Below are positions 1 to 32,000 of a stretch of DNA of 32,000 nucleotides, piece after piece. Below the pieces are notes generated by a model. It saw only the letters and a list, made by a program, of their open reading frames with translations, did no database searches and was not told the DNA's origin. The DNA comes from Edaphobacter aggregans (GTDB lineage Bacteria > Acidobacteriota > Terriglobia > Terriglobales > Acidobacteriaceae). The DNA lies in the NCBI RefSeq assembly GCF_003945235.1, contig NZ_RSDW01000001.1, forward strand, positions 1,110,001-1,142,000. Direction: 5' to 3'. The translations under genes were made by a program, and so were the position numbers. Numbering within the stretch: position 1 is the first letter of the stretch; the number at the start of each line of letters is the position of its first letter.

Positions 1-2237
1 ATGGGGTCGTTGGTCTCGGGGAGGAGGTTGAGACTGGCTATCAGGCCGACGGGGGTTCCCTTCGGGATGGGGCCGATCTGGATACCTTGATCGTTGAAGA
101 GCCAGTCGAAGGTACCAGAGAGCGGGCCGCGCAGGCGCTGGAGGAAGTCGGGCAAATAGCCGTTGGCTACGCGGAGATAGCTGGTGTCGGTGGTGCGGTC
201 GATGGTGCCGGGGACTTTGTCTCCGAGGACAGAATCTTTCTCGCGCTTCTCGGGCCAGAGGAGCTGTTCGATGGAGTCCTGGAAGGAGTCGAGGCGGGCT
301 TCGACGGAGGGACTGGCGTTGAATTTGCCCAGGCTGTTGTTGAGCAGGAATGGCGCGCTGGACCAGACGCTGATGAGCGACGGCGGGCGGGTGTAGCCGC
401 GGCCTCCGGCGGGCAGGACGTAGGGCTTGGGCTCGCCGGTGAAGGGGTCGTAGATGGTGGCGGTTCCTGCAGAAGGGAGATCCTTGTAGGACTGGGAGGA
501 GAAGTTGTCCCAGATGTTGTTGCCGAGGGCGTTGGTGGCTAGTGGGCTGCAGGCGTTGGTCTGGAGGAGCGTGACGGGGACGCGGAGTTCGGTGGAGAGA
601 TAGTTGCCCTGGGTGAAGTCGGGGGCGAGGACTATGTCGCGCATCTTCTTTTTGAACTCGTCGGTCTTGGTCCATTCCCAGTAGCGGTTCCAGCAGTCCA
701 TGTAGCCGGAGCCGGCGCAGGCTGCGGGATCGGCGTTAGCTGGCGGGGGGGGGAATTTGCTGGAGTGGCAGCGGGCGCAGCGCTCGGCGAAGGCGATCTT
801 GCCGCGTGTGAGGACGGCTTTGTCGGTAGTGAGGTGCGCGGCTCCGCCGGGGGCGTCCTTGAGGAGGTGGGGTTCGGTGCTCTTGAGGAAGAAGAGCGCC
901 ATGTCGACGGTCTGGGCTTCGGTGGCCTCGAAGTAGCTGGAGTTGGCTCGGGCTACAGAGACTGGGATCGGGGTGACTTCCTGGCCGCCTACGAGGGCGT
1001 TGAAGTGGAGGAGCCACTCTTCGCTGAAGGTGCCGATGTTAAGGTAGACGCGGTTGAGTGCGGCGAGTGCGCCTACGGAGTCGGAGCCGTCCTTGAGGAC
1101 GCGCGGGGTCTGGACGATGTCAGGAGGGGTGAAGAAGCGGGTGAGGTAGCCGGAGGGGACGTAGTTGTTGAACTGCTTGTTGTCTTTTTGGCCGTCGGCT
1201 AGTTTCTCTTTGCCCCAGACCAGCGCTTGATCGAGGCGAGGTTTGAGGGAGTAGACGGCGTTCATGGTGCGGGGATTGTTGATGTTGTCGGTGGAGATGA
1301 GCGAGGTGTCGAGGGTGCCGGGGCGCGAGGTGTGGAAGAGCTGGAAGACGTAGCTATCGGCAGAAGGGTTCCAGTCGAAGATGCGGTCGATCCAGAAGTA
1401 TTGTGCGCCTACGTTGGAACTGAGGTTCTCCCATTTGGGGGCATCGGGGTTGTCGGGGGGCTTCACGGGGTTGGGACCGACGTGGCAGAAGGCGCAGGAC
1501 ATGCCTACGCGATAGGGCCGGACGAGGTCCTTCGAGAGGTAGTACTTGCTGTCGGTGTAGTAGCGGACGGGGTCCCACTTTTTGGCTGCGGCTTCATCAA
1601 AGGCGGGGTTGGGGAAAAGGCGGAGGCCGACGATGCCGGTGCCGTATCCATAGAAGGAGCCCGCGTCGATGTTCTTGCCGCGTGCGCCAATTTTGACGCC
1701 GGGATATTTCTGCGCGTTTTCGAAGGGATCAGGCGGGCAGCTGGGGTCGCGCTGGTCGAGCCAGAGGCCGAAGCGCTTGGGGTCGGGCCCGGTGGCCTTG
1801 ATGTAGCAGGGTTCGTTGACGAGGCCGAGGTATTCCCAGCGGTTGTCGCGGCTGGCTTTGAGGGCAGGATGGCTGCCGTCGCCTGGGTAGGAGGAGATGG
1901 TTTTGAGGAAGTCAAGATTACCTACGCTGGTGACGGAGAGGACGTCCCAGAGGCGGTCATCGCCTGCCGTCCAGACGAGCCAGGTGTTGCGGCCCTTGAT
2001 CTCGTCAGCGGTGAGCTGGATGCCGCCATCCATGTCGTGGAAGTAGTCTTCGTCGGCGGCTGGGAAGGAGCTGGCTGGGCGGTTGGCGAGTTTGGCTTCG
2101 TCCAAGACCTTGCCCGGGAGGCCGGGAGTGGTGTTGCAGCCTTGTGGCAGAAGGGCCAGCGCGATGAGTACGGCGATGGCGGCAATGGCGCGAAGAGGCT
2201 TGAGTGCTGCGAGTCTGTACCAGGAGAACTTTTGCAT
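1..2237 (-). CDS. Di-heme c-type cytochrome family lipoprotein (start present, 3' end cut by window edge)
   Basis: It is absent from the ORF track because it runs off the left edge. The reverse-strand frame opens at ATG 2237-2235 (GAGGGA 7 nt upstream) and stays open for 745 codons down to position 3. The hand translation begins MQKFSWYRLAALKPLRAIAAIAVLIALALLPQGCNTT, which is a signal peptide plus a lipobox-like LPQGC (Cys34 at 2136-2138). There are two c-type heme motifs, CAFCH (1482-1496) and CARCH (765-779). The plus-strand ORFs listed across 87-2339 are Gly/Val/Glu-rich antisense shadows. Confidence 0.8.
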   Translation of the reverse strand, partial: MQKFSWYRLAALKPLRAIAAIAVLIALALLPQGCNTTPGLPGKVLDEAKLANRPASSFPAADEDYFHDMDGGIQLTADEIKGRNTWLVWTAGDDRLWDVLSVTSVGNLDFLKTISSYPGDGSHPALKASRDNRWEYLGLVNEPCYIKATGPDPKRFGLWLDQRDPSCPPDPFENAQKYPGVKIGARGKNIDAGSFYGYGTGIVGLRLFPNPAFDEAAAKKWDPVRYYTDSKYYLSKDLVRPYRVGMSCAFCHVGPNPVKPPDNPDAPKWENLSSNVGAQYFWIDRIFDWNPSADSYVFQLFHTSRPGTLDTSLISTDNINNPRTMNAVYSLKPRLDQALVWGKEKLADGQKDNKQFNNYVPSGYLTRFFTPPDIVQTPRVLKDGSDSVGALAALNRVYLNIGTFSEEWLLHFNALVGGQEVTPIPVSVARANSSYFEATEAQTVDMALFFLKSTEPHLLKDAPGGAAHLTTDKAVLTRGKIAFAERCARCHSSKFPPPPANADPAACAGSGYMDCWNRYWEWTKTDEFKKKMRDIVLAPDFTQGNYLSTELRVPVTLLQTNACSPLATNALGNNIWDNFSSQSYKDLPSAGTATIYDPFTGEPKPYVLPAGGRGYTRPPSLISVWSSAPFLLNNSLGKFNASPSVEARLDSFQDSIEQLLWPEKREKDSVLGDKVPGTIDRTTDTSYLRVANGYLPDFLQRLRGPLSGTFDWLFNDQGIQIGPIPKGTPVGLIASLNLLPETNDP

Positions 2238-2256
2238 CGTTGTCCCTCGTGTTCGA

Positions 2257-3759
2257 TCAAACTCTGGCGGCGCGTGCAAGATATCGTAACGCACGCAGGC
2301 CGGGCAGGAAAAAATATGCTCCGCCACGGACAGTGGTGAAGCGCGGCACGTCTTGAAGTTGATGTCGTACGGTCCCGGCGACTGGAATAGAGAACGTGCT
2401 GGCGGGGCAGCCGGCTATGGGTTCGCGGTTGCCTAGCAGCGGGTCAGTCTCGCTGTCGAGGCCGTCGAATTTGGTGTTGTTGAGCCACGCGGCCTGGATG
2501 AATTCGAATTGGCGGCCGATGTTGGCGTTGAGACAGACGAACTCAAGCCCGGTTGGAGGTTCGTTGGGCGGCGCGGGCTCGAGGCGCTCGGCGGGGGAGA
2601 GTTTCGGGCCATACTCGCGACCTCTTCGCAGCAGACGATGGAAGCGGGTGGAGGCGATGAGGTCTTCGCGGATGGTCTTCTGGCCAAAGCCCAGTATGCG
2701 GATGAGCTTTTCCAGAGGCTCGGATGATGTGCCCGGGGGAAAGTCTGCGTTGCGTGGATTTGCGCGGCGGATGTGTGCGCCGAATGGGCAGCGGAAGCCA
2801 TCTGGATCGTCGTCGAAGGTGAACTGGTTCTGCTGGATGTCTGTAAGGTCGGGGCCTACGCCGGGGATGCTTTGGCTTGATTCGGGAAGGAGCGAGTCGC
2901 CGGACATTTTGCGACCGACTATCTTCTCGGCAAGGTCCTGACGCTGTGTGGGATCGGAGTTCACCTGCTGGTCGATGAATCGCCAGAAGCCGCGGACGTC
3001 CTGCTCGATCTGGCGGATGACGAGGTAGGTTCCGTTGCGGCCAATGTCTTTGTAGCCGGGAGAGTCTTCGGCGTCGGGGAGGTCGGCGTTGGAGTCGACG
3101 ATCTTTGGGCGTCCTGTGTATTCGCCGTACTCGTTTGGATAGCCCAGGACGAACTCGCCGAGCATGGTGATGTTTTCGTAGGTGAGTTTGTCGCCGGAAG
3201 GGTTTTTTTTGCGGTCCCAGTCGACGGTGGGGGTGCTGACGCCGTCGACGAAGCCGAAGGGCTCGACGCCGCCCATGTCGGAGGTGGGCAGGCATTGGAG
3301 GAGGGTGAAGCCGGAGTGGGTAAGGCCGGAATCGATGGTGCTCTTCCAGGAGTCGAAGTGGCCGGGTAGTGCGTAGAGCATGGCGACCATGTCGGGCACG
3401 CCGGAGGGGCCGCCCCAGTACCAGTGCTCGGGTGCATTGGCGCCGATGTCGCCGAGGCGGCGGGAGCGGTTGTCTTCGCCTGTGATGCCGGAAAGGAACT
3501 CGGCGGAGAAGCCGTTGAGGATCTCTGGGGAGATGCCGAGGCGTTGCAGTCCTTGTTGTGTGAAGGCCAGTTGCAGGGCGCAGGTGGGAGGGGGGTTCTG
3601 GATTTCGGCGGTGGAGACGGGAGCGGTTTGCAGCCAACGGGCAGCGGCAGCGGGGTCGTCGATGCGCAACAGGAGGAAGCAGGCCTCGGTGAGCTTGGCG
3701 TAACCGAAGCGTAGGAGTCCCTGCATGTCGCGATAGTCGACGTTTGTGAGAGGAGCCAT
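2257..3759 (-). CDS. DyP-type (dye-decolorizing) heme peroxidase, large form (500 aa)
   Basis: The ATG at 3759 was verified. DyP hallmarks are present: FGFVDGVS (GxxDG, Asp172 codon 3244-3246), the proximal-His context CPFGAHIRRANPR (His329 codon 2773-2775), RLLRRGREYG, QFEFIQAAWLNN and the C-terminal GGAYFFLP. No Sec or Tat signal is visible (MAPLTNVDYRDMQGLL). Confidence 0.9.
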   Translation of the reverse strand: MAPLTNVDYRDMQGLLRFGYAKLTEACFLLLRIDDPAAAARWLQTAPVSTAEIQNPPPTCALQLAFTQQGLQRLGISPEILNGFSAEFLSGITGEDNRSRRLGDIGANAPEHWYWGGPSGVPDMVAMLYALPGHFDSWKSTIDSGLTHSGFTLLQCLPTSDMGGVEPFGFVDGVSTPTVDWDRKKNPSGDKLTYENITMLGEFVLGYPNEYGEYTGRPKIVDSNADLPDAEDSPGYKDIGRNGTYLVIRQIEQDVRGFWRFIDQQVNSDPTQRQDLAEKIVGRKMSGDSLLPESSQSIPGVGPDLTDIQQNQFTFDDDPDGFRCPFGAHIRRANPRNADFPPGTSSEPLEKLIRILGFGQKTIREDLIASTRFHRLLRRGREYGPKLSPAERLEPAPPNEPPTGLEFVCLNANIGRQFEFIQAAWLNNTKFDGLDSETDPLLGNREPIAGCPASTFSIPVAGTVRHQLQDVPRFTTVRGGAYFFLPGLRALRYLARAARV

Positions 3760-3824
3760 GCCCTTGTTCTCGCTTCCCTTCTGCGGATTTAATTCGCAAC
3801 AGCTAACTGCTATTCCTCGACGTT

Positions 3825-5117
3825 TTAGAAGATCTTGATCCAGTCGTCGAGTTCTGAATCTGAGATGGTGTTTTGTTCGAGCCCATTGCGTATGAGTGAG
3901 TTGCGTTGCATGTCGTAGGCCGTGACGCCGGGTGCTGCGGTATACCAGACCTGTGTGGGTAACTGGTGACGACGGAGGTAATCCTTGAAGGGCTGCTCGG
4001 CTCTGGCGCCATCGAGGATAAGCCAGTTGGTTTTGGGGTAGCCGAGGCCGTTGCTGAAGACGATGTTGAGCCCCCAGTAGACCTTGTTGATGAAGTCGCC
4101 GTTGTACATTTCGAGACTGCCGTCGTAGTTGCTGGAGAAGTAGACACGGGTCTTGTCGATAAACACCCAGCGCGCGAATTGAATGGTTTTTACGCGACCC
4201 AGGAAACCGTGGGTGAAGATGTGACGCGCGGTGTACTCGATCGCGAAGAGGACGGCGATGATTGTCCAGCGTCGGAAGGGGCCGGGCTTGATGCTGCCAT
4301 AGGCGCTGAACTGATTGATGATGATTCGATCCTCAAGCTCGTCAAGGGAATGGACGAGGGCTGTGGTGGGGCGGGGCGCTATGACCGGATCGCGCAGCTC
4401 CTTCATGCGGAGTTGGATGAGAAAGAAGGGCAGATAAAGGACGATGAGCGGCAATAAGAGGAACAGCACAAGGGGAATGCCGATGCAGTGTGCGAGGTTC
4501 TTGATCTGCCAGGACAAGGGTGTAGGTTCGGGCGGCGTGAGAGTGAGTCGTCCGGCGGCTTGTTCCTGTTTGACGAAGGTGCGCAGCTCGTTCCATATCT
4601 GCCGTGGGGTAGCGCCGGTTGAAGCGCGTTGATTGAGATACCACTTTATTGCCATCCACAAATCGTTCTCTTCGCGAACCTGAACGACGGTTCGGCCAAC
4701 CCAGTTGACGTAGTTTGCGGATGGAGGACGCTCGTTATCTTCCATCCAGCGCAGGAGGTCGGCGGTGGGCGTGAAGGATTCGCAGAAGGAGAAGATTTGA
4801 CGCAGGCCGGGTTCTGCTTTGGCGACGAGTTCGCGGCGGAGGGCGTCGGCTGGACCATCGAAGTCGCAGAGGAAGGCGAGAAAGTTGGTGGGTGGGGGCG
4901 GCGTGGCTCCGTAGACGCGGAGGTCTTCGCGGGTATCGTCTTCAAGGATGACGAAGCGGGCGAAGTGCAGCGTGGCGAACTTTTCGAATGGGACGAGCGT
5001 GTTGGCGGGATTGGCTACGCCCGGCTCAAGATTCATGGTCGCAAGAAGCTGTCGCAGCGCGGGCTCGCGGCTCGCTACGATCGGTGCAACGACCATGATG
5101 GTGGATTGTGGAGTCAT
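3825..5117 (-). CDS. Membrane protein of unknown function (430 aa)
   Basis: The ORF track gives 3825-5294, but its first 59 codons overlap the upstream gene. The ATG at 5117 lies 17 nt after that gene's stop (5135) and has GGGGA upstream. The N-terminal soluble part reads MTPQSTIMVVAPIV..LHFARFVILEDD..FLCDFDGPADALRREL. One long hydrophobic segment, CIGIPLVLFLLLPLIVLYLPFFLIQL, falls at about 4410-4487. The C-terminal part reads FARWVFIDKTRVYFSSNYDGSLEMYNGDFINKVYWGLNIVFSNGLGYP. I recognise no family. Confidence 0.75.
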   Translation of the reverse strand: MTPQSTIMVVAPIVASREPALRQLLATMNLEPGVANPANTLVPFEKFATLHFARFVILEDDTREDLRVYGATPPPPTNFLAFLCDFDGPADALRRELVAKAEPGLRQIFSFCESFTPTADLLRWMEDNERPPSANYVNWVGRTVVQVREENDLWMAIKWYLNQRASTGATPRQIWNELRTFVKQEQAAGRLTLTPPEPTPLSWQIKNLAHCIGIPLVLFLLLPLIVLYLPFFLIQLRMKELRDPVIAPRPTTALVHSLDELEDRIIINQFSAYGSIKPGPFRRWTIIAVLFAIEYTARHIFTHGFLGRVKTIQFARWVFIDKTRVYFSSNYDGSLEMYNGDFINKVYWGLNIVFSNGLGYPKTNWLILDGARAEQPFKDYLRRHQLPTQVWYTAAPGVTAYDMQRNSLIRNGLEQNTISDSELDDWIKIF

Positions 5118-5134
5118 CGTATCCCCGTAGACGA

Positions 5135-5566
5135 TCAGAACTCCAGCGCGAAGTGGATGAGCCGGTCCTTCTTCCAGTAGACGAGGCCGAGGTAGAGGCC
5201 TGGCGAGATGAGGCGAATTTCGTCGCGGACCCAGTGGGCGACCATCGATGTCTCGGAGTAGTCGAGGACGACGCATTCTTTGTTGTCGAACCAACTGGCT
5301 CCCTGATAGACCTTGGCCACGATGGCGCTGATCCCGAAGACGGAGATGCGGTTGCGCAGCACGCCGGCCTGAGCGTCAAAGGTCTTGCCCTGCCAGGTGA
5401 AGATGCTGATGAACGCTGCTGTCTCTTTGGTAAAGACGGTGCCGGGGGCCACAATGGCGGTGCCTTTGGCTTCACCGTTGGGGATGGGGCCGGGAGCACC
5501 GGATTTGAAACAGTCGTCGAGCTGAGCACTCGTCATCTTGAGTAGTTGAGAGACGTCGTAGGGCAT
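5135..5566 (-). CDS. Small soluble protein of unknown function, paralog A (143 aa)
   Basis: The ORF-track start at 5572 is GTG. The ATG at 5566 gives MPYDVSQLL, which aligns residue for residue with MAYTAQQLL of the paralog at 7845. AAGGTGG ends 2 nt before this ATG. There is no signal peptide or TM segment. Shared motifs are IPNGEA.GTAIVA, WQGKTFDA, AIVA.VY.G.S.FD.KEC.VLDYS.TS, RDEIRLI.PG.YLGLVYW and IHFAL.F. Confidence 0.8.
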   Translation of the reverse strand: MPYDVSQLLKMTSAQLDDCFKSGAPGPIPNGEAKGTAIVAPGTVFTKETAAFISIFTWQGKTFDAQAGVLRNRISVFGISAIVAKVYQGASWFDNKECVVLDYSETSMVAHWVRDEIRLISPGLYLGLVYWKKDRLIHFALEF

Positions 5567-5707
5567 CGCCACCTTCGTCTGGACGGATTTTTAGAGTGGA
5601 ACCAGCGGCTCGCAGCAGAAGCGGACTTCCGCTACTCGCGTCAGTGCAACACTTTCCGGGGCCCTGTTGATGATGAGATGAGACGATATCGCCGTTGACC
5701 GGGCTTG

Positions 5708-7621
5708 TCAACGAATGTTTGCAGCAAGATCAGCCTCGCGCGCGGCCTGGAGGATTACGTCGGCGGCCTTCTCGGCGATCATGTAAATGGCGCTGGTGAT
5801 GAAGAAGCCCGGGGTGCGGGGGAAGACGGAGGCATCGACGACGCGAAGGCCCTGCGTGCCATGAACGCGGAAGTCACTGGTGAGAACTCCGTTGTGTTCA
5901 CGGGGGCCAATGGCGCAGGTGCAGGAGGCGTGATGGCCCCAGGCTTGATTGCGGATGAAGGTCTTCAGGTCTTCGTCCGACTGGAGGTGATCGCCGGGCA
6001 GTTCTTCTTCGGCGATGAGCTTGTTGTCCTTGAAGTGCTGGGTGATCTTGCGGACGAAGCGTATGCCTTCGACTACGGAGGCGAGGTCTTCGCCCTGGGT
6101 GTCGCTGCCCTCTTCGAAGTAGTGGAAGTTGATGTCTGGCGTGTCGCGTGGGTCGGCGGAACGCAGGGTTACTTTGCCTGCGCGATTTTTGGTGTGAGCT
6201 TTGAGGACGACCCATGTCATGTAGTTCAGGTTTTCGGCGAAGAGCGCGGAGTAATTTGGGAAGTAGCCTCGGAAGAGTCCGAGAAGGCCGAGGCAGAAGA
6301 TGTCGGGAGTCTCGCGGTCAGGGAACGAGCGCTTGAATGCTGTAAGCACTCCTCCGTTGGTGATGTATGGGCCGCATCCGCGCTGCCATTGTTCAAATTG
6401 CGGGTCGTCCTGAGCGAAACGTGCGCCACGAAATATTCTCCACTGGCTGAAGTTCATTCGGTTGACGACACCGACTTCGTAGCGGTCCTGCAGGTTTGTG
6501 CCGACGCCCGGAAGATCGACGCGGAGAGGAATGCTGTGTTGGACGAGCTGCTCTGCCGGGCCTATGCCGGAGAGCATGAGGAGTTGCGGCGTATTGAATG
6601 TGCCTCCGGCGAGGATGACCTCGCGAGTCGCGTAGGCTGTGCGGAGCTCACCCGCCTGCGAACTGGGTGCGGCGTGGGCGCGGTAGAGGTGTTTGCCCTT
6701 GAGGTACTCGACGCCGATGGCTCGGTTATTGCCGTCGAACAGGACTCGGGTGGCGAGGGCATCGAGCTCGATTCGGAGGAGTTCTGGGTGCTTCGTGGCT
6801 ACTTCGAGAACGCGCTCGCGGGCGCTTGTGCGTGCGTGGTTGGAGGTGCTGAGAGGTATGTAGCGGACTCCACCTGCAGCTTCGCGAACGAGGCGCCAGT
6901 CGTTCGGATCGAAGGCTCCCTTCCACAGCCAGCGTAGATGGTCGCGTTTGCTGCCTGCGTTTTTGAAGGCCTCCCAAGCAGAGAGGATGATCATTCTTAC
7001 GAGGGGGTGATCGAGCAAAGCTGAGAGGGGTGTTGCGCGTTCCGTGGAGAGCCAGCCGCGCCATCCGTGTCGCGTGGGATTGAATCCAAGGGCGGCGAGG
7101 AAGCGATGGAATTTACGGTGATGACAGTTTTCCAGGAGTTCGAAGTATCGACGCATTTGGGGTGCGCGCCAGGATTCATCGCCGGTCAACTCAGCTATCT
7201 CGTCCCAGTCGGTGTTGTGTGGATAGACGATGATCATCGCGTTGTGCGCTGTGCAGCCGCCCAAGGTTCCTGCGCGTGGGTAGAGGACGCCGTCTACACG
7301 CTGACCATCGACTGTCTCGAAATATTTGGGGTCCTGACACTGTTGCTTATGGTTTCCATAATGACGAACATAGAAGTCCCACTTGATGGCGTCGTTTTCT
7401 GAAGCGAGGCCATGGAATACGGGTACATCGTACTCGTTTGGCATGCCTCCGCTGGGTGGGACGGGCTGCTGTTGCTGGGCGGTTCTGGGATCGCCGCCCG
7501 CTTCAAGCAGAAGGACGGTTCGTCCGGACTCGGCAAGACGAGCAGCCAGGATGCCGCCACCGGCCCCGGAGCCGACGACGATGTATTCGGCGGTTACGTT
7601 TTGCGGATCTGCGCTGCTCAT
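5708..7621 (-). CDS. GMC-family FAD-dependent oxidoreductase (long form, 637 aa from ATG 7621)
   Basis: The FAD-binding EYIVVGSGAGGGILAARLAESG has its GxGxxG starting at residue 17 from ATG 7621. The GMC C-terminal active-site region is AWGHHASCTCAIGP..FRVHGTQGLRVVDASVFP. The ORF-track start at 7741 is a TTG lying inside the TTGACA hexamer of the divergent promoter-like site, and it adds 40 featureless residues. No signal peptide is present. A large internal insertion (about RRYFELLENCHHRKF to SNHARTSARERV) makes it longer than the ~530-560 aa I recall as typical for the family. Confidence 0.88.
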   Translation of the reverse strand: MSSADPQNVTAEYIVVGSGAGGGILAARLAESGRTVLLLEAGGDPRTAQQQQPVPPSGGMPNEYDVPVFHGLASENDAIKWDFYVRHYGNHKQQCQDPKYFETVDGQRVDGVLYPRAGTLGGCTAHNAMIIVYPHNTDWDEIAELTGDESWRAPQMRRYFELLENCHHRKFHRFLAALGFNPTRHGWRGWLSTERATPLSALLDHPLVRMIILSAWEAFKNAGSKRDHLRWLWKGAFDPNDWRLVREAAGGVRYIPLSTSNHARTSARERVLEVATKHPELLRIELDALATRVLFDGNNRAIGVEYLKGKHLYRAHAAPSSQAGELRTAYATREVILAGGTFNTPQLLMLSGIGPAEQLVQHSIPLRVDLPGVGTNLQDRYEVGVVNRMNFSQWRIFRGARFAQDDPQFEQWQRGCGPYITNGGVLTAFKRSFPDRETPDIFCLGLLGLFRGYFPNYSALFAENLNYMTWVVLKAHTKNRAGKVTLRSADPRDTPDINFHYFEEGSDTQGEDLASVVEGIRFVRKITQHFKDNKLIAEEELPGDHLQSDEDLKTFIRNQAWGHHASCTCAIGPREHNGVLTSDFRVHGTQGLRVVDASVFPRTPGFFITSAIYMIAEKAADVILQAAREADLAANIR

Positions 7622-7734
7622 GCGCTCGTCGATTGCCCTCTCTTCATCAAGTGCATCCCATCGTAGCTGTAGTGGATGTCGGCTGACTATGGATGTTCGC
7701 ACAAGGTTTGACGTCGTGCGAGATGTATTCCTGA

Positions 7735-7763
7735 TTGACAAAAAGACGGGGCGCGGTCATAGT
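7735..7763 (+). promoter_or_regulatory. Sigma-70-like promoter candidate for the right-arm operon (TTGACA-N17-CATAGT)
   Basis: TTGACA sits at 7735-7740, followed by a 17-nt spacer (7741-7757) and CATAGT at 7758-7763. This is about 80 nt upstream of ATG 7845, which itself has GAGGAG (7831-7836) at 8-nt spacing. The call rests on the sequence pattern only. Confidence 0.35.
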
Positions 7764-7844
7764 TGGCGGTATTCTCACCGGGCCCCCACACAACATCGAC
7801 TACGCTACTACGACCGATACGGTGGCGTATGAGGAGACCGAACT

Positions 7845-8285
7845 ATGGCGTACACCGCACAACAACTTTTGGCGATGCCCGAAAAACAGCTCGACGATCT
7901 TTTCTCCGCGAGTCCGGCAGGCGATATTCCTAATGGCGAAGCGGACGGGACGGCGATTGTCGCTTCGGACACGCCGTTTTCTTCCGAGATCGCTGCGATA
8001 GTCAATATCTTTAACTGGCAGGGCAAGACCTTCGACGCAGCTCATGGAACGCTTACGAACCGCATCCTTGCCTTCGGAGTGAATGCGATTGTGGCCCAGG
8101 TTTACAAGGGCACGAGCTTGTTTGATGGGAAAGAATGCATTGTGCTGGATTACTCGAAGACCTCGATTCTGGCCAAACATATTCGCGACGAGATTCGCCT
8201 GATTGGACCTGGGCAGTATCTGGGACTTGTGTACTGGGACACGAAGAAAACAATTCACTTTGCGCTGCAGTTTCCTGTCGCATGA
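7845..8285 (+). CDS. Small soluble protein of unknown function, paralog B (146 aa)
   Basis: It starts at an ATG with a strong SD (GAGGAG, 8 nt upstream). A gapless alignment to the 5135-5566 product gives 89 identities over 143 positions (hand count). There is no signal peptide or TM segment. Confidence 0.85.
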   Translation: MAYTAQQLLAMPEKQLDDLFSASPAGDIPNGEADGTAIVASDTPFSSEIAAIVNIFNWQGKTFDAAHGTLTNRILAFGVNAIVAQVYKGTSLFDGKECIVLDYSKTSILAKHIRDEIRLIGPGQYLGLVYWDTKKTIHFALQFPVA

Positions 8286-8321
8286 GCCGACGAGGTAAGT
8301 GGTTTTCATCTTCATCTCTGA

Positions 8322-9563
8322 ATGGATGGAAGAGCCTTGACTTCAAACCCTGATCGTCCGATACCGAAGGCTAATACTGGCTCCGCGTTTCTGAACTTTT
8401 TCTCTGATGCATCGATGGCCTTTGTGCATCTGGAGCGGCGGTTCGATCCGATCTTTCGGCCGGCATTCGACGCGTTGCTTCGCGATCCGATCGCAGCGCT
8501 CGTAACCGCTGTGATAAACGCGAAGCGCCCGAATGATGGATTGAAGATCGCCGAAGAAAAGCTGATGCCGAACGAAGAGGCTTACCTCGATTCGATCATC
8601 AACAGCTTTATCGCGCAGATGCGAGGGTTGTGGAAGCCGGGGATGTTCGAACGCGGGGGGAACACGAAGACTCATGGTATCGTGCGTGCCGAGTTTATCG
8701 TTCACGATGGCCTTGCGCCGGAGTTGCGTCATGGCATCTATGCAGAGCCACGGACGTATCCGGCATGGGTGCGCTTCTCTGGCCCGGGCCCTTATATAAC
8801 GCCCGATATCGACGACGTCGGTTTTATGAGCATCAGCATCAAGCTGATGGGCGTACCTGGGCCGAAGCTGATGGAGGAGGAGAAGTTTACGCAGGATATG
8901 TTCGGAGTCTCGACACCGACCTTTGTGACGCCCGACACCGAGGCCAATGCGCAGTTGCAGATCAACAGCCTGAAGAACGCGACGATCTTCCATTTTCTGA
9001 ACTTGCATCATCCGCATGTGTTGGATCTGATTATGCAGGGGTTGTGGACCAAGACGCAGAGCAGTCCGTTTGAGGCTCCCTACTTTAGCTGCGTACCTTA
9101 TTTACTTGGAGAGGGGCAGGCGATGCAGTACTCTGTGTGGCCGAGATCGGCTCGGAAGACACCTATACCGCGCCTTCCGTTCCGGCCCCCTGACGACTAT
9201 CTGCGCAATGCGATGGTTGCGACTCTCGCAAATGAAGACGTCGAATTTGATATTCGCCTGCAACTGCAGACGGAACCGTTTTTGATGCCGATTGAGAACA
9301 ATGGTGTGCTGTGGCCGGAGAAACTCTCGCCGCGGCGATCGGCGGCCACGCTGCGAATTCCTCGGCAGACGTTCAACTCGCCGGCGCAGATGGATTTTGC
9401 GCGGAAGCTCTCTTACAATCCTTGGCACTGCATTGCAGAGCATCGTCCCCTGGGGAATCAGAGCCGCGCTCGACGCCGAATGTACGACACGCTTTCAAGG
9501 TTCAGACATGAGATGAACGGCGTTCCGCTTTATGAGCCAACGGGAGATGAGGTCTTCGACTAG
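8322..9563 (+). CDS. Catalase-related heme protein (small catalase-fold clade, y4iL-like / allene-oxide-synthase-like)
   Basis: The ORF is 413 aa. Catalase-fold markers are the distal-His context GGNTKTHGIVRAEFIV (His118 codon 8673-8675), AWVRFSG and the proximal-Tyr context SRARRRMYDTLSRFR (Tyr388 codon 9483-9485). It is too short and too divergent to be a canonical catalase. The start is uncertain (ATG 8322 or ATG 8415, neither with a clear SD). Confidence 0.75.
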   Translation: MDGRALTSNPDRPIPKANTGSAFLNFFSDASMAFVHLERRFDPIFRPAFDALLRDPIAALVTAVINAKRPNDGLKIAEEKLMPNEEAYLDSIINSFIAQMRGLWKPGMFERGGNTKTHGIVRAEFIVHDGLAPELRHGIYAEPRTYPAWVRFSGPGPYITPDIDDVGFMSISIKLMGVPGPKLMEEEKFTQDMFGVSTPTFVTPDTEANAQLQINSLKNATIFHFLNLHHPHVLDLIMQGLWTKTQSSPFEAPYFSCVPYLLGEGQAMQYSVWPRSARKTPIPRLPFRPPDDYLRNAMVATLANEDVEFDIRLQLQTEPFLMPIENNGVLWPEKLSPRRSAATLRIPRQTFNSPAQMDFARKLSYNPWHCIAEHRPLGNQSRARRRMYDTLSRFRHEMNGVPLYEPTGDEVFD

Positions 9564-9580
9564 GGAAAGGTTACGGTGCT

Positions 9581-10762
9581 ATGGACTCCGACTCGCGTAA
9601 ACCTGCGCTTCAACTCACCGAAGGAGGTCCCCTCTATCGTATTGAAAAACGATTGAAGTTTATTCGGGAGAGATCACCGCAGGTGCTTACGGTGGCCGGC
9701 TTGTCGATCCTTGTGACGTGGGTGCCGCTGTTCCTCCTGTCCGCGGCGCAAGGTTCGGCATACCACACAACAACCGTAATGGTCCCGTTTCTGCGTGATT
9801 TTGCGACATATACGCGGTTTCTTATCGCGATGCCCATCCTTATCCTGGCCGAGACATTCCTTGGACCACGGTTGGCCAAGGCTGCGGAGTTCTTTGTAAC
9901 GTCAGGACTTGTTCTGGAGAAGGACTACACGCGCTTCGATGCAGCGGTGGAGCGCGGGCTTCGACTGCGAGATTCCACAGTAGCGGAACTGCTTCTCGTT
10001 GCCGGAAGTTATGCGATCTCTTTGACTGCGCTACATAGCATGGCTGTTCATGCTGCGACGTGGTCCGCGAGTTATTCGGGGGCGGGCTTCCGTTTGACGT
10101 GGGCTGGATGGTGGCTCGTGGGATTCTGTGCGCCGTTCCTCAATTTTTTGTTACTGCGCTGGGTATGGCGGCTCTTTCTATGGGGCCAGTTTCTATGGAG
10201 CATGAACAAACTCGATCTGCAATTATTTCCACCACACCCGGACGAGTCGGGAGGATTGGGATTTATTGGGAGAGCGCAGCAGTTTTTTGGGATCATCCTG
10301 TTTGGCTATTCAGCAGCCACGGCTGGCGTTCTGGCCGATACAGTGATCTATGACAAGGTACCGTTGCAACACTTTGCAGGGCCGCTGGTGGCCTACGTTG
10401 TCATCGCGGTAGGAATCGTCATCGCTCCCCTTCTGGTGTTCGCTGTACGGATGCACGAGACAAAGATCCACGGCCTCTATCAATACAGTTCGTTGGCCAC
10501 CAGTTACACTTCGGCGTTTCATCACAGGTGGATCAACAAAGATCCGGAGGCAAGCGAACCTCTGCTTGGGACCTCCGACATCCAGTCGCTCGCCGATTTA
10601 GGTAACAGCTTCGGCTTTATCAAGGGCATGGATGATCTTCCTATGAATCCGCGCACTCCTATCCATCTTGCTCTTGCCTGTCTGATACCGATGGCGCCGT
10701 TGTTGCTGATCGTCATACCGTTGAAGGAGATGGTGAAGCTACTCTTCAAGGCCGTGCTTTAG
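9581..10762 (+). CDS. Polytopic membrane protein of unknown function (393 aa, about 7 hydrophobic segments)
   Basis: The ATG lies 17 nt after the upstream stop, with GGGAAAGG upstream. Hydrophobic stretches include VLTVAGLSILVTWVPLFLLSAA, YTRFLIAMPILILAETFL, VAELLLVAGSYAISLTAL, WAGWWLVGFCAPFLNFLLL, FFGIILFGYSAATAGVLA, LVAYVVIAVGIVIAPLLVFAV and IHLALACLIPMAPLLLIVIPL. I recognise no family. Confidence 0.75.
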   Translation: MDSDSRKPALQLTEGGPLYRIEKRLKFIRERSPQVLTVAGLSILVTWVPLFLLSAAQGSAYHTTTVMVPFLRDFATYTRFLIAMPILILAETFLGPRLAKAAEFFVTSGLVLEKDYTRFDAAVERGLRLRDSTVAELLLVAGSYAISLTALHSMAVHAATWSASYSGAGFRLTWAGWWLVGFCAPFLNFLLLRWVWRLFLWGQFLWSMNKLDLQLFPPHPDESGGLGFIGRAQQFFGIILFGYSAATAGVLADTVIYDKVPLQHFAGPLVAYVVIAVGIVIAPLLVFAVRMHETKIHGLYQYSSLATSYTSAFHHRWINKDPEASEPLLGTSDIQSLADLGNSFGFIKGMDDLPMNPRTPIHLALACLIPMAPLLLIVIPLKEMVKLLFKAVL

Positions 10763-11730
10763 GTCGGTAGGGTGGCTGAGTTCTGGAGAGCCTGCTTCAT
10801 GCCCGCCCAGCTTTGACGGGAGGATTCCTCCGGTGTTGAGGCGCCGTGCCAGTGGGTTTCGAGACTAACGGCATCGCGGTATCCAACCTTCGCCAAGTCG
10901 CGGAACTGCGCAGTCCAGTCGATGAAGCCTGTGCCTACGGGAGCCCATGCGATCTTGCCGTCACTACCCTTGACTGCGTTCTTGACGTGGCAGTGGCGAA
11001 TGCGATGTTTGGGAAGTAGCTGCCAAGCCGCGGGATAGGCATCGAGTTCGCCGCGCATAACGGCGTTGGCGGGATCCCAGTTGAGCGCAAGATGAGGCGA
11101 TGGAACGGCGGCGAGAGTTCTTACGGCTTCTCGTCCAGTGGCCGTGTTGCACTCGAACTCGTTTTCGAGAACCAGAAGGATTCCTTGTTTCCCACAGACG
11201 GTTGCGGCATCGAGCAGCTTCGCGTCGATTGCTGCGCGATAAGGCTTCTGATCTTCGACACGCCAGAAGTCGAAGCAGCGGACTTTGTCTGTCTTGAACT
11301 GTTTGGCGAGACTGATGCTGCGTGCGAGAACTTCGTCCTGCTGCTTGAAGGTCTCGACAGCCGTCATCGAGTGATCCGGCTTGGTGTGAGACGTTCGAGG
11401 GGCGTCGGGCCAGTCGACCTTGAAGAGCGGGCTGGCGATGTCGGTTACGGCCAGGTTGTATTTCGCAAGGATCTTTTGCGCGTCGGCGATTTCGGAGTCG
11501 CTAAGGTCCTGAAGGCTCTTGTTCCACATGGCGCGGAGCTCCACCCACTGCAGGCCGAACTCCTTCGATGCAACCGAACAGGCGTGATCAAAGTCCTGGG
11601 ATATTTCATCCGTGATCACTGCTACTTTGAAGCCCTGCTTCGCCACCATTGCAAGCATAGGGGATGCCACATACGCCGCTGCAGCTATCCCGGCACCGGC
11701 AAGAAAACCACGTCGCGAAAAACCTTCCAT
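10759..11730 (-). CDS. Tat-exported xylose-isomerase-like TIM-barrel protein (sugar phosphate isomerase/epimerase family)
   Basis: The ATG at 11730 has GGGAAGAGGAAA upstream. The N terminus carries a twin-arginine signal, MEGFSRRGFLAGAGIAAAAYVASP. The body has typical family features (LVLENEFECNTATG, HCHVKN, SLETHW). Its stop overlaps the convergent upstream gene by 4 nt. Confidence 0.85.
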   Translation of the reverse strand: MEGFSRRGFLAGAGIAAAAYVASPMLAMVAKQGFKVAVITDEISQDFDHACSVASKEFGLQWVELRAMWNKSLQDLSDSEIADAQKILAKYNLAVTDIASPLFKVDWPDAPRTSHTKPDHSMTAVETFKQQDEVLARSISLAKQFKTDKVRCFDFWRVEDQKPYRAAIDAKLLDAATVCGKQGILLVLENEFECNTATGREAVRTLAAVPSPHLALNWDPANAVMRGELDAYPAAWQLLPKHRIRHCHVKNAVKGSDGKIAWAPVGTGFIDWTAQFRDLAKVGYRDAVSLETHWHGASTPEESSRQSWAGMKQALQNSATLPT

Positions 11731-11786
11731 TACAATTTCCTCTTCCCTTTCAAAAACCTGACAACAGTTGACGTCCTACACTGACA

Positions 11787-11815
11787 GACCGGCTACCTAA
11801 CGAGAGTAGCCGGCC
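11787..11815 (-). terminator. Stem-loop after the TonB-dependent receptor gene (no U-tract)
   Basis: CCGGCTAC (11789-11796) pairs with GTAGCCGG (11806-11813) around a 9-nt loop, with a possible extra closing G-C pair. The hairpin lies about 20 nt downstream of the receptor stop on the minus strand. No T-run follows, so terminator function is uncertain. Confidence 0.35.
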
Positions 11816-11834
11816 CGATCAACTGCAGTTTACT

Positions 11835-14800
11835 TTAGAACAAAATCCTCGCCGACGCCTGCAAACTGCGTCCGCCACCGACTCCATTCACGCTGCCCTG
11901 TCCACTACCCAGAGTGCTCGTGACCTGTCCGAAGCTGGTCGCTGAACAGCAGTTGTTGCTCGTCGGATTCGCGAACTGCGGTGTATTGCTCAACTGGAAC
12001 GCATCGAACCGAACCTCCGCAGAGGCTTCCCGGACGATTGGGAAGCTTTTGAAGATGGAGAGGTTGTCCTGAATGTAACCGGGCCCTCGGAACTGATTTC
12101 TTCCTGTATTGCCCACACCGACGTTCTGCGGTGTGCAGGCACCCGACGTTGGGCACCCACTCGGAACGGAGAACGCAGTCGGATCAAACCAGTGATTTGC
12201 TGAGCCGACCCCGTGGGTTACATGGTAGGTACCCGTCAGGTTTCCTGTTTGGGTCGTTCCGGGAGTGTTGAGATTTGCCCCGTTTGTGGCAACAGTAAAC
12301 GGCTGACCGGAAAGCACGGAGATGATGCCCGCAAGCTTCCATCCACCGAGGGTCAGAGCTCCGATTCCCGAGTTCAGAAGGTTGTGGCCGCGCCCGAACG
12401 GAAGCTCATAGGTAAAGCTCTGTTCGAAGTTCAACGCTCGGTCGTAGTCGTTGGGAGCGTAGTTCCTCCGTTGATCGACAAAGAACGACAAACCACCATC
12501 ATCGCCGGCGGTGTATCCCAACCCCTTGCCCCACGTAAACGCCGACGTCAAAGCAAGGCCCCTGGTGAAGCGCTTGTTTAACTGGGCTTGCATCGACTGG
12601 TAGTTCGATGAGAATCCGTAAAAGATAACGTTGGTCGCAGCTGTGCGGCTATAGGGAGCCACATTTTCCGGATCCGATGCCGCGCCTCCGCCATACGTGC
12701 TCGGCAGATTCGAGTTCTGATTGGTTGGAATACGAACGCCGTGATTGGCGACATACGCTATCTGCATCGACATGCTATACGGCAGGGCTTGCTGCACTGC
12801 AACATTCCACGACACTGCATAAGGGTTTTTGAAATTTAGGGGAATCTGATAAAACGTCTGAGTTTTCAGCGCCTGAGTCACTGGGATGATTCCGTTAGAG
12901 GGAATTACGACGGGGATTGGAGCCGGGAAGCCAGCGCCGAAAGTCGCAGGCGTGACCCCATCCGGGCCAACTGCCGGAGTGAAAGCACTCGATCCGACTG
13001 GTCCGTAACTGTTGTTCGCTCTGACCGGGAAGTTATAGGCGTAGCTATTATCCGCATAGGGCATATAGCTCATGCCAAAGCCTGCGCGAACGACAGTGTT
13101 ATCCGTCACACGATAGGAAACCCCGGTGCGTGGAGCGAAATATCGGTATTGCGTCTGCATGCCCAGGTTGCTGGGGTTGCCGCCGACGCCGGCGATGACA
13201 AGGTTGTGATTGATCGGATCGTAGTTGGAGAAACCACCAGCCTTTCTCGGGGTCGCTGGAGGATAAAACTCCCAGCGCACGCCAAGATCGACAGTCAGCT
13301 TCGGAGTTGCCTGCCACTTGTCACTTGCGTATGCGAAGAACCACCACTGCCGGTATGCAGGGAAGTATGTATTCAAATCTCGGCCCACCGAACTCGGCAG
13401 GTCAAACAGGAAGCTGGCGACGTCGTTTGCAATGTTTGTGGTTCCGCGTTTATCCGAAGTCTGCACGTCGGAAAAGGTAAACGCGCCGCGTGGGCTGAAG
13501 GTTTGGAACTGCAAAAGGTCATCCCGAACTCGGCGAAGGTCAACTCCGGCCTTCACAGTGTGGTTATGGACAACCTTGGTCCAGTTGTTGACGAAATCGA
13601 TATTGGACTCGCCGCGAATCCATGGGACCGAAGCCGAATATCCGATCAGGGTCCCTGTGAATCCTCCGTTGATCGTCAGTCCCACCTGTCCGCTGGTGTA
13701 CTGGTCGATATTGACCCCCGGAACTCCGAGCGTCGTAGCATCATTCGAGCCGTAGTCGCTGGGCTCTGCATTGTTGCGCAGATGGGCGACACCAACACGC
13801 ACCTCGGTGAACAATGTTGGAGAAAAGACGTGAGTGTAATTTACGCCTGTGCTGTATGACGTTTGCGCGCCTGTTCCTTCGAAGCCACCACCTGCAGGTC
13901 CGCCAAGAAACGCGCCAAAAGCCGGCGCCTGGTACGTATTCACACGCTGGAAGCTGTAACGTCCACTAATGTTGTTCCTTTCATTCAGCGTGAAGTCGAT
14001 CTTTGTGTCGAAACTGTCCGTCGACTTTGTGAATGGGAGAACCGTCGTGTAGTTGTTGGCGGGATTCGACATCGGCAGAGTAGCGTTCAGCTTCCCGTAT
14101 TGCTGCGCCGCCGCGTTAAGCTTCTGCAGGATAGCCAGCGAGACTCCGTTGACACGGTTGGCCGGAATCATGTTGTTCGCGAAAGGTGTCCGCGGACCGG
14201 TTGCAGTGCCGTCACCAGTGGCCGGATCGAATACCTGCCCTGCCTTAAAACCATTCGCATTCACCGCCCCGAGCGTCGAACTGAGATCGATAAAGCCCTG
14301 TGCATTCGGTGTGTAATATCGCGGATCGGGAATCGTAAAGGTGCTGGCGACCGACTCATGGTCCGAGGAGTGCACATAATCGCCAAAGAAGAACAGCTTG
14401 TCCCGGAAGATCGGCCCGCCTATCGAACCGCCAAAGTTGTTGTACGAGAGATGCCCAAGCGGACCTCCGAAGTACGAACGCGCATTCACAGCATTGTTCT
14501 GGATATACTCAAATGCTGTTCCGTGAAACGCATTAGTGCCCGACTTCAGCGTCACGTTTGTCACGCCGCCCATCGCACGCCCAAGCTCCGCCTCAAAGTT
14601 GTTCGTTGAGATATCGACCGACTGGATTGCATCCGCTGGCGGAATGATGATCTGTAACAGCCCGGTGCGCTCGTCGTCGTCAACACCTTCGATCTGGTAA
14701 AGATTGCCCATGCGCGGCAGCCCATTCACCTCCGTCTGCAACGAACTCTGCGCGTTGAAGAACTGGGAATGCTGAAAGACCGCCGGCGCCGTTCCCGGCA

Positions 14801-15305
14801 CCAGGTTCAGCAAGGACTGGAAGTTGCGGTTCGTACCGAGGGGTAGCTCAGCGACCTCGCGCGCTTCTATCTTGGTGCTGATGTCGGCGCGGTCGGTCTG
14901 GAGCATGGGTGGCGCCGTCGTGACGAGAACGGTCTCGGTGACGCTGCCGGTAACCATATCGACATCGACACGAGTGGAGGAGTTGCTGAGCACGTCGATA
15001 TTCTGATGAGTCTCTTTCTTGAAGCCCATGGCTTCGACGATGACGGTATACGTACCGGGCTTTATATCTGGAAGGGTGTAGTTGCCGCTGTCATTGGTGA
15101 TGGTTTGATAGACGACGCTTGTCGCCGTCTCGGTCGCGGTAACCTTGGCCTTTGCGATGGTTGCCCCACTGGGGTCCGATACCGTACCAAGCAGAGTTGC
15201 GCTTACAGCCTGACCAAAAAGGAGAGAGGAAGAACTCAAAAGAAGAAGGATAACGACATAGCCGAAGAACTTGCGTGCGAACACAGACAACCTCCAAGTC
15301 GTCAT
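11835..15305 (-). CDS. TonB-dependent outer-membrane receptor with N-terminal carboxypeptidase-regulatory-like domain (1156 aa)
   Basis: The signal peptide is MTTWRLSVFARKFFGYVVILLLLSSSSLLFGQA. It is followed by LLGTVSDPSGATIAKAKVTATE..NDSGNYTLPDIKPGTYTVIVEAMGFK (CarboxypepD_reg-like), then a plug and a long beta-barrel. The C-terminal residue is aromatic (..ARILF). Confidence 0.9.
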   Translation of the reverse strand: MTTWRLSVFARKFFGYVVILLLLSSSSLLFGQAVSATLLGTVSDPSGATIAKAKVTATETATSVVYQTITNDSGNYTLPDIKPGTYTVIVEAMGFKKETHQNIDVLSNSSTRVDVDMVTGSVTETVLVTTAPPMLQTDRADISTKIEAREVAELPLGTNRNFQSLLNLVPGTAPAVFQHSQFFNAQSSLQTEVNGLPRMGNLYQIEGVDDDERTGLLQIIIPPADAIQSVDISTNNFEAELGRAMGGVTNVTLKSGTNAFHGTAFEYIQNNAVNARSYFGGPLGHLSYNNFGGSIGGPIFRDKLFFFGDYVHSSDHESVASTFTIPDPRYYTPNAQGFIDLSSTLGAVNANGFKAGQVFDPATGDGTATGPRTPFANNMIPANRVNGVSLAILQKLNAAAQQYGKLNATLPMSNPANNYTTVLPFTKSTDSFDTKIDFTLNERNNISGRYSFQRVNTYQAPAFGAFLGGPAGGGFEGTGAQTSYSTGVNYTHVFSPTLFTEVRVGVAHLRNNAEPSDYGSNDATTLGVPGVNIDQYTSGQVGLTINGGFTGTLIGYSASVPWIRGESNIDFVNNWTKVVHNHTVKAGVDLRRVRDDLLQFQTFSPRGAFTFSDVQTSDKRGTTNIANDVASFLFDLPSSVGRDLNTYFPAYRQWWFFAYASDKWQATPKLTVDLGVRWEFYPPATPRKAGGFSNYDPINHNLVIAGVGGNPSNLGMQTQYRYFAPRTGVSYRVTDNTVVRAGFGMSYMPYADNSYAYNFPVRANNSYGPVGSSAFTPAVGPDGVTPATFGAGFPAPIPVVIPSNGIIPVTQALKTQTFYQIPLNFKNPYAVSWNVAVQQALPYSMSMQIAYVANHGVRIPTNQNSNLPSTYGGGAASDPENVAPYSRTAATNVIFYGFSSNYQSMQAQLNKRFTRGLALTSAFTWGKGLGYTAGDDGGLSFFVDQRRNYAPNDYDRALNFEQSFTYELPFGRGHNLLNSGIGALTLGGWKLAGIISVLSGQPFTVATNGANLNTPGTTQTGNLTGTYHVTHGVGSANHWFDPTAFSVPSGCPTSGACTPQNVGVGNTGRNQFRGPGYIQDNLSIFKSFPIVREASAEVRFDAFQLSNTPQFANPTSNNCCSATSFGQVTSTLGSGQGSVNGVGGGRSLQASARILF

Positions 15306-15381
15306 GAAAAGACATGGCGCTAAAAAACTTATTGTTTGAAGAGCGAACGAACATTACAGATAACGTTCCCATTAGTCAACA

Positions 15382-15391
15382 GATTTAAATC
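15382..15391. promoter_or_regulatory. Perfect 10-bp palindrome GATTTAAATC in the divergent intergenic region
   Basis: It was read directly from the sequence. It lies in the AT-rich 165-bp spacer between the receptor gene (minus) and the second TIM-barrel gene (plus). Function is unknown. Confidence 0.2.
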
Positions 15392-15470
15392 GACTGCCAA
15401 TGAAACGAATGATTGCGGTTACCTCTGGGAAAACAATTGAAGTGGACGACCACATACGGAGGTCGGTAGT

Positions 15471-16340
15471 ATGCGCAGCATGAACTATTCCATGACTCGC
15501 CGTAACCTGCTGCGTGGGGGCACGATGCTAACTGCCTCCGCATTCCTTTCGTCGACAACGAGCGCGCTGGCCTACGATAACCACTCGACTAATTCTTCGC
15601 CGATACGGCTTGGCATCGCCAGCTATACGTTCCGGAACTTCGACGCAGATCACTTGATTGGGTTCATGAAGGAACTGAATACTCCGTATCTCAACCTGAA
15701 AGATGTGCATCTGCCGATGACACCTGCTGATCAGGTTGCCCCGCGCGCTGCGAAGTTCAGAGATGCGGGCTTTAAGCTGACTGCGGCTGGGACGATCACT
15801 TTTGCGAAGGATGAAGATGACGACATTCGGATGAAGTTCGAGTATTGCAAGGCTGCGGGCATTCCTCTGATCATCGGCGCACCGACGCATCAGGTGCTTC
15901 CGCGGCTGGAAAAGTTTGTGAAGGAGTACAACATCGGAGTTGCTATCCACAATCACGGCCCCGAGGACAAGAACTTCCCTTCTCCGCTGGACGTGTTGGC
16001 CGCAGTGGAGAAGCTGGATCCGCGGATTGGCTGCTGCATCGATGTAGGGCACACCATGCGCGCTGGCACTGACCCGGTTGCAGCGATCCGCAAGGCTGGG
16101 CCGCGTGTTCTCGACATTCACATGAAAGATCTGGCCGACGGAACCAAGAAGGAGAGTCAGGTCGCCGTGGGTGATGGAGTGATGCCGGTGCCAGCTATCT
16201 TTAAGGCTCTGATCGACATTCACTACGCGGGCAACGTGGACCTGGAGTACGAGATCTTCCCCGACAATCCCATGCCGGGCGTGATCAAGAGCTTTGCGTT
16301 TATGCGCGGCGTGCTTGCTGGGATGGGCTATAAAGGCTAG
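15471..16340 (+). CDS. Tat-exported xylose-isomerase-like TIM-barrel protein (second copy, not a close paralog of 10759-11730)
   Basis: GGAGG (15458-15462) lies 8 nt before ATG 15471. The twin-arginine signal is MRSMNYSMTRRNLLRGGTMLTASAFLSS. Family-typical features include IRLGIASYTF, VAIHNHG, IDVGH and DLEYE. Confidence 0.85.
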   Translation: MRSMNYSMTRRNLLRGGTMLTASAFLSSTTSALAYDNHSTNSSPIRLGIASYTFRNFDADHLIGFMKELNTPYLNLKDVHLPMTPADQVAPRAAKFRDAGFKLTAAGTITFAKDEDDDIRMKFEYCKAAGIPLIIGAPTHQVLPRLEKFVKEYNIGVAIHNHGPEDKNFPSPLDVLAAVEKLDPRIGCCIDVGHTMRAGTDPVAAIRKAGPRVLDIHMKDLADGTKKESQVAVGDGVMPVPAIFKALIDIHYAGNVDLEYEIFPDNPMPGVIKSFAFMRGVLAGMGYKG

Positions 16341-16346
16341 CCAGCC

Positions 16347-18764
16347 CTACTTGCCCACAACCTCGATGATCTCAGAGTCGGGCTTCGTCCATGCTTTGGC
16401 TCCCGTCGAAGTAAACTTGCTTGACGCATCGGCCCAGTGCAGGTGCGTCAGCTCTGACTTTCCTTGTTCGTAGTCGTAGGTCTTGCCGTCATCCCGATAG
16501 AGAAGGAAGTCGGCGTCGGCTCCGGGATAGATGCGGAGACGGGCAATATTTTGTTGTTCGTTTGTACTTTCTACCGGCTCGCCAAGAGGCAGGATGGAGC
16601 CGGCGCGCACGAACAGCGGAATGGTATCGATGGGGGCGTTGGCTACGATGGTCTGGCCGCCCTTCAAGCGTTCGTTTGTCCAGTAGTTGTACCAATCGGA
16701 ACCGGCGGGGAGATAGACGGAGCGCGTGGTGGCTCCCTGTTCGGTGACGGGGGCTACAAGCAGCGCGGGGCCAAACATGTACTCGTCGCCGAGGTTGATG
16801 ACGTTGGGATCGTGGGGGAAGTCCATGAAGAGGCCACGCATGAAGGGTGCTCCTGTCTGGTGAGCGCTGTAGCCTAACGAGTAAATGTAAGGCATCAGTT
16901 GATAGCGGAGCCGTAGGTACTTTTCGAGGATGGGCTCGGCCTGCTTGCCGTAGGACCAGACCTCGTTGTGATTGCGGCTGCCGTGGCTACGGAAGTTCGG
17001 CTGGAATGCACCGTACTGGAACCAACGCACATAGAGTTCAGGATAGTCGTCGTAGTGGCCTACGTTGTCGCGAGCGTCGGAAGGATCGAGCAATGGAGGA
17101 TGGTCGGGCGTGTGCGAGGAAGGCAGATACTGCCAGCCGCCGATATCGGTGCTCCAATAGGGCATGCCTGAGGCGGTGAAGTTAATGCCGGTTGGCACCT
17201 GCCGCCTCAGTGTGTCCCAGTTGGGAGAGATATCCGACGACCAGAAGATGGCTCCATTGTGTTGCGCTCCGATGTAGGAATCGCGGGCGAGGATGAGCGC
17301 ACGTGTCTTGAGGTCGCGTCGAAAACCGTTGTAGAACGCGGCAGTGTGAAATAGCGGGTAGACATTGAAATATTGCGTGCCCGGACCGATATGGAAGAAG
17401 CTTCCGTTTGGCGGCAGGTCTGGCTCTGTCTCATCGGCCCAGAACGAGTCGAAGCCTTTGGTGACATAGCTGTCGCGAACCGTGTTCCAATACCATGCAG
17501 CCGCATCGGGGTTGGTGGTGTCGATATCTGATCCCGCGCGATCATAGGGCAGGCCGTTGGTCGGCGTACCGTCGGCGCGATGGATAAACCAGCCGTTCTT
17601 CTGAATCATGTCGTAGTAACGCGACTCGGGGACGAAGCGCGGCCAGACACTGATCATGCTGTGGAAGTTCATCGCGTGTAACTGCTGGTTCATCGCGGTG
17701 GGGTCGGGCCACTTCGCAGGGTCCATGTCCATCTGGCCCATCTTTGTGTAGTAGAACCAGTCGACGACAATGACGTCTGCCGGGAGGTGACGATCGCGAT
17801 AGCCCTTCGCTACATCGAGCACCTCTTGTTGTGAGGTGTATCGCTGCTTGCATTGGATGTAGCCATAGGCAGATTTGGGTAGCATGGGGGTATCGCCGGT
17901 CAGAAGACGATAGCCGGAGTAGATCTCGTTGTAGGTGTTGCCCGCGATGACGAAGAACGAGACGCGCTGGCCAACCTCGGAGGTCCAACGTGTCTGGTCG
18001 TTGAAGCCGAACGCGACGTTGGTCTTCGATGGATTGTCCCACAGCAGACCGTAGCCGTAGTTCGTTACGACGAAGGGGACACAGACGCTTTGGCCTGCCG
18101 GAGCGTTGTAGTCGTGGGCGCACTCGAGTGCGTGCCCACGACGATCTAAAAAGCCTTCCTGGTTTTGGCCGAGGCCGTAGTAATGCTCGTCGGACGGTGA
18201 ATGAAATGTTGCGCCAATCTGGTAGAAGGGCGGGTCAGTGGGGCGACGGTCATAGAGAACACCGGCGTTGCCGTCCTTATAGTTGGGGACCGACATCTGC
18301 CATCCCTGCATATCTAAAAGGGTTTTGCCATCGGGGGTTTTGAAAGAGATACCTACTCCCGGGGTTGAACCGTTGAAGAATTTTGCGATATCAGCCGCCG
18401 TTCCGGTGGGCGTCCAGTGGCCACCGGGGCGTACCGTGACCACCATGCGCGAAGACTTGAAGACGTCTCCCGTCTGGTCATGCGTCTGACTCCAGTCGCT
18501 GGAGGCTGCATGCGCTACGATACCGTAGCCCGGGCCTGCAACGGCATCGTCTTTTCGCAGGCTAAGCGTGACACGCATGATGTTGGGAGCGTATGGCTCA
18601 AGCACCACCGTCGCATCGTCACGGGTGAGGAGCAGCTTCTCTTGAGCTTGCGTCGTTGCTGTTGCGAGCGATGCAATCGCAAGTATCCAGAAGACCGCTT
18701 TCGACGTTGTGAAACTGTTTGCTCTCTTGCGATTGCTCTGGGTGTCGCTCCGCGAAAGCTGCAT
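16347..18764 (-). CDS. Secreted glycoside hydrolase family 31 (alpha-glucosidase/alpha-xylosidase type), 805 aa
   Basis: The ATG at 18764 was verified, and the signal peptide is ..AVFWILAIASLATATTQAQE. GH31-like motifs are FWADETEPD (nucleophile-Asp context, compare WiDMNEp), IFWSSDISPNW, GMPYWSTDIGGW and RWFQYGAFQPNFRSHG. Confidence 0.88.
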   Translation of the reverse strand: MQLSRSDTQSNRKRANSFTTSKAVFWILAIASLATATTQAQEKLLLTRDDATVVLEPYAPNIMRVTLSLRKDDAVAGPGYGIVAHAASSDWSQTHDQTGDVFKSSRMVVTVRPGGHWTPTGTAADIAKFFNGSTPGVGISFKTPDGKTLLDMQGWQMSVPNYKDGNAGVLYDRRPTDPPFYQIGATFHSPSDEHYYGLGQNQEGFLDRRGHALECAHDYNAPAGQSVCVPFVVTNYGYGLLWDNPSKTNVAFGFNDQTRWTSEVGQRVSFFVIAGNTYNEIYSGYRLLTGDTPMLPKSAYGYIQCKQRYTSQQEVLDVAKGYRDRHLPADVIVVDWFYYTKMGQMDMDPAKWPDPTAMNQQLHAMNFHSMISVWPRFVPESRYYDMIQKNGWFIHRADGTPTNGLPYDRAGSDIDTTNPDAAAWYWNTVRDSYVTKGFDSFWADETEPDLPPNGSFFHIGPGTQYFNVYPLFHTAAFYNGFRRDLKTRALILARDSYIGAQHNGAIFWSSDISPNWDTLRRQVPTGINFTASGMPYWSTDIGGWQYLPSSHTPDHPPLLDPSDARDNVGHYDDYPELYVRWFQYGAFQPNFRSHGSRNHNEVWSYGKQAEPILEKYLRLRYQLMPYIYSLGYSAHQTGAPFMRGLFMDFPHDPNVINLGDEYMFGPALLVAPVTEQGATTRSVYLPAGSDWYNYWTNERLKGGQTIVANAPIDTIPLFVRAGSILPLGEPVESTNEQQNIARLRIYPGADADFLLYRDDGKTYDYEQGKSELTHLHWADASSKFTSTGAKAWTKPDSEIIEVVGK

Positions 18765-18918
18765 CTTGATCTGGACCTTTCACATCGATTGTTTGTTAAA
18801 CACAAAGTAGCTTATGTCTCTGATCGAGACAGCCAAGTGGATCAGCACCTGGTGCTTTGATAAGGATAAGCAAGACTTCAAACCTTTTAGTTGAATGAGA
18901 ACACGTTGTCAAAGACAG

Positions 18919-21267
18919 CTAAAGCCTGGCGGTTCGGAGCCTCAGAGAGTTGGCGATGACGGAGACCGAACTGAAGCTCATGGCCGCCGCTGCAATCATC
19001 GGACTCAAAAGCAGACCGAAAGCCGGATACAAGACTCCTGCCGCGATAGGTACTCCGGCTGCGTTGTAGACGAAGGCGAAGAAGAGGTTTTGCCGGATGT
19101 TCTTCATGGTCCGCTGGCTTAGCCGCCTGGCTCGTACGATTCCGCGTAGATCCCCCTTGACGAGAGTGATTCCTCCAGCCGCTATCGCTACGTCGGTGCC
19201 TGTGCCCATCGCGATACCGACGTTCGCCTGAGCCAGGGCGGGCGCGTCGTTGACGCCGTCTCCGGCCATGGCGACGACTTTGCCCTGTGCCCGGAGCTTC
19301 TTGATCACGTCACCCTTTTGACTGGGCGATACGTCGGATTCAAAGTCGACGCCGAGCTTGCCCGCAACCGCAGCAGCGGTGGTGTGATTGTCGCCCGTCA
19401 CCATAACCACGCGGATGCCTTCGCTCTTCAACTGTTGAATGGCCTCGAACGAGGAGGCTTTGATGGGATCCGCCACTGCGATGAGCCCCGCGCAGTGGCC
19501 GTCGCTGGCAATGAATACAACGGTGTGGCCATCCTTACGGAGGGATTCAGCCTCATCGTGCAATCCGTCGCAGGTTGCTCCGATCTCCTGCATCAGGGCA
19601 GCGTTCCCGACTCCAATCCGCCTGCCCTGAACGAGACCGCGTATGCCTTTGCCGGTGCTCGACTGAAAATCGCTGGCTGGGGTGAGTTCCATTCCCTTCT
19701 CTTTGGCCGCAGCTATCAAAGCAGAGGCGAGCGGATGTTCACTTGAGTTTTCGAGGCTCGCAGCGGATTGAAGGATGTTTGTCTGATCGAAGCCTTGAGC
19801 TGCAATGACCGCTGTGAGGCGAGGTTTGCCTTCAGTGAGAGTGCCGGTCTTGTCGAGAACAAGCGTGTCTACCTTTTCGAAGACCTCGAGCGCCTCAGCG
19901 TTACGAATGAGGATTCCTTCGTGCGCTCCGCGACCCGTGCCAACCATGATCGCCATCGGCGTGGCGAGTCCAAGGGCGCAGGGACAAGCGATGATGAGCA
20001 CAGCGACAGCATTGATCAAAGCATGCGCATAGGATGGTGCAGGGCCGAAGATGGACCACACGATGAAGGTGATAAGCGATGCGAGCAGAACCGCCGGAAC
20101 GAACCAGGACGCAACCTTATCAGCGACGCGCTGAATGGGAGCGCGGGTGCGCTGAGCTTCGCCAACCATCTTGATGATCTGCGCCAGCAAAGTGTCCGCG
20201 CCAACTCGCTCAGCTTGCATGACCAGGGTTCCGGTACCGTTGATCGTTCCTCCAATGACAGGGTGGCCGGCTGATTTTTCGATAGGGACGGATTCGCCCG
20301 TCACCATGGATTCGTCGACGGAACTGCGGCCTTCGATCACTGAGCCGTCGGTGGGAACCTTCTCTCCGGGGCGAATGCGGATTCGGTCGCCGACTTGAAT
20401 CTCTGACAGCGCGACATCCGCTTCGGTCCCGTTAGCAGCGATGCGGCGAGCTGTCTTCGGCGCGAGCGAGAGCAATGCTTTGATCGCGCTGCTGGTGCGA
20501 CTTCGAGCTTGCAGCTCCAACACTTGACCCAGCAGGACGAGAAGGGTGATAACCGCGGCAGCCTCAAAGTATAGGCCTAGGTCGCCTTGCTCATCGCGGA
20601 ACGACGCAGGAAAGATGCCGGGGACAACGACCGCGACAACGCTGTAGAGATACGCAGAGCCGGTGCCGATCGCGATAAGCGTGAACATGTTCAGGCTGCG
20701 ATGGACGATTGAGGACCAGCCGCGCTCGAAGAATGGCCAGCCAGCCCATAAAACGACGGGCGTTGCGAGCGCGAACTCGAGCCATCCGAGAGACCTGCCG
20801 TTGATGAAATTGTGCAAGGGGTGGGATGGCAGCAGATCAGAGAACATGATCGCGAGAAGCGGAAGCGTCAGCACAGTGCCGATCCAAAGGCGTCTGGACA
20901 TGCTGATCAGTTCGGGGTTAGCCGTATCATCATCTGTTGCGGTGAGGGGCTCGAGCGCCATGCCGCAGATGGGACAGCTTCCCGGCTTGTCGCGGATGAT
21001 CTCAGGATGCATCGGGCAGGTATATTCGATTCCCGGCGTCGGCTCAGCGACAGGAGTGGATTGTTGCGTGTGCTGCTGAGTGCCATCGTACTTCTCAGGG
21101 TTGGCCTCGAACTTCTTCAGACATGATTGGCCGCAGAAATACCAGGTCTTACCGCTATGTTCGACTGACCACTTCGCGGTCTCGACAGGAACCTTCATGC
21201 CACAGACTGGATCGACGGAAAGAGTTGCCGTAGCGGGGACTACTGCGTGGTTGTGATGAGTATCCAT
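18919..21267 (-). CDS. copA: Copper(I)-translocating P1B-type ATPase
   Basis: Motifs present are CPC (Cys428-Pro-Cys430, 19978-19986), [17 protein letters not shown] and TGES. The N terminus has [26 protein letters not shown] (YHS/TRASH-type) and [19 protein letters not shown], in place of a classical GMTCxxC HMA domain. Confidence 0.93.
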
Positions 21268-21327
21268 GGCTTCGGTTCGATGATAGCTACTTCACAAGCC
21301 ATTTGCGGCTGCCAGGGAATATAGCGC

Positions 21328-22062
21328 TCAATACTTGGGCGGCGGAGTAACCGGATAATCGTCGCCGAATTTGTTCTTATGATTTTCGATTGTGCTGGGT
21401 GTGCGATTGAAGACGATTTCACCCAGATGAACTGCGTCGGTAGATACCTGTACAGTTCGCTCAACATCGGCAGGATTTGCAGGCTGTGCATCTTCGCTCC
21501 AAGCATTGAGACGATAGGTGCCCGGAGGAACATTGTGGATGATGACTAAGCCGCTGGCAGTTGAGATGCCGTAGTACGGCGTGCTGAGCGAGAGCACAAT
21601 GGCTCCCATCTCTGGATGAATGTTGCAGAAGATGTAAGACACTCCTTCACGGTCGAAACGTACGGAACGGCTGGTGCCGGATTCGTAGAGACCGAGATCG
21701 AACCGCTTGCCGTTGAAGAGCGAGAAGACGTTGTGAAAGAAGGGGTCCTCATTCGGAAATTCAACGCTGGCGCCGGTAGGAACGATCAGCAGATGCGGAG
21801 AGAACTGCTTGTTTTTTTGGACGAGCCGGTAGGTTGTCTGATGCGTGGGTGCCGGCCTTGCCTCAGTTGACTGCAGCGGAGTGAGCCACACGACAACCTT
21901 TCCCACGCTCGCAGGTTCCTTGTGTTTCGTCTCGACGGACTTGTCTGGCGGGTGCAGGATGATCTTCGCAGAGACATCGACTCCCTGAGCCTGGAGCGGC
22001 AGACTTGCTCCGGGTAGAGAGATGACGCCGATGAAGATCAGCCAGCAGAGCGCACGATGCAC
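21328..22062 (-). CDS. Periplasmic cupredoxin-like protein with amicyanin-type type-1 copper ligand set, plus C-terminal beta-sandwich
   Basis: The GTG start at 22062 is preceded by AGGAGG at 7-nt spacing, overlapping the upstream stop. The signal peptide is MHRALCWLIFIGVISLPGASLPLQAQG. The candidate ligands are His110 (FPNEDPFFHNVFS) and Cys146-x2-His149-x2-Met152 (FCNIHPEM, 21607-21627). The C-terminal GLVIIHNVPPGTYRLNAW resembles a carboxypeptidase-regulatory-like fold. Confidence 0.75.
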   Translation of the reverse strand: MHRALCWLIFIGVISLPGASLPLQAQGVDVSAKIILHPPDKSVETKHKEPASVGKVVVWLTPLQSTEARPAPTHQTTYRLVQKNKQFSPHLLIVPTGASVEFPNEDPFFHNVFSLFNGKRFDLGLYESGTSRSVRFDREGVSYIFCNIHPEMGAIVLSLSTPYYGISTASGLVIIHNVPPGTYRLNAWSEDAQPANPADVERTVQVSTDAVHLGEIVFNRTPSTIENHKNKFGDDYPVTPPPKY

Positions 22063-22073
22063 GATAGTTCCTC

Positions 22074-23600
22074 CTAAAATTGATATCCCATGGAAAGAGT
22101 GAATACGTCAGCGGTATTGCCCTGTCCGTAGATTGGCCACGTCCATATTCTGCGGTACTCGGGCGAAAAGATGAGATAAGTTTTTGGTCGGTAGATAAGA
22201 TTGCCAACGATCATGCGGTTGCGCGCCCGGAGTTGCAGGGACGTGGCAGTCGAGGGAAGGATGATGGAGTGGAAGTCGTCTGCAAAACCGTTATCCTGGC
22301 CGGTCGCCGCGTTGGCTTCAAACGATTGGGTGAAGTGCGATTTGAACTGAGCCCAGCCGCCGATAGCGTTCAGCCCGACGAAGGCTGGCGCACCCGTTAC
22401 GGGATTGGTGCCATATAGAACGTCCTTGTAAACCCCGCCACCAAGGCCACCCAACGACCGGCCGCGATACCCTTCTCCGCTGAACTCAAAGCGCGCGCCG
22501 AGAGGCACTCTCCAATCGACTGTAGCGGCCCAGGAGTCGTTGTTGTTATAGGGATAGTGCTGGCGGCTGTAGTATCCACCTAAACCAACCTGCAGACCTC
22601 GGTCCACAGAAGATGTTCCGTAGGACACGCGAGTCTCGTAAGCAGGTTGCCGGGACTGCTCGCTTGGACTGGGAGAGCGTAAGACATCGCTGGTGTTGTA
22701 GCCGGACGAGGGTGTATCCCACAGCCCGAACTCGAACTGAACGTGTTTGTCCTCCTGCAGAGGAAATTGATGCGCGTATCGCAACTGCGGCGCCCACGTC
22801 CATAGATTGCCAGCCCATGCCATGCCTGGCTCTGCAACAGTGGCATAGGACGTTGGCGACAATGGCGAGATGAGCGGGCCCACCAACCCGGCCTGCACTG
22901 AGTCTTTGGGCCAATCGAGGTTAATGCTTGCTGTTCGCATGCGTACGATACCAGCGCTGGTGCCAAAGTTGGCATAAGCCAAGCCGGCGAAGAAGTCCAT
23001 ATTCACATTAGCGGAAGTGCGAGCGCCTGCGATTCGAGGCCCGCTTCCCTCGATGCCGAGAATGGTCTGGCGTAGGCCTGCGCCCAGGCTGCCACCACTT
23101 GCTCCGTCAGGTTGGCTAATCGCGATCGCAGGAAGATCGATATTGTCTACATTGCCTCTGTTAGCAAAGGCATTGAACAAAACAAGACCGCTGAGATGTA
23201 TGGGATACTTCGAGTCGCTCTCGACCTTGGTTTGATCGTGGAGTTTAACCTGCGCCTCCAAGGTATCCTGCCGCTCCTGTACATCAGTGACAGATGTCTT
23301 GAGTGCCGCCAGCGGGTCCGCAATGCTGCTGCTGGAGTTAGGAGGCACGGTCTGGGCCGATGGCAACTGTTGCTTGATTTCAGCGAGTTCCTGCTGCAGT
23401 TCGTGAATCTGTTGCAGGGATTGGTCCACTTGCTGGCGTGCGGCCACGAGCGCAGACGAGATGGTTTCGAGCCGCCGCTCCAACTGCACGGTACGTGCAT
23501 CGGCAGAGATGACGGGTTGGGAAGTCGTCTGCGCGTTCAGAAAAATCGATGTTAAGGCGAGTAACAGACAAGCGGGTGGTTTGGACACAGAGGGTCTCAT
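22074..23600 (-). CDS. Outer-membrane beta-barrel (porin-like) protein with N-terminal coiled-coil head, 508 aa
   Basis: The ATG at 23600 lies 9 nt after the kinase stop, with GAGG upstream. The signal peptide is ..CLLLALTSIFLNAQT. About 100 residues of heptad-like sequence follow (LERRLETISSALVAARQQVDQSLQQIHELQQELAEIKQQL; VTDVQERQDTLEAQVKL). The rest is Gly/Tyr/aromatic-rich alternating sequence ending ..TLSMGYQF, with a terminal Phe. Confidence 0.7.
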   Translation of the reverse strand: MRPSVSKPPACLLLALTSIFLNAQTTSQPVISADARTVQLERRLETISSALVAARQQVDQSLQQIHELQQELAEIKQQLPSAQTVPPNSSSSIADPLAALKTSVTDVQERQDTLEAQVKLHDQTKVESDSKYPIHLSGLVLFNAFANRGNVDNIDLPAIAISQPDGASGGSLGAGLRQTILGIEGSGPRIAGARTSANVNMDFFAGLAYANFGTSAGIVRMRTASINLDWPKDSVQAGLVGPLISPLSPTSYATVAEPGMAWAGNLWTWAPQLRYAHQFPLQEDKHVQFEFGLWDTPSSGYNTSDVLRSPSPSEQSRQPAYETRVSYGTSSVDRGLQVGLGGYYSRQHYPYNNNDSWAATVDWRVPLGARFEFSGEGYRGRSLGGLGGGVYKDVLYGTNPVTGAPAFVGLNAIGGWAQFKSHFTQSFEANAATGQDNGFADDFHSIILPSTATSLQLRARNRMIVGNLIYRPKTYLIFSPEYRRIWTWPIYGQGNTADVFTLSMGYQF

Positions 23601-23609
23601 CGTTCAGCC

Positions 23610-25421
23610 TCATCTACGTACTGGATCGTGTGATTGCACAGTCTTCTTTTCTACGGTCTCGCCAAGCGACAGGAGGGCCGCCTTGGGGAGGATGATGGTG
23701 AAGACAGTATGTCCTTCTACATTCTCTTCCAGAGTGATACTGCCGCCATGTTCCTGAGCAATCTGCTCTGCAAGAGTAAGCCCGAGACCAATGCCACTCT
23801 CCCTCGCTTCGCTGACAAAGGGAAGAAAGAGTGTGTTGCGAATGGACTCCGGCACACCAGGGCCATTGTCAGAGATTCGAATGAGGATAGATCGTTCCTC
23901 GTCTTGAAGACTTAGCGCCACGCTTGCCGGGCCTCTTCCACGTCTTGCAGCCTGACAAGCGTTCAGCAGCAGATTATAGACGGCCCGTCCGAGCTTCTTT
24001 GAGTCGACCCAGGCTGTAAGCGGAGACAGACCATCAAGCGTGATCCTGACATCACGCGCGGCGGGATGTGTGCGGACCATGTTGACAGAACGCTGAATCA
24101 ATAAAACTAGAGACGCGTTTTCGGGATAGAGCGCACGCCCGGTTTGGGTAAAGAGAAGAAGAGAGTCGAGAAGATCGGTCATTCCCTGCACCGCGGACTG
24201 AACATCGCGCATGAGGTCATCGCGCTCGGTCTGCGGGATCGTTCCGTCACTCAGAAACTCGGCGTTCGCATACATCGCGGAGAGATGATGACGCAGGTCG
24301 TGAGAGATAGAACTGGCCATTCGTCCAATCGTCGCCAGCCGTTCAGAGTCAAGGAGCTCCTTTTGTGTGCTGCGCAGTTCCACGCGCATGCGTTCGAAGG
24401 CGCGGCTCAGCTCGCGTATCTCCGCCGTTCCACTCTCGCTGAGTTGATATGCAAAGTTGCCCTGAGCGAGAGCGCGCGTACCTCCAATGAGCGTCTTCAG
24501 AGGTTGTGTGATCGTACGTGAGATCGCTACAAGCATCCCAGCGCCTACAAGCAAGGCAAGGAGCGCCAGGGTCAGTACCCATCGATTGACGCGGCTTAGA
24601 AGATCGGTCGCCTGATCAAAGGACTTGAGAACAATGAGGTGTGGGGCTGGGGTTGCGCCTTCTGCAATGCCAAGAGTCGCCAGATTGACCGACGCAGCCA
24701 GATAATCTTTGCCGCCCAGCTGAATGGGCTTGTTTTCGGCCTGAGATAGCAGGAGATCCCCTGCCTGGGAGACGAGCTGCTGCTGAAGCTCGGCATTGAG
24801 CGTGCTGGCGACCACTCGCCCATCTACGGCAAACGTCACCTCCGCAGCTGCGGCCTCGCTCACTTCGCGCGCGACCTGCTCATCGATAGCGTAACCAACG
24901 GCGACAAAGCCTAATTGAGTGCCTTTAACGCGCTCGCCAAAGTAAAGCGCCTGAGTGGATATCTCATATAGGCGATTGTCGAGGGCTAATAAGATCGACC
25001 CTTCGGGCCTGCGCAGGCTGGCACCCAGACCCTGCTCGACCATGTACCGATCAAGAGGAGCGCCGCGGCTATAAACTGCGATCAATTTGCCATCGGGATT
25101 CAGCAACGCGAAGAAGTCGCTGCCGCTTACCTTCCAGAACTCGACCCCAGCGTCCTCGATCGTGCGGTTATCAGGCGCGGTCATCAACGCCTTCAGGCTG
25201 GGAAGGTCGGCCAGCAAGGCAGACTCACGCGCAAGCAGTTCGCGGCGCTGACGTTGGAGGTTCTGATAAGTCTTTACGGAGTGCCTGAGGTCCGAATTGA
25301 GGTTGGCACGGACCTGTTGCTGAACGATTTTCTGGATGACCAATAGGCTGACGACCGTGCATCCGAAGGACAGAAGCAGGAGAGGAATGAGCAGCGTCGT
25401 TCGCATGCGCAACCTATCCAT
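23610..25421 (-). CDS. Sensor histidine kinase (2 TM, ~270-aa periplasmic domain, HAMP, HisKA, HATPase_c)
   Basis: The ORF-track start at 25454 is TTG. The ATG at 25421 has GGAGGAG 6 nt upstream and gives MDRLRMRTTLLIPLLLLSFGCTVVSLLVI. The H-box is SSISHDLRHHLSAM. HAMP reads TQPLKTLIGGTRALAQGNFAY. The ATPase motifs are DNGPGVP and GIGLGLTLAEQI. Confidence 0.9.
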   Translation of the reverse strand: MDRLRMRTTLLIPLLLLSFGCTVVSLLVIQKIVQQQVRANLNSDLRHSVKTYQNLQRQRRELLARESALLADLPSLKALMTAPDNRTIEDAGVEFWKVSGSDFFALLNPDGKLIAVYSRGAPLDRYMVEQGLGASLRRPEGSILLALDNRLYEISTQALYFGERVKGTQLGFVAVGYAIDEQVAREVSEAAAAEVTFAVDGRVVASTLNAELQQQLVSQAGDLLLSQAENKPIQLGGKDYLAASVNLATLGIAEGATPAPHLIVLKSFDQATDLLSRVNRWVLTLALLALLVGAGMLVAISRTITQPLKTLIGGTRALAQGNFAYQLSESGTAEIRELSRAFERMRVELRSTQKELLDSERLATIGRMASSISHDLRHHLSAMYANAEFLSDGTIPQTERDDLMRDVQSAVQGMTDLLDSLLLFTQTGRALYPENASLVLLIQRSVNMVRTHPAARDVRITLDGLSPLTAWVDSKKLGRAVYNLLLNACQAARRGRGPASVALSLQDEERSILIRISDNGPGVPESIRNTLFLPFVSEARESGIGLGLTLAEQIAQEHGGSITLEENVEGHTVFTIILPKAALLSLGETVEKKTVQSHDPVRR

Positions 25422-25450
25422 AGCTGACTCCTCCGTCCAGCCGCGAAACT

Positions 25451-26134
25451 TCAATTTCCGCTTACGAATTTATAACCAATGCCGTGCATTGTGCGGAAAT
25501 AAACGGGCTTCGCCGGGTCAGCCTCGAGCTTCTGTCGCAACTTCATGACCTGGTTATCGACTGTACGAGTAGTCGGATAAGAAGTGTACCCCCACACATC
25601 ATTCAGCAGCTCCTCACGGGTAACCACACGTTCAGGATGATCGACAAAATACTTCAGCAGCTTGATCTCGTGCGCAGTGAGAACGACTGGGGAACCGTTT
25701 TTGAAGACCTCCATTCCAGAGAAATCAGCCGTAATATTTCCGAAGCTCACGCGGTGATTTTCTACGGGCTTCTGGGTTCGGCGAATGGCTGCCTGAACGC
25801 GCGCCATCAACTCGCGCGGACTGAAGGGCTTGGTGACATAGTCATCGGCGCCCAGTTCGAGTAATAGCACTTTGTCAGCAACTTCAGAGACCGCACTCAG
25901 CACGACCACCGGAATATTCGACGACCATGTCTTGATCTCCCGGCAGACTTCGCGGCCAGACATGCCGGGCAGCATCAGATCAAGGACAACACCTGCGGGC
26001 TTCATGCTCTTGCAGGCTTCCAGACCTTGCATCCCGTCGCCTGTCACATGAACGTCGTACCCTTCCGAGGCGAACTGCCTGTGAAGCGCTTTCTGAATCC
26101 TTGGGTCATCTTCTATTACCAGAATCATGCTCAT
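25451..26134 (-). CDS. OmpR/PhoB-family response regulator (receiver + winged-helix)
   Basis: The ATG at 26134 has GGAG 10 nt upstream. The receiver domain reads MSMILVIEDD..VVLDLMLPGMSG..KPF. The C-terminal winged helix reads LTAHEIKLLKYF..RTVDNQVMKLRQKLE..FRTMHGIGYKF. Confidence 0.92.
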   Translation of the reverse strand: MSMILVIEDDPRIQKALHRQFASEGYDVHVTGDGMQGLEACKSMKPAGVVLDLMLPGMSGREVCREIKTWSSNIPVVVLSAVSEVADKVLLLELGADDYVTKPFSPRELMARVQAAIRRTQKPVENHRVSFGNITADFSGMEVFKNGSPVVLTAHEIKLLKYFVDHPERVVTREELLNDVWGYTSYPTTRTVDNQVMKLRQKLEADPAKPVYFRTMHGIGYKFVSGN

Positions 26135-26193
26135 TTCATGCCATCTCCGGAGAGCGTTACAGCCCTGACTCTCAATGCCTGTCTCTTTATATA

Positions 26194-26205
26194 ACGTTTA
26201 AACGT
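26194..26205. promoter_or_regulatory. Perfect 12-bp palindrome ACGTTTAAACGT upstream of the regulator gene
   Basis: It was read directly from the sequence. It lies 60-71 nt upstream of the regulator ATG and abuts TTATATAAAG (a -10-like box) on the minus strand. Function is unknown. Confidence 0.25.
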
Positions 26206-26303
26206 GACTGATTTGAGCCATCGCCCCCAGATGCAATTGGATACGATCAAATAACAACCTGGAGACATCGTGGTGACATTCGTCTTCAGGTTTTGACCTG
26301 TTA

Positions 26304-26410
26304 CAGATATCGCTCGTTCAACGACATACTCTTTCGTTGACTGAACGAAGCCAAATCAAAGAAAAGCGGCCACGCTCGTTAGAGCAAAGCTGGCCGCTGT
26401 TCGATATCTG
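26304..26410. other. 107-bp nested inverted-repeat element (closing 9-bp stem plus two internal hairpins)
   Basis: CAGATATCG (26304-26312) is the exact reverse complement of CGATATCTG (26402-26410). Between them lie hairpin A (arms within 26314-26324 and 26334-26348, 9-nt loop), an A-rich 17-nt linker and hairpin B (AGCGGCCA 26365-26372 with TGGCCGCT 26391-26398, inner GCTC/GAGC). Confidence 0.45.
26351..26398 (-). terminator. Intrinsic-terminator-like hairpin (minus-strand sense)
   Basis: On the minus strand the sequence reads AGCGGCCAgctttGCTCtaacGAGCgTGGCCGCT, followed by TTTCTTTGATTT. That is an 8-bp GC-rich stem plus a 4-bp inner stem, then a T-rich tract. It lies 217 nt upstream of the regulator start codon, inside the divergent intergenic region. 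Confidence 0.5.
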
Positions 26411-26622
26411 ATATCCAACCTGCGATCCCTGGTCTCACAAACGGCGACACGGCCACCCATCCCATTGCCGCGCTGGAGAATGGCCCATTCGTGCTATGGA
26501 ACTCGCAAGTGTTGGAAGAATATATAGTTAGGGGACACCTTAGCACCACTGCGCCTACACTTTGGGTCGCTGGAACCCTGCTCGAAACAACATGCACTCT
26601 TAACTGTCTTGGATGGGATTTG

Positions 26623-29600
26623 ATGTTTGGTAAAGCTTTTGTTGTTTTGTCTGCCGTTCTGCCTTCGCGTGGGTTTGGACGCCGTCTTCCGCAGATTCTC
26701 TTCCCTGGGATCCTTCTTCCGTTCCTCTTCGCAGGCCATGCCAGCGCGGCGACGCTTACTGTCACCACTCTGAGCGATAGCGGTGCGGGCTCATTGCGCG
26801 CGGCCATCACCAGCGCCAGCCCAGGAGACACGATCGTCTTCTCGTCCGGACTTACTGGCACCATCACGCTCGCCAGTGCGCTGCCGGCGATCAACGCCAA
26901 TCTCACGATTCAGGGACCGGGTGCAGGCAGCCTGACGATCTCCGGAAATAACGCCGTCACAGTATTCACGATCAATTCCGGAACGGTCGGCATCTCCGGG
27001 CTGAATATTGCTAACGGAAACGCCACCCACGGCGGCGGCATCTACAACCAGACAGGTACGCTTACGGTGAGCCAGTGCACCTTCTCCGGCAACGTGGCGA
27101 GCAGTTACGGCGGAGCCATCTTCAACGACGGCCCTATGACAGTGCTCAACAGCACCTTCTCCAGTAACTCCGCATTTGGTGGCGGGGCCATCGAAAACTA
27201 TCCCTCTGGCACGCTGACGGTGAGTGGCAGCCTTTTCTCCAATAATTCAGCAGTAAGTTACATTGGCGGCGGTATTGCCAACGAGGGTGGCATCGCGACG
27301 GTGGTTGACAGCACTTTTGCCAACGACTCCGCAAATTACGGAGGTGGCGGTATTGCTAACGAGACTGGCACCGCGACAGTACTCGACAGCACCTTTTCGA
27401 GCAACTCCGGTGGGGCTATCTACAACACGAGCCTTCCTGGTCTACCTGCCACGCTGACAGTAAACAACAGCCTCTTCTCCGGGAACTCCGGACTCCTCAG
27501 CGGCTCCATTGAAAACAACACCGCTACAGGTTCTTCCATCGCTAACGCCAACTACAACGTCTATTGGCAGAACACCGATGTAATGGATTGCGATAACTGC
27601 ACCTCTAACAACAATGCCATCAGCAACGATCCAAAGCTGACATCGCTCGGCAACTACGGCGGCCCGACCCACACGATGCTCCCTCAACCGGGCAGCGCAG
27701 CGATCTGCGCGGGCAGCGCGGCACTGGCCAAAGACGCCAATGGCAATCCTCTGACCATCGATCAGCGCGGCCTTCCGCTGAACTCCTCGTGCGTAGATGC
27801 CGGAGCCGTCCAGACCAACTACCTCCTGGTGAATACCACCAACGACTCCAACGACGGCTCCTGCGGAAGCACATGCTCTCTACGCGACGCAATCGCGCAG
27901 GCCAACTCGAACGGCGCCGGGGACATCGCCTTCCAATTGAGCACTCCAAGCACCATCACGCTGAGCAGCACGCTCGGCACGCTGACTTCAACCGCGCAGG
28001 TTAACATCCTCGGGCCGGGCGCGGACAGCCTCATCATCTCCGGCAACAACGCTGTTACCGTCCTCACGATCAACTCCGGCTCGATGACCCTCTCAGGAGT
28101 AACGATCGCCAATGGAAACGGAGTCGCGGGCGGCATCTTCAACTATGGCACGCTATCGGTGACCAACAGCACCTTTTCCGGCAACTCCTCTCCGTCCGGT
28201 GCAGGAGGAGGTATCGAAAATCAGGGTACGCTGACGGTGACTGGCAGCACCTTTTCCAACAATTCTGCTCTCTATGGCGGCGGCATCCTCATTAATGTTG
28301 GCACTGCGACCGTGCTCAACAGCACATTCTCCAACAACTCCGCTTACGAAGGTGGCGGCATCGATAACAATGCCGGTACTGCGACCGTGCTCAACAGCAC
28401 ATTCTCCAACAACTCCGCGTCCGGTTACGGCGGAGGCATCTATAACAGCGGTGTGTTGTCAGCGAGTAACAGCCTCTTCTACAACAATTCCACTCTCAAT
28501 TGGGGTGCCGGCATCGAGAACAATGGCGGTACCGCGAACGCCAGCTATAACGTCTATTGGCAGAACACTATCCCCGGCGGTGGCACGAGCAACTGCAATT
28601 ACTGCACCTCTGATAACAACGGCGTCACCAGCGACACGAAGCTCGCCGCACTGGGCAGCTATGGCGGCCCAACCCAGACCATACTTCCTCTGCCGGGAAG
28701 CGCAGCCATCTGCGCCAGTTCCACCGCACTGGTTCCCGCGAGCCAGACCACCGATCAGCGCGGTTTCCGGCGGAATAACTCCTCCTACTCTGCCAGCACC
28801 TGCATCGATTCGGGAGCGGTCCAGACCAACTACCAGTCAGTGCAGTTTTCTGGCGCCAGCTACAGCGGAGTCGTGAACCAGGCCGTCAGTCCCGCGCCAG
28901 TCGTCTCGGTCACCGAGAACGGACAGAACATCGCCGGCGTACCGGTGACGCTCTCCTTCAGCGGAACGGGCACCGCGACCGGTCTGGGACCTGCCACGAC
29001 CGCAACTGGAGCGGGCGCAACCTTCAGCGGCCTCACAGTGGATACAGCAGGCAGCGATACGCTCTCAGCGACGCTTCAAATTACGCCAGCATACTCCATC
29101 ACCACCAACCCCAATGCGACGCTTGATATCACGATAGCAACGCAAACCATCACCTTCCCCACGCTCGCGAGCCCAGTCACATACGGGGCTTCCCCAGTCA
29201 CGTTGAACGCTACGGCGTCGTCTGGCTTGACGGTCAGCTACACCGTCTCCGGCCCGGCGACGATCAGCGGCAGCACGCTGACCTTTACCGGAGCAGGCAC
29301 TGTCGTTGTGACGGCCTCACAGGCTGGCAACTCCAGCTATAGCGCTGCGACATCGGTGCCGCAGACGATCATCGTGAACCCGGCCACGCTCTCCATAACG
29401 GTGAACAGCACGACGCGCGCCTACGGAGCAACGAATCCGACGTTCACCGGAACTCCAACAGGCTTCGTCAATGGAGACACAGCAGTCTCTACCGGGCTGA
29501 ACTACTCCTCAGCGGCCACCGCCGCCAGTCAACCTGGTACCTATACGATCACCGCCTCCTTGGGTAACCTCACTGCAGCGCAAAACTACTCGTTGAACGT

Positions 29601-31200
29601 AACGGATGGCACACTGACCGTCACTGCAGCCGCAAACACGATTACGTTCGCGCAGCTTACTCCGGTGCCCTACGGAACTCCGCCGGCCACGTTGAACGCC
29701 ACGTCCTCGTCCGGACTACCGGTAAGCTTCACCGCATCCGGCCCGGCGACCGTGAGCGGCAATCTGTTGACGATCACTGGAGCAGGCACAGTCGTCGTGA
29801 CAGCCACGCAGGCGGGCAATTCGGATTACTCCGCCGCCACACCGGTACTGCAGACGCTCACGGTAAATCCTGGGGCGGTCAGCCTGATGCTGACACCCTC
29901 GACGATCAGCGCAGCCTACGGAACGGCCATCACGCTGACCGCACAAACGACAGGAGTAGCCGGTGGAGCGTCTCCCAGCGGAGCAGTAACGTTGACGCTC
30001 GACGGAACAGCTCACACGCTGACGCTCGCCAACGGCACCGCTGCGTATAACACAGGCACCCTCCCCACGGGACAGCATACCGCCACCGCAAGTTACAACG
30101 GAGACACGAACTATCCACCGATCCCCAGCGGCGTCAGCACATCCTTCTTCATCACGCAGGGTACCCTCAACATTTCCGCAAACAACGCAACGAAGATCTA
30201 CGGAACGGCGAATCCCTCGTTCGCAGGAAGCGTGACGGGCCAGTTGAGTGGCGACAGCTTCACAGAGAGCTTCACCACTGCCGCGACGACCGCATCGAAT
30301 GTAGGAACATATGCCATCGTGCCCACAGCGAGCGGCGCCAACATCGCCAGCTACACAGTGAGCCCAACGAATGGCACACTGACGATTACGCAGGCAGCGA
30401 GCACGACAACCTTAAGCGCCAGCGCGAGTTCGGTGACCCCGAACCAGAGCCTCACACTGACCGCGCAGGTCAACTCCACCACTACGGGCACGCCGACTGG
30501 CAGCGTGCAGTTCTACAACGGCACGACCCTGTTGGGTTCGTCGTCACTGAGTGGCGGCACAGCCAGCTATACAGCCACTTCACTCACGCCCGGAGCCGCG
30601 CTCGCACTGACGGCGGTCTACCAGGGCGATACGAACTTTACGAGGTCGACCAGCGCCTCCGCAGTCAACGTCTCTGTCGCCGCGCTGGACTTCACCTTCG
30701 ACACAAGCGGAACGATCACCCAATCGACCAAGCCGGGAACAGCAGTCTCCTACACCTTTCAGATAGCCCCAATCTACGGGGCCTATCCGGCGAGCGTAAG
30801 CTTTGCTGCGAGCGGCCTGCCCACCCTTGCGACAGCAACCTTCTCGCCAGCGAGCATCCCGTCCAGCGGCGGCGCACAGACGGTAACGGTAAGTGTGCAG
30901 ACTCTCACGCCGACCATTTCGATGAAAGAACGTCCTTCGAGTGCTCGCAGAATGAGTTCGCTTGTACTGGCTCTGCTGCTACTGCCTGTCGCCGGTGCCC
31001 GACGGCTGCGACGCTCAGGGCAACGGATGGGTCGATATATCGCCGCGCTGTTGTTAGCCGCTGCTGCATTGGCTGGCTCGACCGGTTTATCCGGCTGCGG
31101 CGCTGGAGTGAACGATATTCCGGCGAACTACAGCATTACGATCACAGCCAGCAGCGGTGCAGTACAGCACAACGTTGCTGTCAACCTTGACCTGCAATAG
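26623..31200 (+). CDS. Giant secreted/cell-surface protein: two right-handed beta-helix (Pmp-like GGxI repeat) modules followed by Ig-like and MBG-like repeats (1525 aa)
   Basis: The ORF-track start at 26491 is GTG. The first ATG (26623) gives MFGKAFVVLSAVLPSRGFGRRLPQILFPGILLPFLFAGHASA, with a signal-like end before ATLTVTTLSD. Each beta-helix module has six GG[AG]I[YFEAD]N coils and starts with a LRAAI/LRDAIAQAN motif (choice-of-anchor-Q-like). Two YG(A/T)xNPxF(T/A)G MBG-like units follow, plus Ig-like units ending QAGNSxYSAAT and YNGDTNY/YQGDTNF. Confidence 0.85.
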   Translation: MFGKAFVVLSAVLPSRGFGRRLPQILFPGILLPFLFAGHASAATLTVTTLSDSGAGSLRAAITSASPGDTIVFSSGLTGTITLASALPAINANLTIQGPGAGSLTISGNNAVTVFTINSGTVGISGLNIANGNATHGGGIYNQTGTLTVSQCTFSGNVASSYGGAIFNDGPMTVLNSTFSSNSAFGGGAIENYPSGTLTVSGSLFSNNSAVSYIGGGIANEGGIATVVDSTFANDSANYGGGGIANETGTATVLDSTFSSNSGGAIYNTSLPGLPATLTVNNSLFSGNSGLLSGSIENNTATGSSIANANYNVYWQNTDVMDCDNCTSNNNAISNDPKLTSLGNYGGPTHTMLPQPGSAAICAGSAALAKDANGNPLTIDQRGLPLNSSCVDAGAVQTNYLLVNTTNDSNDGSCGSTCSLRDAIAQANSNGAGDIAFQLSTPSTITLSSTLGTLTSTAQVNILGPGADSLIISGNNAVTVLTINSGSMTLSGVTIANGNGVAGGIFNYGTLSVTNSTFSGNSSPSGAGGGIENQGTLTVTGSTFSNNSALYGGGILINVGTATVLNSTFSNNSAYEGGGIDNNAGTATVLNSTFSNNSASGYGGGIYNSGVLSASNSLFYNNSTLNWGAGIENNGGTANASYNVYWQNTIPGGGTSNCNYCTSDNNGVTSDTKLAALGSYGGPTQTILPLPGSAAICASSTALVPASQTTDQRGFRRNNSSYSASTCIDSGAVQTNYQSVQFSGASYSGVVNQAVSPAPVVSVTENGQNIAGVPVTLSFSGTGTATGLGPATTATGAGATFSGLTVDTAGSDTLSATLQITPAYSITTNPNATLDITIATQTITFPTLASPVTYGASPVTLNATASSGLTVSYTVSGPATISGSTLTFTGAGTVVVTASQAGNSSYSAATSVPQTIIVNPATLSITVNSTTRAYGATNPTFTGTPTGFVNGDTAVSTGLNYSSAATAASQPGTYTITASLGNLTAAQNYSLNVTDGTLTVTAAANTITFAQLTPVPYGTPPATLNATSSSGLPVSFTASGPATVSGNLLTITGAGTVVVTATQAGNSDYSAATPVLQTLTVNPGAVSLMLTPSTISAAYGTAITLTAQTTGVAGGASPSGAVTLTLDGTAHTLTLANGTAAYNTGTLPTGQHTATASYNGDTNYPPIPSGVSTSFFITQGTLNISANNATKIYGTANPSFAGSVTGQLSGDSFTESFTTAATTASNVGTYAIVPTASGANIASYTVSPTNGTLTITQAASTTTLSASASSVTPNQSLTLTAQVNSTTTGTPTGSVQFYNGTTLLGSSSLSGGTASYTATSLTPGAALALTAVYQGDTNFTRSTSASAVNVSVAALDFTFDTSGTITQSTKPGTAVSYTFQIAPIYGAYPASVSFAASGLPTLATATFSPASIPSSGGAQTVTVSVQTLTPTISMKERPSSARRMSSLVLALLLLPVAGARRLRRSGQRMGRYIAALLLAAAALAGSTGLSGCGAGVNDIPANYSITITASSGAVQHNVAVNLDLQ
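26749..28833 (+). repeat. Intragenic tandem duplication of a ~340-360-aa beta-helix module
   Basis: Module 1 spans 26749-27822 and module 2 spans 27823-28833. Both run LR.AI..A...GD.I.F....TITL.S.L......N..I.GPGA.SL.ISGNNAVTV.TINSG, then six GGxI coils, then NYNVYWQNT..C.NCTS.NN..S.D.KL..LG.YGGPT.T.LP.PGSAAICA.S.AL...DQRG......C.D.GAVQTNY. Confidence 0.8.
28303..28418 (+). repeat. 41-nt perfect direct repeat at 75-nt (25-codon) spacing inside module 2
   Basis: actgcgaccgtgctcaacagcacattctccaacaactccgc occurs at 28303-28343 and again at 28378-28418. It encodes TATVLNSTFSNNSA in two adjacent helix coils. Confidence 0.9.
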
Positions 31201-31207
31201 TCTGAGA

Positions 31208-31247
31208 GGTGCGAAGCGCGCTCAAACACAAGAGATTGCTTTGCACC
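31208..31247 (+). terminator. Stem-loop 8 nt after the giant gene stop (no U-tract)
   Basis: GGTGCGAAGC (31208-31217) pairs with GCTTTGCACC (31238-31247), giving 10 bp including one G-U, around a 20-nt loop. CCCAATG follows rather than a T-run. Confidence 0.3.
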
Positions 31248-31481
31248 CCCAATGATCAGGTTCTCGACAGGAAACAAATAGAGTTCTTGCCCTGTGCGCC
31301 TTCCGCCTCGCCAAAAGCACTGGCCCGCGTCCAAGAATCAGCCTCTCTGGCTTGATTCCGGCAAAGAAACTATTTCCCAATTGCACTCGTCACACTATAT
31401 AAATCTCTCGTGCCCAGGAATCTCAGCCGCCCCTCTCTGAACTCCTCCGCGCAAAGACACAGTCTCAGGAGCACCCAGCCG

Positions 31482-32000
31482 ATGCCACGCCTCCTCACCC
31501 TTCTCACCCTCGCCTCCGCGCTCTCCCCATTTGCCCGCGCCCAGAACCTCCCCACAGATCTCCCCACCTCATGGGTCGACAAGGACACCGGCCACCGCGT
31601 CATCCGCTTCACCAACGAGCCCGGCTCCTCTGGCTTCTACTTCAACGTCAACGCCTACTCCCCCGACGGTAAGCTGATGGTCTACAACGCTCCCGACGGC
31701 ATCCACACCCTCGACCTCGCCACCCGCAAGACTCGCCTCCTCATACCCAATCCGCCGCGCCCAGCCGACTCCGCCCCCGGCACTCCAGCCTACTTCCGCA
31801 ACTCCGTCCACACCGTCGTCGTCGGTCACAAGACAAACAGCGTCTTCTTCACCAAGACCGACCCCGAGACCCACCTCAGCACGGTCTACAAGGCCGACCT
31901 CTACTCCGGCGAAGTCATCAAGCTCGCGACCCTCCCAGCGCGCGCCAGCATCGCCACCGTCAACGCCGACGAGACCCTCGCCGCCGGAACCTACAACGAG
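31482..32000 (+). CDS. Secreted protein, oligogalacturonide-lyase-like / beta-propeller N-terminal region (3' end cut by window edge)
   Basis: It is absent from the ORF track because it is unterminated. The ATG at 31482 has AGGAG (31467-31471) 10 nt upstream, and 173 codons stay open to the window end. The signal peptide is MPRLLTLLTLASALSPFARAQ. WVDKDTGHRVIRFTNEPGSSGFYFNVNAYSPDGKLMVYNAPDGIHTLDLATRKTRLL follows the N-terminal pattern I recall for the oligogalacturonate lyase family (xD..TG..V.RLT....YF.....t.DGk...........l.DL.t). The family call is tentative. Confidence 0.7.
   Translation, partial: MPRLLTLLTLASALSPFARAQNLPTDLPTSWVDKDTGHRVIRFTNEPGSSGFYFNVNAYSPDGKLMVYNAPDGIHTLDLATRKTRLLIPNPPRPADSAPGTPAYFRNSVHTVVVGHKTNSVFFTKTDPETHLSTVYKADLYSGEVIKLATLPARASIATVNADETLAAGTYNE

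Follow-up and report, generated by a model that had tools for sequence, protein, structure and literature searches.

Positions 1-9563 of the window, the whole 32,000-nucleotide stretch of Edaphobacter aggregans DNA analysed here, encode a conserved six-component cassette that consists of a di-heme cytochrome c, a GMC flavoprotein, a 143-aa predicted β-barrel protein, a 430-aa membrane protein, a DyP-type peroxidase and a catalase-related protein. With the small protein as the anchor, 48 genome loci were well flanked, having 8 kb or more on each side, and 37 of them contained all six families, a grouping far beyond chance. These complete loci span Acidobacteriota, Alpha- and Betaproteobacteria, Solirubrobacterales, Binatia and others, the hosts being soil and peat bacteria of many phyla, and in Variovorax, Methylibium and Scleromatobacter the genes are arranged co-linearly as a single operon. 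When the catalase-like protein served as an independent anchor in metagenome loci, the small protein, the membrane protein and DyP were present in 13/13 loci and the complete cassette in 8/13. The synteny comparison put at risk the original prediction that the genes form a real functional unit, and it returned conserved synteny. The accompanying statement that no bacterial system with this gene set had been described also held, as none was found in the literature or by PADLOC. No further family recurs widely among the genes flanking the loci. Patatin-like phospholipase genes, often co-oriented and adjacent, occur in 20 of 167 loci (12%) and are accessory rather than core members, and the surroundings of the cassette show no conserved lipoxygenase, desaturase or fatty-acid transporter.

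The original prediction described eight open reading frames in two divergent arms. All eight are present with their coordinates and strands confirmed, the intergenic gaps match exactly (141, 17, 65 and 19 nt in the left arm, 36 and 17 nt in the right arm), and the family assignments (GMC, DyP, di-heme cytochrome, catalase-related and a duplicated small protein) were correct. The conserved unit, however, comprises six genes rather than eight, with the 7-TM gene and the second small paralogue outside the core. The layout supposedly repeated in both arms proved superficial: the membrane proteins are unrelated and the gene orders differ, and the idea falls because the right-arm membrane protein and the second small paralogue are lineage-specific. 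What survives of the overall interpretation is the functional unit and the compartment split, whereas the eight-gene extent, the layout repeated in two arms and the glycan link do not. The promoters of both arms presumably sit in the divergent intergenic region (7622-7844) that separates the second small-protein gene from the GMC gene. This region holds one sigma-70-like match (7735-7763, plus strand); as the match count was not above the shuffled expectation, we take it as a position only and not as evidence. The 393-aa multi-TM protein (9581-10762, plus strand) belongs to no Pfam or NCBIfam family. Its gene was seen in 3/80 genome loci and 1/80 metagenome loci, and in Granulicella, as at another E. 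aggregans locus, its homologues are found paired with DUF2252 genes; as a cassette neighbour it is limited to close Edaphobacter relatives, and it is no core member.

The 143-aa protein (5135-5566, minus strand) represents a new family and is the most strongly conserved member of the cassette and apparently its hub, with 64-72% identity across phyla. Its 146-aa paralogue (7845-8285, plus strand) is 62% identical, and neither copy has a Pfam or NCBIfam family. This second copy is a lineage-specific duplicate found only in close Edaphobacter relatives (genomes L001-L003 and L059, metagenome contigs L114 and L118), and in single-copy genomes the small gene often lies directly before the catalase-like gene (L016, L037, L039, L051, L056). 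The AF2 model of the small protein is a β-barrel (pLDDT 87) whose best Foldseek match was Tcur_1030 (4mve; E 7e-4, probability 1.0, TM 0.64), while the Foldseek matches that followed, to proteins binding fatty acids, retinoids and bile acids, were not significant, with E above 0.1.

The DyP-type heme peroxidase (500 aa, 2257-3759, minus strand; TIGR01413, 4e-18) has no signal peptide and gave its best PDB match, at 1.7e-42, to Deinococcus radiodurans DyP (8re3). The Asp of FGFxDG (D172) and the His of GAHIRR (H329) are invariant in 16 orthologues, as are R378, R379 and R381 of the RRGR stretch, which we do not assign to the distal-Arg position. In the loci surveyed, the gene directly upstream of that for DyP always encodes its partner, the 430-aa membrane protein (3825-5117, minus strand). 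Besides an N-terminal α/β domain, this protein has a highly conserved C-terminal domain and a hydrophobic segment of 29 residues that contains proline, and it belongs to a new family with 3031 representatives at E ≤ 1e-3 and no family match in Pfam, NCBIfam or the PDB. Its AF2 model is confident for the N-domain and poor for the C-domain, and a Foldseek search gave no significant match.

Four kinds of single-chain fusion join parts of the cassette: the small protein with the 430-aa protein (P0327, P0353), the 430-aa protein with DyP (P0355, P0457, P0435, P0415, P0375), the small protein through one TM helix with a di-heme cytochrome (L017, L044), and the catalase-like protein, again through a TM segment, with a di-heme cytochrome. 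From these chains we argue for one membrane-associated assembly, the parts of which are linked at the cytoplasmic membrane functionally and probably also physically. No signal peptide was seen in the GMC, DyP, catalase-like and small proteins, as judged by eye from the sequences, and the small and cytochrome domains lie on opposite sides of the TM helix in the fusion proteins. The predicted split between a cytoplasmic-looking set and an exported cytochrome is real and conserved, being kept even within single fusion chains. Bridging of the two compartments by the membrane proteins, as had been suggested, fits less well, since the existence of the fusions makes the 430-aa protein better read as a membrane partner of DyP.

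The di-heme c-type cytochrome (1-2237, minus strand) is cut by the window edge, with 745 of 832 aa present, and was found in 43/48 well-flanked loci. It carries an N-terminal signal or anchor and two CxxCH motifs 239 aa apart; the published spacings are 245 for PA2077, 235 for PA2078 and 199 for RoxA (PMC4496055). It had been called an exported lipoprotein, and it does look exported and membrane-tethered, but its lipobox (LLPQGC) is non-canonical; as some orthologues have a canonical lipobox and others an uncleaved TM anchor, "membrane-tethered and exported" is the safer wording. NCBIfam model NF040606 matched a full-length, 97%-identical orthologue at 4e-8 (32.8 bits, not reaching the cutoff of 150) and a 43%-identical paralogue at 7e-15, and the profile comparison of the window cytochrome with RoxA was not significant (E 1.9). 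The MauG-type motif is degenerate, reading APFLLNNSLG instead of PYLHNGSVP. The window cytochrome is distantly related to the RoxA-type di-heme "cytochrome c peroxidase" family, the link being remote. Short di-heme paralogues, namely those fused to small or catalase-like domains, adjoining such fusion genes or adjoining cytochrome-small protein pairs, are full NF040606 members and match the RoxA, RoxB and RoxC models at 1e-13 to 1e-25 and the RoxA structure (4b2n) at 2.5e-7.

The catalase-related heme protein (413 aa, 8322-9563, plus strand) is labelled "catalase family protein" in RefSeq and has no match in NCBIfam or in Pfam, including Catalase. A profile of 17 sequences matched coral allene oxide synthase (AOS; 1u5u) at 1e-6, 3e4w at 0.037 and the catalase 4b7f at 0.038, and the protein is closest to AOS-type mini-catalases. 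The proximal Tyr is kept in all 53 homologues (R-x-x-x-Y), and 48 of the 53 contain R-x-G-N-T-K-T-[H/Y/Q]-G, with Asn where the distal His sits in all readable homologues; paralogues of 30% identity have His at this position. This Asn makes true catalase activity unlikely, and the chemistry may differ because the distal His used by catalases and coral AOS is missing. The GMC-family FAD flavoprotein (637 aa, 5708-7621, minus strand; Pfam GMC_oxred_C 7e-30, GMC_oxred_N 7e-20), which has no signal peptide, gave generic alcohol and choline oxidases as its best PDB matches. Its catalytic His (WGHHAS) is present in all 56 orthologues, and the position of choline-oxidase Asn510 is taken by A, V, T or S within a hydrophobic PGFFI stretch; the active site is atypical and unusually hydrophobic.

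This recurrent unit brings together a flavoenzyme, three heme enzymes and two protein families that are new. The reading we favour, tentatively and at somewhat less than even chances, is that it may oxygenate a membrane-associated lipid with unsaturated fatty acyl or isoprenoid chains, and that it would go on to process the resulting organic hydroperoxide. Of the two hypotheses in the original prediction, organic-hydroperoxide or oxylipin-type chemistry on a lipid is the better fit. On the outer side of the membrane the cytochrome would make or handle a lipid hydroperoxide; the rubber dioxygenase RoxA is a precedent, and so, according to published reports, are PA2077 and PA2078, di-heme enzymes that act on fatty acids. 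The small barrel would receive the hydrophobic intermediate on the inner side, DyP (which the 430-aa protein would tether to the membrane) and the AOS-like protein would reduce or rearrange the hydroperoxide, and the GMC enzyme would oxidise the hydroxyl product. We counted as leads the Rox-like paralogues, heme spacing, AOS match, barrel model, patatin genes and hydrophobic GMC site; on the other side we counted the remote RoxA link, the degenerate MauG-type motif, the missing distal His, the non-significant lipid-binder matches, the accessory status of patatin and the lack of a conserved lipoxygenase, desaturase or fatty-acid transporter nearby. The scheme also offers no route for the intermediate across the membrane.

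The family assignments of the GMC, DyP, catalase-like and di-heme proteins would suit an H2O2 cycle or oxidative-stress defence, with the GMC enzyme making H2O2 and DyP, the catalase-like protein and a periplasmic di-heme peroxidase consuming it on both sides of the membrane. We regard this as unlikely: the Asn in place of the distal His speaks against it, it leaves the β-barrel and the 430-aa protein, which are the most conserved pair in the cassette, and their fusions without a role, cytoplasmic H2O2 made only to be destroyed has no evident purpose, and no OxyR- or PerR-type regulator recurs among 70 flanking ORFs sampled from about half of the genome loci. Management of H2O2 for a glycoside-oxidising GMC enzyme serving the adjacent glycan-utilisation locus, the other hypothesis originally offered, draws on the sugar locus that adjoins the cassette at 10759-18764 and encodes a TonB-type outer-membrane protein, two xylose-isomerase-like proteins and a GH31 protein. 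This adjacency is not conserved, however: the adjacent xylose-isomerase-like gene recurs in 1/48 genome loci and 2/13 metagenome loci, all from close relatives, no glycoside-hydrolase family was seen more than once among 70 flanking genes sampled, and the sugar locus is not otherwise linked to the cassette. Given the lack of synteny, this proposal is close to refuted and extremely improbable.

DyP and GMC enzymes form the classical fungal ligninolytic couple, and their pairing here, in soil and peat bacteria, could point to oxidation of aromatic polymers or phenolics (lignin, humic substances), with the GMC enzyme feeding H2O2 to DyP as fungal aryl-alcohol oxidase does. We think this quite improbable, as neither enzyme has an export signal, the membrane protein found fused to DyP also occurs fused to a domain of cytoplasmic type without a signal, genes for aromatic catabolism do not recur in the neighbourhood, and the GMC enzyme lacks the second catalytic residue (His/Asn) typical of aryl-alcohol oxidases. 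A further possibility, modelled on the FAD dehydrogenases with three subunits in acetic acid bacteria and Burkholderia, is a complex in which the GMC protein passes substrate electrons to the cytochrome c with help from the small subunit. A trio of cytochrome, GMC and small protein does occur without the other three genes in L028, L043 and L070, and in the shorter-flanked L013, L031, L040 and L067. Even so, we give it just as little chance as aromatic oxidation, because the small protein has no Tat signal, the GMC protein has no export route to the periplasmic cytochrome, the latter has two heme motifs rather than three and is RoxA-type, and the small domain lies across the TM helix from the cytochrome domain in fusions.

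Among known proteins, the sole significant structural match of the small-protein model is Tcur_1030 of Thermomonospora curvata (PDB 4mve), an uncharacterised structural-genomics protein aligned over 145 of 148 columns, although the two share 16% identity and sequence profiles do not connect them. The fungal DyP and GMC aryl-alcohol oxidase couple places the same two superfamilies side by side, and a similar logic of peroxide producer and consumer is possible; the fungal enzymes are secreted, whereas their cassette counterparts both lack signals, with DyP linked to a membrane protein and no second catalytic His/Asn in the GMC. Pseudomonas PA2077 and PA2078, which make and convert a fatty-acid hydroperoxide (PMC4496055), resemble the cassette cytochrome, by published description, as exported di-heme c-type proteins of the RoxA/CCP superfamily with similar spacing (235-245 versus 239 aa). 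That system consists of two paralogous periplasmic enzymes only, with no DyP, GMC, catalase-like, barrel or membrane partner, and the window cytochrome differs in being about 200 aa longer, membrane-tethered and degenerate in the MauG-type motif. RoxA, RoxB and RoxC, oxygenases acting on a hydrophobic unsaturated substrate, are matched by the short di-heme paralogues, yet all paralogue scores fall far below the Rox family cutoffs (900-1000 bits), and the Rox enzymes are secreted, soluble and stand-alone, unlike the window cytochrome. The 413-aa protein differs from coral AOS in its distal Asn, an extra N-terminal region of about 100 aa and the lack of a lipoxygenase partner. Its best profile matches are the coral AOS-lipoxygenase fusion (1u5u, 1e-6; 3dy5, 1.6e-5) and the mycobacterial catalase-related peroxidase (3e4w, 0.037), with which it has the proximal R-x-x-x-Y heme-ligand motif in common, and both of these enzymes act on organic or fatty-acid hydroperoxides rather than on H2O2.

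All eight open reading frames of the original prediction were recovered in the window sequence, with intergenic gaps exactly as predicted. On the minus strand these encode a di-heme cytochrome c (1-2237), a DyP-type peroxidase (2257-3759), a 430-aa membrane protein (3825-5117), a small 143-aa protein (5135-5566; 100% identical to EDE15_0941) and a GMC enzyme (5708-7621), and on the plus strand a second, 146-aa copy of the small protein (7845-8285; 62% identity to the 143-aa protein), a catalase-like 413-aa protein (8322-9563) and a 393-aa multi-TM protein (9581-10762). We confirmed at least 582 stretches related to the small protein among species-representative genomes, and homology searches returned thousands of related proteins. 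From the aligned small-protein homologues, 80 loci in species-representative genomes were taken and searched with the window proteins using tblastn, and synteny was counted in the 48 of them flanked by 8 kb or more on each side. The small protein is accompanied by GMC in 44 of these 48 loci, by the cytochrome, the 430-aa protein and DyP in 43 each and by the catalase-like protein in 40, and all five partners occur together in 37, which confirmed that the gene set recurs in other genomes. As an independent test, the catalase-like protein was used as the anchor in metagenome contigs. In the 13 loci flanked by 7 kb or more on each side, the small protein, the 430-aa protein and DyP were always present (13/13), the cytochrome and GMC were found in 9 each, and the complete set in 8.

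The cassette is found in Acidobacteriota, Acetobacteraceae, Burkholderiales (Variovorax, Methylibium, Scleromatobacter), Solirubrobacterales, Binatia, Vicinamibacteria and Bryobacterales, among others, as well as in Chthoniobacterales, where the cytochrome copies are more divergent (38-40% identity). In Betaproteobacteria the six genes form one co-linear operon in the order cytochrome, GMC, small protein, 430-aa protein, DyP, catalase-like protein. Clustering of all open reading frames of the loci gave no other widely shared family, and a Pfam census of about half of the genome loci revealed no conserved flanking regulator or transporter, nothing recurring more than twice among 70 neighbours. 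The 393-aa protein occurs in 3/80 genome loci and 1/80 metagenome loci, the second small paralogue is confined to close Edaphobacter relatives, and in other genomes the adjacent sugar locus is not conserved beside the cassette. The conserved unit is therefore six genes rather than the eight originally proposed, the proposed link to the sugar locus does not hold, and the two arms of seemingly repeated layout are the product of a local rearrangement and a duplication.

Several features of the Edaphobacter aggregans locus lie outside this unit. Homologues of the 393-aa protein (1637 found) have DUF2252 genes as neighbours in Granulicella and in a further locus of E. aggregans (L085:6001-8630 and L086:4517-7179, against 9581-10762 in the window), which suggests that the pair forms a separate, uncharacterised two-gene unit. 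The sugar-utilisation neighbourhood (10759-18764) comprises two xylose-isomerase-like proteins, the first of them a TIM-barrel protein with a Tat signal, together with a 1156-aa CarboxypepD_reg/outer-membrane beta-barrel protein and a GH31 glycosidase. Beyond it lie a P-type ATPase of the copper type that carries YHS and HMBD domains (18919-21267), two open reading frames without a Pfam match (21328-22062 and 22074-23600), a histidine kinase with HAMP and dCache domains and an OmpR-type regulator (both in 23610-26134), and a 1569-aa protein composed of beta-helix, MBG and Ig-like (Big_3_5) domains (26491-31200), probably a surface or adhesin-like protein. Immediately outside the window, past position 1 of the E. 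aggregans stretch, two genes of the same strand follow the cytochrome gene at a distance of 64 nt and encode an OmpR-type response regulator and a histidine kinase (L081:15892-18008). This pair is a candidate local regulator of the cassette and was not seen adjoining it in other lineages. A promoter and terminator scan gave match counts no higher than expected from shuffled sequence. The G+C content is 0.58-0.64 in the left arm (1-7000), 0.535-0.555 in the right arm (8000-10000) and 0.51-0.59 in most of the remaining window, and GC skew is strongly positive along the left arm, a contrast that possibly reflects a different origin or strand bias.

Gene fusions are the strongest evidence for joint action of the parts. 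In two Blastocatellia loci a small-protein domain (54-57% identity) is linked in a single chain, through one TM helix, to a di-heme cytochrome domain of about 480 aa, and in three other loci a four-TM segment, the catalase-like domain, a TM helix and a similar cytochrome domain are joined in the same way. A profile search with the 430-aa family gave 3031 representatives, and the best 150 of these include at least five fusions of the 430-aa protein to DyP and two of the small protein to the 430-aa protein, in orders that agree with the gene order small protein, 430-aa protein, DyP. In one further representative (P0347, 692 aa), an endonuclease/exonuclease/phosphatase-family domain (Pfam, 1.5e-8) is fused N-terminally to the 430-aa protein.

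The fusions also bear on topology. Heme is attached covalently to c-type cytochromes outside the cytoplasmic membrane; the small and catalase-like domains would therefore be found at the cytoplasmic end of the TM helix, and the positive charges that precede this helix in the fusions support such a placing. By the same reasoning, the C-terminal fusion of the signal-less DyP and the N-terminal fusion of the small protein suggest that both ends of the 430-aa protein are cytoplasmic and that its hydrophobic segment forms a hairpin or a pair of passes. The distribution of the proteins over two compartments, which had appeared odd in the original prediction, would thus be a conserved design feature.

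The window holds 745 of the 832 residues of the cytochrome, which has an N-terminal signal or anchor and two heme motifs (CAFCH and CARCH) 239 aa apart; two CxxCH motifs were present in every full-length homologue examined. [quoted passage not shown] The short paralogues fused to cassette domains are full members of this family (163-196 bits) and match the RoxA, RoxB and RoxC models as well as the structure of RoxA, a rubber dioxygenase (PDB 4b2n). They retain an intact MauG-type motif, PY(L/F)HNGSVP (PMC4496055), which is degenerate in the window cytochrome (APFLLNNSLG at the aligned place). In the spacing of its heme motifs (239 aa), the window cytochrome is nearer to the Pseudomonas fatty-acid di-heme enzymes PA2077 (245 aa) and PA2078 (235 aa) than to RoxA (199 aa; PMC4496055). 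The relation of the window type to the short RoxA-like paralogues is weak (hhalign, 28 columns at the second heme motif with a probability of 93%; hmmsearch, 23 bits), and a PDB profile search with the window type gave nothing meaningful. In Alloacidobacterium-type loci (L010, L012 at 1694-3871, L014, L025, L026 and L051) the main gene has directly beside it a gene for another di-heme cytochrome (about 726 aa; 41-44% identity to the window type), which scores better against NF040606 (7e-15).

Neither the small protein nor the 430-aa or 393-aa protein matches a curated family, and public annotation describes both families of the cassette, the small and the 430-aa, as hypothetical. The small protein (N terminus MPYDVSQLLK, no signal) is 64-72% identical across phyla, a conservation above that of most cassette enzymes. 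AF2 confidently models it (pLDDT 87) as a beta-barrel that has helices at the N terminus, and the only significant Foldseek match of this model is the uncharacterised Tcur_1030 (4mve); similarity to FABP, CRABP and BABP, calycin-like binders of fatty acids, retinoids and bile acids, is not significant (E 0.13-1, TM 0.2-0.4), and a PDB profile search returned nothing meaningful. One UniRef homologue is named GXWXG/DUF4334, an assignment we rejected, as none of 20 members matched either Pfam model at E values up to 10. The 430-aa protein has an alpha/beta N-domain that was modelled with confidence, a hydrophobic segment of 29 residues that contains proline, and a highly conserved C-domain that was modelled poorly. 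Foldseek gave no match to its model at E<=0.001, the weak ferredoxin-like/ABM matches being restricted to the N-domain, and a PDB profile search again produced nothing meaningful. Its HFARF/HFARW motifs raised the idea of a degenerate DyP or of a protein with ferredoxin-like repeats, which was discarded after profile-profile alignment to DyP (probability 0.2%). Near the cassette or apart from it, four loci (L009:1778-4925, L028:14792-18045, L029:5057-7947 and L066:17290-20171) hold a cytochrome-like gene (27-29% identity) beside a gene whose product, of about 200 aa, shares 22-28% identity with the small protein, which suggests that cytochrome and barrel may form an older two-gene module.

The DyP and GMC assignments of the original prediction proved firm. 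The 500-aa protein is firmly predicted to be a DyP-type peroxidase: it matches TIGR01413 (E 4e-18; 65.8 bits, under the cutoff of 100.5) and solved DyPs in the PDB (1.7e-42 to 1e-14), the closest being the Deinococcus radiodurans enzyme. The catalytic Asp172 (FGFVDG, the GXXDG motif), the proximal His329 (GAHIRR) and, in the alignment, Arg378, Arg379 and Arg381 of RRGR are invariant in 16 orthologues. In GMC, the FAD-binding motif (VVGSGAGGG, GxGxxG) and both Pfam domains (PF00732, GMC_oxred_N, 7e-20; PF05199, GMC_oxred_C, 7e-30) are present. The catalytic pair of GMC enzymes is a His with a second His or Asn, His466 and Asn510 in choline oxidase; the first His (WGHHAS) is kept in 56/56 orthologues, and the second position is Ala, Val, Thr or Ser in a hydrophobic PGFFI[AVTS] context, never Asn or His.

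The catalase-like protein, named 'catalase family protein' in RefSeq, has no Pfam or NCBIfam match. A single-sequence search gave an E value of 0.94, and a profile of 17 homologues gave 1e-6 for coral allene oxide synthase (AOS; 1u5u), in a single stretch of 60 residues, 0.037 for a catalase-related protein from mycobacteria and 0.038 for catalase. The proximal Tyr motif R-x-x-x-Y is kept (R384-R-R-M-Y388; 53/53 homologues). The distal His, found in R-V-V-H-A-K-G in catalases and in T-H in coral AOS, is replaced by Asn in R-G-G-N-T-K-T-H-G (48 of 53 readable homologues, the column being set by the alignment). Paralogues with about 30% identity keep the His (F-H-V-K); in two Alphaproteobacteria loci (L005:13463-14347 and L006:8090-9067) they stand in for the window type, with F-H-V-K-S-H in place of the Asn motif.

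We tentatively propose that the cassette functions in lipid oxygenation and hydroperoxide processing at the membrane, a reading that we consider plausible, if somewhat short of probable. Organic hydroperoxides are the substrates of coral AOS and of the mycobacterial protein, to which the catalase-like protein is most closely related. The hub protein is predicted to be a beta-barrel, and the structures that resemble it weakly and without significance are those of lipid carriers; the assembly would be placed on the membrane. The nearest characterised relatives of the cytochrome family, RoxA and PA2077/PA2078, would also fit, since they act on hydrophobic unsaturated substrates, as published reports describe for the Pseudomonas enzymes. 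Patatin-like phospholipase genes occur in 20/167 loci, several of them adjacent and co-oriented, including loci with the cytochrome and small genes only. Against the lipid reading, the link between the cytochrome and its characterised relatives is remote, the catalase-like protein seems to lack the distal His, and patatin is not a core member. A more detailed version is the more doubtful: an undescribed membrane-spanning assembly of soil bacteria from several phyla, in which a new beta-barrel hub and a new membrane protein connect a periplasmic RoxA-type di-heme oxygenase to DyP in the cytoplasm, a catalase-fold enzyme of the Asn type and a GMC flavoenzyme with an atypical active site, might serve a new pathway of lipid oxygenation and hydroperoxide rearrangement, for oxylipin formation or the repair of membrane-lipid peroxides.

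In this cassette, common in soil and peat bacteria, four redox enzymes from families usually studied singly are fixed partners, joined by two uncharacterised families that are conserved more than the enzymes (in the case of the small protein, more than most of them). To our knowledge, the natural substrates of bacterial DyP and catalase-fold proteins are largely unknown. If the cassette does handle lipid hydroperoxides, DyPs and mini-catalases would gain a physiological role, and bacterial oxylipin chemistry would reach far past Pseudomonas.

The lipid reading competes with an H2O2 cycle, the oxidation of an aromatic polymer, a dehydrogenase of the flavocytochrome type and a role in supporting the sugar locus, the last of these disfavoured by the synteny. 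The literature searched contained no description of the gene set or of the two new families, and no relevant paper on DUF4334, GXWXG/Tcur_1030 or combinations of DyP, GMC and catalase. A role in anti-phage defence found no PADLOC match for seven proteins. Three-subunit FAD dehydrogenase-cytochrome c complexes, the known counterpart of a flavocytochrome dehydrogenase, combine a GMC subunit with a tri-heme cytochrome and a small subunit that bears a Tat signal, whereas here the small protein carries no signal and the cytochrome has two CxxCH motifs. As it falls short of the defining features of every known system considered, we rate the cassette, whose function is so far a proposal, as new at the system level.

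What the first reader, a model, noticed from the sequence alone, without database searches (positions are those of the whole stretch)
5135..8285. Two paralogous small proteins head the two divergent operons and are old duplicates with saturated synonymous sites
The 143-aa and 146-aa products align without gaps, with 89 identities over 143 positions by my hand count. Conserved blocks are IPNGEA.GTAIVA, WQGKTFDA, AIVA.VY.G.S.FD.KEC.VLDYS.TS, RDEIRLI.PG.YLGLVYW and IHFAL.F. The DNA has diverged at silent sites. The shared peptide GTAIVA is GGC ACC GCC ATT GTG GCC in copy A and GGG ACG GCG ATT GTC GCT in copy B. The duplication is therefore ancient, or the copies were acquired separately, and both are under purifying selection. 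Each copy is the first gene of its arm. The motif order (a Gly-rich N-terminal motif, then W.GK.F, then a VY.G....D....LDY block and a terminal F.L.F) loosely recalls GXWXG/DUF4334-type proteins. That comparison is from memory only and has low confidence.
Basis: seen in the sequence. Interest (0 to 1): 0.65.

Follow-up and report, generated by a model that had tools for sequence, protein, structure and literature searches.

The report
Paired barrel proteins in haem-enzyme cluster
Two old, strongly conserved copies of an unannotated ~145-residue protein sit in front of two different partner genes in a widespread bacterial cluster of haem oxidative enzymes that probably processes oxidised fatty acids; the family has no assigned function.

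Summary
Copy A (5135-5566, minus strand, 143 aa) and copy B (7845-8285, plus strand, 146 aa) align without gaps at 89/143 identities. Synonymous sites are saturated, and both copies are under purifying selection (omega 0.05-0.12 between orthologues).

They belong to a large family (over 5,000 clusters at 90% identity) with no Pfam or NCBIfam match. One of five structure models predicts helices plus an eight-stranded barrel. Its only strong structural match is PDB 4mve, an uncharacterised protein.

The family is tightly linked to particular neighbours. In 76 of 80 genomes and 50 of 52 metagenome contigs of at least 3 kb, it lies next to haem enzymes or a 430-aa membrane protein. The haem enzymes include DyP, a catalase-related protein resembling allene oxide synthase, P450 and RoxA-like di-haem cytochromes. 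A fatty-acid alpha-dioxygenase-like gene and a patatin-like lipase are often nearby. Natural fusions join the small domain to the 430-aa protein, to P450 and to di-haem cytochromes.

Copy A precedes the 430-aa protein and copy B precedes the catalase-related protein. Each copy has a conserved promoter-like motif. Neither copy is the other's closest relative.

Best reading: partner-specific accessory subunits that bind a lipid substrate or intermediate. The DUF4334/GXWXG link is not confirmed.

The parts
5135..5566 (-). Copy A, a 143-aa small barrel-family protein. The ATG is at 5566 and the stop codon at 5135-5137. It lies 17 nt upstream of the 430-aa membrane protein gene.
   Evidence: Orthologues in L001, L002, L003 and L009 give omega 0.065-0.12.
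7845..8285 (+). Copy B, a 146-aa small barrel-family protein. It lies 36 nt upstream of the catalase-related gene and is preceded by a GAGGAG Shine-Dalgarno sequence.
   Evidence: Structure model with pLDDT 82. Omega 0.05-0.08.
5683..5711 (-). Promoter-like element TTGACA-17-TATCGT upstream of copy A. It overlaps the GMC stop codon.
   Evidence: The motif is conserved upstream of copy A orthologues and, more broadly, upstream of 82 of 86 family genes, against 2.9% of random segments.
7735..7763 (+). Promoter-like element TTGACA-17-CATAGT upstream of copy B, in the divergent intergenic region.
3825..5117 (-). Uncharacterised 430-aa protein (hyp430). It has an N-terminal ferredoxin-like domain, a long hydrophobic helix and an internal repeat. 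It is fused to the small domain in other organisms.
   Evidence: P0393: 430 aa, 100% identical; 3,827 homologues; no Pfam. (fusions P0256 and P0323). (structure model and weak ABM-like fold matches).
2257..3759 (-). DyP-type haem peroxidase, 500 aa.
   Evidence: TIGR01413, E = 4e-18, below the curated cut-off. (PDB DyPs 8re3 at 1.7e-42, 4g2c, 4au9).
1..2237 (-). Di-haem c-type cytochrome of at least 745 aa, which runs off the window. It has a lipoprotein-type signal (LPQGC) and two haem-binding motifs, CAFCH and CARCH.
   Evidence: It is 77% identical to the 830-aa protein of L083. Homologues occur in 56-58 of 80 genome loci.
5708..7621 (-). GMC-family FAD oxidoreductase. The ORF is open back to a TTG at 7741, but homologues start near M41, which is coordinate 7621.
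   Evidence: (GMC_oxred_N and GMC_oxred_C). Alignments to homologues start at residues 37-41.
8322..9563 (+). Catalase-related haem protein, 413 aa. Its closest solved relative is the coral allene oxide synthase. R384 and Y388 are invariant, matching the catalase proximal R-x-x-x-Y motif.
   Evidence: 1u5u, E = 0.94 for the single sequence. (profile search: 1u5u and 3dy5 are the only hits, E = 0.009). (invariant columns).
9581..10762 (+). A 393-aa polytopic membrane protein downstream of the catalase-related gene. It is specific to this lineage and is not a core cluster member.
   Evidence: It is found only in L001, L002 and L003.

Best explanation
Copy A and copy B are two long-separated members of an unannotated family of ~145-residue proteins. 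The fold is predicted as three short helices followed by an eight-stranded antiparallel, lipocalin-like barrel. The family is the signature small component of a modular, widespread bacterial gene cluster of haem-dependent oxidative enzymes that most likely acts on fatty acids and their hydroperoxides.

I propose that the small protein is a partner-specific accessory subunit. It binds the hydrophobic substrate, or an unstable oxygenated intermediate, at the membrane surface. It then hands that ligand to, or takes it from, the enzyme encoded immediately downstream.

This lineage split the ancestral operon into two divergent units, and each unit has its own copy. Copy A serves the membrane-anchored 430-aa protein together with DyP and the di-haem cytochrome. 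Copy B serves the catalase-related protein that resembles allene oxide synthase.

Shown: paralogy, purifying selection, the neighbourhood conservation, the fusions and the promoter motif.

Inferred: the fold class, lipid binding, partner specificity and the oxylipin substrate.
For: 1. Family and constraint.
- There are 5,453 and 3,210 clusters at 90% identity with E <= 1e-3 for copies B and A, and 1,302 clusters at 50% identity.
- W58, G60 and R118 are invariant. K61, N72, D94, D102, Y103, R114, D115 and E116 are nearly invariant down to about 40% identity.

2. Neighbourhood in genomes.
- 76 of 80 genome loci have at least one partner within 8 kb: hyp430 in 60, the catalase-related gene in 59, DyP in 57, GMC in 57 and the di-haem cytochrome in 56.
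- One of the four apparent exceptions, L044, has a RoxA-like cytochrome nearby.

3. Neighbourhood of distant relatives.
- Relatives at 45-58% identity keep the link: 50 of 52 metagenome contigs of at least 3 kb have a partner.
- Recurring layouts are small, hyp430, DyP, catalase-related; P450, small, RoxA-like di-haem cytochrome twice; and tandem small-small pairs.

4. Rosetta-stone fusions.
- Small plus hyp430: P0256 and P0323, 37-40% identical to hyp430 over its full length.
- Small plus a transmembrane helix plus a RoxA-like di-haem cytochrome: P0263 and P0271.
- P450 plus small: P0326.
- In a Streptomyces plasmid the order is ferredoxin, ferredoxin reductase, P450, small.

5. Fatty-acid theme.
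- The catalase-related profile hits only the coral allene oxide synthase in the PDB.
- An animal-haem-peroxidase gene lies within 8 kb in 32 of 166 loci. Its only PDB relatives are plant fatty-acid alpha-dioxygenases, E = 5e-54.
- Patatin-like lipases flank about 11 loci.
- The P450 is closest to the fatty-acid hydroxylase P450 BM3.
- There is a direct precedent. [quoted passage not shown] 2014).

6. Fold.
- The AF2 model has pLDDT 82.
- It matches 4mve over its full length (TM 0.64, probability 1.0). The weaker matches are almost all lipocalins, FABPs and bile-acid-binding proteins.

7. One copy per partner.
- Copy A lies 17 nt upstream of hyp430 and copy B 36 nt upstream of the catalase-related gene.
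- Elsewhere the small gene sits 3-27 nt from, or overlapping, the catalase-related gene.
- Catalase-related genes next to B-type small genes are 64-94% identical to the window's. They are only 45-48% identical where the sole small gene precedes hyp430 and the catalase-related gene lies on the opposite strand (L065 and L068-L079, whose small proteins are about equally similar to both copies, and L083, whose small protein is A-type).
- Tandem pairs in L146 and L164 combine an A-like copy with a cytochrome-type copy.

8. Membrane proximity. Some family members carry C-terminal membrane anchors or signal peptides.
Against: - No ligand or interaction has been shown.
- Only one of five AF2 models was confident (pLDDT 82, 62, 46, 44, 43). 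The alignment behind it was shallow.
- Similarity to lipocalins and FABPs is weak (E about 0.1, TM 0.35-0.43).
- The nearly invariant charged motif R-D-E-I-R, and the motif D-Y-S, fit a catalytic site or a protein interface as well as a carrier.
- In the cytochrome fusions the small domain is predicted to be cytoplasmic, while haem c domains must be periplasmic. Direct hand-over to that partner is therefore awkward.
- The 32-kb window itself contains no alpha-dioxygenase-like gene or patatin gene.
- The substrate inference rests on guilt by association.
- Three of 80 genome loci have the small gene with no partner within 8 kb.
Confidence: 0.45

Rival explanations
1. The small barrel is itself an enzyme or a product-steering ('dirigent') protein. 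It would be a functional analogue of plant allene oxide cyclase. It would take the unstable product of the adjacent catalase-related, P450 or di-haem enzyme and cyclise or isomerise it.
For: - Copy B lies directly upstream of a protein whose only PDB relatives are catalase-related allene oxide synthases.
- Plant AOC is a beta-barrel that forms a complex with AOS to channel the allene oxide. It is structurally related to barrel Diels-Alderases and dirigent proteins (PMC6218421).
- Polar residues (D102, Y103, R114, D115, E116, R118, K61, N72) are very strongly conserved across the whole family.
- The small protein and the catalase-related protein are the two most conserved cluster members, at 72-84% identity where hyp430 and DyP are about 55%.
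Against: - There is no sequence match to AOC or any enzyme family.
- AOC and dirigent structures are absent from the top 50 Foldseek matches.
- The family also partners hyp430, P450 and cytochromes c, which would require one chemistry to fit many partners.
- There is no direct evidence that the catalase-related protein makes an allene oxide.
Confidence: 0.2
2. The small protein is a haem-binding or haem-delivery protein that serves the many haem enzymes of the cluster.
For: - Haem is the common denominator of most partners: DyP, the catalase-related protein, P450, the di-haem cytochromes c and the alpha-dioxygenase-like peroxidase.
- Lipocalin-like barrels can bind haem (established knowledge, for example nitrobindin and nitrophorins).
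- Y103 is nearly invariant, and basic residues K61, R114 and R118 could bind the propionates.
Against: - No His, Cys or Met is conserved across the family.
- hyp430, the partner that is actually fused to the small domain, is not a recognisable haem protein.
- Haem c is attached in the periplasm by dedicated machinery, while most family members lack signal peptides.
- Generic haem supply does not explain why there is one dedicated paralogue per partner.
Confidence: 0.12
3. The small domain is a pure protein-protein docking or regulatory module with no small-molecule ligand. It would tether cytosolic enzymes to the membrane components, or gate their activity.
For: - Fusions place it N-terminal to membrane-anchored proteins and C-terminal to a P450.
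- Some members are tail-anchored.
- A charged ladder R114, E116, R118 on one strand face could form an interface.
- The gene heads the transcription unit behind a highly conserved promoter-like motif.
Against: - A barrel of this size with a conserved interior-type motif is more typical of ligand binders.
- Secreted versions exist.
- It has no similarity to known adaptor or regulatory domains.
Confidence: 0.15

Closest known systems
PDB 4mve, Tcur_1030 from Thermomonospora curvata (structural-genomics entry, function unknown)
   Same: It is the only strong structural match. The alignment covers the full length (148 columns), with TM-score 0.64/0.63, probability 1.0 and E = 3.4e-4, and the protein is the same size.
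   Different: Sequence identity is 14%. It is not detected by profile HMM searches of PDB sequences. Its function and family assignment could not be checked here. I recall, unverified, that it may represent the GXWXG/DUF4334 fold.
Pfam GXWXG (PF14231) and DUF4334 (PF14232)
   Same: Both are similar-sized proteins of unknown function. UniRef names the 71%-identical P0169 'DUF4334 domain-containing protein'.
   Different: The current Pfam models give no hit at E <= 10 for either copy or for 92 family members. The first Gly of G-x-W-x-G is absent, and the motif reads F-x-W-x-G-K. No genomic or functional information on these DUFs was found in the literature.
Plant allene oxide cyclase and FABP/lipocalin ligand-binding barrels
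   Same: They are small antiparallel beta-barrels. They bind fatty-acid-derived ligands and, in the case of AOC, work in complex with an allene oxide synthase. The weak Foldseek matches are dominated by FABPs, bile-acid-binding proteins and lipocalins. The genomic position next to an AOS-like catalase-related protein also fits.
   Different: There is no detectable sequence homology. Fold scores are weak (TM 0.35-0.43). AOC is not among the top matches. The conserved polar motifs are unlike those of FABPs or lipocalins.
Nostoc punctiforme 10S-dioxygenase and catalase-related hydroperoxide lyase gene pair; coral catalase-related AOS-lipoxygenase
   Same: The neighbours here include a haem dioxygenase of the peroxidase-cyclooxygenase superfamily (alpha-dioxygenase-like) and a catalase-related protein closest to coral AOS. 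This is the same two-enzyme logic as in Nostoc.
   Different: The cluster here is much larger. It adds DyP, GMC, hyp430, di-haem cytochromes c, P450 and patatin. It also carries the small barrel protein, which I did not find mentioned for those systems in the papers read here. The window's own 32 kb lacks the dioxygenase.

Membership tests
Pfam DUF4334 (PF14232) / GXWXG (PF14231) | Match to the Pfam profile HMMs at or near the gathering threshold | tested here: not met
   hmmscan at E <= 10 gives no hit for copy A or copy B. It also gives none for the 37 members of alignment A2, which includes P0169, or for the 55 members of alignment A3.
Pfam DUF4334 (PF14232) / GXWXG (PF14231) | G-x-W-x-G sequence motif (definition recalled from memory) | tested here: inconclusive
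   W58 and G60 are invariant, but the position two residues before W is F, not G. The motif reads F-x-W-Q-G-K.
Pfam DUF4334 (PF14232) / GXWXG (PF14231) | Same fold as a solved family member, or a source annotation assigning the family | tested here: inconclusive
   The model matches 4mve with TM 0.64, but I could not verify which family 4mve belongs to. One UniRef name reads 'DUF4334 domain-containing protein', for P0169. A profile-profile test such as HHpred was not possible because no DUF4334 sequences were available.
Lipocalin/calycin-like ligand-binding barrels | Eight-stranded antiparallel barrel with a ligand cavity | tested here: inconclusive
   The model has helices followed by eight consecutive strands. 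Foldseek matches to lipocalins and FABPs are weak (E 0.07-0.3, TM 0.35-0.43). Only one of five models was confident. The cavity could not be inspected.
Allene oxide cyclase | Sequence or strong fold similarity to AOC | tested here: not met
   There is no Pfam hit, and AOC structures are not in the top 50 Foldseek matches. The resemblance is one of genomic logic only.
Paralogous pair (same family, two loci) | Significant full-length similarity, independent purifying selection and distinct orthologue clades | tested here: met
   BLASTP E = 2e-67 with no gaps. Omega is 0.05-0.12. The copy A clade has 99% bootstrap support, and the clade containing copy B and its closest orthologues has 92% support. 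The two copies are never sisters.
Catalase-related haem proteins (the neighbour at 8322-9563) | Proximal R-x-x-x-Y haem-ligand motif and similarity to catalase or cAOS | tested here: inconclusive
   R384 and Y388 are invariant. The profile search hits only cAOS entries 1u5u and 3dy5, at E = 0.009 and 0.048. There is no Pfam Catalase hit.
DyP-type peroxidases (the neighbour at 2257-3759) | Similarity to characterised DyPs | tested here: met
   PDB DyPs 8re3 at 1.7e-42, 7anv, 4g2c and 4au9. TIGR01413 scores 65.8 bits, below its 100.5-bit cut-off.

The most novel reading that the evidence does not exclude
The family marks a widespread, undescribed bacterial oxylipin pathway, found in Acidobacteriota and many other soil and aquatic lineages.

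Proposed steps:
1. A patatin-like lipase releases fatty acids.
2. An alpha-dioxygenase-like or di-haem enzyme makes hydroperoxides.
3. Catalase-related, P450 and DyP enzymes transform them.

In this reading the ~145-aa barrel is the bacterial counterpart of allene oxide cyclase or dirigent proteins. It would be a catalytic or product-steering subunit that has diversified into partner-specific paralogues, such as copy A and copy B here.
Probability: 0.2. Interest if true: 0.85.

Novelty: new variant of a known kind. Interest (0 to 1): 0.62.

Why it matters
The two small genes are not a curiosity of one locus. They belong to one of the most conserved components of a modular haem-enzyme cluster that is abundant in soil Acidobacteriota and occurs in many other lineages. 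Neither the small family nor its fused partner hyp430 has a Pfam or NCBIfam model, and I found no published function for either.

If the small protein is a lipid-intermediate carrier or a cyclase-like subunit, two things follow. First, it gives a handle on bacterial oxylipin or lipid-peroxide metabolism, which is poorly mapped outside Pseudomonas and cyanobacteria. Second, it offers a simple genomic marker, the small gene plus its conserved promoter-like motif, for finding such clusters.

The paired paralogues also provide a natural experiment on partner specificity. They have the same fold, sit in the same cell and precede two different downstream partners.

Tried and rejected
- Pfam and NCBIfam scans of both copies at permissive thresholds gave nothing.
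- Pfam scans of 37 and 55 family members, looking for a bridge to DUF4334/GXWXG, gave nothing relevant.
- Profile HMM searches of PDB sequences with alignments A1 and A3 gave only chance-level hits and did not detect 4mve.
- Fetching the 4mve sequence for a profile-profile test was not possible.
- Literature searches for DUF4334, GXWXG, Tcur_1030 and 4MVE found nothing functional.
- A literature search for a DyP plus GMC cluster in Acidobacteria found nothing describing this cluster.
- Foldseek against viral structures gave no meaningful match.
- Rfam found no known RNA in 5000-8400.
- I looked for a decayed copy A in the hyp430-GMC gap of the loci that lack it. No ORF remnant is present, but the copy-A-type promoter motif is there in 5 of 6 loci.
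- There is no sign of gene conversion between the copies.
- hyp430 was compared with PDB sequences and with the window's DyP by hhalign. Neither gave a significant hit. There is only a suggestive 14-residue resemblance to the DyP GXXDG region.
- Deep branching order in the small-protein tree is unresolved, with bootstrap support below 25%. I therefore do not claim in-locus duplication over acquisition.
- The idea that the fusion proteins P0256 and P0323 join the small domain to the catalase-related protein was tested and rejected. Their partner is hyp430.
- The metagenome scan with the full diverse alignment failed because no stretch was conserved enough. It was repeated with a sub-alignment.

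Full report
**The observation**

Copy A runs 5135..5566 on the minus strand. The ATG start gives 143 aa, which matches the 143-aa homologues and a Shine-Dalgarno-like AAGGTGG. Copy B runs 7845..8285 on the plus strand and gives 146 aa.

BLASTP gives 89/143 identities with no gaps, E = 2e-67. Third-position identity is 40%. Nei-Gojobori pS is 0.76, which is saturated. Only 8 of 30 conserved four-fold sites share the same base. The longest identical nucleotide run is 18 nt, so gene conversion is not visible.

Each copy is under purifying selection when compared with its own orthologues in L001, L002, L003 and L009.

One point needs correcting. The GMC oxidoreductase (5708..7621/7741, minus strand) lies upstream of copy A on the same strand, so copy A is not physically the first gene of its arm.

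**What the proteins are**

Neither copy matches any Pfam or NCBIfam model, even at E <= 10. The family is nevertheless large. Copy B finds 5,453 clusters at 90% identity and copy A finds 3,210. A profile search finds 1,302 clusters at 50% identity. Nearly all are named 'hypothetical protein'.

Across members down to about 40% identity, W58, G60 and R118 are invariant. K61, N72, S91, D94, D102, Y103, S107, R114, D115, E116, G127 and F139 are nearly invariant.

An AlphaFold2 model of copy B has pLDDT 82, but only one of the five models was confident. It has three short helices followed by eight consecutive strands. Its only strong PDB match is 4mve, an uncharacterised 148-residue protein from Thermomonospora curvata (TM 0.64, probability 1.0). 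The weaker matches are almost all lipocalins, FABPs and bile-acid-binding proteins.

**The DUF4334/GXWXG idea**

This idea fails the direct HMM test. It survives only as a lead, for two reasons. UniRef names one 71%-identical homologue 'DUF4334 domain-containing protein'. I also recall, but could not verify, that 4mve may represent that fold.

**Genomic context in genomes**

Eighty genome loci were recovered, almost all from Acidobacteriaceae. A tblastn survey shows a conserved cluster. The small gene lies within 8 kb of these partners:
- hyp430, an uncharacterised 430-aa protein, in 60 of 80 loci
- a 413-aa catalase-related protein in 59
- a DyP peroxidase in 57
- a GMC oxidoreductase in 57
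- a large di-haem c-type cytochrome in 56

In total, 76 of 80 loci have at least one partner. One of the four exceptions has a RoxA-like cytochrome nearby.

In the window, the cytochrome is the gene that runs off the left edge (1..2237, minus strand). It has a lipoprotein signal and the haem-binding motifs CAFCH and CARCH.

**Genomic context of distant relatives**

Relatives at 45-58% identity in metagenomes keep the association. Fifty of 52 contigs of at least 3 kb carry a partner. Three layouts recur:
- small, hyp430, DyP, catalase-related
- P450, small, then two RoxA-like di-haem cytochromes
- tandem small-small pairs

Homologues are strongly non-random with respect to redox neighbours.

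**Fusions**

Natural fusion proteins link the small domain physically to its neighbours.
- P0256 and P0323 are small plus hyp430. They are 37-40% identical to hyp430 across its length.
- P0263 and P0271 are small, then a transmembrane helix, then a RoxA-like di-haem cytochrome.
- P0326 is P450 plus small.
- A Streptomyces plasmid has the order ferredoxin, ferredoxin reductase, P450, small.
- Some family members carry C-terminal membrane anchors or signal peptides.

**What the cluster probably does**

Four independent lines point to fatty acids and their hydroperoxides.
- A profile of the 413-aa protein hits only the coral catalase-related allene oxide synthase in the PDB (E = 0.009). R384 and Y388 are invariant, matching the catalase proximal R-x-x-x-Y motif.
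- An animal-haem-peroxidase-family gene lies within 8 kb of the small gene in 32 of 166 loci. Its only PDB relatives are plant fatty-acid alpha-dioxygenases, E = 5e-54.
- Patatin-like lipases flank about 11 loci.
- The associated P450 is closest to the fatty-acid hydroxylase BM3.

A published precedent exists for the core logic. [quoted passage not shown] In plants, the barrel protein allene oxide cyclase forms a complex with allene oxide synthase to channel an unstable intermediate (PMC6218421).

The substrate assignment is inferred, not shown. The window's own 32 kb contains neither the dioxygenase nor patatin.

**Why there are two copies**

Copy A lies 17 nt upstream of hyp430. Copy B lies 36 nt upstream of the catalase-related gene.

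Each copy is preceded by a promoter-like element, TTGACA-N17-(T/C)AT(C/A)GT. An equivalent motif lies about 90-150 nt upstream of 82 of 86 family genes examined, against 2.9% of random segments. The small gene therefore probably heads a transcription unit nearly everywhere.

Only the window, L001, L002, L003 and L009 carry both copies. Their closest relatives by the other cluster genes (L004, L005, L011, L015, L017, L018) have the same split architecture without copy A. Five of those six still keep the copy-A-type promoter in front of hyp430. This is compatible with loss of copy A in those lineages.

In a bootstrapped NJ tree the copy A clade has 99% support. It joins P0138, P0140 and P0142 at 75% support. 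P0138 is the sole small gene on its contig and sits at the GMC-small-hyp430 position. Copy B groups with the proteins of L004 and L005. The two copies are never sisters. Deeper nodes are unresolved, so an ancient duplication with losses and acquisition from another cluster type both remain possible.

Two further points fit one small protein per partner.
- Catalase-related genes next to B-type small genes are 64-94% identical to the window's. They are only 45-48% identical where the sole small gene precedes hyp430 and the catalase-related gene lies on the opposite strand: L065 and L068-L079, whose small proteins are about equally similar to both copies, and L083, whose small protein is A-type.
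- Tandem pairs elsewhere combine an A-like copy with a cytochrome-type copy.

**Best explanation and rivals**

I commit, at about 0.45, to this reading. The small protein is a partner-specific accessory subunit with a lipocalin-like barrel. It binds a hydrophobic substrate or unstable oxygenated intermediate at the membrane and exchanges it with the enzyme encoded downstream. Copy A is dedicated to the hyp430, DyP and cytochrome unit. Copy B is dedicated to the catalase-related enzyme.

The rivals are:
- a catalytic or dirigent-like barrel, analogous to allene oxide cyclase (0.2)
- a ligand-free docking or regulatory module (0.15)
- a haem-binding or haem-delivery protein (0.12)

The main weaknesses of the best explanation are these. 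No ligand or interaction data exist. The structure model is fragile. Similarity to lipocalins is weak. The charged motifs are conserved strongly enough to suggest catalysis or an interface. In the cytochrome fusions, the small domain is predicted to lie on the opposite side of the membrane from the haem c domain.

**Novelty**

Neither the small family nor hyp430 has a Pfam or NCBIfam model, and the literature available here describes no function for them. The kind of thing is known: a small barrel accessory protein in a lipid-oxidising haem-enzyme pathway. This family, its modular cluster and its partner-specific paralogues appear to be undescribed. I rate it a new variant of a known kind, with interest 0.62.

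Noticed in passing
window 5683-5711 (-) and 7735-7763 (+); upstream of the small gene in L001-L080: A strongly conserved promoter-like motif, TTGACAA-N17-xATAGT/ATATT, lies about 90-150 nt upstream of 82 of 86 small genes, against 2.9% of random 223-nt segments. The 5'UTR that follows is about 80-110 nt long, is variable in sequence and has no Rfam match. The same motif sits in front of hyp430 in L004, L005, L011, L017 and L018, which lack copy A.
   Followed up: partly
window 1-7621 versus 7845-10762: The whole minus arm (cytochrome c, DyP, hyp430, copy A, GMC) uses C-ending codons heavily: C3 is 0.53-0.68 and GC3 is 0.69-0.83. The plus arm (copy B, catalase-related, mem393) has C3 of 0.25-0.28, and other window genes have 0.29-0.46. 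This could reflect expression level, strand bias or a different origin of the arm. L009 does not show the effect.
   Followed up: partly
window 3825-5117 (-), hyp430: This belongs to an uncharacterised family with 3,827 homologues and no Pfam model. It has an internal repeat (the HFAR[FW] motif occurs twice), a roughly 40-residue hydrophobic helix containing a central proline, and an N-terminal ferredoxin-like domain with weak ABM/SchA-like fold matches. A stretch VFSNGxGYPxTNW resembles the DyP GXXDG region GFVDGVSTPTVDW, but the hhalign probability is only 0.2%.
   Followed up: partly
window 1-2237 (-): A large di-haem c-type cytochrome with a lipoprotein-type signal runs off the window edge. 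It has no Pfam match but is conserved in 56-58 of 80 loci. Fused and adjacent relatives in other lineages carry the RoxA-like cytochrome c domain.
   Followed up: partly
L028, L030, L032, L033, L045, L088, L093, L095, L098, L118, L122-L126, L134-L141, L152, L165 and others: A protein of about 920-980 aa from the animal-haem-peroxidase family lies within 8 kb of the small gene in 32 of 166 loci. Its only PDB relatives are plant fatty-acid alpha-dioxygenases (4kvj, 4hhr; E about 1e-54). Patatin-like lipases flank about 11 loci.
   Followed up: partly
L109 2045-2944; L146 7043-8393; L147 4396-5308; L164 2744-3801: These loci carry independent tandem pairs of small genes, 49-58% identical to each other, between a large cytochrome and RoxA-like cytochromes. 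In L146 and L164 the first copy is like copy A (66-69% identical).
   Followed up: partly
P0352, P0353, P0384, P0385; P0259, P0287; P0376, P0257, P0250: Some family members carry signal peptides and some carry C-terminal membrane anchors. Other apparent fusions, with acetoacetate decarboxylase-like, GrpB and DUF4062 domains, were not checked for gene-calling artefacts.
   Followed up: no
L034 (also L031, L043): In these loci the small gene has none of the usual partners within 8 kb. In L034 its neighbours are an S53 peptidase, a lycopene-cyclase-like protein, a TIR-domain protein and a WD40 protein.
   Followed up: partly
window 11835-31200: The right half of the window is unrelated to the cluster. 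It holds a TonB-type outer-membrane barrel protein (11835-15305), a second xylose-isomerase-like TIM barrel (15471-16340), a GH31 glycosidase (16347-18764), a heavy-metal P-type ATPase (18919-21267), a histidine kinase and response regulator pair (23610-26134), and a 1,569-aa beta-helix/Ig-domain surface protein (26491-31200).
   Followed up: no
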